Assembly: GCA_964016885.1 (NCBI GenBank) | Contig: OZ024741.1 | Span: forward strand, 343,542,001-343,606,000 | Reading direction: 5' to 3' | Length of the DNA: 64,000 bases | Source of the DNA: Eledone cirrhosa | Taxonomy: Eukaryota | Shown: piece by piece, positions 1-64,000 of the stretch | Position numbering within the stretch: the first letter of the stretch is position 1 | Layout: the number at the start of each line of letters is the position of its first letter | Notes under the pieces: model-generated | The model's database searches: none | Told to the model about the DNA's origin: nothing | Seen by the model: the letters and a program-made list of their open reading frames with translations, nothing else | Position numbers and translations under genes: made by a program

Positions 1-76
1 AGAGAAGATTGTCTCTCTCCCTCCCTTCTCTAAATGTGTCTCTCTCCCTCAAGCGACGCCAGAAAAGAAAAATCAC

Positions 77-2043
77 GTGCAAAGCGTGCAAGATTTCTCC
101 ACGACGACGACGACAACGACGAAAAAGGTGTGCGGGAAATACGAAAACCCATTTCATTCGTCTGACGCCAGGAATAATAGCAGTAGCAGCCGTAAAAACA
201 GCAGCAGCAGCAACAATGACAAGGAAAACAACAGTAGCAGCCGCAACAGCATCAGCAGCAGCATAAGCAACAACAGCATTAGCAGCAACAGCAACAAAAA
301 CAGCAGCAGCAGCAACAACAACAACAACAACCACAGCAACTGCGGCGGCGGGAGTAGTCGTAGTACCTGCAGCAACAACAAAAGTAACAGCAGCTCTGAC
401 AACAACAACAACAACAACAACAGCAAAGAAAAACCAATCTCGTTTGCAGGTATCGCAAAGAACCTGGAAACCATCCTCATAAAAAATGAGGAATTAGAGG
501 AAGCGAAGAAGATGGTGACAAAAACCGGACACCGAGCAATCTGCAAGGCAGCCGAAAATATTTTCGAAACTCACCAGCACTGTACGGTCACGTACCGTAC
601 AGTAAGCACAAAATCCCGTAGGGTTGAAAGAGCCACAGAGGCTCAAATACAAAAAGCCTTAGGAAAACGCACATCACCCGAGGCAAGAAATATGCCACCG
701 TAGACGTGCGTTTTGCCACACCCCAGGAGGAAAAGGCTCAATCCTTAGTGACCCTAAGGAGCGAGGAAATGGTGTTGGTGCCCTCCTACTGCGGGCAAAA
801 ATTGTGAGGGTCAAACTGACCCACGTCCCCCCCCCTCCGGAATGACCCCTTCTTGGCTGGCCGCGTCAGTCCTCGTCGGAATCGAGGACAAAAAAACTGT
901 ACTGCAAGTACAGAAAAAAGTAAGAGAAGATTAGGTCGGCAACTCCATTGAGATGTTAATCCAAACCGACCAGGAGTGCATCGAAGCTATCCCGGATGTG
1001 ATAGACTTCGATAACGGCACTCAACTGCCCATAAGTGTTGAGGGCAAACGCCCGAAATGCTTTCGCTGTGGATTGAAGACTCACCTCAGGGCCTTCTGCA
1101 ACGAGAAGACCCTGAGAAAGAAAAAAAAACCCTCCTTCCGAAACCGGCTCCACGGCTACCAGCAACAGGACAAGCGGGAACCAGGAACGATAGATCCGTG
1201 GCACCCATACCCACGCCACGGAAATCAAGAACAGCAGCAGCAGTGGAAGTATTAACAACAACAGCAGCAATACCAAATGCAGCTGCAACAGAGACTCCAC
1301 TGCAAACATCACCACCAACAACAAGTGAAAGAGTGGAGCTGGTACCCCTCCCCGACCTCACAGAATCAGACATGGAGTGTGAGGTGGGAGAGGGATGGCA
1401 AAATGTCGTAAGAAGGCACAAACGCAGAAGCAGCGCATCGTCGCCTTCGAAAAGGGAGGAAAGAAATGAAAAAAGGGTAAAAGCTACTGCAAAGAGACTC
1501 ACAGCAGCAACACCACCAACACCATCACCACCCACACTAGCACCACCATCACCACCAGCGACAACCCCACCGCCAACAACAACAACACCTTCAACACCAC
1601 CACCACAAGCACCAACATCGCAAACACAACAACAAAACACACACACCCAGCAACAACGACAAGAAAATAGCAGAACCACACCCCACCCCCAGAAAAACAA
1701 ATGCACGGCAATAAATACACACAACAAGAAACTAATGACTTACATAATTGAACACACAGACATTTCACAGCACTACTACATAATACCAGCAACAATCAAA
1801 ACGCCAACGAACATAAGACTTCTAAAAATAGCACAGAAACAATACACAAACATTAAAACGAAATTCCCCAACGCAGTTGGTGATTTCAGAGACCTAGGAG
1901 GGACTCTCAACCGGAGAGTATATTCGGACATACTCATAGAAAAGCCGACGACCAGCCGAAGGGACGATTCAACGGTCCCTTCACCAGACGATCAAGTGAA
2001 AAGGTATCGAGAAACCATCCTTCCTCTACGAAAAGTACGGTAA
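77..2043 (+). pseudogene. Tx1 ORF1 (gag-like), frameshifted
   Basis: Zinc knuckle CFRCGLKTHLRAFC at ~1058-1099, an N/S-rich N-terminus from (CAA/CAG)n, and a P/T-rich linker with a WQNVVRRHKRR motif. Stop at 2043, just upstream of ORF2. Confidence 0.75.
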
Positions 2044-2078
2044 GTGGTCTTTCCCATCTTTTCCACTCTATTTTAAAC

Positions 2079-5000
2079 ATGACCTCACTCAAAATAGGCA
2101 GCATAAATGCGCGTGGCTTGGGACGTCATGGAAGCAGAGTCACTTGCTCAACGACCTCAGGTCACTAAACATAGATGTAGTGGCCATCAGCGAGACCAGA
2201 ATCTCCGAAGCACGGGCTTTCGCACCGATCTTCGGCGGCTACGATGTGTACGCATCTCCCAGCCGTCCTGGATCGGGGGGGGGGGAGTTGCTGTGTTTTT
2301 CTGAAAGGTTTGGATCTCGCCATACGGGCCATCTTCCTGGATGCAGAGGGTAATGGTGGTGCTGGACGTGACCAGCGGAGAGGGGCAAGCTTTCAGGCTA
2401 GTGGCCGTCTATGCCCCGACAGGAGCACGGCGGCCTGATTTCTTCCGGCGTCTGAAGACCTTTCTTGGAACGTCCCGCTCTTTAGTGTTAGTGGGCGACT
2501 GGAACGGGATCTTAGATGCACGCTGGGACTGTGTGGGATTAGCGGATAGGGTGGAGGGTGCAAGAGCCTCACCAACCTGCTCAGGCGTTTTGAACTGTCT
2601 GACAGGTACCGATTGGATTTCCCGAATGTGCCAATGTGGACTTGTACAAATCGCATAGGGTCATCCAGGTCATATGTAGATAGAGTATTTTGTAGGGAAA
2701 TAGATAGGTCTAGCATAGGCTGTCCACAATTCAAGATAGTCAGCTACACGGACCACAAATTCGTGATCTGTGTGCTTGACTTAGATAGGCTTCATAGACG
2801 AGGACCCGGCTACTGGAAGCTAAACGCGTCCTGACCAGCGCGCAAGGCCTACAGAGACAGGATTAGCGAACTAGATAAGCAGGCGTTGACGGGGAGCATC
2901 GTCAACAATAAGTGGTGGTTTGCTCTGAAAAGAGCGATTAGAATAGAATCCATTAGGTTTAGTAAGGCTCTAGCAATAGAGAAAAATAGAGCAGAGGGAG
3001 AACTAGTTAGAAAATTGGACAGGGCGCTTAGCAAAGGCATCCCGACCGACGTGCTTGCGGCGAAATTGGCCCTTGACCAATTCTTCAAAGCAAAGCACGA
3101 AGGTTGCGTTGTCAGAGCTAGGGTGCGTGCTCTCAGACCCGAGGGGACGAAAGCCGTTCAATGGGCCCAAGTGGCGGAGGCGCTTCGTGGCAACAAAGCC
3201 ACGTCCGGTCTTTGGTGGACCACGACGGGCGCATGCTACTCGATCCCGGGCAAATGTGTGAAACTTTTCAGCGACACTTCGCTCAGCTGTTCGGGGGCAG
3301 CGGTGGGCCGGATCGAGGGATGGACTTTAGTGTCTACCTCGACGGACTGCCGCGGCTCTCGGCCACTGAGGCGGAGTGTTGTGAAAAGCCGATAACAGCC
3401 GCTGAAATACGGGATGCAATGACTGGCTGCACAAGGGGTAAATTGCCTGATTTGGATGGTCTGCCCTATGAACTTTACGTACAGATGCCAGACTTGTTGG
3501 GAGGCCTCTTGGCGGACGTCTACTGCAACTGGCAACAGAACGGGAGAATTCCCAGCTCTGTGAGCCGAGGAGCGGTGGTACTGCTGAGAAAGGATCCGAA
3601 CAAGGGGGCTAACATAGATAATTGCAGGCCCATAACTCTGCTAAACACAGAGTTCAAGATTTTGGCCAAGGTGCTAGCAAAGAGGTTGGCGCTTGTCGTT
3701 GGTGGTCTGGTGGGAGAGGCGCAGACATGCGCCATTCCCGACAGATCCATCCACGACAACCTCGACCTCATGCGATACATCGTAGAGAGGGTAGCTAGGG
3801 AACCTGGCACGGGTGGGTCTTTGATAAATTTAGATCAGTCGAAAGCTTTCGATAGGGTCGACCATCGTTACCTAGCGGCAGTATTGAGTGCGGCTGGCTT
3901 TGGGCCCGTCTTCAGAGGCTGGATCGCTGCCATGCACAGCGACAGCTGCTCTGTGGTGAGAGTGAACGGTCACCTTTCGGAACCGTTCAACATCATGCGC
4001 TCGGTCCGCCAAGGATGTCCCTCTCGTCTCTCTTGTATGTATTGACTCTCGAGCCATTACTGCACAAACTGGAGACGTTGAGGGCGTTCCCGCGCGAACT
4101 AGTATGCGGAAGATCCGTGTCAGCATATGCGGACGATGTCACCGTAGTGGTGTCGAACGCCAAACACATCGAGGCGATCGGCACTACACTAAGAGAATAC
4201 GAAGCGGTGACAGGAGCAATGATCAACCAGGAAAAATCAGTGGGCCTGCAGCTCGGCACCTGGTGAGGCAGGTCGATGCCGTCCAACAGCGTCGTCGGGC
4301 GCTGGACAGACGGACCGGTTAAATTGCTAGGGGTCTGGTTCGGTTCGGACCTCCAGACGGACAAAAACTGGGACGAGGTGACGAGCAGGGTGGCTTCTCT
4401 CACCCAGAAATGGGCGGAGAGGAAGCTATCCCTGAAAGGTCGAGCGGAGGTGGCTAACGCGTACATCGCGTCCGTCATCTACTACCGCCTGACCGTCGTA
4501 CCTTGTCCTAAGCCCCGCCTGACTGCGCTGGAGCGTTTGCCCTTTCGCTTTTTATGGAAGGAACGCGCTCCGATGGTCAGGCGGTCCATCTGCTGTCAAC
4601 ACCCGCTACGTGGAGGGCTGGACATGCCGTGGCTGATGATGGCCAGACACACGCTCAGGCTGCGACATCTCCACCTCTTCCTCGACGGTGATCAGGTGTG
4701 GTCGCCGTTTGCTAGACACGTCTTTCCCCAGCTCGTCTCCTTGACGGAGCTGCAGTCTGGGTCAAGCGAAGACCGAGAGGGAGCGCTTGGAAACTGGAAT
4801 GTTTTCAGGCGCTCACAACCCTCGACCAATCGGTCAATGTGATCGGTGGAAACTCCACCTTGGCGTTCTATAGAGGATTAGTGGAGGGGAAGAGCGACGA
4901 TGTACTTGGAGAAACTCTAGGCGTCGACGAAAATCAACTAGCCAATCTCTTCTGAAGGTCTCTCGGGCCGGGGCCTATGGACAACTTCCAGAAATCCCCG

Positions 5001-5492
5001 GTCTGGCAGTGCTACCGGGGAGCTTTGCCAGTTCGGGATAAACTTTACAGGCATGGAGGTGCCGTCAGCTGGGCATGTCCGAGATGCGCCCAGGGCGACG
5101 AAACCGTCCTGCACGCACTCGTCCAGTGTCCGAGCATTGCTGACTCGTGGGTTTATGTCGAACACCTGCTGTCACGTGTAGGACCGATCCGGCTATCAGC
5201 TGAGTCCATCGTGAGGATTGCCTCGCCCTCTGCCTTTAGCCGGGAAGAGCAGGCAGATTTTATCTGTCTGGTAGCCATGGCGAAAGAGATAGTATGGTGG
5301 ACACGTTTGAAAGGGCTGAAGACGAGCACTTACATCTTCGGTGATGCCCTGATTAACTTTTTCAAATGTCATTTGAAAAGGAAAATCAGGGTAGAGAGGG
5401 AAGTACTCTCTTCCCAGCATTTTGTTGAAAGATGGGTGAGAGAAGCAAGTATGGCCCGAGTGAATGGGCCTACTCTGAGTATGTGTCTGTAA
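2079..5492 (+). pseudogene. Tx1 ORF2: AP endonuclease, reverse transcriptase, zinc finger
   Basis: MTSLKIGSINARG start; DVVAISET, VYAP, LVGDWN and YTDH APE motifs; RPITLLN, LDQSKAFDRVDH, VRQGCP and AYADD (YADD 4126-4137); CPRC...ETVLHALVQC. Split over several frames. Confidence 0.9.
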
Positions 5493-5741
5493 ATTAAAGG
5501 TGGAAAACTGTGAGAGGGCACTTGCCCTGGTGGTCAGGGTCACTGTGGTCTTTTAATGGGCTTTCTCCACAAATGCCCCTCGGAAGTCTCCCGCCCCCCC
5601 TATTGGGGAATTTTTCTTTCTTATTTTTATTACATCCTCTGTTTTATTTACACGCAGAAATGCCTATTTGTACCGTCCTGTATTGTCTTGTACTGTCCTT
5701 AATGTCTACTTTATGTAAACCCTTGTGGTTAATAAAGAACA

Positions 5742-5742
<1 letters not shown>

Positions 5743-5793
<51 letters not shown>
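5743..5793. repeat. (ATT/TAA)n microsatellite between the Tx1 3' end and the Dong 3' end
   Basis: Pure trinucleotide tract of about 17 units. Confidence 0.95.
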
Positions 5794-5795
<2 letters not shown>

Positions 5796-8700
5796 AGTTG
5801 CATTTATCTTGCTTTATGTTCATACGAGTTATCACCAAGTCACAACCAGTGACCTCAAGAGACAACAAGGTCCGCCATGTTCAAGAAAGAACATACATAC
5901 TCACACATGCATCTTTAATGTTTAGACTTGTGATGTACTTATATTGACAGAATCTTCCTTAGTATATGGGCAGTTCCCATTAGTACTATCTTTTGTATTT
6001 CTCCTATACGCGGGTTTCCTGGGATTTGCGATAAGTAATCATTAGACCCCTTAGGTATCATTCCCAGAGCGCCTACAACCACTGGTATTGTTTTAGTTCT
6101 CAATTTCCACATTTTTCCAATTTCTATCTCCAGGTCCTTATACTTGCTCAATTTTTCAAATGTTTTTATAGATACATTCTTGTCTATTGGAACAGACATA
6201 TCAATTAGCAGGCATACCCTCTTTTTAAAGTCCTTCAATATTATATCAGGTCTATTTGCATCTATTTTTCGGTCTGTTTGGATGCTGAAGTTCCACAAGA
6301 TTGAGATGTGATCTTTTTCAAGTATGGGAGGTGGTTGATGCTCCCACCAATTCTTTTGATGGGGAAGGTCAAAATGCTTACACATTATCCAATGTATGTA
6401 TTGTGCAGCTCTGTCATGCCTGTTTAGGTATTCGGTTGGAGCTATAGGACTGCACATTGAAATTACATGGTCAATGGTCTCTGGTTCTTTTTTGATATTA
6501 ACGGCATAATGGGCTGCATCCATTTTTTATTATGTTGGCTTGGTAATTTTTTGTTGGCAGAAACTGATCTTGTGCTGATATAATCAGTCCTTCAGTCTCC
6601 GATTTCAGTTCAGAGGATGCCAACAACTGATGGGTTAATGTTTTGTCAACATCAGGATTGTTAGCTCGCTCTGGGTATTTTCCATACAGAGGCTTTTCTT
6701 GCCATTTCTTAGCCAGTTTCTGTAGCAGTTCTTTCTTTGCAGTTACTTTTACCTGCTTTGCTTTTTCTGTGTTTTCCATTTCAGCAGTAAATGGGACTTC
6801 TGAAATGTGTAGTCCATTACTGTATCTTTGTGCATCTTTTGTAATGGAATATGATCTTTTGATGCTTTCGTGTTTCAAAACGAGTTTGATCATCCAATCA
6901 TGTGATTCCCTTAGATATGTAGATAATCCAATTGTTGCAGTTTTCAACGCATTGTCTAACTGGATTAAACTACGTCCTCCTTCTTTCTCAGGGAGATATA
7001 TTCTATTTATATCTGCCTTAGGGTGATGCATTCTGTGCATGGTTAAGAATTTTCGAATTTTTGTATCGAGCCTACGGATCTCTGTGCTTGACCAGTTGAT
7101 GACATTGTAACTGTAGGTTACTACTGGTATGGCAAGCGTGTTTATGGCATCGATCCTATTCCTTGCATTCAATTCCGTTCTTAAGATTGCTGTTACTCTG
7201 CGGTAACATTCCTTCCTTATCCTTTCCCTCATTGTCGAGTGCTTGATTCCGTCTCCTTCACAAACACCTAGATATTTGTAAGTTTTTTCTTGATCAAGTT
7301 CTCTTATCACGTTCCCCCGATCAAGATTAAAGTCTGAACTCTTCAGCAGCTTTCCTCTGGTGAACGTTGCTTTGGCGCATTTATCTAGTCCAAACTCCAT
7401 CATTTTAATGTCATCACTGAACTGCCCCACAGTGGATAATAGCCCTTGCAATTGTTCATCATTTTTTGCAAATAGTTTCAGGTCATCCATGTAGAACAAG
7501 TGATTAATGGTTTTGTCATAGGCTTTATATCCATTTTTTGTTTCATTGAGCATTTTACTTAATGGTATAAGTGCGATGCAGAATAAAAGCGGTGATAAAG
7601 AGTCACCCTGAAAAATTCCACAATTAATATTAACTTCTCCAGCTTCCAGTGATTTTGTTTCACTATTCAAAAGGAGTGTCGTTTTCCATGTCTTCATACT
7701 GAATGACAAAAACCTCCTGACAACGGGGGATATTTTGAAAATCTCTAAACATTTTTCAATCCAACTGTGTGGCAAACTATCGAATGCTTTTTTATAATCT
7801 ATCCAAGTAATCGATAGATTTTTGTGTCTATTATGACAATCTCCCAGTATCATTTTGTTAACCAGAAGCTGATCCTTACAGCCATATGAGCCTCGTTTAC
7901 ACCCTTTCTGCTCAATGGGAAATAGGTCATTTGTTATCAGGTGGTCATATGTGTATTCAGTTAGGACTGATGTTAAAATTTTATACATTGTGGTCAAGCA
8001 AGTTATCGGTCTGTAATTTCTGGGATTGTTTGTCTCATCATTCTTCGGAAGCAGGAATGTAATGCCGTTAACTAGCCATGAAGGTATCTTTTCTGGCTCC
8101 TTAACTATTTCATTGTAAAGTTGGGCTAACAGCTCATGAGACTCTGTGAAGGCATTTATCCAAAAGTTTTGTATTTTGTCTTTTCCTGGGGATTTCCATT
8201 TGCTGGTTTTTCTTAGAGCCAAGCGCAACTGTTCAACTGTTATATTTTCCCATGTTTGTTCCTCAAGGTGAGCTGTATCTTTCATTTGTCTGTCTATCCA
8301 TGGGGCATGTATGTTATGAACTTTTTCTTCGGCCCAGATCTTTTCCCAGAATTCTTGCACTTCCTCCTTGGGTGGTATTGATTTAGCAGTTATTGTTGAC
8401 TTACCAATTTTTCTGTAGAAGTTTCTTTGGTTGTTTTTGAACATATTATTGTCCTTATAGAATCTAGATCGTTTTTCAAAGCGCATTATACGAGCAGCTT
8501 TGGCCGACACTTTTTGCTTGATTATTTCTATCAGCATGTCTATGTCACATGTTGATTTTATACTGTACTTTTTTTTCAATTTTCTAAGTTTAATTTGTTT
8601 AATATGTTCACCTACTTTATAGTTTGTTAAAATTTCTATGTCAGATCGGAGAAGGTTTATTTGGCGATTGATGTTCTCTTGCCAAGTAGATTTCTTGTGG

Positions 8701-9780
8701 GAATTCCTTTGTATTTTCATCTTCACTCCACATAAGTGAGTGGTGACTTTAGCCGATGCATAATAGAGATGATTTAAATCAGTAATGTTTAGTTTGTTTG
8801 TGATGATAATGTTTTTGAGAATTATGTTAGTCTTGTGTATTATCTTTTGGTTCTGTTTGGAGTTCTGGATCTTAGGGAGGGTGTCTCGTTGCCCCATGTC
8901 AGATTCTTTCATTTTCATCCATTCGATCATAATTTCATCCTTCAAGTTGGCAAGTTCATTCTCATTCATTTCTTTATCATTTACGATCTCATTATTTTCA
9001 TTTGGAGTTTCATCCTGAGCATGCACTCCCTCCACTTTTTCGATCCTTTCTTTAATTTGTTCTGTTGCCAGTGATTCCGCCCCGCCCCAACCCTGGGATT
9101 CGAAGTGTTACAGTTTACCTCGTTTTCACTGACACATGTTTCATTTTCCCTTCGCTGACTTTGTGCTAATAGCTTGATCTGATCAATTTCTATATCAGTT
9201 AGTAACGTTTTCCTTACAATATTTCTTCGTATATTGGCTAAGTTTGTTACTGTCAATATAGCCTCTGTTTTCGGGATGTTTCTTTTTCCAGTTGATATAT
9301 GTCTGTTCTGTATTCGATGTATTTGATGGCTAGTACATGGCAGTGTAGAAAGCCTCAAGGACTTCTTTATTATCTTCCCTTGACCATTTTTCTCTCTTTT
9401 TCTTTGGATTTCTTGGTGGTGAGCATGGAGGGCCAACAGTAGGAGTATTCCGGTTATGGGAGGTCTCCAGCTCCGAAGTGATGGGAAGGTTTGAACCATT
9501 AGCTGATTTTTCGACCCCAGTCTGGTTCCTCTCTGAGGGACGCCGCCCTTTTTTACCCGGGTGACGGCCGATCCGGTATGAGATTTAATCATTAGACATT
9601 TACTTTATTTTGTCGCGTTTTATCCTTATCCGCCAAGGGGTAATCATTTCGTGTTACCACTTCTAGAACGAGTGTCAACTAAGACTAGAGGGGCCGTTCT
9701 CCCCTAGAGACACGGCTATTCCCCGCCGGCCGCCATCCCGGTATTTCTTGGTCACGGGGTTTTCTTTTTGTTGTTTTTTT
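5794..9780 (-). mobile_element. Dong/R4-clade RLE non-LTR retrotransposon (copy 1), near full length
   Basis: A single ORF broken by frameshifts (9592-8981, 9035-6498, 6523-5939). RT motifs DYKKAFDS, GIFQGDSLSPLLF and FYMDDLKL; CCHC (CR..ETIDHVISMC); RHD; RLE RPDIIL...IDMSVP...KLSKY. The 3' end runs into (TAA)n. Confidence 0.9.
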
Positions 9781-9845
9781 AAATTGTTATTATCATGAGT
9801 GGTTCCTTAATGTGAGCATTGCGTGGCAAAAGAATGAAATTATTA

Positions 9846-9893
9846 ATAATTGTCTCCACTCCAGGCACAAGGCCAGCAATCACCCAGTGCACC
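9846..9893 (-). mobile_element. 3' fragment of the Deu/Nin-type SINE
   Basis: ATAATTGTCTCCACTCCAGGCACAAGGCCAGCAATCACCCAGTGCA matches the tail of the full SINE copies. Confidence 0.65.
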
Positions 9894-9979
9894 ACAATAA
9901 TATAATATACTTTTTGTTGTTATAATAATATAATATACTTTTTGTTATTATTATTATTATTATTATTATTGTTGTTATT

Positions 9980-12780
9980 CCTTGAATCTCAGTCATTGAT
10001 GTTGGTTAACTGGAAAGTCCGTTGGAATGAATATCAAGCCACTACCTGCAGCCTCAGATATTCAGGACGTATCGGAGGGTTCTTGCTGTTCCAAGCAAGC
10101 ATGCCTTTTGAAGCGTTCCAAAAAGCGTGAAGGGGCCGATTTTCTTTAACCATCCCTGGAAACTTTTGGAGATAGTCCCCAGTGCGCCTATGACAATCGG
10201 GATCACTTTGACTTCATGGCAGTTCCAAATCCTTTTCACCTCCCACTTTAGGTCCTGGTATCGGTTAATTTTCTCCCTCTCCTTCTCTTGCACTCACGTG
10301 TCGAAAGGGCAGGCCACATCCACAATCAGACACGATCTTTTTTCTTTGTCCACAACCACCAGGTCAGGTCTATTGTGTTCCAGTTTTTTGTCCGTCTGTA
10401 TCCTAAAATCCCACAGCACCTTCACCTGATTGTTCTCCATCACCGCCTGTGGCCTATGCTCATACCATTTCTCAGAATGTGGTAAATTGTTTACTTTGCA
10501 CAGGTGCCAGTGGATCATCCTGCCCATCACATCGTGTCTCCAGCCCTTATAGTGGGTCTGGGCTAGGTGTTTACACTCGGACACAATGTGAGCCACAGTC
10601 TCCTCTCTCTCTCCACAGATCCTGCACTGTGGGCTAGCCTCCTCCTTGTAAATATGGTGCTTCAACCACTTCGTTTTGAGGGCCTGCTCCTGCGCAGCCA
10701 TTAGCATTCCTTCTGTAGCCTTTTTGAGGTCTCCTCTTCTCAACCAGTTCCATGTCTGTGGATCTCTAAATTCAGTTTTCTCAAAGAAGGTACTATGAAG
10801 GGATTTTCCCTTAAGGCTGCTCTTCCTCCTTGATGTTATTTCCTCCTTGGACATCCCCTGGCCTACTGTCCCCTCCTTCAGTACAGTTCTGAACATTGGC
10901 TCCTTACTATAGGTCACGTATTTGTATAGGTTGTTTTTCTCCATCTGAACACAGTCCTCTATGCTGATAAGACCTCTTCCACCCTCAGATCTCCTTAGGT
11001 AGAGTCTATCGACATCACTCCTCTTGTGGAACATGTTGTAGATAGTCAATAGCTTCCTAGTCTTCCTATCCATTTCTTTTTTTAGCAACATTCCATCTCA
11101 GAATTCCCGCACTGTACCTAATAATAGACACAGCTCGGGAATTTACTGCGCTTATGGCATTTCTGCTGTTCAGATGTGACTTCAATACACTCCTTACTCT
11201 CCGAATGTATTCAGTTCTTAACAATTCCTTCATTTTTTTGTTCTTTATGCCATCAGCCTCCAGAACGCCCAAATACTTGTATCCTTCCTCAGAGTCAATT
11301 TCCTTTATCATCTCACCTGTTGGTATATGGATCCCGTTACTTCTGCTCAACCTACCCCTCCTCATCACAATGACTCCACATTTACTAATACCAAACTGCA
11401 TACATATATCACTGCTGAAAATACGGACAGTGTTAACAAGCACATCCAACTCCTTCTCACTTTTCACGAAGAGCTTAAGATCGCCCATGAAGAGGAGGTG
11501 ATTGATGTTAAGCTCTCCCTTTCCCAACTTGTATCCTGCTCTCACTTTTCGCAGCATAATGGTCAAGGGCATCAGGGCAAGGACAAACAACAGAGGGGAC
11601 AGGCTATCTCCCTGGAAGATACCTCTCTTGATCTTCACGCTTCCCAAGGATACTCCAGTTGATGTCAACTCTGTCTCCCAAGACCCCATACTCCTGCCCA
11701 GCAACTGTCTGATGTTATCTGCCACCCTGAATATCTCCAGGCTTTTGGTGATCCAAGAATGAGGCACCATGTCAAATGCCTTTCTGTAGTCTATCCATCC
11801 TATGGCAAGATCAGTGTGTCTCCTCCTGCAATTCCCCATTACCATCTTATCAATAAGTAACTGGTCCTTTGTACCACGTGACTTCTTTCGGCATCCTTTC
11901 TGTTCGTCCGGTAACAAGTTGTTTGTGTGGAGGTGATGGTAGATTTCTTCAGACACAATGCTCGTCAACAGTTTCCACATTACGGACTGACATGTGATAG
12001 GTCTATAGTTGGTAACATCATTACCCTTGATTCGGTCTTTCATTATCAGAACTGTGGTACCTTTTGTCAACCACTCTGGCACCTCACCCGACACCAAGCA
12101 GTCATTGAACATGGCCGTCAGCTTCGGGTGGAGGGATGTTAAATTTTTAATCCAATACCCCTGCACACCATCTGGGCCTGGTGATTTCCAGTTGGTTAGT
12201 TTTTTGGCCTGCCCATTAAGAGTTTCAACTGTGATACTCAAATCAGTTTGTTGGTGTGCCTGCTCACCGAACTCCCTCTGTACTGTCTCAATCCACCCTG
12301 CCTGGACATTATGTCTAACACCCTGCTCCCATATTCCTCTCCAGAATGTTTTAGTTTGCTCCGCCCCAGGGATCAAGTCGTTGCCTCTTTCTTTCCCCTC
12401 AAGCTGTCCAAACAGCATCTTCTGGTTGTTGTCGAACATGCGGTTCTGTTTATACTGACTGACTCTGTTCTCGTATCGCCTGATTTTTGCACTCTTTGCT
12501 ACAATGCGTTGCTTCAGTTCCTCTATGATAATATTTAGCTTTTCCTCCTAGTTTTGTACTTTATTTCCAGTCTATTTTTAGTGCCTATGTTTTTTAGTGT
12601 CCCATTCAGTAGTGACTCAAGCTTTCCTATGTCATTTCTCATTTCGCTGATTTGACCACTCAGTCGTTTCTTCCACCACGGCTCTGCTCTTTCTTGTCTG
12701 TTGTTTCCTCTCGCTTTTATACCAAGTAGTTTCCTCACCGTATTTGCTGTTGCTTTGAGGATATTGTTGCACTGGTGAAC
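9980..12780 (-). mobile_element. Dong/R4-clade RLE non-LTR retrotransposon (copy 2, different family), 5'-truncated
   Basis: RT motifs DYRKAFDMVPH, GIFQGDSLSPLLF and LFMGDLKL (catalytic D lost); CRICG..ETVAHIVSEC; RHD; RPDLVVVD..DVACP; EKINRYQDL. Flanked on both sides by (TAA)n (9944-9978, 12781-12846). Confidence 0.9.
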
Positions 12781-12781
12781 A

Positions 12782-12846
<65 letters not shown>

Positions 12847-13302
12847 CTAGTGCCTATCTCACTCAGGCTTTCACTATCAATGTATCGGAGTCATGTAACC
12901 TTATCTTCATGACGTCCAACCATAGATTGATACATATGATAGTTCATTCTGTAGGTGTTACTTTCTGTTCTAATTACCTTACTTCAGCTTCGTCAATATT
13001 GAAGACTGTTTTGTAGAGAATGGAATATATCTGCTGTGTATTGTATGGTGCGTCGTCAAGGTGTGGTGGCGTGGTGGCGTCGAGGTGTGGTGGTGTGGTG
13101 GTATGCTGGTGTGGTGGTGTGCTTGTGTGCTTGTGTGGTGGTGTGCAGGTGTGCTGTTGTGGTGGTGTGCTGGTGTGGTTGTATTATTATACTAGGTCTA
13201 AATATAGGTATAATGCATATTCCACGTGTTGCTTCTGTGTGATGTGAATAATTTTCGCTATAATACAATGGGATATTGTTTTTGTTATAGCTGATGTTTT
13301 CA

Positions 13303-13352
<50 letters not shown>

Positions 13353-13465
13353 ATAGTAGTAGTAGTAGCCGGAGCAGCAGTGATAGTAATAGTAGTAGTG
13401 GTAGTAGTAGTAGTAGTAGTAGTAGCAGTAGTAGTAGTAGTAGTAGCAGCAGCAGCAGCAGCAGG
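13303..13465. repeat. (TAG)n/(CAG)n compound microsatellite
   Basis: Direct reading. Confidence 0.9.
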
Positions 13466-13651
13466 AGTAGTATTTGCTGATGTTATAGTAGTTGCTTTTG
13501 TTGTTGCTGATCGTGTGTGTGTGTATTAGTGCGCATGCGTGCGTGTTCCGTATGGTTCTAATTTCATGAATCATTCCTGTTTTGAGTTATCTAGAAAAAA
13601 AGATGTTATACACACACACACACACACACACACATCCAAACATATATATAT

Positions 13652-14889
13652 GGCGGCTGAGATCATTAAATTGAAATCTGCCATAAACTCTAGGTCTGAT
13701 ATAATTATAAATTGTAGACACACCAGGTTGAACACATTCTCTGCACAAACATATTCGGCCGAGGGCCGCACACTAACCATGACTCAACGTAGTGATAACC
13801 ACCTTTGCCTTTCCACACCGTCCCTCATCTCAGTGCATTTGTCTTATATAACATGTAACCATTTGTAAGTTCAGATTTTGTAAATATCATGTCCCATCTA
13901 TCACCCCCACCATCGCCACCAACAAACACATCGCCATACATCCCTCATCTCAGTACCATTGTGTTCTATCTGCCTCTCTGTCAGGTTTTACTTTGTAAAC
14001 CATCGTAACATCCGATGCTGTAAATATAATATCGAACATATCACCGCGCCACTACCACCACCACCACCACCACCATACACATCGCTATACGTCCACCATC
14101 CCTCATTCAAAACCTTGTTTTCCCTGTGTTCCCTATGTCATTTTTTAACCTGTAATCCATCGTAAAATTCGATCCTGTTAATATTTTGTCGCACCCACCA
14201 CCACTGCCACTACCAGGCACATTTCCATACTACAACAATCATCAACATCACCAACACATATCATCCCTCCCAAAACAACGCACGTGTGTGTGTATGTATA
14301 CAACGTATTTGTCAGACTTAGTGTGTCTATGTATGTATCTCCTTATTGAAATTGACACCACCAACACATTCATCACAACACCATAAACACCGTTACCACA
14401 AACAATGCCTCACTCACACCACACCCAAAAGTCAGTCTCAGCTACATGCCAATCTGTCTACCGACAACTAGCACCCCCACACCAGCGCCCACTTCGGCCT
14501 GCGACCGTCACACCCATCTTAACACCCCGCCCCCACCCCCACATACACTACAGGCAAAAATATCCACCATTCAAAACAAACTTTATAGACCAACATATGA
14601 ACTGACTTTATCATACAGCATGTATTCATTTTCTACTAACATTACAAGGGGTCCGACGAGCCGCGGGTTACAGAGTCGGGTAAGATCGATACATATCGAA
14701 CCTTGAGCTGATCAGTGGCGAAACGCGCCTCACCAACCAATAAATGTAATGAAGGAGTAACCAATTGTCCTTGTTATCTTTTCACTATAATACATTCTGT
14801 CTAGCTCAATACCTCGTCACTGAAGTGAACCTAAACATCGAGTGCTCACCCGGGTGAACCTACAGTAACTCCAAGTTACACTCCCTGGA
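13652..14889 (+). mobile_element. Penelope-like element 3' remnant: end of endonuclease, repetitive 3' UTR, degenerate hammerhead, tail
   Basis: EIIKLKSAINSRSDIIINCRH resembles the LNxRSE..xCRH C-terminus of PLE GIY-YIG domains. Degenerate 120-160 bp repeats (CATCCCTCAT...TGTAA), a hammerhead-like motif at 14648-14734, AATAAA, and (TA)n at both ends. Confidence 0.55.
14648..14734 (+). ncRNA. Degenerate hammerhead-like motif
   Basis: CCGACGA-GCCGC...GTGGC-GAAA-CGCG-CC, with two core deviations (U4C, and U16.1 to C) and a weak stem I. Confidence 0.35.
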
Positions 14890-14894
14890 TATAT

Positions 14895-15358
14895 ATATAT
14901 ATATAGTGTATTTTGCAATACACTGTATGGTTAAAAGCATTTCGAAGACCTTACGCTATTGTTTTAGAGTAGTGACAGTCTCACTTACTTTAAATTTTCA
15001 GCAAACAGGGGAGATAAAGCTGACAGAGCTCTGTTTCGTACTGATTGGTACTTATCAAAGCCAAGTACTCCACCTGTTTGCTGAAAATAATGAATGTTTG
15101 ATTCTTATAGAATTCTAGTAATAATCAGGAACTGATTATACAGAGCGGTTGCCGGTCAAGCAGAAATTGAAAATTAGAATTGGTGCTCTGAAATAGCGAT
15201 ATAGATATGAATGTATATATAGTGTATTTTGCAATACACTATATGCTTAATTAAAAGCATCTCGAAGACATTACGCTATTGTTTTAGAGTAGTGACAGTC
15301 TCACTTTAAATTTTCAGATAAAGCTATCTTCCCTGTCACTACTCTAAAACAATAGCGG
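14895..15358. repeat. ~105 bp direct repeat plus a short inverted copy
   Basis: TATAGTGTATTTTGCAATACACT...AAATTTTCAG at ~14901-15001 and ~15217-15317. Inverted CTGTCACTACTCTAAAACAATAGCG at ~15333-15357. Confidence 0.8.
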
Positions 15359-15377
15359 ACATCTTTTATAATAATTA

Positions 15378-15735
15378 TCTATATCTATATGTACATATAA
15401 TATAAAAGATTGGAACTTCCATCATCCTTTTGAGAAACGTTGGACAACCACGTCTATGCAATGATACACGTTTTACAGTCTGGCATAAGATGCCATCTCC
15501 TAGAGGTCACTCTTCTAGGTGGGAGCACCCAGAATTGCTCATATACTATGCACAAACGGTACAGCGAAGAATCTGGTATATCTGGAAGATTTTTTTAACT
15601 GTTTTTTTGTATCACACAGACACCACGGACTCGCCTCATACTGTAACCAGACAAACATCCAATACAGTCATTTTCTCTTTTACCTGTCTTGTCTTATCAT
15701 CTATTTACCAGGGCGAAGCTGGGTACGTCAGCTAG
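15378..15735 (+). mobile_element. Non-autonomous Helitron
   Basis: 5' TCTATATCTATA...TATAAAA start, 3' CCAGGGCGAAGCTGGGTACGTCAGCTAG end (subterminal hairpin plus CTAG), inserted between A and T with no TSD. Confidence 0.65.
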
Positions 15736-15803
15736 TATATATAATAATAAATATATATATATATATGGATGTATACATACACACACAGACATACACATAC
15801 ACA

Positions 15804-15958
<155 letters not shown>

Positions 15959-16202
15959 AAAGTTTAGAAATTATTGTAGCAAGAAGCCAACAGTATTCCA
16001 TAATATATAAGTGACTATAGCGTCAAAATGGAAAAATAGTTAACGTAAGATGTGGGAAAATAATTCAAACACAATTGAAAAAGAATCAGGATATAGATTC
16101 ATCCTCAGAATTTGGTGAAATCCATGGAAAAATCAATAGAGCCTTAACTCAGAATAAAATAAAGTTTAAAATACTCATCCTTCAATTTGGAAAAACTACA
16201 AT

Positions 16203-16280
16203 GCTCTGTATAGTCTTAAAGACTATTTCACGAAACTTTCAGTTGGGATGGTCACGGTTGGAATCGATCATCAGCAGAGC
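16203..16280 (-). ncRNA. Type I hammerhead ribozyme
   Basis: GCUCUG-CUGAUGA-UCGA...UCGU-GAAA-UAGUC(UUUAA)GACUA-UA-CAGAGC: 6 bp stem I, 5 bp stem III, AUA triplet. Stem II is weak with a U-U closing pair. Confidence 0.7.
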
Positions 16281-16823
16281 TCAAAGACAGGATAACCAAA
16301 GGGCCACTGTTTATAATATGCCAAAAAGGGAATTTAAAAGCAGGCTAGTTCAACATCATGCGTAATCATGAAGAAAAACGCACATGTAGGGACAGGGCTA
16401 GTGACGTCAGAATGAGACGAATGTCTGTTTACATGAAACAACAGTCAAAAACATTCCGAAAAAAACTCTTTGTAAGTGTAAGTATATGTGTGTCGTGTGT
16501 GTTAATGAGCATATGTTTACATTCTCTCAGCGCGAAGATTTCTACAAATTCTACATCTTATTTCTTCAATATTTGTTGTTTGTATGTCTATAGAATAAAG
16601 TCGTGAAGTGAGAATAATTTCCTTTTGCGATAAATAAAATAATGGTGACTGAATCATGAGGATTCATTTTGGAATCAACAATGCTAGTAGAAATATAGAA
16701 GAATCGAATGAGGAAAAAATAACGTCCATATATTATCAAAGCAATTAGTAGGCACAAACTCCATTTAGATGTGAAGAGTACATACTGCAAGTGGTTCTAT
16801 TGTCCGACACTAACCAGTGTAAG

Positions 16824-16890
<67 letters not shown>

Positions 16891-17167
16891 CATATATATT
16901 TACATATATATATATGTGTTTATGAGTGTATATATGTGTGTGTTTGTTTTTCTAACCAATCAATACTGAGGTGAGTACAATTGTGTCTCTACTTCACCAA
17001 TATAAGCATTATAAAATAATATTAGTCTTAGACTAATATTGTGTTTACCTGACTAAATAAATTATTTCTAGTTACATACTTAATGCTCCCTGCATTAAAC
17101 ATTTTAATATCATCATAAGTACAAAATTGTTCCTGCAAATGGCGTCTTTATGTAATATCAATCATAA

Positions 17168-17268
17168 TAATTGTTTCTACTTTTGACACAAGGCCAGCAA
17201 TTACCCAATGCATTACTGGTACTTTATTCTATCGACCCCGGAAGGATGAAAGGCAAAGTTAACCTCGC
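17168..17268 (-). mobile_element. 5'-truncated Deu/Nin-type SINE with TSD
   Basis: Core TTTGCCTTTCATCCTT.CGGGGTCGATA. TSD TAATATCAATCATAATAA at 17153-17170 and 17270-17287. Confidence 0.85.
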
Positions 17269-17302
17269 CTAATATCAATCATAATAATACGCCTTAGTAA
17301 TA

Positions 17303-17460
17303 ATAATTGTTTCTCATATAGGCACTAGGCCAGCAATTTTGGGGGGAGGGGAAAGTCGATTAAATCGACCCCAGTGCATTGGTGGTGCTTTATTTATTCG
17401 ACCCCGTATGGATGAAAGGCAAAGCTAACCTCGGCGGGATTTGAAATTAGAACGCGGGCG
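17303..17460 (-). mobile_element. Deu/Nin-type SINE, longer subfamily, partial
   Basis: Same core and tail, with an extra GGGTCGATTTAATCGACTTT segment. Confidence 0.8.
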
Positions 17461-17463
17461 CAC

Positions 17464-19270
17464 TTAAAACAGTAATGGGTGAGTTTGGAAAAAAGCGAGA
17501 AGTGACGAGGTCAGAAGAGAGGATACGGAAGGCACGGAGGATATGTCGCCGGAGTGGTAGGGTGATGGAGTGGTAGGTGAGAAGGAAAGGAAGACGGATG
17601 TTGGGAAGGCGTTATTGAGGTGAGAGGGCTGTGGTGCGGTCTGTTTCACGGGCGCGGGTGAGAACAGCTTGGATCAGGGTGGGGGCATATCCACGCTGGA
17701 TGAAGCAGGAAGCCATGGGAAGGGAATGCGTTTCGAAATCGTCGTCCTTGCTACAGAGTCGACGAAGACGGAGGAATTGGGAATAGGGTATGGTGTGTTT
17801 GGTGTAGGTTGGATGGGTGGAGGTGAAGTCGAGGTAAGATTGCGAGTCTGTTGGTTTAATGAATACGGAAGTAGAGAGGGTGTGATGAGAGTGATTAATA
17901 GATAGAGAGATATCAAGAAAAGCGACACAAGAATCTGAGACGGAGGTGGTGAAATTGAGAGCAGTTCTAAATCTAAAAAATGTTGGAGAACGTGGAGGCC
18001 GTCATCATGAGGGATGAGGGTATAGAGAGAGGTGATGTCCAGAGTAAAGAGAAGGTGGAAGGGACCAGGAGGGAAGGAGAAAGAGTTGTAGAGTCTGAGG
18101 GCATGATTTTTATCATGGATAATGCGGGAGGGGAGATTGCCGACCAACGGAGCGTGGATGGTGTCTAAATATTCAGAAATTATCTCGGTGGGGAACTTGC
18201 ACGCAGAAACGATAGCACGGCCAGGATTATTTTGTTTGTGTATTTTTTTTTGGGGGGGGGGAGTAGATGGTGGGTGTGCGAGGGTGCATGCAATAAGGTT
18301 GGTGGCTCTGGGGTTATAGGAGAGAGGAGGAGATGAGCTCGTGGATGGTGGAGGACACGAGTTGTTGGTAACCAGGAGTGGGGTCCGAGGATAAAGAGCG
18401 GTAAAAAAGGGTATTGTGAAGGTGGCGGAGAGCCTCAGCCCTATAGAGGTCAGCGCTCCAAACCACCACAGAGCCACCTTTGTCAGCGGGTTTGATGACA
18501 CTGTCATCATGACGCCGAAGGTTGCGAAGAGCGGAGATCCCAGTCCGCATGATGTTAGAGCGACGAGAATGCTGGTGGAAACGGAACCGATTCACAGTAC
18601 GCCGGCAAGTATCGACAAAGGAGTCGAGGCCGCTGAACTGGCCAGAGCTCGGGTTCCAATGTGATTGCCGGCGACTGAGACGAGTGAAGTCATCCATCCA
18701 TATCGATGATGGCGTGTCGTGAAAAAAAGCTTTCAACTTTAATCGACGGAAGAACCCTTCAATCTCGGAACGGGTGCGGAACTCGTCGCAGGTAGATGTG
18801 GTTGGTATAAAACGCAAACCACGAGCGAGGAGGGGGCGCACAGCTTCGGAGAGTGGTAGGTCCTGGGGTATGGTGACTACTGTGCAGGGACGTGAGGTAG
18901 TTAAAGAGGCAGAGGCGGAGGGGTCAGGGTGGTTGGGCAAAGCGTGTGCAGTTTCAGTGGTGGGGAGAGGAAAGGGGGGGGGTAGGTGATGGGATAGATG
19001 GGTTAGGGTTGGAGGTGATATAAGTATGGGTGGTGACGGCAGGCGGGGAGCGGAGAGAGTTGAGTTTATGTTTTTTACGGAAGTGAGGAAATTGAAAAGG
19101 AGGCGATTGAGGTAAAGGATGAATTGGATAATGGTTTGGGCGAGGAAAGGATGGCAAGTGAAGGAGAGATGGAGGTAGGCCTTGGGGAGATCTCGGTCGA
19201 GAGAACGGATTTGGGCGAGAGTTGATCGAATGGTCGCGCGCATGAGCTGGCGAGAGGAGCGCCTAAGGAT
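17464..19270 (-). mobile_element. Penelope-like retroelement ORF remnant (RT)
   Basis: LLARGLRFIPT, FFRRLKLKAFF, VIKPADKGGSVVVW, PGRAIVS and LFTLDITSLYTLIPH motifs. An internal deletion is followed by the thumb KPTDSQSYLDFTSTHP..IPYSQFLRLRRLCS in another frame. Confidence 0.9.
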
Positions 19271-19646
19271 GGACTAAATTAGATTTTTAGCATGGTAATA
19301 AATAGCCTAACTTTTCAAGGGTATGTATATATATATATATATACTTTGGTTTGCATATCTGTCTGTCGAAATGTATAATTTTCTGTAGAATCTGGTACAA
19401 TTATATCCCGTTAAATCTGCAAGTAATTGTTGAAATTTGCCAAATAGATTTATCGTATTAAAATGCTGAATTGCACTAATATTTCACATGTTTCATATTT
19501 TGTTTTGTGAGGGAAGTATCTATATTGCTAGTATTATTGAAGATTCTGACCACACATGTAAAAAAAAATCTACATTTTTTAGCACTGAGCTGAATATGTT
19601 CACGAATGTATAATATATAGATGATTTAAAATTAATATTTCAGAAA

Positions 19647-19838
19647 ATAATTGTTTCTACTTTTGGTACAAGGTCAGCAATCACCCAGTGCATTACAGGT
19701 ACTTTATTTTATCGACGCCGTAAGGATGAAAGGCAAAGTTAACCGCGGGGGGATTTGAACGTAGAATGGCAAGGGCCGTTACTATATGCGTCAAAGCATG
19801 GCGTCCGACCCTCTACCGATACTGCCAATCCACCGCCC
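19647..19838 (-). mobile_element. Full-length tRNA-derived Deu/Nin-type SINE with TSD
   Basis: A box TGGCAGTATCGG, B box GTTCAAATCC and the Deu/Nin core. TSD TTTCAGAAAATAAT at 19638-19651 and 19839-19852. Confidence 0.9.
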
Positions 19839-19855
19839 TTTCAGAAAATAATAAT

Positions 19856-19986
19856 AATAAACATATGAAACAATCACAGGGGATAATCTGTAAAAGTGTG
19901 TAAGCACACACAGCTATGTGGGTAACATAGCTCTGTGTGCTTACACACTTTTACAAATTATTCCGTCATTGCTTCATATGTTTATT
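19856..19986. repeat. ~130 bp near-perfect palindrome (fold-back)
   Basis: AATAAACATATGAA...TGTAAAAGTGTGTAAGCACACACAGCTATGT, loop, ACATAGCTCTGTGTGCTTACACACTTTTACA...TTCATATGTTTATT. Confidence 0.9.
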
Positions 19987-20159
19987 TTAGATATATATAT
20001 GTCAATCAATTTCTAGTTGATATAAAATGCTCGGATCTATTCATTGGAATCTTGGAGCATATTTTACAGTGGATATGGCGCATGTCTCTCTGACATGACA
20101 CCCTTAATTTAATTTAAATGTTGTATATATATAAATATATATAGATACATACATACATA

Positions 20160-21012
20160 AAATACAATCTGTTGAAAAGGTAACACACTAGAGAGAGATA
20201 GTGCGCCATCAATAAAACAGGGAAAACCACCAGTGTAAGGAGTCTATAATCTATGGAAGGCAGGGTAGACACACAATAATTAAAAATAAATATTAAAATG
20301 TATATACGCACCTCTATAACTATATAACACACGCGTACAAATCCAAAGACATCTGTTTCGCCAGGAAGTTGTTGACTGAAATGGAATCGCCTATGACTCA
20401 TCAGCGCGTGCAAGACTATACATTTCAGACAACTCTAAGAGAATCTAAAGGGACCGTCCAGCTACACGCGGCAGAGAGATGTCACAGCGTGTTTAGGGCA
20501 GTGAACCGGTGGTGTCTGGGGGACGAGCTGCTAGAAAGGGCATCCCAAAAACCACTCGAAGTGTGCTCAACCAAACAGAGAGATAGGAAAGATTGTTATA
20601 AGGAGCGAAATATCACGATAAATTAACGGAGCCATAGACTCTCGTTATTCCCTGTCAATAATGTGCTCAAAAGAAAAGGAATCCTGAGCTCTTTAAAATA
20701 CAATATGTTGAGGAAAGGTAACACACTAGAGAGAGATAGTGCGCCATCACTAAAACAGGGAAAACCATCAGTCAATGGAATCTATAATCTATGGAAGGCA
20801 GGGTAGACACACAATAATTAAAAATATAAATTAAAATGTATATACGCACCTCTATAACTATATAACACACGCGTACAAATCCAAAGAGATCTGTTTCGCC
20901 AGGAAGTTGTTGACTGAAATGTATTTTAAAGAGTTCAGGATTCCTTTTCCTTTGAGCACATTATTGACAGGGAATAACGAGAGTCTATGGCTCCGTTAAT
21001 TTATCGTGATAT
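20160..21012 (-). mobile_element. Non-autonomous mini-PLE: partial tandem pseudo-LTRs with inverted tail
   Basis: Direct repeat 20160-20383 / 20696-20921 (~540 bp period), inverted repeat 20609-20701 / 20921-21012, hammerhead in the complete repeat. Confidence 0.75.
20330..20410 (-). ncRNA. Canonical type I hammerhead ribozyme
   Basis: CACGCG-CUGAUGA-GUCA...UGGC-GAAA-CAGAU(8 nt)AUUUG-UA-CGCGUG: intact core, 6 bp stem I, 5 bp stem III, GUA triplet. Confidence 0.85.
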
Positions 21013-21027
21013 ATATATATATTTCAT

Positions 21028-21264
21028 TTCAGAACAAAGGAGAGGCACAAAACAAAGAAAAGAATCCCCAGTCACTGAAGAGGTCACAGAATGTGTGACG
21101 AAAGAACTATGACTATATATGAACAACCGTCCGGTTGTGGAACCAACCAACCAACCAACCGGAAATTTATAAATTTTTAAATTTATATTTTAATTTATAA
21201 TAAATTGGAGTGAAAGCAACTGGTGCGTGTGTTTCTTATTGGCAACATGACATTCCGAAAGCAT

Positions 21265-21272
<8 letters not shown>
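21028..21272 (+). mobile_element. PLE pseudo-LTR fragment in (TA)n
   Basis: Inverted homologue of 24806-25042. Contains a hammerhead and ends GGCAACATGAC...AACAATAT into (TA)n. Confidence 0.75.
21070..21114 (+). ncRNA. Minimal type I hammerhead ribozyme
   Basis: AGUCA-CUGAAGA-G-GUCAC(7 nt)GUGAC-GAAA-GAAC-UA-UGACU, with 5 bp stems I and II and a vestigial stem III. Confidence 0.75.
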
Positions 21273-21307
<35 letters not shown>

Positions 21308-21381
21308 TTTGAGATATACATTATCCTTATCAAGCCCTCTTCGGATTTTAGTCTTCACATTTATTATTATTACTATATATA

Positions 21382-21413
<32 letters not shown>

Positions 21414-21813
21414 CTTATTTATATATATGTGTGTGTGTTTGTTTAGATACATAGATATAAAGGGAGAAAAGTGAGTTAGAGTCAAGGTAGAGACACATAG
21501 GGGCCAACAAGTAAAGTAAGAGATTGTAAAACGAAGAGAGAGAGAGAGCGGGGGGGGGGATGTTGGTGGGAAAAGACTTTTTATGATTAAAGGAAAGCAG
21601 ATTAATTTGCTATGAAATCCGTTACAAGAACATGACCTATTGAGAAGACCTACACGTGCATGAAGTTGTGACTGTATGTATATATAAATATAAGTTTATA
21701 CGACATACACATATATGTATAAGGTTATATGTATATACTCTGCACACATGCACATATACAAATATACATTTACATACATACATACATACATGTATATACA
21801 TACATACATATAT

Positions 21814-21870
<57 letters not shown>

Positions 21871-21985
21871 CATAGATGTATGTATCATTGTGTATGCATT
21901 CAGTCGTATTTACTATTATATATAGTTTTTGTCAGTAGGTCAAATACACATTTATAGACACACATATGTATACACAATGATTCAT

Positions 21986-22096
<111 letters not shown>

Positions 22097-23264
22097 CGTG
22101 TGTGTGCGCGTGTGTGTGTGTGTGTGTGTTTAAAGGACTGCTTCTATGTATGTGTAGAGGTACGTACGGAGGCATACATATATATAGGCGATCATTGTTT
22201 TATTGTTTACTATTGATTATAACTATCAGTCTGATTCAAGCTTGCAGCTGATGTAGTCAAAGAAAAATCTGGAAGACTAATTTCATTAGATAGAAACACA
22301 AGATTTTTGTTTCTTACTCTTATTTTTCTGAGAACTTTAGAAATTAGGCTCCTAACGCCTTATCGACACACGCAGGTCTAGAAGTTGATGCTTTCTATGG
22401 AAGAGCGATTTTAACGAATAGGGAAATAAAATAGAGTTCAGTAAAAATGGGTCATTGTTGATTTTATATTATCAATTCTGTTTTCATCTAACTAGAAGTT
22501 TGAGCTGTTATCGTTGATTTTATTATACAACTGGGCCAAATTTCATCTACTTTTGTATTGGAATATATTATATAATATATCCTTTCCTAAAAATTTAGTA
22601 CAAATTGAGGATAATTTGGCTGCTATTTTTAACGTGTCGTACCAACAAGTACTCTGTTGTTTACTTATTTCACCGAATCTCCACAATTTTCTTTTACCAA
22701 ATTTTACTTACAAGGTTTTGTTGGACTCAATACTATCGTAGAAGATATGTTTTCGAAGTTGTCGCACAATCGGATAAAATCTAGAGCCATTTTGGTGCCG
22801 AAGCAAATTTCATTACCAGCCGAACTATGCCTGGATTATTGAAGAACGTTACAGTGGGCCAACAAATTGATATATGTGTCGAGTAGATTTACTTAGTTGT
22901 CTCTTAGACTAGACCGAACAGATAATCAAACGTATTCTAGGCATAACCATATTTTTCCTATGCACAGGAAACCCATTCTCAAGTGCTCTTTCAGATCACA
23001 TGATCTAATATAGGGAGCTGTTTAAGGGTGCCTTGGTTAATACTCTTAACAGGTTGAATGATCATGTAGAGGATTCCTCTGCACCTGGTGGGTTTGGTTG
23101 AATGTTGTATATAGCTATCTAATTCTAGTAGGATAAGTAGTTCTAAAACGATTTCTTTATTAACCAAAAGCGCCAAAATAATTAAGAGCAACACAAATAT
23201 AAGGGGACAATGGGGAATTATATAAAAAGGGTAAGCAATAAAGGGTAACGAAGTGACATTAAAT

Positions 23265-23520
23265 TAATTGTTTCTACTTTTGGCACAAGAGCAGCTATTT
23301 GAATGGAAGGGAAAAGTCGATTAAATCGACACCAGTTCGTTACTGGTACTATATTTTATCGACCCCGTAAGGACGAAAGGCACTGTTAACTTCGGCAACA
23401 CCAGTTCGTTACTGGTACTATATTTTATCGACCCGGTAAGGATGAAAGGCACAGTTAACTTCGGCAGGATTTGAGCTCGGAACGTAAAGAGACGTAGTTA
23501 TCTGACGCAAAGAATATAGT
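23265..23520 (-). mobile_element. Deu/Nin-type SINE with ~70 bp internal tandem duplication
   Basis: ACACCAGTTCGTTACTGGTACT...GTTAACTTCGGCA occurs twice (~23329-23397 and ~23398-23466). Confidence 0.8.
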
Positions 23521-23524
23521 GTCT

Positions 23525-23643
23525 CTGTGATAAAGGTATGTACTACATACCTGTGATAATGGTATGTACTACATACCTGTGATAATGGTATGTACTACAT
23601 ACCTGTGGTAAAGGTATGTAGTACCTGTGACAAAGGTATGTAG
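23525..23643. repeat. 26 bp minisatellite
   Basis: About 4.5 copies of CTGTGATAA(A/T)GGTATGTACTACATAC. Confidence 0.9.
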
Positions 23644-23894
23644 AAAACAATTGATCAAACTTTCTGAGACACTCAATGTTTCATTCTTTTCCTATTTTCA
23701 GAAACATACTCGTAGGTTCACCTTATTGGGAGAAATTCTAAATTTGGGGATACATTATTATATGATATTTGATTGAAATATATCAAGTGTTAAACAAATA
23801 CAAAATACTTCGTCAACGTACTGTACTGTTTGCTTTAACGTTTCGTACACACACACAGACACAGACACAGACACAGACACCGACACAGACACAA

Positions 23895-23997
<103 letters not shown>

Positions 23998-24084
23998 CGG
24001 CAACTTCTTTTTACGTTTTTTAAGTGTCTTTGTCTAATCTTATAAGTTATCTAATAGTTTCTATGCGCTTGAGCACATCATCTT

Positions 24085-24117
<33 letters not shown>

Positions 24118-24133
24118 GTGTGTGTATGTATAC

Positions 24134-24166
<33 letters not shown>

Positions 24167-24232
24167 TGTATATATATATATATGTATATGTATAAATATA
24201 TATTTATATAAATATGTATATAAATGTATATG

Positions 24233-24281
<49 letters not shown>

Positions 24282-24620
24282 ATGTGCGTGTGTGTGTGTG
24301 TGTGTGTGTGCGCGCGTCTGTATATATATATATACATATATATATACTTAGTGAGCGAGTGAAAACAAAGATATTGACGGTTAGTTTGATCGATACAGAA
24401 AGATAAGCTCAAACAAAGAGAGGTGCAAGCAAGGAGAAAGAGAATGCTAGTGTGTCTTGAGACTATGTGTATACCTGATATAACATACCTGTAAAAAAGT
24501 TTTCTATCTTTCTAGAATCTCTCTGGTTGCTACTGCTGATTCATCAAAAAAATCTTATCTCTTTGTTCACCCGCCAGCAAGATGTCCCTCAATGAGGTGT
24601 ACGTATGTAAGTGTATATGT

Positions 24621-24693
<73 letters not shown>

Positions 24694-24768
24694 TACATAT
24701 TTCTCTCTCTATCTCTTTCTCTCACTCTCTTTCTCTCTCTCTTTCTTTCTCTCTCTCTCTATATATAT

Positions 24769-24799
<31 letters not shown>

Positions 24800-24805
24800 G
24801 TATAT

Positions 24806-25620
24806 ATATTGTTATACTTTGCGAGGGTCATGTTGCCAATAAGAAACACACGCACCAGTTGCTTTGACTCCAATTTATTATAAATTAAATTTATAAATTT
24901 AAGAATTTATAAATTTCCGGTTGGTTGGTTCCACAACCAGACGGTTGTTAATACATTGTCAAAGTTCTTTCGTCACACATGCGGTGACCTCATCAGTGTC
25001 CGAGGATTCTTTTCTTTGTTTTGTGCCTCTCCTTTGTTCTGTCCTACAAGATCTTGTTTTTGTGTGTGTCGTGTGCTTAGTTTGCGCATGTGTTACATCC
25101 GGGTGTCTGTGTGTGTTTTTATTTGTTTATTTATTTGTTTATTTGCATGTTACTAGTTGGTTGTTCTATGTGTATGTGATTTCATTTTGTCCTTAATTGT
25201 AAGTTGTGATGTTGCTATTCCATTCATGTTTTATATTTAATTTTGGTTGGAGTTCATTTATGCTCATTGTCTCTGTGATTTGTCTTTTCTAACATTATGT
25301 CTTTTCTGTGTGTAGATTTCATTTTTGTTTCTATGTTCTCTAATGTGCCCTTATGTTCTATTTTCGCATGTTGGTGGAGTACTGATGATTCTTTTCTATC
25401 TTGAAGCTCTCGCCAGTGTTCATTTAATCGTTCTCCTATACTACGAACTGTCTCACCTATGTACACTATATTCTTATTTTTACATTGTCCCTCAGTACAT
25501 CTTATGCTATATACTATGTTTCTAGTTTTGCAGTTAATATGACTCCCCAAAGTATAACAATATCAGTTTCAACACACGTTTTTAGATAAAGAATCTTGCT
25601 AAACAAATTCAGAAACGGAA
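24806..25620 (-). mobile_element. Penelope-like element 3' part: GIY-YIG remnant, pseudo-LTR, inverted tail
   Basis: ORF 25550-25254 [14 protein letters not shown]...C...VYIGETVRSIGERLNEH (GIY-YIG), hammerhead at 24957-25001, (TA)n on both sides. Confidence 0.85.
24957..25001 (-). ncRNA. Minimal hammerhead ribozyme (same family as 21070)
   Basis: GGACA-CUGAUGA-G-GUCAC(7 nt)GUGAC-GAAA-GAAC-UU-UGACA, with stem I partly mutated. Confidence 0.6.
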
Positions 25621-25629
25621 TATATATAC

Positions 25630-25682
<53 letters not shown>

Positions 25683-25966
25683 CATACATATATATACATA
25701 TATATACATACATTTATATATATATGTATATATATATATATGTATATATATATGCATAGAAGAAGTTAATATGCCCGTGGGTACTAAGTACCCCTGGAAA
25801 TATATAGGTTGTCTATGATTTAAGGTTTTTCCATGGTATTAATTTGACATACCAGAACTATAATATTAAGATGTTCTGCTTATCTTAATATATATATGCA
25901 TATATATATATGTATGTATATATGTATATATATATATACTGATTCATATATGCGTGTGTGTGTGTT

Positions 25967-26006
<40 letters not shown>

Positions 26007-26034
26007 AATGAACGCTCACATACTCAAACAGTTT

Positions 26035-26092
26035 TTATTTGCTTACGATGTTTCATCCATACCGTTGGGTAGGAATCATCAGAGCTTAATAA
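26035..26092 (-). ncRNA. Hammerhead-like motif
   Basis: UUAUUAAGCU-CUGAUGA-UUCCUACC(CAAC)GGUAUGGAU-GAAA-CAUCG-UA-AGCAAAUAA. Confidence 0.6.
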
Positions 26093-26409
26093 ACACAGTG
26101 TTGACTATAAGCTCTACCAAGCTTAGTCACACGAAGAATCGGAATACAATAGCGGGAAAATATGGGCAGATCGGAGATGGCGAACAAGGAGAGGGTGCAT
26201 GTTGGGGTCATTAAGCACCACAGCTAAATGCTAGGGCACAAGCAGATCTCACAAGATGCAGATACAATTGATGGCACACAAAATAAAAAAATACAAACAA
26301 CGGTTAAAACATAATAAAGAAGTAAAGGGTAGATAATATAAAGAGATAAAAAGTGAATAAAAAGTGAAAAAGGTAAAAGATAAAAAAAAAATTGTTTTTA
26401 AAAGAAGTG

Positions 26410-26592
26410 AAAAAAGAAAGAAGAAAAAAGAAAAAAGAAAAAAGAAAAAAGAAAAAAGAAAAAAGAAAAAAGAAAAAAGAAAAAAGAAAACAGAAAAAAG
26501 AAAAAAGAAAAAAGAAAAAAGAAAAAAGAAAAAAGAAAAAAGAAAAAAGAAAAAAGAAAAAAGAAAAAAAGAAAAAAGAAAAAAGAAAAAAG
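26410..26592. repeat. (GAAAAAA)n heptamer microsatellite
   Basis: About 25 units, read directly. Confidence 0.95.
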
Positions 26593-27439
26593 AGAGAGTT
26601 TTAAGCACATAAAAAAGCCAGAGGAATTTAAGCGCTGGTCCCTATATAAGTGAATAGGGTCTCAGTAACTTATAATTATATAAGCACTAATATGTTCTTA
26701 AGGTACATCCAGAAAGACAACAGCAATTAAAATCTCCATGGTATACATACACAAGGTATACTGGTATGTAGCTGAATTACGTAGCTCCAGGGTGCTCCAC
26801 AAGTACATAGACAGGCAACACATAAATGCAAGCTATACATAAGCGGAGTCGGGTTATTACAGGATAGAGCAGAGTATAACAAGTATATAGACAGGCACCA
26901 CAAATAAAGCAAGCTATACACAAGCAAAGAGGGGCTACTATAAGATAGAGCTGCAGCAATAGCCCCACAATATTATTTCAGTTACTGTAAAACCAACTGG
27001 CAAAGAGTTACTGCACATGTATATTAACCGCATAGGCTAGACCAATCGGTCACATATGTTCCGATTGTTAACAATATAGCTTTTATTAGTACGAATTTGT
27101 CGAATTAGTATGAGGTTCTGTTGGTGATTAAATATTATTTTTTTTACTTATTTTTATTTTGTTTGCAGTCCGAATTAAATAACCCTATAGATGACAAATT
27201 AAAGTAGTCCCCCTTTATTTACCAATTTTACGTCATTATTATTTGATGACTGAAAACGTCATCAATAGATGTGCATCTTGTGAGATCTGCTTGTGCCCTA
27301 GCATTTAGCTGTGATGCTTAATGACACCAGCTTGTACTCTCTCCTTGTTCGCCATCTCCGATCTCCCCATATTTGCCCTCTATTGTACTCCGATTGATCG
27401 TGTAACTAAGCTTGGTAGAGCTTATACTCAGCACTGTGT

Positions 27440-27496
27440 TTATTAAGCTCTGATGATTCCTACCCAAAAGTATGAATGAAACATTGTAAGCAAATA
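27440..27496 (+). ncRNA. Hammerhead-like motif (inverted partner of 26035)
   Basis: UUAUUAAGCU-CUGAUGA-UUCCUAC(CCAAAA)GUAUGAAU-GAAA-CAUUG-UA-AGCAAAUA. Confidence 0.6.
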
Positions 27497-27906
27497 TAAA
27501 CTGTTTGAGTATGTGAGCGTTCTTTGGTTTCTTTTACATATAACGGCTCTGTTCTCGTACATTGAGCTAATACAATACCGTCAACATATAATACGGTGCG
27601 TGTGTGTTTATATACATGCACTCCGTGCTATACGTACGTAAATAAATATATATATATGTATATATATTGCGGCTTCTTTGGATTCCGTTTGGATTCTTTT
27701 GTATTCCGTTCAAACAAAATAATTTAGTGGCCCTCTCCACCAGCTCATCACGTGGTAGTATGTTTTAACCCTGAAGGTGGATAGATGGCATGTTGTGCTA
27801 TTAGCGATTGTTTTAAAGGTGAGAATTATCGGCATAGTGATTGGGGGACATGTAGTTCAACACAAATTCACACTCTTTTCACAAACTGATCCGATCGCAT
27901 TCTCTC

Positions 27907-27982
<76 letters not shown>

Positions 27983-28086
27983 TCTCTCTCTATCTCTCTC
28001 TCTCTCTCTCTCTAGCTATCTATCAATCTAGCTACCTATCTATCTCTCCCCCTATACACACATGGATACATATATTCACACACACA

Positions 28087-28160
<74 letters not shown>

Positions 28161-28266
28161 TATATATATATGTATGTAAAAGGTAAACAGAAATAACAAC
28201 ACAATCGGTACAGTATATGGAAGGTATATATTAGGTTAACGCTTGATATAGCAGAAAGGGCGTCTG

Positions 28267-28294
28267 GACGTTTCGGACGCTAGTCCTTCATCAG
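28267..28294 (-). ncRNA. Minimal hammerhead core, stem I lost
   Basis: CUGAUGA-A-GGAC(UAGC)GUCC-GAAA-CG-UC, the typical PLE minimal motif with palindromic CG. The 5' strand of stem I does not pair, probably truncated. Confidence 0.6.
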
Positions 28295-28416
28295 AATGTA
28301 TATATCGAGAGTCGATCAACTTTTGTCAAATCAGACCGAGAAAATAATAAATCCGCTGGTCTTTCCAATTGCTAATATTATCTATTTGTCGCGACACCTG
28401 TTATATGAGCAACGTT

Positions 28417-28500
28417 AAATAAAGTGTCTTGCTCAAGGACATAACGGATCGTCCGGTCCAGGAATCAAACTCAAACTCACAATCTCACGATTGTGCATCC
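28417..28500 (-). mobile_element. tRNA-derived SINE head fragment (second SINE family)
   Basis: B-box-like GAGTTTGATTCC followed by GTCCTTGAGCAAGACACTTT. Confidence 0.6.
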
Positions 28501-28534
28501 AGGAGCCACTGTTGCAACCATTATCAAAGAGAAC

Positions 28535-28720
28535 GGTGGATTGGCAGTATCGGTAGAGGGTCGGACGCCATGCTTTCCAGCATAGTTACGTCCCTTTACG
28601 ATCTGAGTTCAAATCCCGCCGAGGTTGACTTTGCCTTTCATCCTTACGGGGTCGATAAAATAAAGTACCAGTAATGCACTGGGTAATTGCTGGCCTTGTG
28701 CCTAAAGTAGAAACAATTAT
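28535..28720 (+). mobile_element. Full-length Deu/Nin-type SINE with TSD
   Basis: A and B boxes, core, and a 15 bp TSD ATTATCAAAGAGAAC at 28520-28534 and 28716-28730. Confidence 0.9.
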
Positions 28721-28945
28721 CAAAGAGAACTAGTGAACTATGATCTCCACGGTATTCTGAAGGTTCACAGGCAACCTGATGCAAGACCTGGGGCTAGGGA
28801 GATCCACAGTTGACGTCAATATGTGAAGGAGTGCAATCTCTAGCCATATCCGAGCGTAAACATCTAAATCTGACAAGCGATTGCAACACTCTTAGTAGAG
28901 TTTTCACCTATTATGTTTGTATGTTTGTTTGTATGTATGTATAAA

Positions 28946-29263
28946 CAGCTGAGTACACTGGAGTAACGTGAAACAAAGTGTCTTGTTCAAAGACACAACG
29001 CATCACCCGGTCCGAGAATCGAACTCACAACCTTCCGATTGCAAGCTCAATGCTCTAACCAGTAAGCCATGTGTCTACAGTTTACTGTATCGGCCATTGC
29101 CTATCCCTTGGATAACATCGGTGGCGTGGAGAGAGAAGGCTGGTATGTGTGGGTGACTGCTGGTCTTCCACAAAAAAACCCTGTCTGGACTTGTGTATTG
29201 GAGGGAAACTTTCTTGGTGCAAATCTCATGGTCATTCGTGACCGAAGAGGGTCTTTACTCTTT
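28946..29263. mobile_element. tRNA-derived SINE with apparent 5' inversion, in (TATG)n
   Basis: Minus-strand head 28946-29077 (TGGCTTACTGG A box, GAGTTCGATTC B box, GTGTCTTTGAACAAGACACTTT) joined to a plus-strand segment 29086-29263 that I recall as this SINE family's 3' part. Confidence 0.55.
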
Positions 29264-29421
29264 ATGTATGTATGTATGTATGTATGTATGTATGTATGTA
29301 TGTATGTATGTATGTATGTATGTATGGATGGATGGATGGATGGATGTATTATTCATGTATGTATGTATGTATGTATGTATGTATGTATGTATGTATGTAT
29401 GTATGTATGTATGTATGTATG

Positions 29422-29992
29422 TTCACCTGGTTTTATAATTTCACAAATGTTTGCCAATAGAGACAGAAAGTCGGTTTCTAACTTAGATACAATACCCGCT
29501 CATTGGAATTTAAACAACATCAACTAGGTAGATATGTATTCATGTCTGCATGAATGCATGTGTGCGCAGGTATGGATGTTATTATGTGTGTGGATGTGGA
29601 TGTTTTGAATGGTATGTGTGCATGTGCATGTACGTTGTATGTGTACAAGTGTATATGCAGTTAGTAGATGCACAATTTTTGGAATGTTTTAAATAATTTT
29701 ACTGTTCCATTAATGGATTGTACTTGTTATTCCGTAACTAGTTATGTTCTTTCTGTTTCTGTGAAACCCAGCTTCTCAAGATTTGTACTGAGGCAGTTAC
29801 TAACATATCCCAGTGCCCCAATAATCACGTGCAATAAACACAGGTACAAATCTGAAGGTATAGTCAGGATGGCGTATCTGCAGATTTCTCAATAGTCTTG
29901 CATAGATATTCTCATATAATTATATCTGGTCTGTTATGCCTGCATTTTATTGCGGTTTTAACTGGAACATTCCACCAGTATTCTTTCATATT
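29422..29992 (-). mobile_element. 3' fragment of an RLE non-LTR element between (TATG)n tracts
   Basis: Manual translation: KEYWWNVPVKTAIKCRHNRPDIII, ENIYARLLRNLQIRHPDYTFRFVP, IIGALGYV..LEKLGF, GTVKLFKTF. Homologous to 46729-47487. Confidence 0.8.
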
Positions 29993-30702
29993 ATATGTAT
30001 GTATGTATGTATGTATGTATCTATGTATGTATGTATGTATGTATGTATGTATGTATGTATGTATGTATGTATGTATGTATGTATGCAGGGTCTCAAAATA
30101 TTGTATAAGACCATTTGATATTTGTAAGCTATCTTTACGGGCAGCTGGAAATACGTGAAGAAACCAATATATGTTAGTTTATATAAGATAAACAGTTCTT
30201 GCCTTTCCTACTCAACAGGTCAGCAGTTTTGAAAAGACTGTTATAATTCTATATATTCTATATACGTCCATGTTCGCACATTTTGTTAGTTAATGTTTCT
30301 TAATGATTTTAACACCATATTTCCATTCGTTGGTTTCAATTTAATTAAAAGGGAAATAATGAAAAACCTGGGCTTGACCGACAGCTTCCTCTTCGTGTCG
30401 GTCGCCGTCAACACTACCAGTCTCCTCGATCCTCCAACAGCTGTTTTCTGCCGTAAAATTAGGAAGGCTGCAGTCCTCTTGCGGAAGGAGTCCTGTGAGA
30501 TAGGTGGTTGCTGCAGCGAGTGTGTCCTGTCATTCTCCGTGGCAAGAACTCCCCCATTTTGTCCCTGGGATACAGCTGAAACATGCCACCCGGGCTATCG
30601 ATTTGAACTCACTTCCCCTTTCTGTACTTGCTTAATTTCTTTTTTCTTTTTTTTCTCCTTTTTCTCTATCGTTTTTCCTTTAATTATTATGAGTAATATT
30701 TC

Positions 30703-30897
30703 AGGGGCGGTGGATTGGCAGTATCGGAAGAGGGTCGGACGCCATGCTTTGACGCATACAGTTACGGCCTTTGCCATTCTGAGTTCAAATCCCGCCGAGC
30801 TTAACTTTGCCTTTCATCCTTACGGGGTCGATAAAATAAAGTACCAGTAATGTACTGGGTAATTGCTGGCCTTGTGCCAAAAGTAGAAACAATTATT
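30703..30897 (+). mobile_element. Full-length Deu/Nin-type SINE with TSD
   Basis: 20 bp TSD AATTATTATGAGTAATATTT at 30682-30701 and 30891-30910. Confidence 0.9.
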
Positions 30898-31044
30898 ATG
30901 AGTAATATTTTATTTATATTTTTGATATTATAGTTTTGTATATTATATCTATCTTCATTTACTATTGTTTGTTCATCCTCACAATTGCACCCACATGTCT
31001 TTGATACTATGAAGCAACACAATCCATAACACTAATATATTTTT

Positions 31045-31185
31045 CAATTTGGTCGCCTTCTAGGACTCCCCACAGAATTCTGGTGCTTCCCACAGTCCAC
31101 CCTGTCCATAGTAAATGTCTTCAGCTCTTGTGTGTTAGACGCTGCAGTGTCTCTCAGTAGAGTCTCTCAGCAGCCTGCTCACGAA
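31045..31185 (-). mobile_element. RTE-like LINE extreme 3' fragment
   Basis: Reads ETLLRDTAASNTQELKTFTMDRVD...SPRRRPN, similar to the C-terminus of the element at 61025-61200. Confidence 0.45.
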
Positions 31186-32689
31186 TGCAGTGTCCAGCGG
31201 TTCTCATAAGAAACCTTCGGGAGATCATCATAACATTCTTGTTTTGTTGTGTGTTACAGCTATGGTGTATTTTTTGCCAGCCAATTGTTTCTTCAGTGCT
31301 CTCGTACTTGTTCCAGTTAATGGTCCGTATATCAAGATTGATTTTACTGTTGCGGTGAATAGTTTTATTTTGATTTTCTTTGATATCTCTGAGGTCCACA
31401 GACAATGAATATTAAACTATACTTTAAAATCTGACCTAGAGGTAAATCTATTGTTTTCGGTTATCAATTGCTCATGTTTACAACCGCCTTATTAAAAGTA
31501 AACCTTATCAAGCTTTCATATCTAGAAGTGATACTTAATTTTCCCAGTCATTCGTTACCTGAAACGCTATAAGCATCATCCCAGGGCCAATTAGAGACGG
31601 TGTGAACAATTTTCCAAAATGCCGAAATCTCAAATTCATACAAAAGTCTACAAACCAAAGTTACTCAAATTTCCACTTCGGATTTAACCTTAAATATCCT
31701 CCAAAATCCGCAATAAGGAAGGAACATCCAGGTCCCATTTGTCCTAACTCCGAAATACTTAATCAATCAAATTATCATACAATAACAAACAACTTCCAAA
31801 GCCGTTATTCCATATCTTCGTTTTGAATGACACCCCGAGATTTAAATACCCCTATATGCTGAGTGTCTCGGGAATTTATAAGGCTTTGTTTTTATTAAGA
31901 GGACTTATACAATAGATTAAATATTATGTGTTACTTTTTCAGCATCAGTAGCTTATGCTGGTGATTATTTTTCTTGGCTAAGGTTATATATTTTACATTA
32001 GCTTTACAAGTGTAAATACATTTTAGACAATTACTATTGGAGTGGGTTTCAAAGATTTGAGCAATACTAGTGTTATGGTTTAAGGACATCTAAACTATAA
32101 TAAAGGAAGGTCTGCGGGAATGCACACGGTTTATTTTTTTTTATCTCGTTAGTTAAATAAGTTGGATTACTTTGAATAAATAATGAATGAATATTACATA
32201 ATCTATCTACTAAATTTCGTAAACAAAAATAATTTCGTAAAAATGAATAATTTAAAATTGACTTCTTTTCAAAGTTGCACTTCCAGTATATCGTTGCCAC
32301 CACCACCACCACTTCAACTACCATATATATAGAAAGAGAGAGTGTGTGATGTCAAAACTTCCGGTGGCGATCACTTAAATAAACATACTAAATTTCTGTC
32401 ACTAATTTTCTCCTAATACAGTTTATATATAATATCGTCTTTTATTAATGTAACATGGATTACGTTACTGATTACATAAGACAGTGTAACAACGTCTTCA
32501 TTCAATTTCTGTTTATATTGTCAATTACGATTTTATTTGATGTATCATATCTACATGTATATATACTTGCGTATAATATCAATATACACACTACACATGC
32601 AAGCAGAAAACCACCCAAAGAGTGGTTTTTCTGCTAGTTAGAATAATGCGGTATTAGAATAATGTGTGTGTGTATGTATGTGTGTGTGT

Positions 32690-32761
<72 letters not shown>

Positions 32762-32795
32762 TATATATGAATATATATATGATAAATATATGCAG

Positions 32796-32891
<96 letters not shown>

Positions 32892-32931
32892 CGATATTAA
32901 TAAATGGAAACTATATTTATAAAACCATATT

Positions 32932-32997
32932 TATTTCATTATACATATTTCAGGGGATACCAAATTAAATTATAGTATGCCTTCATCAGACAAAATA
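32932..32997 (-). ncRNA. Type I hammerhead ribozyme
   Basis: Inverted copy of 33704-33768. Confidence 0.75.
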
Positions 32998-33703
32998 CAA
33001 TATATAACAGTTTTACAAATAAGCTTTGACGTACCCTATTAAAATGCAACCATTGTTTTTGGAAGCCATCCGGATAGTGATTTTCAGGACGTGCGTGTAT
33101 ATATATATATATATATATTTGTGTGTCTTTGCCTGAGATACTGACTTCTCTAGCAATGTGTACATTTTGGATATTAAACCCAAATTTTGGTATATTGATC
33201 TCAAGGTTTAAACTAAACATATAGTCATTATTAAACAATGTTTAATGTCTCATATTATATATTTATGTCCCATTCATGAATATTAATATTTATATTTTTA
33301 TTATTCATTTCATATGAATTGTTAACTCAACTTAATATGACATGACGTAAAGTTTTCATAATCTCCCTCTCTCTATATAATATTTCTCTCTCTTGAGTTT
33401 TTCTATCTATCTGTTGACTTAATATCTCTCTGTTGCTTTCCTCTGTTTTTCTTATTTCTTCCTTTTTTCTTCTTTCTTCCTTTCCTCCTGTCTTTACTTA
33501 TCTCTTTCTTTTTTCTCCATGCATCTCTCTCTCTCTCCGATATTTCTCCACGTTTTTCTTTCCCTCCCTCTTTTTCTAATTGTCCTTAACACTATGACTT
33601 ATTAAAGTAATATAAACAAATCACTATCCGGTTGGCTTCCAAAAACAATGGTTGCATTTTAATAGGGTACGTCAAAGCTTATTTGTAAAACTGTTATATA
33701 TTG

Positions 33704-33768
33704 TATTTTGTCTGATGAAGGCATACCATAATTTAATTTGGTATCCCTGAAATATGTATAATGAAATA
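33704..33768 (+). ncRNA. Type I hammerhead ribozyme
   Basis: UAUUUUGU-CUGAUGA-AGGCAUACCA...UGGUAUCCCU-GAAA-UAUGUA-UA-AUGAAAUA: 8 bp stem I, extended stem II, self-complementary stem III (dimer type). Confidence 0.8.
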
Positions 33769-33896
33769 AATATGGTTTTATAAATATAGTTTCCATTTAT
33801 TAATATCGTATATCTACTCCAAATACTTGTCGAGTGCTTTATATCAGTTATAAAAATATTTCCTTGTTGTATCCCAACAATTTTAAATAGAACTTT

Positions 33897-33936
<40 letters not shown>

Positions 33937-33984
33937 TAAACAAATAATGAACAAACAATTCCTTATATTAAACAAAAAAAGTTC

Positions 33985-34133
33985 ACTATTTAACGATCGT
34001 TTCTAGGGTATATATGTGTTATAATTGGTATGCATATTCAACAGATCTATGTACAAAATTATACAAAATTATACAAATTATCAAGATTAAATATACATAC
34101 CTAACACATATATACGCCGTCTTCAGAAATAAT
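33985..34133 (-). ncRNA. Hammerhead ribozyme with very long stem II
   Basis: AUUAUUU-CUGAAGA-[~115 nt hairpin UAUAUAUGUGUUA.../...UAACACAUAUAUA]-GAAA-CGAUCG-UU-AAAUAGU. Confidence 0.7.
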
Positions 34134-34956
34134 GAAGTATATTTATTGATAATAACAACAATTCAAAATATCAGTTCAAAATTGACCAATGAAAACACAA
34201 AGGGTTAAAAGCAGTTCGGTGTGTGTATATACATGTAAAATCCTTACACATATTTTACAATAATGTGTGTATAATTTGTATGCGCATACTAAAAAGATGG
34301 ATGCAAACACAAAATTTCAAGGTTAATATCTCTGTAAGCTTAATGCGCTGATAAGATACGCATTGATACTTATGGAGTCAAGCATATAAATATATTTTTT
34401 CATACTCACACATATCAGTATAATCACACATACATGCGCGTATATGCATAAATATACACATAACCACGAACATACAAACACACACACTCCCCCACTCACA
34501 TTTATATATGTGGATATAAAATCATAAGCACATAGAAATTAAGTCACTCACATAAAACACTGGCACACACATTTCAAGATCAAGATACAGAAATTAGGTG
34601 GGAGGGGGGGGGAGGGGTCAGTATTCAATTGTCTGAGCAGACTGCCTAATATAAATGTATCTATAAATTAAGAAAAATAAAAAAATAAAAACAATAAAAT
34701 ATAATAAATATAATATAATGTACATACACATACAGATATATATACACATACATACATGTACGCGCACATAGAGATATTTACGCATACACACATACACACA
34801 TACATATACAGTCATACACACACATACACTTACACGAACATACACATACACATATAAAAAGATATATATATACACACACACACGCGCAATACATACACAC
34901 ATATACATATATATAAAAAATAGATAATAAAGATATATATCCATATATATATATAT

Positions 34957-35009
<53 letters not shown>

Positions 35010-35098
35010 TATACATATACATACACATACATCTAAATATACATACACATACATACACACATACATGTACATACATGTACATACATATACGCACATCG

Positions 35099-35154
<56 letters not shown>

Positions 35155-35490
35155 TCACATAGACATAAAGATACATACACACACAACTTACATACACACG
35201 TATATATATATATATATAGATGTACCTTCATACATAGAATTAGATATATAATCATACATACATATGCACCTACTTATACTCATATAAATAAATACATACG
35301 CTTCTATATATGTGTATATACAAAAAAAAACCAATACCACCTCACCAAACTCAGACATACAAATGGAAATAATAATAAAAAAACGCATATGTATATACAT
35401 ACACACACGCATTAATAGAGATATATATATATATACACACATACATACACATATATACATATACATACACACACATATATATACACATAC

Positions 35491-35543
<53 letters not shown>

Positions 35544-35547
35544 TAGA

Positions 35548-35586
<39 letters not shown>

Positions 35587-35678
35587 ATATATATCCACAC
35601 ACTCATACCACCATAAATACACATACAAACACCCACATGTATATATATATATATATATCTATATACACACACGTATAC

Positions 35679-35713
<35 letters not shown>

Positions 35714-35843
35714 CACACACATAAAAAACAGACATGCACATATATATATATATATATATATTTCATTACTCTTATATATACACATATTATATATACATAC
35801 ACAACCTCACTTATACACATATACACATAAGTTATATTACAAT

Positions 35844-35928
<85 letters not shown>

Positions 35929-35934
35929 TATATG

Positions 35935-35997
<63 letters not shown>

Positions 35998-35999
35998 AG

Positions 36000-36125
<126 letters not shown>

Positions 36126-36408
36126 GGAATACAATTATCTGTATATGTATACGTACACGGAAACGTACCTCACTTAGTATATACTGCATAATGATCATAT
36201 TTTTCTCTAACCGTGTATGTGTCTATTAGTCTCTAATGTTGAATTTACATTTAGACATTCTATCTGTTGATCTTTCAACTGTTGAGACTTGTCTTTCACT
36301 TACTATATATGTCTAATACAAGCTCTCATCTCTCTCCGCCCTCCTTCTTCTCTCTCACTTTCTCTCTATATATCTATCAGTCTATATCTTTCTATCTATC
36401 AATCTATC

Positions 36409-36468
<60 letters not shown>

Positions 36469-36529
36469 TCCCTCTTTATCTATCTCTTTATCTATCTATT
36501 CCTCTATCCATCTGTCTATCTATCTATAG

Positions 36530-36786
36530 ATAAACAGAGGGAAACCAGGAACACCTACAAAATGTGTTCCTGGTGTTGAGGGTTGTTCAATCCACGGGGT
36601 GTAAAACAACCCTGCAGTAACGCCCCCCCCCCCCCCGACTGAGGATTTCAATTGTTTTGTTATATATAGTTTATTGTTATTTATTAAAGTTAAAGTTATA
36701 TGATTTTCATGTAAAACCTCCGCTGTTATGTCTTGTAATGTTCCATCTCTTGTACGCCCCTGTGGCAAATAAAGAAAGATATTATC
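36530..36786 (+). mobile_element. Probable Tx1-like 3' UTR fragment
   Basis: Ends GTACGCCCCTGTGGCAAATAAAGAAAGATATTAT, similar to the Tx1 terminus at 5714-5747. Contains two hairpins. Confidence 0.5.
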
Positions 36787-37206
36787 TATACATACATATA
36801 TATATATATCCCTCTCTTTCTCTCTCTCTATTTAACTCTCTCTCTTTATCTATCTATCCATATATATATCTATCCATCTATCTATCCATCTATATGTCTA
36901 TACATATATATGTGTCTCTCTCTCGCTCTCACTGACTTTCTCTATCTCTATCTCTCTCTATCCATGTATCTATCTCTCTTTCTCTTCCAAAGCCTCGCTC
37001 TAATTTTCACCATTCACTCTATTACACTATTAGATTCTATAGCTCACTTTTGTACATATATGCACGATGTGTACCTGTTTGTATTTCTGTAAGCATGTAT
37101 TCATTTGTTCATGTATTGTACATATATGTATCTTTATATGTATGTGTATATGTATATGTATATGTATGTTATGTATATATGCATACAAGTATATATATAT
37201 ATATAT

Positions 37207-37324
<118 letters not shown>

Positions 37325-37347
37325 GTATATACATATATATATATATT

Positions 37348-37381
<34 letters not shown>

Positions 37382-37443
37382 CATACACACACAAGCATAT
37401 ATATATATATATATACATACATATATATATATTTATATATATG

Positions 37444-37525
<82 letters not shown>

Positions 37526-38149
37526 TATATATATATATATCGATGTATCTCACTATCAGATCTTCCTAAGCCTAGATTAAATGTGGTGCTATGGAGATCA
37601 GCAGTGTTGTAGCATATATGTTGATGTTTGATAAACAGAATATCGTATAGGCTGCCTTTTTCTACAGAGAATAGCCAGCAGGGGTGACGAAAGCTATATA
37701 ATCTGTTTCGATCTTATATACCCAATGCACTGCCCAAGGGGTGATTACCCGATGACTATTCTGTAATGTTTATCTGTTCTTTTTTATTTCTCAATATTTT
37801 ACGTTTATCATCTTTTAATATTATTGTTTTAATTTGTCTTTTTTAAGGTTTTATCTATATTTTCCTTTACTTTTCCTATGTTTTTTTTCCCCGGTAATCC
37901 ATCATCTGATATGAGATCGAGATAATATGGCATCAGAACATCTTATATGGTGTACAGCTGGCGAATAGAGACATAAGTATATACACGCTACTTTACACAC
38001 TCATATATATAGATAAACACACATATATACGTACACATATGCGCACATACATATGTGTATATATACATGTATGTATGCAGATGTATATATATGTTAGTGT
38101 GTGTGTTTATTCGTGTGTGTATGCGAATATATGTATGTATGTATATATG

Positions 38150-38230
<81 letters not shown>

Positions 38231-38308
38231 ATAAATATATATATATATAGATATAGATATATGTGTATGTATATAAATATATATATATATATATATGTAT
38301 GTATATAA

Positions 38309-38349
<41 letters not shown>

Positions 38350-38782
38350 TGTGTATGTATATAAATATATATATATATGTGTATGTATATATATATATAT
38401 GTGTGAAGAGAAAGAGAGAAAGCGAGAAAGCGACAGAGAAAAATAGATAGATAGATAATAGATATCCATATATATATATATGGACGCCCATATATGCACA
38501 CACATGCACACACATACTCAAAATATGATATATTGCACATAGACCCGTTCATACGTACTGATACGCACAATCATACAGTATATATGTATGTATCCATATA
38601 TGTGTGTGTGGGTGGAGCATGCGCGCGCGTGAGCCTGTAAAATAATATGTTGTTTATTCTACTGTACACAGATTTGGTTACATAATACATAATTTATCTA
38701 TATTGAATGCCTGCGCATATGGTCTTATGAATATGTATATCTCTATCTTTGTATATTATATGTCTCTTTCTCTCTGAGTATT

Positions 38783-38969
38783 GGATTGGCAGTATCGGTA
38801 GGGGTTCATACGCCATGCCTTGACGCACAGAGTTACGGCCCTTGCCATTCTGAGTTTAAATCCCGCCGAGGTTAACTTTGCCTTTCATCCTTACGGGGTC
38901 GATAAAATAAAGTACCAGAAAGTGCACTGGGATAATTGCTGGCCTTGTGCCAAAAGTAGAAACAATTAT
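38783..38969 (+). mobile_element. Deu/Nin-type SINE
   Basis: Same consensus as the other copies, with an imperfect TSD ATTATATGT(C/G)TCTTT. Confidence 0.85.
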
Positions 38970-39128
38970 ATGTGTCTTTTTCTCTCTTTTGTTTTCTTTC
39001 TCTCTCTCACGCAATGTCCATATACCTGTATAAATATATGCGTATACACGCACACATACACCCACACACCCACCCACCCACGCATGTATATACATTTATA
39101 TATATATATAGTATGTATATAAATATAC

Positions 39129-39355
<227 letters not shown>

Positions 39356-39408
39356 GCATTAATAAAAGATCGGAGGCCATATTCAGTTGATTCCGGTTTA
39401 TTTAAAAC

Positions 39409-39468
39409 ACTGTTATACATATTTCAAAAAGGGATATCAATTATGATAGCCTGAGCTCTTCAGACGGC
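39409..39468 (-). ncRNA. Degenerate hammerhead (GAAA-UAUGUA-UA type)
   Basis: GCCGU-CUGAAGA-GCUCAGGCUAUCA(UAAU)UGAUAUCCCUUUUU-GAAA-UAUGUA-UA-ACAGU, followed by AAUAAA. Base of stem II is eroded. Confidence 0.5.
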
Positions 39469-39629
39469 AAAACCTAAAATAACCATAAAAAGTTCCCAAG
39501 AAACCTTTAAATTTGGAATTATCCAATAATTTCCCGAGAAAAGATTTTATTTTCATGATACAGGGGTCGGCCGAACGCGGGTGTTGGACTTTTCCAAATT
39601 TAACGGTTTCTTAGGAACTTTCATATATG

Positions 39630-41590
39630 TGGACTCTGCTACACTGGACACCAACCAAGTATTCACAACGCCACAGCAGTAGGTTAAGCCGCGCTGGACA
39701 ACATCCCAGTATTTCAGAACACTCGGTGTTCAAAATTCCGCCGAAGTGGCGCGAAGGTACCACAAATTTGGTGCCTAATCACGTGATGTCCCTCATGAGA
39801 GGAGTATGAACACGTTTTGATAGTATTTCTCACAGTATTGAACTAATCTGAACGTAATAAAACTGTGTTGTGTTTATATATCTAATATATATCTGATATT
39901 TTATATTGATGCAAACAAACTAGCCAACTTATACAGAGACATCGCGAGTAATAACCGTCTTACACCCATAGGGTTAAAGACTCTATCAAAAATAATGTCG
40001 CTATCATCTTAGAAAATTCGGCTGAAGCACATGATGCAGACACTGGAAAACATTATTAAACCTATTGATAGAGACACCCCTGAACATAATGTTAATGTAG
40101 GCAACTTTGAACCTGAAGTAGTAGATGGTAAGCTGAAACTGAGGTAACAGAAGGTAGGAATGAAGCTGAAGCTGCAATGGTAAATGTATTTGTTAAAGCC
40201 AATAGATATAAAATACGTCAGGCAAAAAAACATTATCTTGAAAGAGTTAGGCATTTCTAAACATTTAGAAATGTGAATAAGAGAGATCAATTACCAATGT
40301 TTCAAAAGAATAAATCAAATCACTTTACGGTCAAAATTCATGAATGCCCCGAAGCAACTTCTCCTTGAATATGAGACAGATATATCTTCATTAAACCATC
40401 TTATATACTCAACATCTATTACCGACATACAGACAAAATAGGTACCAAAATAAAGGAAAGGCTCCCGAAAAAGCATGCAAAGAGCCAAGGGGGCAAGAAC
40501 GCATAAATAAGGAAATTGAGAGCTTCCGAGGGGAATTATCGATCTTAGATGAACTCCCCAAGGGAAATAATGTAAAATAGAGAATGGCTAGAAAGTTGAA
40601 ACGAAAGTACAATCTGATAAACATGAATGAAGTACTGAAAGCAAAAGAGATGGTTAAGCAAAATGTTCAGGTTGAGGCTCAATGCTTATGCAGATATGAA
40701 AAGAGAAAAACACATTTTACAGATAAAATAAGATATTTAAAATTGATACCAAGAGATTCGAGCTAACGTAAGAGTGGATCGATGTAAAAACAACCCACCT
40801 GATATGAAAGAAGTAGAGACATTTTGGAAAAATACACACAGCGATAGAAAGAAATTTAACGAAGAAGAAACAATAGTTGAGATTGAAGAACAGGAATGAG
40901 AAGTTATTACAATATAGGAACTAACTCCATCTAAACCTCAAAAGTGTAAGTCCGCTGGACAGTATAAAATCCCAATCTTCTGGTTTAATAGCCTCTCATC
41001 ATCCCACCGCCAGTTAATGGAACGTTTCTTCGATATCATCTGAAACCCCCGAAAACACTCCAAACTGGCTCAAATTAAGGATAACATATCTACACCCTAA
41101 AAGGAGTGAAACAAAAACCCGAAAACCAACAGCCCGATCACATGTTTGACAATTATGTACAAAATACTTACATCCATCCTTACCGAAAGGATGTACCAAT
41201 TTCTCGATCAAAACAATATCCTACCTCTTGAGTAAAAAAGGTTGTAAAAGAAACTCATACTGCTGCAAAACCTGCTATCAATAAACCGTATGATACTCGA
41301 AAATTGCTCATCGAAAAATCGAAATCTTGGCACAATATAAATTGACTATCGTAAGGCGTTTGACAGTGTCCCACATAGCTGGATCTTAAAGGCGCTAAAT
41401 ATATATATATATATTAAGCATCTTCTTTCGTAAAACGGTTTTCTGCAACATAGTATCGTATTGTGGAACACGAAATTGTTTTTCAGCCACGAGAAAGGCT
41501 TGAATGAGTCAGAAAATATCAAAATAGATGGTGAAATATTCCAGGGCGATTCATTGTTGCTGCCACTTCTCTTCTGTCTTTCCCTATTGA
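39630..41590 (+). mobile_element. Old, heavily decayed Dong/R4-like element, 3'-truncated
   Basis: Manual reading: IDANKLAN, RPITCLTIMYKILTSIL, IDYRKAFDSVPHSWILKAL (~41341) and IFQGDSL (~41538), with many stops. Confidence 0.8.
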
Positions 41591-43273
41591 TGTAAAAGTT
41601 TTTATAATTATGTCTTAGGTGAGGGTTTTCGCATGCAAAAGCTCATTAACTTTATATAAATTTTAAGTTTATTTATTAAGGAAAGGACTATAATAAGAAT
41701 ATTTATTTCACCAGCAATGCGTTAGCATTCATTCCCTATTACAAAGAAAATCTTCGGAAATTTTTAACCCGCATAAATTCATTAGAAAATTTACTATGAC
41801 TTTATCTTCGCATAACGTAACATCTAATCCTGAGCAAGTTGGTAATTGATTTTTCAAAATTCAATGCTTTAATTAGTAAATATATGTCGATTTACGGGTA
41901 GAAATTCATAATATCAAAAATTTACTACTATTTTCCTTTCATCTAGGTTATTCAATCTCCCTTAATTCACACCATTTTATTTTATTTTGCTTTATACGTT
42001 GTCCACTTTACTATTCGCTTTAGTTAATCCTCCATTTTCTTCTCTTTATCTTTTTTAAATTCATCTCACTATATTCAACTTCATTATATGTGTTTAATAT
42101 TTAAACAATTTATTTATTTGTTTTCTACGTTTTATGCATTCACTTAATTCTTTATTTAATAAGCGAAACCGATATTTCTCATCTTGATGTATTCGTTTGG
42201 CATTATCACTAACTACCATTATATTCCCCATTCTTATTTCATTCTATGATATTTCAATTTATTTTGATTTTGCCTACAAATAATTTTAACATCGCTTTGA
42301 CTGAGATTTTTGTCTTGTTATAATTCAAACAATTCCTTTCTTTAACAATGTAATCAACACTTAGAAAATACAATATTATTAACAAAATCATATCTCCGAC
42401 AATTATTAATTTCTGGAGTGACATTTCAGAATATTACCTCTTTATTCTCAATGGATATTTAATTAGTGCTATTAAATACTATACTTAGCTCTCCATCACA
42501 CAAATTCGTAAAATTGCATCTGTGTACGAAAACTAATCTTTTACCATTAATCACATTTAGACACCTATTACCTACGGTCCCCTAAAAACATATTTCGTGG
42601 GATTTTCTTGATCTCCTGTTTGACACATTGACATTTTATGCCCATTGATATTAAAATTCGCTAGTATTTATTAAACAGGTAACAAATTTCGTTTCAAACA
42701 GTAAGCAGTATATTCTCTTTAAACATTTTCGTATCAATCTGCCCATCTAATATTTCCACGACAACCAATATTAACAACCACTTACTTTTGAAATAAATCC
42801 TTTCCCTATGTTAATTCATGTTACTCTCCACTCTTTAAAAAAGGCAACACTTTAATATCAATCATTTATTCCAGCTCCTAAGGTTCTTAAAATGTTGCCA
42901 AGATCTACATACATGTAACACTATACTATAGTTTATTTATATTTATTGAAAATTCCTTATTATTCCAATGATTTGGAAGAGTTCAGTAGGAATGAAATAG
43001 TTTGTTTCCTATAGGCATTCATCTAAATACACTTTTCACCTCAGCTAATCATACACCTAACAGTATGCATTTAAATTTGTATTTAAATATATATATCATT
43101 ATCTCTCTATATATGTACAAAATACTAGTTTGTTTCTAAAGTGATATATTCAGGTATATATTTGTTTACACCTATATCATAGATATTCTGAACAGATGTT
43201 AATTGAGTTTTTTTACTGAGAAATATTATCGATGTATATTTTATATGTATTGATTAAACCTAAAATTAACTTT

Positions 43274-43345
<72 letters not shown>

Positions 43346-43384
43346 AAAGTTAATTTATATATATATATATATAGAGAGAGAGGG

Positions 43385-43420
<36 letters not shown>

Positions 43421-43842
43421 GAGAGAGAGTAATGTGTGTATTTGACGTAATAGTACTTCTTACTTATATACAAATCTTGTTTATTTAACCAGTATTCTAC
43501 CGGTTATGTTACTCTTTTCAATTCATTTCTTTAAAGCGCATGATTAGAGAATATATTAATATATTTTCAATGCTTTTTACTAGAGATGACACATATATGG
43601 CAACAATTTATTATTTGCATATATGAGCCCGCATGTAAAATCATATGATGTTGAATTTGCTAGACAAACCGTTAGATGATTAAATTATGGAAGGGAAAGT
43701 TCACAACCTAAATATATAAAACGCTGCAATAAGGACCATCACATCTCCTTTTTCATTGTCTGTGTTTCACATGTTTTATAAATTCAACTGCTTTAATCTA
43801 TGCAATTCATCAATTCCTCCAATTTCATCTATATCTATCTAT

Positions 43843-44044
43843 CCCCCGCCGCCTTCATTTAAGAATGAAGGAGAGGCGGGGTTCCTCTGTCTGGTGGCTA
43901 TGGCGAAAGAGGTAATATAGTGGACGAGGTTAAACCTGTGGTGCGTGTGTTTCTTATTGGCAACATGACCCTCCCAAAGTATAACAATATCGGTTTCAAC
44001 ACACGTTTTCAGATAAAGAATCTTGCTAAACAAATTCAGAAACG

Positions 44045-44048
<4 letters not shown>
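43843..44048 (+). mobile_element. Chimeric fragment: Tx1 ORF2 piece joined to a PLE pseudo-LTR end and tail
   Basis: 43843-43935 ([16 protein letters not shown]) resembles ~5225-5312. 43939-44048 matches 21221-21272 plus 25546-25620. Confidence 0.7.
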
Positions 44049-44140
<92 letters not shown>

Positions 44141-44145
44141 GTATG

Positions 44146-44179
<34 letters not shown>

Positions 44180-44600
44180 TGTATGTATGTATATACAGAT
44201 ATACAGTGGCGGACTGGGTCTAAAAATATTGACTGCCAGGAGATGAAGGGGGCCCACCTACATATAGAATGCTATCATGTAATTTTTATAATGAATAAAT
44301 AAAATTTTCAAAAAATACATAAGTGGAAACAAAACAGTGTAATCAACTTTTTGCGGGAAAATATCTTACCTTCTTCAATAAAAAATAGGTATTTTGTGAA
44401 ATCCAGAGACTTTCAATAATTACCTTTGGTCTTTCACACTCACACTATATATATATATATATATAATAATAATATTATTTATAGTTATATATACACTATA
44501 TATAACTATAAACAGGAAAGGTCAGTATTTTATAACTACCTTATTACCAGTAAGAAAAATAGCTCAATGTAAATACATCAGATGTTTTACAAAACAGGAA

Positions 44601-45390
<790 letters not shown>

Positions 45391-45656
45391 CAATATATAT
45401 ATATAGTAATGGAAAAAATTTAACGAAATTTCATTTCTCACTCTTAGTACTCTTGTTACTTAAATATAAGTATGTATACGTACATACATATATGTATACA
45501 GACGTACAGTAGTATGTATATATATATACCTACATGCACATATATATATATATGTAGGTATGGATTTACCGAACATTTATTATAGTGCTCGGATGTTTGT
45601 AAACCAACATCCCGAATTAAGCCGTACACTGTTTAGCAACCAACGTTGCCCTTTTG

Positions 45657-45706
<50 letters not shown>

Positions 45707-45788
45707 CACCTTCACCACTAATTGATTTTACAGGTGTCTTTAACCCATTGGTACCAAAGATTATTTAGCCAGTAATTCATGTATGTGT

Positions 45789-45855
<67 letters not shown>

Positions 45856-46543
45856 GTAGAGCTATTTGCCCTATAATATATTTTGGTTCCTATTAATTCC
45901 TTGCGGAATTGATTGACAAAATGCTTAGCTTATTTCTTTTATTATTATTTTTTTAATTTCATTCTTTCTCTTAGACTTCGGGTATTCTTTGAAAGCTAAG
46001 CATTTGCCCCTAAGATACTACAGTGGGTCCTGCAATGCTACTGTGAGGTCCTGCAATGCTACCGTGGACCTCCTGGGGCCCATTTGCCATTGGGCAACCT
46101 GGCAACCTGGCCAGTCCACCACTGTATATATATATATATATATATATACATATTTCCACTCACTCCCTCTCTGTTTCTCCCCTTCTCACTTCCTCCCGTT
46201 CGTTAGTAGTGGGATTCTTTCTTTCTCACATCTCATTCACGTCGGCGGTCTGTTTTCTGACCGTTCATGAAATTCTCCCAGCTTATGCTGACCGGATAAC
46301 CATCATGTTGCTTGCTTTTCTCCTACCTTCGGTTTACTTTTCCTTCTATGTTGTTTACTTGTCTCACTCGCTTTACGCGATTCACTTGTCCCAATAGCTT
46401 ATTTTAGTTATTGCTCGCACCAACCTGAGGTATATGATTTTTAATGCGATGAAATACCAATGATGGTTGGCAAATCACTGATGAGGGACTAATTTTATAA
46501 TATGTAACCCATGTGCAACCACGCAGTTTTCCTCTTTCTTCCC

Positions 46544-46645
<102 letters not shown>

Positions 46646-46647
46646 TG

Positions 46648-47487
46648 TTTTCTCTTTCTCTTAATTTTGAGTATATTTTTTTGACCGGCCACTCTCCTGG
46701 TGGCAAGGTTGTAAAAGAAAAGAAATTGTCATCCCTTGAATCGCAAGAATGTTTTGCAAATTTTGAAGGTGCCAGCTATCGCAGCCATTTGTAGACTATG
46801 AATTAGGGAGCTGCGCTTTTTTTCCGCAAATCCAAGTTCAGTCATACTTTGGTCCAAGCGGGTTGGTATATAACCCGTAGCACCAATAATGATGGGTATG
46901 AAGCTAAAGGTGTATCTTGGATACTGGATTTGTAAACTCCTCATCAATGGTCCGTAGATGTCCTCCTTCTCCTGTATTTTTCTGACAACGTTTACATCAA
47001 GTGGGCAACTGATCTCCACAACAGAACACGTTTTCAATGTGTGGTCCCAAACTACAATATCAGGCCGGTTGTGCTTTAATCTGGTGGCAGTTTTTATTTT
47101 CAGGTTCCACCAGTATTCCTTAGTGCCATCTGTCTCAATATATTCTTCCTCGTTTGTTATTAATTTTGTTTTCCGAAGTGCGTTCCAGATGGTTCTAGCT
47201 ATCCCATCGTGTCTCATGGGGAGGTAGTAGCGAGATGACATTCTTTCGCAGCTGGCAACAATGTGGCTTACATCCTCGATCTTTGTTTTACATAGCCTAC
47301 ATTTATTGTCAGCTGCTGGCCCTCCTCTTTTGTGCAGCAGATATTTGGTAGGGAGTTCTTGTTCCTGTATTGCATAGAGATATCCCTCAAGGTGTGATGT
47401 CATAAACTTGTCGGAACTCCATGCCAGGCTTTTTGAGTGGTTTATCCCCTCTATGGTCTGTGTTTTACGCCTCAAGTATCCATGCAC
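46648..47487 (-). mobile_element. 5'-truncated RLE non-LTR element in (TATG)n, copy 1
   Basis: Open 252 aa frame with CRLC..EDVSHIVASC, RHD and RPDIVVWD..VVEISCP..KEDIY, a short 3' UTR, then (CATA)n. Confidence 0.9.
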
Positions 47488-48615
47488 ATGTATGTATGTA
47501 TGTATGTATGTATGTATGTATGTATGTATGTATGTATGTATGTATATACAGTGGCGGACTGGGTCTAAAAATATTGACTGCCAGGAGATGAAGGGGGCCC
47601 ACCTACATATAGAATGCTATCATGTAATTTTTATAATGAATAAATAAAATTTTCAAAAAATACATAAGTGGAAACAAAACAGTGTAATCAACTTTTTGCG
47701 GGAAAATATCTTACCTTCTTCAATAAAAAATAGGTATTTTGTGAAATCCAGAGACTTTCAATAATTACCTTTGGTCTTTCACACTCACACTATATATATA
47801 TATATATATAATAATAATATTATTTATAGTTATATATACACTATATATAACTATAAACAGGAAAGGTCAGTATTTTATAACTACCTTATTACCAGTAAGA
47901 AAAATAGCTCAATGTAAATACATCAGATGTTTTACAAAACAGGAATATAAATTACACAATAATCAAAACTATGTTCAAATAATTTTATTGCTGACAATCG
48001 TTTCTTCCAAACTTTTGCTCGTGTTCTTCGGAGCTTTAGCAAAGTTTGGACATATAATTAACTTCCTATTCAACTGAACAATCATAGATACATGGATATT
48101 AATGTTGTCATCAACAGTTTCGTATTTACAGAGTGGAATGGATGTGACAGAGATTACAAGAGAATAGTATAATAATTAAAGCAGTATAGAGAGTGCAAGT
48201 GCGTTAGGCATATACAGGACAGTTAGGTAGGAAAACAAGCAATGATACTAGGTATATATAATTACTGCATGGCAAAAGAATCGCATAAAATAACATAGGT
48301 TTACAAGCATATAAAGCAGGCAAAGGTGTTTGTGTATTAAAATCATGAGTTTATGGTGAATGTAGTGTGATAATTATTTCTGTAATGTTCAGATGTGCGT
48401 GTGTTGAGAGTATTATTATTATTATTGTTATCACTCTGTAAATACGAAACTGTTAATGACAACATTAATATCCATGTATCTATATGATTGTTCAGTTGAA
48501 TAAGAAGTTATTTATATGTCCAAACTTTGCTAGTGCTCCAAAGATGTCAAACGAAAGCTTGGAAGAAACGATTGTCAGCAATAAAATGATTTGAACATAG
48601 TTTGATTATTGTGTA

Positions 48616-48721
<106 letters not shown>

Positions 48722-48987
48722 CAATATATATATATAGTAATGGAAAAAATTTAACGAAATTTCATTTCTCACTCTTAGTACTCTTGTTACTTAAATATAA
48801 GTATGTATACGTACATACATATATGTATACAGACGTACAGTAGTATGTATATATATATACCTACATGCACATATATATATATATGTAGGTATGGATTTAC
48901 CGAACATTTATTATAGTGCTCGGATGTTTGTAAACCAACATCCCGAATTAAGCCGTACACTGTTTAGCAACCAACGTTGCCCTTTTG

Positions 48988-49035
<48 letters not shown>

Positions 49036-49117
49036 CACCTTCACCACTAATTGATTTTACAGGTGTCTTTAACCCATTGGTACCAAAGATTATTTAGCCA
49101 GTAATTCATGTATGTGT

Positions 49118-49172
<55 letters not shown>

Positions 49173-49441
49173 GTAGAGCTATTTGCCCTATAATATATTT
49201 TGGTTCCTATTAATTCCTTGCGGAATTGATTGACAAAATGCTTAGCTTATTTCTTTTATTATTATTTTTTTAATTTCATTCTTTCTCTTAGACTTCGGGT
49301 ATTCTTTGAAAGCTAAGCATTTGCCCCTAAGATACTACAGTGGGTCCTGCAATGCTACTGTGAGGTCCTGCAATGCTACCGTGGACCTCCTGGGGCCCAT
49401 TTGCCATTGGGCAACCTGGCAACCTGGCCAGTCCACCACTG

Positions 49442-49472
<31 letters not shown>

Positions 49473-49862
49473 TTCCACTCACTCCCTCTCTGTTTCTCCC
49501 CTTCTCACTTCCTCCCGTTCGTTAGTAGTGGGATTCTTTCTTTCTCACATCTCATTCACGTCGGCGGTCTGTTTTCTGACCGTTCATGAAATTCTCCCAG
49601 CTTATGCTGACCGGATAACCATCATGTTGCTTGCTTTTCTCCTACCTTCGGTTTACTTTTCCTTCTATGTTGTTTACTTGTCTCACTCGCTTTACGCGAT
49701 TCACTTGTCCCAATAGCTTATTTTAGTTATTGCTCGCACCAACCTGAGGTATATGATTTTTAATGCGATGAAATACCAATGATGGTTGGCAAATCACTGA
49801 TGAGGGACTAATTTTATAATATGTAACCCATGTGCAACCACGCAGTTTTCCTCTTTCTTCCC

Positions 49863-49964
<102 letters not shown>

Positions 49965-49966
49965 TG

Positions 49967-50806
49967 TTTTCTCTTTCTCTTAATTTTGAGTATATTTTTT
50001 TGACCGGCCACTCTCCTGGTGGCAAGGTTGTAAAAGAAAAGAAATTGTCATCCCTTGAATCGCAAGAATGTTTTGCAAATTTTGAAGGTGCCAGCTATCG
50101 CAGCCATTTGTAGACTATGAATTAGGGAGCTGCGCTTTTTTTCCGCAAATCCAAGTTCAGTCATACTTTGGTCCAAGCGGGTTGGTATATAACCCGTAGC
50201 ACCAATAATGATGGGTATGAAGCTAAAGGTGTATCTTGGATACTGGATTTGTAAACTCCTCATCAATGGTCCGTAGATGTCCTCCTTCTCCTGTATTTTT
50301 CTGACAACGTTTACATCAAGTGGGCAACTGATCTCCACAACAGAACACGTTTTCAATGTGTGGTCCCAAACTACAATATCAGGCCGGTTGTGCTTTAATC
50401 TGGTGGCAGTTTTTATTTTCAGGTTCCACCAGTATTCCTTAGTGCCATCTGTCTCAATATATTCTTCCTCGTTTGTTATTAATTTTGTTTTCCGAAGTGC
50501 GTTCCAGATGGTTCTAGCTATCCCATCGTGTCTCATGGGGAGGTAGTAGCGAGATGACATTCTTTCGCAGCTGGCAACAATGTGGCTTACATCCTCGATC
50601 TTTGTTTTACATAGCCTACATTTATTGTCAGCTGCTGGCCCTCCTCTTTTGTGCAGCAGATATTTGGTAGGGAGTTCTTGTTCCTGTATTGCATAGAGAT
50701 ATCCCTCAAGGTGTGATGTCATAAACTTGTCGGAACTCCATGCCAGGCTTTTTGAGTGGTTTATCCCCTCTATGGTCTGTGTTTTACGCCTCAAGTATCC
50801 ATGCAC
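49967..50806 (-). mobile_element. RLE fragment, copy 2
   Basis: Same 252 aa translation as copy 1. Confidence 0.9.
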
Positions 50807-51934
50807 ATGTATGTATGTATGTATGTATGTATGTATGTATGTATGTATGTATATATGTATGTATATACAGTGGCGGACTGGGTCTAAAAATATTGACTGC
50901 CAGGAGATGAAGGGGGCCCACCTACATATAGAATGCTATCATGTAATTTTTATAATGAATAAATAAAATTTTCAAAAAATACATAAGTGGAAACAAAACA
51001 GTGTAATCAACTTTTTGCGGGAAAATATCTTACCTTCTTCAATAAAAAATAGGTATTTTGTGAAATCCAGAGACTTTCAATAATTACCTTTGGTCTTTCA
51101 CACTCACACTATATATATATATATATATAATAATAATATTATTTATAGTTATATATACACTATATATAACTATAAACAGGAAAGGTCAGTATTTTATAAC
51201 TACCTTATTACCAGTAAGAAAAATAGCTCAATGTAAATACATCAGATGTTTTACAAAACAGGAATATAAATTACACAATAATCAAAACTATGTTCAAATA
51301 ATTTTATTGCTGACAATCGTTTCTTCCAAACTTTTGCTCGTGTTCTTCGGAGCTTTAGCAAAGTTTGGACATATAATTAACTTCCTATTCAACTGAACAA
51401 TCATAGATACATGGATATTAATGTTGTCATCAACAGTTTCGTATTTACAGAGTGGAATGGATGTGACAGAGATTACAAGAGAATAGTATAATAATTAAAG
51501 CAGTATAGAGAGTGCAAGTGCGTTAGGCATATACAGGACAGTTAGGTAGGAAAACAAGCAATGATACTAGGTATATATAATTACTGCATGGCAAAAGAAT
51601 CGCATAAAATAACATAGGTTTACAAGCATATAAAGCAGGCAAAGGTGTTTGTGTATTAAAATCATGAGTTTATGGTGAATGTAGTGTGATAATTATTTCT
51701 GTAATGTTCAGATGTGCGTGTGTTGAGAGTATTATTATTATTATTGTTATCACTCTGTAAATACGAAACTGTTAATGACAACATTAATATCCATGTATCT
51801 ATATGATTGTTCAGTTGAATAAGAAGTTATTTATATGTCCAAACTTTGCTAGTGCTCCAAAGATGTCAAACGAAAGCTTGGAAGAAACGATTGTCAGCAA
51901 TAAAATGATTTGAACATAGTTTGATTATTGTGTA

Positions 51935-52042
<108 letters not shown>

Positions 52043-52310
52043 CAATATATATATATATAGTAATGGAAAAAATTTAACGAAATTTCATTTCTCACTCTTA
52101 GTACTCTTGTTACTTAAATATAAGTATGTATACGTACATACATATATGTATACAGACGTACAGTAGTATGTATATATATATACCTACATGCACATATATA
52201 TATATATGTAGGTATGGATTTACCGAACATTTATTATAGTGCTCGGATGTTTGTAAACCAACATCCCGAATTAAGCCGTACACTGTTTAGCAACCAACGT
52301 TGCCCTTTTG

Positions 52311-52346
<36 letters not shown>

Positions 52347-52428
52347 CACCTTCACCACTAATTGATTTTACAGGTGTCTTTAACCCATTGGTACCAAAGA
52401 TTATTTAGCCAGTAATTCATGTATGTGT

Positions 52429-52481
<53 letters not shown>

Positions 52482-53165
52482 GTAGAGCTATTTGCCCTAT
52501 AATATATTTTGGTTCCTATTAATTCCTTGCGGAATTGATTGACAAAATGCTTAGCTTATTTCTTTTATTATTATTTTTTTAATTTCATTCTTTCTCTTAG
52601 ACTTCGGGTATTCTTTGAAAGCTAAGCATTTGCCCCTAAGATACTACAGTGGGCCCTGCAATGCTACTGTGAGGTCCTGCAATGCTACCGTGGACCTCCT
52701 GGGGCCCACTTGCCATTGGGCAACCTGGCAACCTGGCCAGTCCACCACTGTATATATATATATATATATACATATTTCCACTCACTCCCTCTCTGTTTCT
52801 CCCCTTCTCACTTCCTCCCGTTCGTTAGTAGTGGGATTCTTTCTTTCTCACATCTCATTCACGTCGGCGGTCTGTTTTCTGACCGTTCATGAAATTCTCC
52901 CAGCTTATGCTGACCGGATAACCATCATGTTGCTTGCTTTTCTCCTACCTTCGGTTTACTTTTCCTTCTATGTTGTTTACTTGTCTCACTCGCTTTACGC
53001 GATTCACTTGTCCCAATAGCTTATTTTAGTTATTGCTCGCACCAACCTGAGGTATATGATTTTTAATGCGATGAAATACCAATGATGGTTGGCAAATCAC
53101 TGATGAGGGACTAATTTTATAATATGTAACCCATGTGCAACCACGCAGTTTTCCTCTTTCTTCCC

Positions 53166-53267
<102 letters not shown>

Positions 53268-53269
53268 TG

Positions 53270-54109
53270 TTTTCTCTTTCTCTTAATTTTGAGTATATTT
53301 TTTTGACCGGCCACTCTCCTGGTGGCAAGGTTGTAAAAGAAAAGAAATTGTCATCCCTTGAATCGCAAGAATGTTTTGCAAATTTTGAAGGTGCCAGCTA
53401 TCGCAGCCATTTGTAGACTATGAATTAGGGAGCTGCGCTTTTTTTCCGCAAATCCAAGTTCAGTCATACTTTGGTCCAAGCGGGTTGGTATATAACCCGT
53501 AGCACCAATAATGATGGGTATGAAGCTAAAGGTGTATCTTGGATACTGGATTTGTAAACTCCTCATCAATGGTCCGTAGATGTCCTCCTTCTCCTGTATT
53601 TTTCTGACAACGTTTACATCAAGTGGGCAACTGATCTCCACAACAGAACACGTTTTCAATGTGTGGTCCCAAACTACAATATCAGGCCGGTTGTGCTTTA
53701 ATCTGGTGGCAGTTTTTATTTTCAGGTTCCACCAGTATTCCTTAGTGCCATCTGTCTCAATATATTCTTCCTCGTTTGTTATTAATTTTGTTTTCCGAAG
53801 TGCGTTCCAGATGGTTCTAGCTATCCCATCGTGTCTCATGGGGAGGTAGTAGCGAGATGACATTCTTTCGCAGCTGGCAACAATGTGGCTTACATCCTCG
53901 ATCTTTGTTTTACATAGCCTACATTTATTGTCAGCTGCTGGCCCTCCTCTTTTGTGCAGCAGATATTTGGTAGGGAGTTCTTGTTCCTGTATTGCATAGA
54001 GATATCCCTCAAGGTGTGATGTCATAAACTTGTCGGAACTCCATGCCAGGCTTTTTGAGTGGTTTATCCCCTCTATGGTCTGTGTTTTACGCCTCAAGTA
54101 TCCATGCAC
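53270..54109 (-). mobile_element. RLE fragment, copy 3
   Basis: Same 252 aa translation as copy 1. Confidence 0.9.
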
Positions 54110-55237
54110 ATGTATGTATGTATGTATGTATGTATGTATGTATGTATGTATGTATATATGTATGTATATACAGTGGCGGACTGGGTCTAAAAATATTGAC
54201 TGCCAGGAGATGAAGGGGGCCCACCTACATATAGAATGCTATCATGTAATTTTTATAATGAATAAATAAAATTTTCAAAAAATACATAAGTGGAAACAAA
54301 ACAGTGTAATCAACTTTTTGCGGGAAAATATCTTACCTTCTTCAATAAAAAATAGGTATTTTGTGAAATCCAGAGACTTTCAATAATTACCTTTGGTCTT
54401 TCACACTCACACTATATATATATATATATATAATAATAATATTATTTATAGTTATATATACACTATATATAACTATAAACAGGAAAGGTCAGTATTTTAT
54501 AACTACCTTATTACCAGTAAGAAAAATAGCTCAATGTAAATACATCAGATGTTTTACAAAACAGGAATATAAATTACACAATAATCAAAACTATGTTCAA
54601 ATAATTTTATTGCTGACAATCGTTTCTTCCAAACTTTTGCTCGTGTTCTTCGGAGCTTTAGCAAAGTTTGGACATATAATTAACTTCCTATTCAACTGAA
54701 CAATCATAGATACATGGATATTAATGTTGTCATCAACAGTTTCGTATTTACAGAGTGGAATGGATGTGACAGAGATTACAAGAGAATAGTATAATAATTA
54801 AAGCAGTATAGAGAGTGCAAGTGCGTTAGGCATATACAGGACAGTTAGGTAGGAAAACAAGCAATGATACTAGGTATATATAATTACTGCATGGCAAAAG
54901 AATCGCATAAAATAACATAGGTTTACAAGCATATAAAGCAGGCAAAGGTGTTTGTGTATTAAAATCATGAGTTTATGGTGAATGTAGTGTGATAATTATT
55001 TCTGTAATGTTCAGATGTGCGTGTGTTGAGAGTATTATTATTATTATTGTTATCACTCTGTAAATACGAAACTGTTAATGACAACATTAATATCCATGTA
55101 TCTATATGATTGTTCAGTTGAATAAGAAGTTATTTATATGTCCAAACTTTGCTAGTGCTCCAAAGATGTCAAACGAAAGCTTGGAAGAAACGATTGTCAG
55201 CAATAAAATGATTTGAACATAGTTTGATTATTGTGTA

Positions 55238-55345
<108 letters not shown>

Positions 55346-55613
55346 CAATATATATATATATAGTAATGGAAAAAATTTAACGAAATTTCATTTCTCACTC
55401 TTAGTACTCTTGTTACTTAAATATAAGTATGTATACGTACATACATATATGTATACAGACGTACAGTAGTATGTATATATATATACCTACATGCACATAT
55501 ATATATATATGTAGGTATGGATTTACCGAACATTTATTATAGTGCTCGGATGTTTGTAAACCAACATCCCGAATTAAGCCGTACACTGTTTAGCAACCAA
55601 CGTTGCCCTTTTG

Positions 55614-55649
<36 letters not shown>

Positions 55650-55731
55650 CACCTTCACCACTAATTGATTTTACAGGTGTCTTTAACCCATTGGTACCAA
55701 AGATTATTTAGCCAGTAATTCATGTATGTGT

Positions 55732-55782
<51 letters not shown>

Positions 55783-56466
55783 GTAGAGCTATTTGCCCTA
55801 TAATATATTTTGGTTCCTATTAATTCCTTGCGGAATTGATTGACAAAATGCTTAGCTTATTTCTTTTATTATTATTTTTTTAATTTCATTCTTTCTCTTA
55901 GACTTCGGGTATTCTTTGAAAGCTAAGCATTTGCCCCTAAGATACTACAGTGGGCCCTGCAATGCTACTGTGAGGTCCTGCAATGCTACCGTGGACCTCC
56001 TGGGGCCCACTTGCCATTGGGCAACCTGGCAACCTGGCCAGTCCACCACTGTATATATATATATATATATACATATTTCCACTCACTCCCTCTCTGTTTC
56101 TCCCCTTCTCACTTCCTCCCGTTCGTTAGTAGTGGGATTCTTTCTTTCTCACATCTCATTCACGTCGGCGGTCTGTTTTCTGACCGTTCATGAAATTCTC
56201 CCAGCTTATGCTGACCGGATAACCATCATGTTGCTTGCTTTTCTCCTACCTTCGGTTTACTTTTCCTTCTATGTTGTTTACTTGTCTCACTCGCTTTACG
56301 CGATTCACTTGTCCCAATAGCTTATTTTAGTTATTGCTCGCACCAACCTGAGGTATATGATTTTTAATGCGATGAAATACCAATGATGGTTGGCAAATCA
56401 CTGATGAGGGACTAATTTTATAATATGTAACCCATGTGCAACCACGCAGTTTTCCTCTTTCTTCCC

Positions 56467-56552
<86 letters not shown>

Positions 56553-56605
56553 CTGAACAAAAGAGAAAAACTAACACAGATATATACATATATGTGTTTA
56601 AATCT

Positions 56606-58043
56606 TACAGCGCCTTGGAATCATTTCGATATGCTGCCACCTGTGCCTCTGCAGCCTGATCTTCTAACCGCTGGCGCTTGTCTTTTCGACAGCTCTTCTT
56701 TACTTCCTTGTCAAGACGTCTGTACTCTTTGTCCACTTCCTTCCATTGCTGTCGAGTTTTGGTTTGATCTCTTTTGTTCTTAACATCCTTCCTCTTGTCA
56801 ATGAGATTCCATGAAGTACTGCTCATCCACTGTTCCCGGTTGGTCCCCCTTCTTCTACCAACAACTACATCAGCACTCGCCCTGACCGCCTGAGCAAACA
56901 TCTGCCACTGGTCTTCAGGGTTCTGTACGTGCTCTAGTTCTTGGAACATATTCCTGATCTCCAGGTAGAATCCCTCTGACGTGCCTTGGTCTTGCAGGCT
57001 TGCGACAGCATATGGCCTCACGGTCTTATTTGCTTTGTTCTTCTTCAAGCGGATTTTTCCAACCACAAGATGATGGTCAGATCCGACGTCTGCCCCACGT
57101 AGGTGCGAACATCCAAGAGAGAGGAACGCCACCTCGTGCCAATGCAGATATAATCAATCTTATTCCTGGTGTTGCCATCAGGGGAAGTCCATGTCATCTT
57201 GTGAATCCGCCTATGGGTGAAGAATGTATTCCCGATGGAGAGGTTGCTGATACTGCTCAGGGACAGCAACCGTTCCCCGTTGTTATTGGTGGAATCAGCT
57301 GAACCGTGGGAGCCAATGGCTGAATGCATTTCTCTCCTGTCTCCATATAGCTTGGCATTGAAGTCACCAATCACCAGCCTAATATCTGACCTGGGTGTTT
57401 CCTCTAGGACATCCTGTAGTTGGATAAATAAGGTATCCTTATCTTCATCTGAGGCAGCTTCAGTCGGGGCGTAGACTTGCACTACGGTCACCTTGGCTAA
57501 CCTTGTGCTCAACCTGGCAGTAATAATTCGTTCACTCACTGGCCTCGATCCCGCAAGAGACCGTGATACATCTCCGGTGAGGATGATACCAACTCCCTGG
57601 AGATGGTGGTCATCATCACCGGAGTAGAGAATAGTCATGTCTCCGCTGTCGAGTCGTCCCCGTCCTGTCCACCTCGTCTCGCTGATGCCCATGATGTCAA
57701 GGCGATATTCTCTCATCTCCTTCAGCACCTGCTCCATCCGCCCGTCCCTCTTTCGGGACGGGCGGATGGAGCGTGCGGACATTCCAGGTGCCTACACTTG
57801 TGTTTGATTTGGCGTTGAAGATAGGACTTATCCGCGGTCGGGTATCCTTTCGGCTTTGACCCAGCCATATCATAGGTGCATCCAGGGATGACGTGTCTTC
57901 TCTTACTCCGCCGCTGGGTATCAAAATGGTTTTTCTCGTCGTTTCTGTAGCGGTGAAACGTTTTTACGGGGGTAGGGCTGCTAACCCCACACCCCAACCT
58001 TCCTCTTTTCTCAACCGGGCTTTGGACCGGCTAAGGCGGAGTT
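56606..58043 (-). mobile_element. RTE-clade LINE 5' half (5' UTR and APE), inverted
   Basis: VGTWNVRTL, DIMGISETRWTG, VQVYAPT, IGDFNA, NKIDYI and VGSDH motifs. Ends at ...AAYRNDSKAL. Confidence 0.92.
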
Positions 58044-58044
58044 A
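57992..58044 (-). ncRNA. Twister ribozyme (P1 type), 3' cleavage-product portion
   Basis: U|AACUCCGCCUUAGCCGGUCCAAAGCCCGGUUGAGAAAAGAGGAAGGUUGG matches the twister pattern UAACUCYGCC..GCCGGUCCCAAGCCCGG..GAGGAGGG. P4 is UUAGCCGG/CCGGUUGA and P2 is CUC/GAG. Confidence 0.85.
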
Positions 58045-59692
58045 ATGATTCCAAGACGCCTGATTCTAAGGCAGATCGACATGATTCCAAGACGCTGTAC
58101 CGGATCGTCAGAGAGCTAACTGGAGGACGAAGTGGAAGCAGTTTGCCAATCAAGAGCAAAGATGGTCGGATGCTTGCAGCTAGTGAAGAGTAGGCCCAGA
58201 GGTGGAACGAACACTTTCGTGAGGTCCTCGATTAGCCATCCCCCAACACAGTCTTCGAGTTTGACTGGGAGGAAGCGAGCTACCGGCTGGATGTACGACT
58301 AGACGACATCACAAGAGCTGAGGTGGCCAAGGCCATCCGCTGCCAAAAGAATAACAAAGCGGCAGGACTGGATGAGATTCCTGCAGAGCTTTGAAGCACG
58401 GCAAGGATGTAATAGAGGACCAGCTCACCCATTTATGCAATGTGATTTGGCAAGAAGAGGAGGTGCCGGAGGACTGGATAAATGGAGTGATTGTACCACT
58501 ACTGAAGAAGGGCTGTCTCACGCTGTTATCAGTGCCAGGGAAGGTATTCTGCACAGTCATTCTGAACCGGCTGAGAGCAGAAGTAGATCGTCATTTTCGA
58601 GACGAACAGGCTGGCTTCCGCAGTTGAAGGTCTTGTTCAGAGCAGATCTTCACTCTCCGAAATATCATTGAACAATGTCGGGAGTTCCACAAGTCCCTTG
58701 TTGTCAACTACATTGACTTCAGGAAAGCTTTCGACAGTGTTCATCGGGAGTCATTGTGGAAGATTGTAAGACTCTACGGTGTCCGAGAGAAATATATTAA
58801 CATCTTCGGGTCGCTGTACCGACATTCCAGGTGTTGCGTTAGGACAAAGGACGGAAACACGGAAATGTTTGACATCTCGACGGGTGTTCGACAAGGCTGC
58901 ATCCTTTCGCTTTTCCTTTTCAAAATTGTCATCAATTTCATCATGAAGAAGACAATGAGTGACCCTCGTTTTGGAATTAGTCGGGATGGAAGGAGATTAA
59001 GCGACCTGGACTTTGCCGATGACATCGTAGTGATAGGCCATTCCCGAGAAAACCTGCAAGAGATGACAAACGTTCTAAATGACAATGCAGAGAAAGTTGG
59101 CCTGCGCATCAGTTGTGAAAAAACTAAGACCATGTCGACAGGTGACCCTCCAAATCCTCCCATCATGTTTGGTCAACGTAAGATTGAATGTGTAAACCAC
59201 TTCCAATACCTTGGCAGCAACATCTCTGACGATGGGGATGCTGAGGTGAATGTGCGCACAAGGCTGGGAAAAGCAGCGGCGGTCTTCCAGCGACTCCGTC
59301 CGGTATGGTCCAAGTGTTCCATCGGCAACGCCGTCAAATTCCGTGTTTACATGTCCATTGTAGTACCAACAGCGATATATGCCTGTGAGACATGGAAGAG
59401 TACGGAAAGTGTATGTAATAAGCTTGATATATTCCACCGTCGTTGCATTCGGACCATATTGAAAATTTCATGGGGAGACCAAGTTAGCAGCGAGGAAGTC
59501 ATGAGGAGGTCAGGATTGGAGAGGTTATGGGAAATTGTCCGGAAAAGGAGACGGCGGTTCGCCGGCCACATCCTTCGTTTGCCGGCAGATCGACCTGCTC
59601 ATATTGTCATGGATTGGGTACCAGAAGGTGGCAGGAGAGAACGGGGAAGAGAACGAAAAACATGGCGGAGCACATTCAGGGAAAGATTACAG
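58044..59692 (+). mobile_element. RTE-clade LINE 3' half (RT), decayed
   Basis: Starts at DSKTLYRIVRELTG. Motifs LLSVPGKVF, DEQAGFR, IDFRKAFDSVHRE, GVRQGCILS, DLDFADD, HFQYLGS, YACETW and FAGHILR. Confidence 0.92.
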
Positions 59693-59770
59693 GCACCTCT
59701 CGCCCAGGATTGAACCCAAGACCAGGATACCCACTGTCTCTAGTACCTACGGCTAGTCCACTGAGACAAC
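59693..59770 (-). mobile_element. tRNA-like (Ser-type) SINE head
   Basis: GTTGTCTCAGTGG...ACTAGAGA...GGGTTCAATCC with a long variable region. The cloverleaf is not intact. Confidence 0.4.
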
Positions 59771-59998
59771 TAATTCATACTTATAAAGCTACTTTCAAAA
59801 TTTTCAAAACAATATGATGTGGTGTCGTTCATGTCTTGCTTAATCATATTGCTCCTACTTAAGGTCGATTGTAAATCTTTTGAGTGTTCCATAAACTACA
59901 TCCTAGTTTTGTTTCTCATCTATCTAGAATATATTTTAACCTGTAATCAATGTTTCATTTCTGTTGCACCTCATTTCTCCCCCCCCTCTCTCTATCAA

Positions 59999-60037
<39 letters not shown>

Positions 60038-60126
60038 GTGATATTTGAATCTACTAGGATTTGAGCTTACCTTATTCATATATAAATATGTTTTTGCATG
60101 TCAGATTCAAACTTACAATGATTCGC

Positions 60127-60186
<60 letters not shown>

Positions 60187-60489
60187 TGGAAGTTTAGTAA
60201 AATCGAAGTTATGGCTGTGGCCAAGCTAACGATATACAATTAGGAATGTGCAGCAAGGCACTCGATAAGGTTGTGTCAACTTAGTGTAATAACATACGTT
60301 AGATAGCCTAACAAATTGAAATCTGCAATCGGTGACCCAGCAACATGAAACCAAAGCAACGAAAAAACCAATCAGGTATTGACAAAACAGTGCAATCAAC
60401 ATTTTGCGGGAAAATGTCTTACCTTCTCCAATAAAAAATATCTGTTTTGCGAAATCAAGTGGCTTTTAATAATGACCTTTGGTCTTTCA

Positions 60490-60763
<274 letters not shown>

Positions 60764-61024
60764 TATATATGTGTGTGTGTGTAATATATATATATATATG
60801 TGTGTAATGAAACATGAACATTTAGAAATAGAAGTTAGGATTATCCATCATCAGTTGTCTATAAGGCATCATAGATATTTATTCACGTTACAGACAATAT
60901 ATATATATATGGCAGCCCGTGTATATGTGTGCATGTACATGTGTATACAGATTTTTATATATGTATATATAACATGTTTTCAACTTGTACAAAAATACCT
61001 TGGCATTTAATTGACATTGTAATC

Positions 61025-61840
61025 TATTCTAGGGCGGGTAAAATTCCCGAGATCCATGGACAAGTTCTCTCCAGCGGTCTCTGTCCCTCATTATCGCTGC
61101 CATGTCCTGCGTCTCCAACAGACCAGTGGCTGTCCTTAGGGCATCAACATACGTTAACCTTGGTCTTCCACTTCCAGTGTGTCCATGTAGGGGCTACCAC
61201 AAGAGCACTGAGTGCAATGTCAACTCTGAATATCGGTGAGCATGTCCAGCTAACCTCAGTCTCATCTGTGTCAATTTTGAGCTGACTTTTGGGAGGCTCC
61301 CATACAGCTCTGAGTTTTTCATCCTCAGTGTATACTGATTAATGTTCAGAGCCGTCCTCAGCATTCTCGTGTAGCACCCATCCACCATCTGAGTGAGTTC
61401 CTTGGTCAGTGTCCAAGTCTCAGATCCGTAAAGCAGCACAGACTCCACTACAGCAATGAAGAGACGGATTTTTAGATCTTTACGAAGGTCTGACTTCCAC
61501 ACCAATCTCAAGCTGTGGCAAGTCGCCCAGGCTTTGCTCTTCCTCTCAACCACACCATCTTCCGTATTCCCAATCTTTACTCCCAAATACAGAAAGCCCT
61601 CAACCAATTCTAGCGGCTTCCCGCCTTCATTAGTGATCCCCTCTGGCTTCTCAACATTCTCTTCCAGATATTTTGTTTTAGTCTCATTCATTCTCATCGA
61701 CACCGTCTTAACCTCCTGCATCAAATCCTTCACTGTATTTGTCACCAAAACTATGTCGTCGGCAAATTCAGCATCCGATATCTTTTTCGCCTTAACTATC
61801 CTGCTCTGAGCCGGTGCAACAGTAAAGCCACAGTCCTACC
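61025..61840 (-). mobile_element. RTE-type LINE 3' fragment
   Basis: EFADDIV, FLYLG, VESVLLYGSETWTL, RLRLAGH and GRPRLTYVDAL...MRDRDRWR motifs. Confidence 0.85.
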
Positions 61841-61960
61841 TTTTTTATCATCCTAGTGACATTGTATATATATATATATATATTAGACTATCAAGCGAAC
61901 CTTCAACCGTCAAGGTTGTTTTTCTAAGGGTATGTCAACATTTATAAAACAAATTTTGTA

Positions 61961-62021
61961 TTTTATCTGATGAAAGCGCACCAAAACTGCCTTGGTTGCC
62001 CTTGAAATATATATAATAAAA
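61961..62021 (+). ncRNA. Type I hammerhead ribozyme (relative of 33704)
   Basis: UUUUAU-CUGAUGA-AAGCGCACCAA...UUGGUUGCCCUU-GAAA-UAUAUA-UA-AUAAAA, in a PLE fragment (~61884-62068) homologous to ~33620-33813. Confidence 0.75.
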
Positions 62022-62310
62022 CAATTATGGTTTTATAAATATAGTTTCCATTTATTAATATATTGTATATATATATATATATATACTTGTGTGTGTGTGT
62101 GTGTCTATATATGTATGTTTGCATGCATGAATGAATACACTAAGCTTTAGATTTAGTAGAATGTACAACCACTGATTTCAGCTATTTGCAGTATCATATA
62201 TTTATATATTTTGGTTTCTCTTAATTCCCTGGGGAATTGGTTGACCAATTGCTTTACTTAATTGTTTTATTTATTTATTTTTTTTAATTTCCTTTTTCTT
62301 CAGTCCGCCA

Positions 62311-62366
<56 letters not shown>

Positions 62367-62467
62367 CGAAGGAATTGTGGTAAGGAACCAGATGGACCAT
62401 AACGCACCAAAGTACTCAATACTTAGGGTAGTAGTGTAGGTAATAGTGCCGTCGGGTTCTACTTGTT

Positions 62468-62542
<75 letters not shown>

Positions 62543-62885
62543 TTGGAAATTTAGTAAAATCGAATTTCTGGGGGTTTACAAGAAAATTCGGCCTACTTAT
62601 ATGAAATGATGAGTTAGAAAAGCACTCGATAAGTTGGGTCCTTAGAGTAATAACATACGTTTAAATAGCTTGACAAATCGAACATTGTGGCAAAATCTAA
62701 CACACAATGATATACCAAAGTAACGATAGAACTAACAGGTTGAATATATATATATATATATATATCATAACTCATGTCCTTAGAATTATTAGATAAAATA
62801 TATACCATTTCCATAGAGCCACAACGTGACCAGTTGCAACATATATATCTATGACTTTATGTATATGTAAACCTTTATATATATA

Positions 62886-62950
<65 letters not shown>

Positions 62951-63000
62951 TAATAAAATAATGAATAAACAAAGAAACGGTTCCTTATATTAAAAATATT

Positions 63001-63140
63001 CATCATTTTACGATCGTTTCTAGGATATATATGTGTTAGTGTTGGTATGCATATTCTATAGATCTATGTAAAATATTTATACAAACTACCAGAGGGAATA
63101 TACATACCTACACATATATATGCTGTCTTCAGAAATAATG
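63001..63140 (-). ncRNA. Hammerhead ribozyme with very long stem II (relative of 33985)
   Basis: CAUUAUUU-CUGAAGA-[~105 nt hairpin]-GAAA-CGAUCG-UA-AAAUGAUG, with an 8 bp stem I. Confidence 0.75.
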
Positions 63141-63578
63141 ATATTTGTTTATTGAAAAAAACAAAGATTGAATACAATAGGTCTGTTTGGGAACAGGTTT
63201 TGAATTGACCAATAGAAAGATAGTGAAGGTCAAGATAGTAATATAGTGGTAGAAGAACCTTAAATTATGGGTAGAGGAAGGTAGATTTCAGTTTTGGATG
63301 GAAAAGAATATTATGAATGAAAGATTATTTTAGGGATGAAATAGGTTGTATGCTAACCTCAGAAATAATTATATTTGTTCATTGAATAAAACCAACAAAG
63401 ATCTAATATAGTCTGTCTGTTTGGTAAGAGGTTTAGAATTAACCAATAGAAAGTTAATAATTGGCCAAATGGTAAAATAGTAGTAATTGAAGCTTATTTT
63501 AGGGGTAGATTAAGGCAGATTTCAGTTTTGAATGGAGTGTGAAGAATGAGAAGGTTATTTTAGGGGTGAAAATAGGTC
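63128..63578. repeat. ~230 bp diverged tandem duplication upstream of the hammerhead
   Basis: TCAGAAATAAT...GTCTGTTTGG...ACCAATAGAAAG...GATTTCAGTTTTG...TTATTTTAGGG occurs twice. Confidence 0.75.
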
Positions 63579-64000
63579 AGGTCAGTAAAAGGTATACGAG
63601 CAGTTGCTGTTATAAAATAGTAATAACATACGTTTAAATAGATTGACAAATCGAACATTGTGGCAAAATCTAACACAATAATATACCAAAGTAACGATAG
63701 AACTAACGATATATATATATATATATATATCTGTGTGTGTGAATGTATGTGTGTGTACGTGCGTGTCTATAAAGATTTATGTTCTGCATGTGGGAAAGCA
63801 AGTATAGTACAAATGGTAAAACAAGATTTGGTAAAACATCTCGTGGGAAAGAGTGAGAAAATATGTAAAACAACCCAAAAGGGTATATGCTTATATTGTT
63901 CGACCATGAAAATTTAGCTGGACAATGAAATTCAGTGTGTACAAAATCATAATAAATTAGGTCTATTTATATAGAGCGCTTGTACTTGCAGTTGATAATC

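What the first reader, a model, noticed from the sequence alone, without database searches (positions are those of the whole stretch)
20160..21012. Complete ~540 bp retrozyme-like unit with a canonical hammerhead
Seen: a 1.4-mer partial tandem with a ~540 bp period, the best-formed hammerhead in the window (GUA site, all three stems), no coding capacity, and an inverted 92 bp tail at the 5' junction. The second repeat has CAGAUC/GAUUUG, which extends stem III. Inference: copied from a multimeric or circular ~540 nt RNA released by self-cleavage.
Basis: partly seen in the sequence, partly recalled or inferred. Interest (0 to 1): 0.7.

Follow-up and report, generated by a model that had tools for sequence, protein, structure and literature searches.

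The report
Hammerhead retrozyme with Penelope-type insertion
This is one ageing copy of a very common non-coding animal repeat that carries a self-cutting RNA motif and appears to have been pasted in by a Penelope-type retrotransposon; the kind is already known, and neither cutting nor an RNA circle has been shown for it.

Summary
There is a 538-bp period, 1.42 copies, one complete type I hammerhead on the minus strand (cut 20336|20335; 0 equal motifs in 60 random 64-kb windows) and a 93-bp inverted arm. Public reads show a very high-copy family in two species, with the middle segment part of it. They also change the reading. Other copies end at 20610 in (AT)n, so the 'inverted 5' tail' is the family's normal 3' end. 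The 764-bp tandem is a second cDNA, primed 84 nt further upstream from the opposite target strand and joined head to head. That is the insertion pattern of Penelope-like elements. The template(s) spanned at least 1.4 units across two cut sites, so it was a circle or an uncut multimer; DNA cannot tell which. Two of 6 inversion joints lie within 2 nt of the cut site, a hint that cleaved RNA was copied. Against activity here: the upstream hammerhead is only a 3' half, and the complete one is predicted to misfold by 9-11 kcal/mol. Verdict: a new member of the animal non-LTR retrozymes, already proposed to be non-autonomous Penelope derivatives.

The parts
20158..20921 (-). Long cDNA piece, 764 bp = 1.42 units. 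Its 3' end (20158, equivalent to 20694 in the unit) lies 84 nt short of the family's usual 3' end. It is 5'-truncated at 20921, inside loop II of the upstream hammerhead.
   Evidence: family end table 7
20920..21012 (+). Short cDNA piece, 93 bp: the family's normal 3'-terminal segment (copy of 20702-20610), joined head to head with the long piece (2-nt TG overlap) and running into (AT)n
   Evidence: loose (AT)n ends before 20610 in 38 X1 contigs, 1 X4, 2 X5
20336..20873 (-). Predicted cut-to-cut monomer, 538 nt, 41.6% G+C; as a circle MFE -138.9 kcal/mol, 64% paired, z -2.6 (1 of 60 shuffles as good)
20329..20411 (-). Complete type I hammerhead: stem I 20411-20405/20335-20329, CUGAUGA 20404-20398, stem II 20397-20394/20363-20360 with a 30-nt loop region, GAAA 20359-20356, stem III 20355-20351/20342-20338, GUA, cut 20336|20335
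   Evidence: predicted to misfold by 9-11 kcal/mol in this copy
20867..20921 (-). 3' half of a second hammerhead (part of loop II, stem II 3' strand, GAAA, 6-bp stem III, GUA, cut 20874|20873, stem I 3' strand); the CUGAUGA half is missing
20609..20610 (-). Family's usual 3' end (20610), 264 nt downstream of the cut, and the head-to-tail junction into the next unit (20609)
   Evidence: tables 2, 7, 8
20610..20693 (-). 84-nt segment present at one end of the insert (21012 side) and absent at the other (20158 side): the analogue of the Penelope 'tail'
   Evidence: Penelope tail is 30-40 bp in PMC8557442 and PMC11167929
20124..20157 (.). Left target: imperfect TA/TACA microsatellite; 2-nt TA overlap with the element
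21013..21022 (.). Right target: (AT)n; no target-site duplication can be told apart from the microsatellite
   Evidence: longest shared word is a 10-nt TA run

Best explanation
A dispersed copy of a non-coding, non-autonomous retroelement family of the animal non-LTR retrozyme kind: a 538-nt unit with a type I hammerhead, copied in trans by the reverse transcriptase and endonuclease of a Penelope-like element (PLE). Steps. (1) A tandem master locus is transcribed on the hammerhead strand [inferred]. (2) The hammerhead cuts at GUA, and monomers are probably ligated into 538-nt circles [inferred from known retrozymes; about even odds against an uncut multimer serving as template]. (3) The PLE enzyme nicks both strands of an AT microsatellite and starts cDNA inside the RNA, usually at 20610, 264 nt past the cut [fixed end and AT target shown in DNA; enzyme inferred]. 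(4) Here one strand made 93 nt from that site. The other started 84 nt further upstream and made 764 nt, passing two cut sites, and the two cDNA ends were joined by a 2-nt microhomology [geometry shown; one or two RNA molecules cannot be told]. (5) The copy has since drifted from the family majority and is probably no longer a source.
For: Hammerhead beyond chance: 0 in 60 random windows. Family: 2,907 contigs of X1, 68 of X4, 16 of X5 (another species) and 3,930 raw reads of X6 laid on 20030-20705; these counts include the flanking repeat at 20030-20117. Every unskipped bin of the unit is covered in 4 of 4 runs. Fixed 3' end: loose (AT)n before 20610 in 38 X1 contigs, plus X4 and X5. Depth peaks at 87,000 there and falls about tenfold towards the 5' side, as for 5'-truncated retrocopies. 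Unit closes on itself: X4 record 15 (20426-20705) bridges 20609|20610, and three more records in three runs stop 30 nt past it. Six of 15 listed joints change strand at varied places, so head-to-head joins are a family trait. Pairing is kept in variants: one X5 contig carries changes on both sides of the first stem II pair (G-C to A-U), and the common stem I changes (20407, 20411, 2-nt loss at 20332) keep 7 pairs. None of the 40 differences shown falls on the CUGAUGA, GAAA or GUA letters, while depth drops in loop II. Partial tandems, an adjacent inverted 5'-truncated copy, a one-sided tail and microsatellite targets are PLE hallmarks. A purified PLE protein cuts and extends both strands of AT-rich DNA and starts internally. 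Retrozymes as PLE derivatives.
Against: No cleavage, transcript or circle was observed. This copy's hammerhead fold lies 9-11 kcal/mol above the predicted minimum, with stem II pairing probability about 0 in all four linear contexts and in the circle. The locus has one complete ribozyme and so fails the two-ribozyme 'active' rule of Li et al., who found cleavage in only 1 of 9 predicted elements. The base at 10.1 is changed in most family reads (1,701 of 2,196 depth in X1; 167 of 252 reads in X6) but its partner in few (1,117 of 18,129; 51 of 376), so many copies may have a mismatch at the base of stem II; phase unknown. Only 40 of 228 differences, 21 of 374 loose ends and 24 of 3,057 pieces were shown. 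The tail is 84 nt, not 30-40. No autonomous partner with matching ends was found in the window, and no long tandem array was seen. Rfam has no hit.
Confidence: 0.75

Rival explanations
1. Same family and same PLE enzyme, but no circle: the template is an uncut read-through transcript of tandem copies, and the hammerhead is slow, protein-assisted or used only for end processing. This overlaps the best explanation except at step 2.
For: Hammerhead mutants did not change insertion by the anole PLE in vitro, unprocessed RNA was the dominant substrate, and no RNA-seq reads ended at the cut site (PMC11167929). The long cDNA reads through two intact GUA sites. Predicted misfolding here. 8 of 9 predicted Xenopus retrozymes did not cleave.
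Against: Two of 6 strand-switch joints, from different samples and with different partner points (20550, 20495), begin at 20333, at or 2 nt from the cut; chance 0.001-0.005 for a 5-nt target (post hoc; one joint has only 24 letters on its short side; a 6-bp palindrome sits at the same place). Coral, mussel and axolotl retrozymes do give circles. Stem III is a full 5-6 bp, unlike minimal PLE motifs.
Confidence: 0.4
2. The piece is the pseudo-LTR region of an autonomous PLE (terminal repeat plus start and end of a decayed reading frame), not a separate non-autonomous unit.
For: The insert architecture is that of PLE ends. A decayed PLE-like RT lies 900 bp away on the same strand. Most family depth is at the 3' end, as for truncated PLEs.
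Against: The unit closes on itself in the window and in family contigs. Depth does not fall towards 20609, and no dominant breakpoint into foreign sequence appears among the 21 loose ends shown. No conserved frame: frameshifting indels at 20222, 20332, 20494, 20551, 20577; no Pfam hit. No similarity to the neighbouring RT remnant.
Confidence: 0.12
3. A single old copy was duplicated and partly inverted at the DNA level (slippage or break repair), or the structure is an assembly error.
For: The flanks are microsatellites and other repeats; no target-site duplication can be seen; no listed contig spans the whole stretch.
Against: The arm ends exactly at the family's usual 3' end, followed by (AT)n. 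The repeats differ at 11 places, and at 6 checkable places the second copy carries the family-majority letter, which an assembly duplication would not give. Head-to-tail and head-to-head joints occur in other copies.
Confidence: 0.05

Closest known systems
Metazoan non-LTR retrozymes (Cervera and de la Pena 2020, PMC7229834, parts 2-4 of 6 read; Li, Clavereau and Pollet 2026, 10.64898/2026.07.22.740005, parts 1-3 of 5 read)
   Same: Non-coding tandem unit with a type I hammerhead, G+C under 50%, no LTR layout, many copies, stable helix III as in most invertebrate cases, PLE-like sequences in the same genome.
   Different: 538 nt, above the 170-400 nt of the invertebrate circles described in 2020 but inside the 51-972 bp range of 2026. 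Long variable loop II. One and a half ribozymes at this locus. In the parts read, neither paper describes a fixed internal 3' end, head-to-head joins or a one-sided tail for retrozyme insertions; supplements not seen.
Endonuclease-bearing Penelope-like elements and their pseudo-LTRs (Craig et al. 2021, PMC8557442, passages; Arkhipova et al. 2013, PMC3846280, passages; Frangieh et al. 2024, PMC11167929, parts 1-2 of 4)
   Same: Partial tandem, adjacent inverted 5'-truncated copy, extension at one end only, AT-rich or microsatellite target, internal start of cDNA downstream of a type I hammerhead.
   Different: No RT or GIY-YIG frame; tail 84 nt rather than 30-40; hammerhead has a full helix III rather than the usual minimal form.
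Non-autonomous Chlamys PLEs such as MRC1 (PMC8557442, passage)
   Same: Non-coding PLE derivatives with pseudo-LTRs and head-to-tail multimers.
   Different: Green-algal, and that clade lacks canonical hammerheads.
L1 twin priming and dual priming (Meyer et al. 2010, PMC2837659, passages)
   Same: Two cDNAs primed from the two target strands, the second at an internal site, joined head to head; here with a 9-nt overlap.
   Different: No poly(A) tail and no clear target-site duplication; template longer than one unit.
Plant LTR retrozymes (PMC5680766, passages)
   Same: Non-coding, hammerhead-bearing; the layout repeat-middle-repeat looks similar.
   Different: Type III ribozyme, true LTRs with PBS and PPT, 4-bp duplications, G+C 53-60%. 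Here the ribozyme is type I, G+C is 41.6% and the ends are permuted.

Membership tests
Hammerhead ribozyme, type I | Conserved core (CUGANGA, GAAA, NUH) with three helices, helix I open | tested here: met
   Rfam models did not score it; residue numbering is recalled
Hammerhead ribozyme, type I | Helices conserved by covariation | tested here: inconclusive
   One two-sided change in stem II (one X5 contig) and a compensated stem I variant, but many reads change only one side of pair 10.1-11.1; 40 of 228 differences shown
Hammerhead ribozyme, type I | Folds into the active form and self-cleaves | not testable with these tools
   The model predicts misfolding of this copy by 9-11 kcal/mol; indirect hint from 2 of 6 joints at the cut
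Metazoan non-LTR retrozyme | Head-to-tail repeat of a few hundred bp carrying a type I hammerhead | tested here: met
   1.42 units in the window; junction bridged by X4 record 15 and abutted by three more records
Metazoan non-LTR retrozyme | Non-coding, G+C under 50%, no LTR layout | tested here: met
   PBS and PPT were not searched for separately
Metazoan non-LTR retrozyme | Many genomic copies | tested here: met
   summed depth 5,000-87,000 against about 10-30 for window-specific letters in X1; not a true copy number
Metazoan non-LTR retrozyme | 'Active' locus: two consecutive units with complete hammerheads (Li et al. 2026) | tested here: not met
   This locus has one and a half; it fits their monomer-derivative class. 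Whether the family has such loci could not be tested (no genome held)
Metazoan non-LTR retrozyme | Expressed as linear and circular unit-length RNA | not testable with these tools
   Needs RNA data or a Northern blot
PLE-mobilised insertion | Partial tandem, adjacent inverted 5'-truncated copy, one-sided tail, AT-microsatellite target, fixed internal 3' end | tested here: met
   tail is 84 nt, not 30-40
PLE-mobilised insertion | Second preferred start site defining the tail | tested here: inconclusive
   20118-20169 was skipped by the read tool, and no loose end at 20694 is among the 21 of 374 shown
Autonomous PLE | RT plus GIY-YIG reading frame between pseudo-LTRs | tested here: not met
Plant LTR retrozyme | Type III hammerhead in LTRs, 4-bp target duplication | tested here: not met
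   Type I motif, no duplication

The most novel reading that the evidence does not exclude
The family makes a 538-nt circular RNA that a Penelope-like enzyme copies from a fixed internal site on both target strands, and a measurable share of insertions begin exactly at the ribozyme cut. Its thousands of junctions would then be a direct genomic record of which RNA form (cleaved, circular or uncut) is retrotransposed. That would tie retrozymes mechanistically to PLEs in an invertebrate and give the PLE-type hammerhead a visible role.
Probability: 0.3. Interest if true: 0.55.

Novelty: new member of a known kind. Interest (0 to 1): 0.33.

Why it matters
The kind is known from corals, mussels, insects, fish and amphibians. 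What is still open in the papers read is which enzyme moves animal retrozymes and from which RNA form: a 2020 review says the repeats show no motif that points to the partner, and the 2026 preprint leaves the mechanism open and covers mainly vertebrates. This family shows PLE-type ends on a retrozyme and is abundant enough that junction counts in one long-read genome could test the circle against the uncut multimer.

Tried and rejected
No whole genome is held for this window, so copy number, arrays, empty sites and the autonomous partner could not be searched. No RNA holder listed; run X4 has no library record and was not treated as RNA. Rfam: 0 hits at gathering score in 64 kb and no hammerhead among 11 weak hits. 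Exact-pattern scans found nothing: metagenome contigs 0 and 0, viral contigs 0. Earlier notes by sequence, by place and by eight words: none. One search folded the wrong coordinates; its z of -11 comes from a neighbouring palindrome and was discarded. Idea: a 12-of-13 helix between 20433-20421 and loop II (20383-20371; -13.3 kcal/mol) rescues the ribozyme as a pseudoknot. Rejected as unsupported: blocking those bases did not restore stems II and III, and 64 of 2,000 shuffles paired as well (the coordinates used for this helix were wrong). Idea: the element is the 5' repeat of the neighbouring PLE-like RT remnant. Rejected: no shared sequence and other repeats lie between. Idea: the AUG inside CUGAUGA opens a PLE frame. 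83 codons are open in one copy, with no Pfam hit, and common family indels break the frame. The bacterial promoter scan is not informative for an animal. Paper searches naming octopus or cephalopod rested on my untested guess at the host and listed only PMC8557442; a five-term pseudoknot search found none; a search for inverted, truncated retrozyme insertions listed 4 papers, none on animal retrozymes. PMC5785218 is not held and was seen only as a reference title.

Full report
1. Observation. The window is AT-microsatellite-rich animal DNA full of retroelement fragments. No tool names the host; it is coded organism A. The repeat structure is as reported. 20158-20383 and 20694-20921 are 94.7% identical over 228 columns (10 substitutions, one 2-nt indel), period 538, and 20920-21012 is the reverse complement of 20610-20702 at 91 of 93 positions. 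The minus strand carries a complete type I hammerhead: CUGAUGA at 20404-20398, GAAA at 20359-20356, GUA at 20338-20336, stems of 7-8, 4 and 5 pairs. It is the only match in the window to a strict descriptor, and 60 Markov-random sequences of the same length gave none. Rfam does not score it; the 30-nt loop II region is the likely reason (inference). The longest stop-free frames are 109 and 92 codons, and the two frames scanned gave no Pfam hit at cut-off.

2. The family. No genome is held. Four of eight listed public runs were laid on one unit plus flank, 20030-20705, at 80% likeness. 2,907 contigs of X1, 68 of X4, 16 of X5 (a second species) and 3,930 raw reads of X6 were laid; these counts include a different high-copy repeat in the flank. 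All 28 unskipped bins have depth in all four runs; 20118-20169 was skipped. In X1 the summed depth over the unit is 5,000-87,000, against about 10-30 for letters private to this locus. That suggests hundreds to thousands of copies, though the tool warns that this is no copy number. X1 and X4 come from one study, which may be the source of the window; X5 and X6 come from two others. The middle segment belongs to the family: X1 record 5 (20271-20592), X4 record 11 (20292-20550) and X5 record 21 (20223-20639) join it to the hammerhead.

3. Where copies end. Loose ends before 20610 read (AT)n in 38 contigs of X1, 1 of X4 and 2 of X5. Depth peaks at 87,000 just inside 20610 and falls to about 10,000 on the 5' side of the unit. 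On the hammerhead strand, 20610 is therefore the family's usual 3' end, 264 nt past the cut, and most copies are 5'-truncated. Long copies run straight into the end of a preceding unit. X4 record 15 bridges 20609|20610 with more than 31 letters each side. X1 record 8, X4 record 16 and X5 record 21 stop 30 letters past it, just under the tool's bridging rule; that pattern is expected at a branch in an assembly graph (inference). No array longer than the window's own was seen, as the contigs are short.

4. Re-reading the locus. The arm 20920-21012 ends at the 20610 equivalent and runs into (AT)n, so it is a normal 3' end in plus orientation, 93 nt long. The 764-bp piece starts at the left flank at the 20694 equivalent, 84 nt upstream on the RNA, and overlaps the arm's sequence by 9 nt. 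The two 5' ends meet at a 2-nt TG overlap. This is the geometry of twin or dual priming (PMC2837659, passages). It is also the standard PLE layout: a partial tandem, an adjacent inverted 5'-truncated copy and an extension at one end only (PMC8557442, PMC3846280, passages). A purified anole PLE protein cuts and extends both strands of AT-rich DNA and starts cDNA at two internal sites that bound the tail (PMC11167929, parts 1-2 of 4). The tail here is 84 nt rather than 30-40, and whether 20694 is a preferred second start could not be seen. Six of the 15 joints listed change strand, at varied places, so such joins are a family trait. If one RNA served both primers it was at least 848 nt, 1.58 units; the long piece alone crosses two GUA sites. 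No target-site duplication can be separated from the microsatellites.

5. Is the ribozyme real and working? For it: none of the 40 differences shown (of 228) lies on the core letters, and depth drops in loop II, where family variants diverge. One X5 contig changes both sides of the first stem II pair (20397 and 20360, G-C to A-U). The common stem I changes (20407, 20411 and a 2-nt loss at 20332) keep seven pairs (read by hand). Against it: across reads 20397 is changed far more often than 20360 (X1 depth 1,701 of 2,196 against 1,117 of 18,129; X6 167 of 252 against 51 of 376), so many copies may be mismatched there. In this copy the hammerhead fold is 9-11 kcal/mol above the predicted minimum and stem II has pairing probability near 0. 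A 12-of-13 helix between the 5' flank and loop II did not rescue it in the model. At least 15 positions of the laid stretch differ from about 90% or more of X1 depth, so the copy is roughly 3% or more drifted. At 6 checkable places the second copy carries the majority letter. This fits identical units decaying after insertion, but a homogeneous tandem transcript would look the same.

6. Circle or multimer. DNA cannot settle this. One hint favours cleavage in vivo: 2 of the 6 strand-switch joints start at 20333, in different samples and with different partner points. X4 record 11 shows that its piece lies on the 3' side of the cut. In the 2-nt-loss variant that position is the cut itself; otherwise it is 2 nt away. 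The chance is 0.001-0.005 for a 5-nt target. The test is post hoc, one joint has only 24 letters on its short side, and a 6-bp palindrome at the same place is an alternative cause (palindromes at PLE inverted junctions). Against a needed role for cleavage, hammerhead mutants did not alter insertion by the anole PLE and uncut RNA was its main substrate.

7. Comparison. It works like a PLE-mobilised non-autonomous element and meets the sequence-level definition of an animal non-LTR retrozyme. Coral, mussel and axolotl units of 220-390 nt make circles (PMC7229834, parts 2-4 of 6). A 2026 preprint finds families of 51-972 bp, relates Xenopus ones to PLE pseudo-LTRs, and saw cleavage in 1 of 9 tested (parts 1-3 of 5; supplements not seen, and they may describe insertion ends). 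This locus fails that preprint's rule for an active copy (two complete ribozymes) and is best called a dispersed derivative. It is not an autonomous PLE and not a plant-type LTR retrozyme. A decayed PLE-like RT lies at about 17450-19290. Atlas features match DUF8422 (0.98) and HTH_animal (0.97) clusters, both with low recognition scores, and Pfam RVT_1 scores only E 0.26. Its assignment to PLEs rests on a recalled DKG motif, and it shares no sequence with the unit. Earlier scan notes list similar animal retrozymes; they were not checked and are not support.

8. Verdict. The feature is real and of a known kind: a new member, interest 0.33. The useful additions are the fixed internal 3' end, the two-strand priming geometry on a retrozyme, and the hint of 5' ends at the cut. 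All three can be tested in one long-read genome.

Noticed in passing
window 17450-19290, minus: Decayed, frameshifted Penelope-like RT remnant (DKG motif recalled; Atlas DUF8422 0.98 and HTH_animal 0.97, Pfam RVT_1 E 0.26); no shared sequence with the unit.
   Followed up: partly
window 21030-21307 (+) and 24770-25041 (-): Inverted pair, 89% identical, of another repeat with a CUGANGA...GAAA core ending in (TA)n; one copy starts 17 bp from the right end of the finding.
   Followed up: no
window 32883-33083 (-), 33618-33817 (+), 61927-62073 (+): Inverted pair 98% identical, plus a third copy, each with a small complete type I hammerhead (AUA site, 2-bp stem III): the usual PLE inverted-end layout.
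   Followed up: partly
window 26007-26273 (-), 27260-27525 (+); 28294 (-): A further inverted pair (91%) with a hammerhead-like core, and a minimal hammerhead-like motif at 28294.
   Followed up: no
window 44139-56544: About 3.7 tandem copies of a 3.3-kb unit, 97-99% identical, each with a 295-codon frame resembling the C-terminus of a non-LTR retrotransposon (recalled), an internal 190-bp inverted pair and a CUGAUGA word; real array or assembly effect not tested.
   Followed up: no
window 20030-20117: The left flank is itself a very high-copy repeat (X1 depth up to 77,000; present in all four runs), next to the TA run.
   Followed up: no
window 19856-19986 and 43263-43356: Palindromes of 131 bp (86%) and 94 bp (perfect).
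   Followed up: no
window 19609-19838, with copies near 17154-17454, 23265-23496, 28534-28720, 30705-30932, 38782-38969: Short interspersed repeat, 85-94% identical between copies.
   Followed up: no
window 20433-20421 with 20383-20371, minus: 12-of-13 complementary stretch between the 5' flank and loop II of the hammerhead; the upstream repeat is truncated exactly at the edge of the loop strand (20921 = 20383). Weak against shuffles (64 of 2,000).
   Followed up: yes
window 20641-20629, minus: Small 5-bp hairpin 19 nt before the family's 3' end, a candidate cue for the internal start of cDNA; untested.
   Followed up: no
window 2835-5492, 5939-9107, 10294-12547, 56605-59713: Long, partly broken frames of other non-LTR retrotransposons (identified by eye, not searched).
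   Followed up: no

Follow-up and report, generated by a model that had tools for sequence, protein, structure and literature searches.

The closest described systems to the locus analysed here are RTE elements headed by a twister ribozyme, a mini-twister lacking the P1 stem, and L1 insertions with an inverted 5′ end, the last reportedly described as products of twin priming by Ostertag and Kazazian in 2001. The T-variant twisters of Perere-3 from Schistosoma mansoni, which have been assayed (Liu et al. 2021, PMC8501958), contain the core strings AA CUCC GC ... CCG GUCCCAAGC CCGG ... GGAG GAGGG UUGG; the element starts at the AA, with host target DNA directly upstream, and has a single APE-RT frame. 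These traits are shared by the family reported below (family A), whose twister agrees with the Schistosoma table of PMC8501958 in its core pairs as well as in its catalytic positions. Unlike Perere-3, family A has a P3 shortened to a single pair that closes a 3-base loop, a preference for (TA)n targets and an (ACTAAG)n tail, as well as frequent 5′ inversions, of which the accessible part of PMC8501958 makes no mention for Perere-3. A review by de la Pena (2020; PMC7761336) states that RTE 5′ ends have kept twisters that are truncated yet catalytically competent and that likely process the element RNA out of upstream transcripts; the statement, as it appears there, rests on work ‘in preparation’ and comes without data or species, and family A provides a concrete case. 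The mini-twister without P1 (Kosutic et al. 2015, via PMC5408937) has a comparable core, for which one base upstream of the scissile bond is enough to cleave, but it is an engineered construct, whereas family A is a natural element and has different upstream bases at every insertion.

Twin-primed L1 insertions, following the model as given in PMC2912911 and PMC4245944, share with family A an inverted 5′ arm, an outer end lying near the start of the forward part, a target duplication and microhomology at the outer joint. Among 2068 human and chimpanzee L1 insertions 30.9% were inverted (PMC2912911), compared with 22 of 99 copies in family A; inversions were reported only with L1 in human cells, with a single Nimb-2 insert as the exception (PMC4245944). 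Family A differs from twin-primed L1 in being RTE-type, in its microsatellite tail, in residing in an invertebrate-like genome, and in having an arm that can end at a ribozyme cut site. A literature search joining twister ribozyme, octopus and retrotransposon returned nothing. Reports of frequent RTE inversion were sought by title or start of abstract, including passages of PMC6007223, PMC4476161, PMC4245944, PMC2912911, PMC5389967, PMC9115989 and PMC13295347, and none was found, a weak negative because a key comparative LINE study lies outside this coverage. A twister at the 5′ end of an RTE element is a known arrangement, and the ribozyme alone would be its ordinary extension to another animal lineage; the present addition lies in the twin-priming layout and in how often RTE-type families of this genome show it. 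The inversions bear on the timing of second-strand cleavage, and on the reason for the apparent restriction of 5′ inversion to mammalian L1.

The window (the whole 64-kb stretch of DNA that was analysed) contains a decayed copy of an RTE-type LINE, which has its first base where a twister ribozyme is predicted to cut and its front 1.4 kb in inverted orientation (Table 1). The endonuclease lies on the minus strand and the reverse transcriptase on the plus strand; the element is therefore split into two opposed halves. Alignment to L093, a full-length sister copy, placed element positions 1428 to 1 on window 56606-58043, so that element sequence ends at 58043, the A located 3′ of the predicted U|A bond, exactly where a first-pass annotation of this DNA had put the end. 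That annotation had also assigned the bases from 58044 onwards to the other half of the element, which required correction: they are re-copied filler, and the forward half starts further on, at 58071. In element coordinates the inverted arm ends at 1428 and the forward part begins at 1400, an overlap of 28 bases. The U at position -1 of the twister derives from the filler. Since the ribozyme end adjoins element-derived DNA and not host DNA, its position is no artefact of host-flank alignment.

Table 1. Parts of the decayed LINE copy and of its target in the window.
Feature	Position in window	Strand	Basis
Left target, abundant host repeat, cut at 56604	56542..56607	+	other copies of the repeat
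Inverted 5′ part (element positions 1-1428): 5′ UTR, endonuclease, start of linker	56606..58043	-	93.3% identity to sister copy L093
Open stretch, APE-type endonuclease	57045..57791	-	Pfam Exo_endo_phos, E 1.6e-9
Predicted hairpin directly behind the twister; occupies most of the would-be 3′ P1 strand	57968..57995	-	folding
Type-P1 twister core without 5′ P1 strand; begins at base 58043 (A on the 3′ side of the predicted scissile bond)	57994..58043	-	Rfam twister-P1 match
Filler of 27 bases at the inversion junction; two re-copied element pieces around positions 1410-1425	58044..58070	+	alignment to L093
Forward 3′ part, element positions 1400-3032 of 3157	58071..59682	+	92.8% identity to L093
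Open stretch, part of reverse transcriptase	58628..59713	+	Pfam RVT_1, E 6.5e-22

In 10 of 11 other copies of the repeat at the left target the sequence continues with GTA past the cut, and the antisense of the element at the break is also GTA; the outer joint is thus a 3-base microhomology, with one substitution (the window reads TTA). The target of the window copy is not a TA run. The last 125 bases of the element, with the (ACTAAG)n tail, are absent (the tail was searched for in the window and not found), and the right target duplication has been lost. The decay of this copy comprises three substitutions in the ribozyme core, a broken frame and the lost 3′ end. A high-copy repeat at window 59683-59790 lies directly at the cut 3′ end of the element. 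It carries on its minus strand what we take to be a tRNA-like B-box, and is probably a SINE that a later deletion joined to the element.

An Rfam search of the whole 64-kb window at gathering level gave no match. When the thresholds were relaxed for 57700-58300, twister-P1 (RF03160) at 57994-58048 on the minus strand headed the nine matches listed (40.1 bits, E 2.4e-7); this score, obtained for the window copy only and not for its intact sisters, is below the gathering score of 67.2. The minus-strand twister motif proposed earlier, quoted as 50 bases running from 58043 to 57994, is thus borne out by the Rfam model named for it, although at a score short of gathering level, while the motif limit given at 57992 lay two bases too far (the real limit is 57994). 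Matches to microRNA families at 57715-57788 were dismissed as chance; their source is a near-perfect G+C-rich hairpin at 57728-57775, at the start of the endonuclease region.

The scissile A and the general-base G of the twister are in place. In 25 family sequences, P2, P4 and both pseudoknots pair in 88-100% of cells per helix, and the named twister pairs taken together with the downstream hairpin are paired in 91.8% of the cells of the alignment (25 copies). Covariation was weak, with changes to both partners in 4 of 24 pairs (a value reached by 12 of 500 shuffles); this is expected of neutrally decaying copies, so that it adds little support. An extended P4 helix (CUUAG with UUGAG), favoured by plain folding in family A, was rejected because it is not kept in the diverged relative L115; a one-pair P3 was consequently assumed. 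All core tests were passed by six of 35 loci (L085, L086, L091, L093, L113 and L115), the window copy failing. Relative to its sister copies, the window copy has three substitutions, none of them mentioned in the first-pass annotation: C>A at 58023 together with G>A at 58000 alters a single pair of T1, the 3-bp pseudoknot, on both sides, and G>A at 58006 disrupts the final P2 pair; other sequencing runs show the family base at 58000 and 58006. As cleavage falls with imperfections in the corresponding pseudoknot (PMC11662667), the twister of the window copy is, by analogy, probably weakened or dead.

Searches of the same genome with the 5′ region of the element identified 34 other places, each of which was taken with 9.9 kb; 32 of them belong to family A, that of the window copy, and two (L113 and L115) are diverged relatives. 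Full-length family A copies are about 3157 bases long, end in (ACTAAG)n and are on average 92.3% alike (55 pairs). The element, of about 3 kb, has one APE-RT frame, the APE domain preceding the RT domain, and lacks ORF1; none of the 15 long copies examined retains the whole reading frame. Target duplications at non-repetitive sites are mostly of 7-13 bases, the peak for RTE elements being 10-12 (PMC4245944). Judged by architecture, tail and target duplications, family A would be an RTE-type non-LTR retrotransposon. This agrees with the host element suggested in the first-pass annotation for the 5′ twister, an arrangement that is in print for Perere-3 (PMC8501958).

A tally made by hand showed that 19 of the 33 family A loci, window included, start at position 1, the scissile A, and that 24 start within two bases of it. 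The other 14 start at position 2 (four loci, in TA-rich flanks where one A is possibly shared), 3 (one), 5 (two), 7-8 (two), 15-23 (three) or beyond 100 (two). When the upstream 300 bases of 22 copies were compared, only four matches appeared, all out of register; no common upstream sequence was found. The base at -1 of the 19 position-1 loci is T in 12, A in five, C in one and G in one. At the junctions of full-length L1 and SVA a G is reportedly left behind when the cap is copied (PMC2912911), so the lack of G at -1 fits an uncapped RNA. The pile-up at the scissile A and the scarcity of G favour the central idea of the earlier annotation, namely that a self-cleaved RNA had been retrotransposed.

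Another sample was anchored at the 3′ side by an exact 20-mer near the 3′ end (126 occurrences; the 100 listed were taken and 99 aligned). Nine of these 99 copies extend into the first 23 bases, five of them stopping at position 1, while the next-longest copy reaches position 115. The right flank is TA-rich in 56 of the 99, compared with 180 of 1900 background 20-mers, an excess indicating that family A favours (TA)n targets. In sequencing run X7, from organism C, 21 contigs depart from the element at 58041 into unlike sequence, which suggests that a related species has the same element 5′ end. Among the sequencing runs listed as containing the element none was of RNA, a result that carries no information about expression.

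The 5′ strand of P1 had been described as absent, and indeed no conserved one is found in the family alignment: the bases upstream vary between copies, as in the T-variants of PMC8501958. The 3′ strand, UUGG, is kept, and the 5′ strand comes from the target, whatever its sequence. A hairpin is predicted by folding 1-2 bases behind the pseudoknot, in family A as well as in L115, and absorbs the G run; in the family alignment 91.9% of its cells are paired and two of its 10 pairs changed on both sides. This hairpin may stack in place of P1.

Inverted copies account for 22 of the 99 members of the 3′-anchored sample (22 of 97 without L120 and L198, which are flank repeats of L118), one of the 22 being a complex fold-back. 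The outer end of the arm lies at most 60 bases from the forward start in 17 of the 22, and the arm reaches the 5′ end in only one. In most cases where the target is other than a pure TA run, a target duplication adjoins the inverted arm with an overlap of 1-4 bases (L085, L090, L129, L170, L172, L177, L196 and L199); these overlaps were read by eye and with no chance model, and L166 has none. Inverted sisters such as L085, L090, L129, L196 and L199 carry a target duplication around the whole insert, clear and of 9-11 bases in L085 and L090. No host DNA was present at the inner junctions of the copies examined. The inverted loci that bear the twister are seven (the window, L085, L088, L089, L090, L107 and the complex L114); four end exactly at position 1, as does the complex fold-back, and two end at 3 and 5, in a set found through 5′-end searches and therefore biased towards arms that reach the 5′ end.

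Three further families, whose clades we take from their motifs to be RTE-like, NeSL-like and L1/Tx1-like, were used as controls by inspecting the best 30 matches to a 270-base 3′ piece of each with 1.5 kb upstream. In the RTE-like family (family B; window 61030-61835) six of the 30 best matches were inverted, with the junction in view in 25; two more reverse matches (L223 and L241) were left uncounted. The RLE-type, NeSL-like family had no inverted copy among its 30 best matches (junction in view in 15), and neither had the L1/Tx1-like family among its own 30, a comparison of little power since the true 5′ junction was in view in only five. Counting junctions in view, inversions amount to 21 of 87 in RTE-type families and to 0 of 20 in non-RTE families (p 0.011), the samples being small and drawn differently. 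Inversion is as frequent in family B, the 5′ end of which lay outside the comparison, as in family A; a link between inversion and the twister was accordingly discarded. A link to TA-rich targets was discarded as well, such sites being found in 14 of 22 inverted copies and 42 of 77 others (p 0.48).

The reading that we prefer, with a probability of about 0.8, is that reverse transcription of a self-cleaved RNA started at both nicked target ends, that is by twin priming, and gave rise to the inverted, twister-headed copy in the window. For this copy, twin priming is inferred from its geometry and from one microhomology with a substitution. A source copy would be transcribed by read-through from host DNA, and the twister would cut the transcript one base upstream of AACUCC, leaving an uncapped RNA. 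One nick would prime at the (ACUAAG)n tail, with copying up to position 1400, while the end of the other strand would anneal by about three bases (GTA) near position 1430 and be extended to the physical 5′ end of the RNA. The two cDNA ends would then be joined with templated filler. A later deletion would have removed the 3′ tail and the right target copy, and point changes would have damaged ribozyme and frame.

A broader proposition is put forward with less assurance, as being somewhat favoured by the data: RTE-type LINEs of this genome would twin-prime in about one fifth of their insertions and neighbouring non-RTE families would not, so that twin priming would be no speciality of mammalian L1; inverted arms that reach fully would preserve, within the element and without host flank, the RNA 5′ end made by the ribozyme; and the conserved hairpin may replace P1, freeing cleavage from the site of insertion. 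An L1-like inversion rate in RTE elements, with non-RTE controls in the same genome, would tie the trait to the enzyme of the element and not to the mammalian cell. RTE proteins are encoded in a single frame and are easy to assay, and L115 offers both an intact frame and an intact twister core.

The position of the 5′ end could also reflect the start site of an internal promoter, the twister being a passenger or a translation element and not the cutter. Full-length LINEs with internal promoters likewise pile up at one base. Moreover, none of the cephalopod twister candidates tested in PMC11662667, as far as the accessible part of that source goes, was active. However, the end coincides with the scissile A in two families only 39-40% identical in protein and also in Perere-3 (PMC8501958), and the G expected from a cap (PMC2912911) is seen at -1 in one of 19 loci, which makes a promoter start improbable. 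Just as little weight is given to the inversion having occurred after insertion, by break repair or by recombination aided by self-complementary (TA)n flanks. The junction filler does resemble end-joining repair, TA-rich right flanks are in clear excess over background, and the window copy did undergo a later deletion; yet in copies with non-repetitive targets the outer break falls exactly at the target duplication, the inner junctions contain no host DNA, TA-rich sites have no excess of inverted copies, the window target is no TA run, and two non-RTE families lack inverted copies altogether. That the head-to-head layout arises from an assembly error joining two pieces is highly improbable: no listed contig of four sequencing runs crosses the junction, but the halves meet near one element position, with templated filler between them, and the same layout recurs in 22 of 99 sister copies.

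A further alternative concerns the activity of new copies, each of which, as the first-pass annotation had it, would require P1 to be rebuilt from host flank or from a 5′ duplication. According to PMC8501958, cleavage without P1 is inefficient and the 5′ strand of this stem is provided by target duplications, and one family A copy (L106) carries a tandem 5′ duplication of 99 bases. In contrast, a near wild-type cleavage rate without P1 is reported in PMC5408937, and imperfections in P1 are tolerated according to PMC11662667; most of the 3′ strand would, in addition, be occupied by the predicted hairpin. The search for complementary bases upstream disclosed no extra pairing: flanks match UUGG at 2.2 of four positions in 13 full-length, uninverted copies and at 2.0 in 67 truncated ones, a weak test because dead copies are not under selection, and one in which the reading of a single copy among the 13 was off by one base. 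Such a requirement for rebuilding is therefore considered unlikely, if less so than the alternatives above, and cleavage of an RNA lacking a conserved P1, followed by twin priming, is retained as the preferred reading.

The diverged relative L115 (L115:4501-7665; G000:C27) has an open frame of 1043 codons that encodes APE and RT domains; its protein is 39-40% identical to that of family A. It starts with AACTCC, all its tested core pairs are intact, and it sits in a TA run; a search for further copies in the genome returned L115 as its sole candidate. Most of its homologues are unnamed APE-RT proteins, and two are named craniofacial development protein 2(-like), which we presume to be RTE-derived. 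A third, diverged twister head, L113:4501-4600 (G000:C9), starts at AA and has no long frame behind it.

Several copies show unusual rearrangements. In L106 (4405-4600) the two units of the tandem duplicate both begin at the scissile A; a jump from one cleaved RNA template to another may account for the duplication. L114 (4470-4530; identical to L149) contains a twister fold-back, with positions 1-17 forward, 29 to 1 inverted, and then the element from position 230. L094 and L108 (the same as L169 and L212) have lost internal sequence, so that twister head and 3′ tail are joined. For organism C (run X7), read depth and loose ends at 57171 suggest an amplified element that consists of the first 870 bases plus the 3′ end.

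Other elements were noted in the window. A tandem array at 44139-56544 has a 3.3-kb unit in about 3.7 copies that are 97-99% identical, each with an open stretch bearing zf-RVT. Two RLE-type LINEs, presumably NeSL-like, are located at 5812-9604 and 10294-12547; the first is a member of a young family whose copies occupy (TAA)n runs and are often arranged in tandem.

Follow-up and report, generated by a model that had tools for sequence, protein, structure and literature searches.

Twin-primed, that is 5'-inverted, L1 insertions are known from mammals and were reportedly described by Ostertag and Kazazian in 2001. In the available portions of later surveys, 283 of 1703 inverted L1s (17%) carry an internal duplication with a median length of 22 bp, a short duplication is found in 10 of 32 inverted L1s of another set, the outer junction shows 2-5 bp of microhomology in about 70% of inverted L1s, and L1 inversions are typically 5'-deleted as well. 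As far as the accessible text of PMC4245944 goes, inversions arose solely with human L1 in human cells, bar one Nimb-2 insert, and the accessible text of PMC4476161 describes no more than chimeras formed by template switching between U6 and RTE or L2.

Our search of the literature on twin priming (RTE, non-LTR elements of invertebrates, Drosophila, CR1), with thin coverage of subscription journals, found no report of an inverted RTE insertion, and the word "inversion" is absent from the main text of two octopus papers. Ichiyanagi and Okada (2008) is said to cover RTE junctions. RTE elements have a single ORF and a short 5' UTR and lack ORF1, a definition that draws partly on the available text of PMC13174262. 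In the RTE element Perere-3 of Schistosoma mansoni, the target-site duplication (TSD) directly adjoins the AA of the twister cleavage site, and full-length copies begin there (PMC8501958, in the sections available). In the part of PMC11662667 at hand, no cephalopod twister was active in the large in vitro CHiTA screen.

Here we describe an RTE-type element with an inverted 5' part in a window of 64,000 nucleotides from Eledone cirrhosa (contig OZ024741.1, positions 343,542,001 to 343,606,000). All coordinates refer to this window. The copy is dead, with no evident function. We consider twin priming at insertion, followed by a later 3' deletion, the probable history of this copy, and hold with greater confidence the broader reading that the inversion was in some way coupled to the insertion of a single RNA.

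An RTE-type element in two opposed pieces

A decayed non-LTR retrotransposon of RTE type, about 3 kb long, occupies 56606-59682 in two oppositely oriented pieces, which comprise the following features.

56606-58043, minus strand: inverted 5' segment of 1438 nt (5' UTR, endonuclease, linker)
57117-57761, minus strand: AP-endonuclease domain (Pfam PF03372, E 1.6e-9)
58071-59682, plus strand: non-inverted 3' segment of 1612 nt (linker, reverse transcriptase, thumb)
58628-59221, plus strand: C-terminal part of the reverse-transcriptase (RT) domain (Pfam PF00078, E 6.1e-22)

The two pieces are consecutive parts of one RTE-type ORF. In tblastn, residues 45-470 of a 1044-aa relative (P0002) align with the minus strand from 57912 down to 56608, and residues 462-1012 with the plus strand at 58071-59692. 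The identical split was obtained with all five further relatives tried (six of the 120 listed proteins were tested, P0002 included). The minus-strand ORF terminates in the codons RNDSKAL at 56606, so that both the ORF end and tblastn bear out the original prediction of a minus-strand 5' half ending there at NDSKAL. The 3' half does lie on the plus strand, as had been proposed, but it starts at 58071, 12 nt before the predicted start near 58083. The resulting order, flank, antisense 5' segment and sense 3' segment, with the two segments joined head to head, is that of a twin-primed insertion.

The architecture is that of RTE elements, with a single ORF in which an AP endonuclease precedes the RT, no ORF1, and a short 5' UTR (about 170 nt separate the element's 5' end from the Met aligned with the start of the protein P0005). 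The best relatives are mostly APE-RT proteins of 940-1050 aa with 50-59% identity, and the assignment to an RTE-type clade is by architecture. The inverted segment has lost one base at 57098, which shifts the frame, while the 3' segment contains stops, a frameshift at 58391 and a 27-nt deletion at 58517 and is cut at 59682. No further copies of the element were found in the window among the BLAST matches listed.

We aligned contigs of four runs (X1, X2, X4 and X12) to 56548-59960. Of the 18 runs listed, 13 contain part of this stretch and none contains half of it; no RNA run is listed. One 831-nt contig (X2, record 17) follows the window from 56848 down to 56614 and continues from 58092 to 58659, with five differences in the minus half and 15 in the plus half, and three X4 contigs share its collinear joint. 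The family is collinear at this point and the present copy is the rearranged one. Because this family contig bridges the break, the layout is not due to chance.

The two halves are similarly diverged from their relatives. Counting only contig pieces with at most 15 differences, in contigs that are collapsed and merge subfamilies, the 5' and 3' halves differ at 15/887 (1.7%) and 18/718 (2.5%) positions in X1 (Fisher p 0.29) and at 16/821 (1.9%) and 25/759 (3.3%) in X2 (Fisher p 0.11). Both halves thus lie 2-3% away from the family contigs and, at the resolution of collapsed contigs, belong to one family. An origin of the halves in different subfamilies, which had been named as grounds for dropping the twin-priming reading, is not what the similar divergence and the collinear contig indicate at this resolution.

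Overlap and filler at the inner joint

Three features at the inner joint carry versions of one short sequence.

56606-56634, minus strand: overlap copy 1, codons AYRNDSKAL
58071-58099, plus strand: overlap copy 2, codons ADRHDSKTL
58044-58070, plus strand: filler of 27 nt, consisting of two partial copies of the overlap in sense orientation, one of 16 nt and one of 11 nt

The two halves have 29 nt in common with three mismatches (E 3.4e-4 within the window), which confirms the overlap expected at the breakpoint. The inner breakpoints are therefore adjacent in the family sequence, with an overlap of 29 nt as compared with the L1 median of 22 bp. The halves had also been described as lying side by side at the element's 5' end; they are on opposite strands as described, but they do not abut, as the filler intervenes.

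The longer part of the filler matches each overlap copy at 15 of 16 letters and the shorter part at 9 of 11, and the 16-mer has no other match in the window at up to three mismatches. No flank DNA is present at the joint. At both discordant sites within its reach the filler has the majority letter, and all overlap copies thus derive from one sequence. A DNA end copied the overlap sequence twice ahead of the final join; the polymerase would have been either the RT or a host repair enzyme. Snap-back of a cDNA was considered as the cause of the entire inversion and rejected, since it would duplicate all of the inverted bases and the duplicated ones number 29 of 1438.

The three differences among the 29 sites of the overlap copies, together with the merging of subfamilies in collapsed contigs, could also point to two RNAs or two insertions of one family, the ends having been primed on different RNAs or an antisense copy having landed in another copy and later been trimmed. 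Age alone would give three differences 15% of the time, unrelated ends would meet within 30 nt only about 2% of the time under simple assumptions, and the antisense piece lacks a separate 3' end, and we regard such a double origin as very unlikely.

A twister-like motif at the predicted first base of the element

The inverted segment ends in a candidate ribozyme.

57994-58043, minus strand: twister motif resembling the T-variant (Rfam twister-P1 and a match to Table 1 of PMC8501958)

The Rfam twister-P1 model matches 57994-58048 on the minus strand with 40.1 bits (E 1.4e-6), below the gathering score of 67.2 bits, under which this decayed, P1-less copy falls. Among the 50 matches of a whole-window Rfam scan it is the only one that is not to a microRNA model. 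The motif can be parsed as AA, CUCC, GC, a very short P3, the core CCG-GUCC.AAGC-CCGG, and then AGAG, GAAGG and UUGG, which retains the conserved order and sequence of L1, P2, L2 and P4 of the T-variant; the upstream P1 strand is absent from the present copy. Two private changes, at 58000 and 58006, damage the motif. All of the X1 and X2 depth shown has C at both positions, which restores GGAG and GAGGG, and the family motif is therefore intact while the present copy is damaged. Folding of the 69-nt 5' end gave a z-score of -0.5, which is uninformative for a pseudoknot. Searches for the motif gave no match in the searched files of the supplement of PMC9115989 or in that of PMC8501958.

The motif opens with AA (58043-58042), which is predicted to lie immediately 3' of the cut, and the inverted half ends on this AA at 58043, to within one base as the filler begins with A. 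This position gives independent support that the inverted segment reaches the first base of the processed RNA, and with it to the earlier claim that the second cDNA extended to the very 5' end. Judging from the sequence, the RNA 5' end would have been set by twister self-cleavage.

Upstream of 58041, 53 contigs of relatives in X12 extend into a common sequence, so relatives do not all start at the predicted cut site; by eye, this upstream sequence could provide the P1 strand. Up to 99 X12 contigs cover the twister and UTR (57916-58041), and many of them depart from the element near 57932-57961. These contigs possibly represent a non-autonomous relative that is short and headed by a twister, or else several further RTE families.

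The position of the joint also bears on a history in which a normal full-length insertion had its first 1.4 kb inverted later by DNA break repair, with a staggered break giving rise to the overlap and templated synthesis to the filler. Templated filler and short microhomologies are known repair scars (polymerase theta) and would fit such an event, and at least one rearrangement of the locus, the loss of its 3' end, is evident. It also contains a private fold-back duplication within the coding region.

57731-57772, no strand assigned: inverted repeat of 18 bp without mismatches around a 6-nt loop, located where the endonuclease begins; roughly 14 additional nt disrupt the frame

X4 and X12 contigs lack the bases at 57748-57767, and the hairpin resembles a fold-back copy by which a weak palindrome was made perfect. 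A later inversion, however, requires one break to fall, to one or two bases, on the boundary between element and flank, with no flank DNA inverted and no 5' base lost or left behind. If the break could fall anywhere within 500 nt, this would happen about 0.5% of the time (an illustrative figure). We consider this history improbable.

Outer ends and flanks

Both outer ends of the element lie in host repeats.

56564-56604, no strand assigned: left flank, part of a host repeat that occurs in many copies and is interrupted at the insertion (21 X1 and 25 X2 contigs)
56605-56607, plus strand: putative outer junction, placed by comparing the loose-end consensus of the flank with the plus copy
59682-59870, minus strand: right flank, a host repeat present in many copies, truncated at 59682 and sharing 1 nt with the element

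On the left, the 21 and 25 contigs track the window to 56604 and then continue into a common different sequence, with a consensus agreement of 0.71-0.73. The bases TA at 56606-56607 are compatible with the antisense element as well as with the flank repeat, each of which predicts GTA where the window has TTA. The putative outer microhomology, which depends on the repeat consensus, is therefore 2 nt, or 3 nt assuming that the T at 56605 is a later change; by our own arithmetic, at least 2 nt would be expected by chance about 1 time in 6. No sense remnant of the element is found at the outer joint.

On the right, the element had been taken to end at 59692. We reject a reading that far, as the family contigs depart from the window sequence after 59682 (3 in X2, 32 in X12) and contigs of the flank repeat enter there, coming from a different sequence common to them (49 in X1, 50 in X2). 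The loss of the 3' terminus, in turn, is evident from the absence of about 35 codons and the 3' UTR relative to P0002. The short 3' UTR of RTE elements ends in tandem repeats. With the element cut at 59682, the intact 3' terminus and tail that belong to a twin-primed insertion are missing. It had likewise been foreseen that no TSD could be demonstrated, and this is the case: the right end is deleted, and the only 6-mer common to both sides, TTACAG (56605 and 59687), was rejected as a 6-bp TSD because its right copy lies inside the flank repeat past 59682 and its left copy inside the element.

The right flank repeat has no continuation of its own at 59682, and no overlap exists between the 30-nt continuations of the two flanks. 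If both flanks belonged to one repeat copy, which is a guess, at least about 55 nt of target would have been lost. By eye, against the standard box consensus sequences, the right flank contains a tRNA-like A box at 59758-59767 and a B box at 59707-59716; ARAGORN and Rfam detected no tRNA in it. One X1 joint going back from 59792 to 59704 suggests tandem flank-repeat units in other copies. Elsewhere in the window there are no copies of the right-flank repeat, and the two continuation motifs are also absent from it; in prokaryote genomes the flank repeats were not found.

The right end admits a variant of the single-RNA inversion in which insertion of the 3' end did not take place at all: each side of a break that already existed or had been resected primed internally on the RNA, and the break was patched. 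Element and right-flank repeat break off at the same position, 59682, sharing 1 nt; the left repeat is truncated as well, and a single event would account for both ends, with 3' truncation and target loss dating from the insertion. Yet the exact overlap at the 3' joint is just 1 nt, inverted L1 inserts retain discrete TSDs of 12-18 bp in cell experiments (in the part of that work available), and the copy has aged by 2-3% and bears other later deletions. We think it unlikely that a break was patched in this way. Twin priming with a later loss of the 3' end is preferred because of those other deletions in the copy.

Junction coverage, inverted relatives and genomic surroundings

None of the contigs listed crosses any of the three junctions of the locus and no read across it was seen, so that the locus is known from the assembly. 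Joints expected of a collinear allele or an empty site are absent from the joint rows shown (15 of 97 and 12 of 30). Flank cover in X4 and X12 is little or none, and we gave it no evidential weight.

All of the 15 joints shown out of 97 are from X4, and each of them is represented by one contig. Four are collinear in family terms and nine are skips within one half. One joint, from 57037 to 58685, has the same head-to-head inversion polarity as the present copy, with a 3-nt overlap. Another, 57093/57491, changes strand with no polarity given. Two cross-half joints, 57144/58633 and 57160/59046, are listed without strand, may be plain deletions, and were excluded from the inversions. Inverted relatives therefore exist, and the X4 joints yield no frequency for them.

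A metagenome scan returned seven loci out of 178 candidates, 40-68% identical, with all tblastn matches on the plus strand; none of the seven has a UTR match, and no twister was found in the five that were scanned for it. In one locus (L003), a long GC-rich hairpin at 4649-4739 directly follows the end of the RTE match shared with L002 and is probably a small inverted-repeat element.

The surroundings of the element are rich in other repeats. About 3.7 tandem copies of a 3.3-kb unit, 97-99% identical, fill 44139-56544 and finish in a (TA)n run, 60 nt from the left edge of the RTE element. Each unit has a 3' LINE ORF fragment (zinc knuckle, PDI motif), which we take to be of the restriction-like endonuclease type, and a pair of 190-bp inverted repeats. 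The array is either a recent duplication or an assembly stutter. A second, different RT-bearing LINE fragment lies on the minus strand at 61194-61835, with no DNA match to the RTE element among the matches listed. A cluster of decayed LINEs occupies 1042-12547, including RT elements on the minus strand at 5939-9107 and 10294-12547 and a plus-strand element at about 2800-5500 that is presumably L1/Tx1-like. For another LINE ORF of the window, just two of 31 matches carry an organism name, and both are cephalopods (Argonauta hians and Acanthosepion pharaonis, 45-55% identity); a SINE in the window resembles an octopus SINE.

The nearby array and (TA)n run, and the lack of a listed contig over the junctions, are what one would cite for a chimera made in assembly or library preparation. 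Such a chimera would copy one sequence exactly, whereas the three overlap copies carry separate substitutions, and the joint falls on a biological landmark. We regard an artefact of this kind as extremely unlikely.

A model of the insertion

The original prediction of an origin by twin priming is supported, short of proof: the layout, the overlap, the putative microhomology of 2-3 nt and an end on the predicted twister cut all fit. We favour twin priming because the two ORF halves are consecutive on opposite strands while a family contig is collinear over the break, and because the joint sits on the twister AA with no flank DNA inside and no sense remnant outside. Parallels among L1 insertions for the overlap and the outer microhomology, and the one X4 joint of the same polarity, argue in the same direction. 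Against it weigh the missing TSD and 3' tail, two defining marks that would be decisive, and a right end that needs a second event, the absence of junction-spanning reads or contigs, and an outer microhomology that is short and read from a consensus of about 0.7 agreement. The twister match is also below threshold, its cleavage is predicted and cephalopod twisters were inactive in the screen, inversions in cell assays are nearly confined to human L1, and L1 inversions are typically 5'-deleted too.

Under twin priming, one RTE RNA, its 5' end made by twister self-cleavage, would have been copied from both cut target ends. The first cDNA would have run from the RNA 3' end to about element position 1410. 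The other target end may have annealed by 2-3 nt at about position 1438 and primed the second cDNA, which would have run off at the first RNA base. The overlap would then arise because the first cDNA went 29 nt beyond the second priming site. The filler may have formed when the free end of the second cDNA was extended in two brief rounds on the tip of the overlap, ahead of the lasting join. A later deletion would have removed the element's 3' end, the tail, the right TSD and some flank.

A bolder extension, which we find doubtful, is that twin priming is routine in RTE elements and not an L1 speciality, that the RT joins the cDNAs by repeated jumps from the ribozyme-cut end onto the tip of the other cDNA, as recorded in the filler, and that the family supplies an active cephalopod twister.

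Comparison with known systems

Like the twin-primed L1 insertions of mammals (PMC2912911, PMC11702581 and bioRxiv 10.1101/2024.08.27.596794, in their available parts), the present copy consists of flank, an antisense 5' part and a sense 3' part, with close inner breakpoints and a short duplication, a putative short outer microhomology and extra bases at the inner joint. Unlike them, it is a single-ORF RTE-type element of a cephalopod, its inverted part extends to the first base where L1 is 5'-deleted, its filler repeats the overlap twice, and its TSD and tail are lost.

The 5' end resembles that of Perere-3, as given in the accessible sections of PMC8501958, in the order AA-CUCC-GC ... CCG-GUCC.AAGC-CCGG ... 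GGAG-GAGGG-UUGG, in the short UTR followed by one APE-RT ORF, and in a copy that starts at the AA. It differs from Perere-3 in that P3 is reduced to a few bases, filler instead of a TSD occupies the upstream P1 position, the copy has two damaging changes, and the ribozyme is predicted from sequence. The snap-back junctions of R2 cDNA (PMC11371274, available portion) are similar in that antisense element sequence is joined to the upstream flank and cDNA 3' ends prime on cDNA. R2 snap-back, however, yields antisense duplicates of sequence retained in sense, in contrast to the small duplicated share here, and could explain the filler at most.

The locus therefore exemplifies an insertion type already known, within a clade of elements where our search turned up no printed case; the ribozyme landmark strengthens this reading and the lost 3' end weakens it. 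The cell assays in the available text of PMC4245944 pointed to a dependence of 5' inversion on L1 and mammalian host factors. The RTE case would mean that priming on the RNA by the second target end requires neither ORF1 nor a mammalian host. A ribozyme marks the first base of the RNA exactly, a marker that L1 does not have, and families of this kind therefore permit a clean genome-wide test of where inverted segments end and how the two cDNAs are joined.
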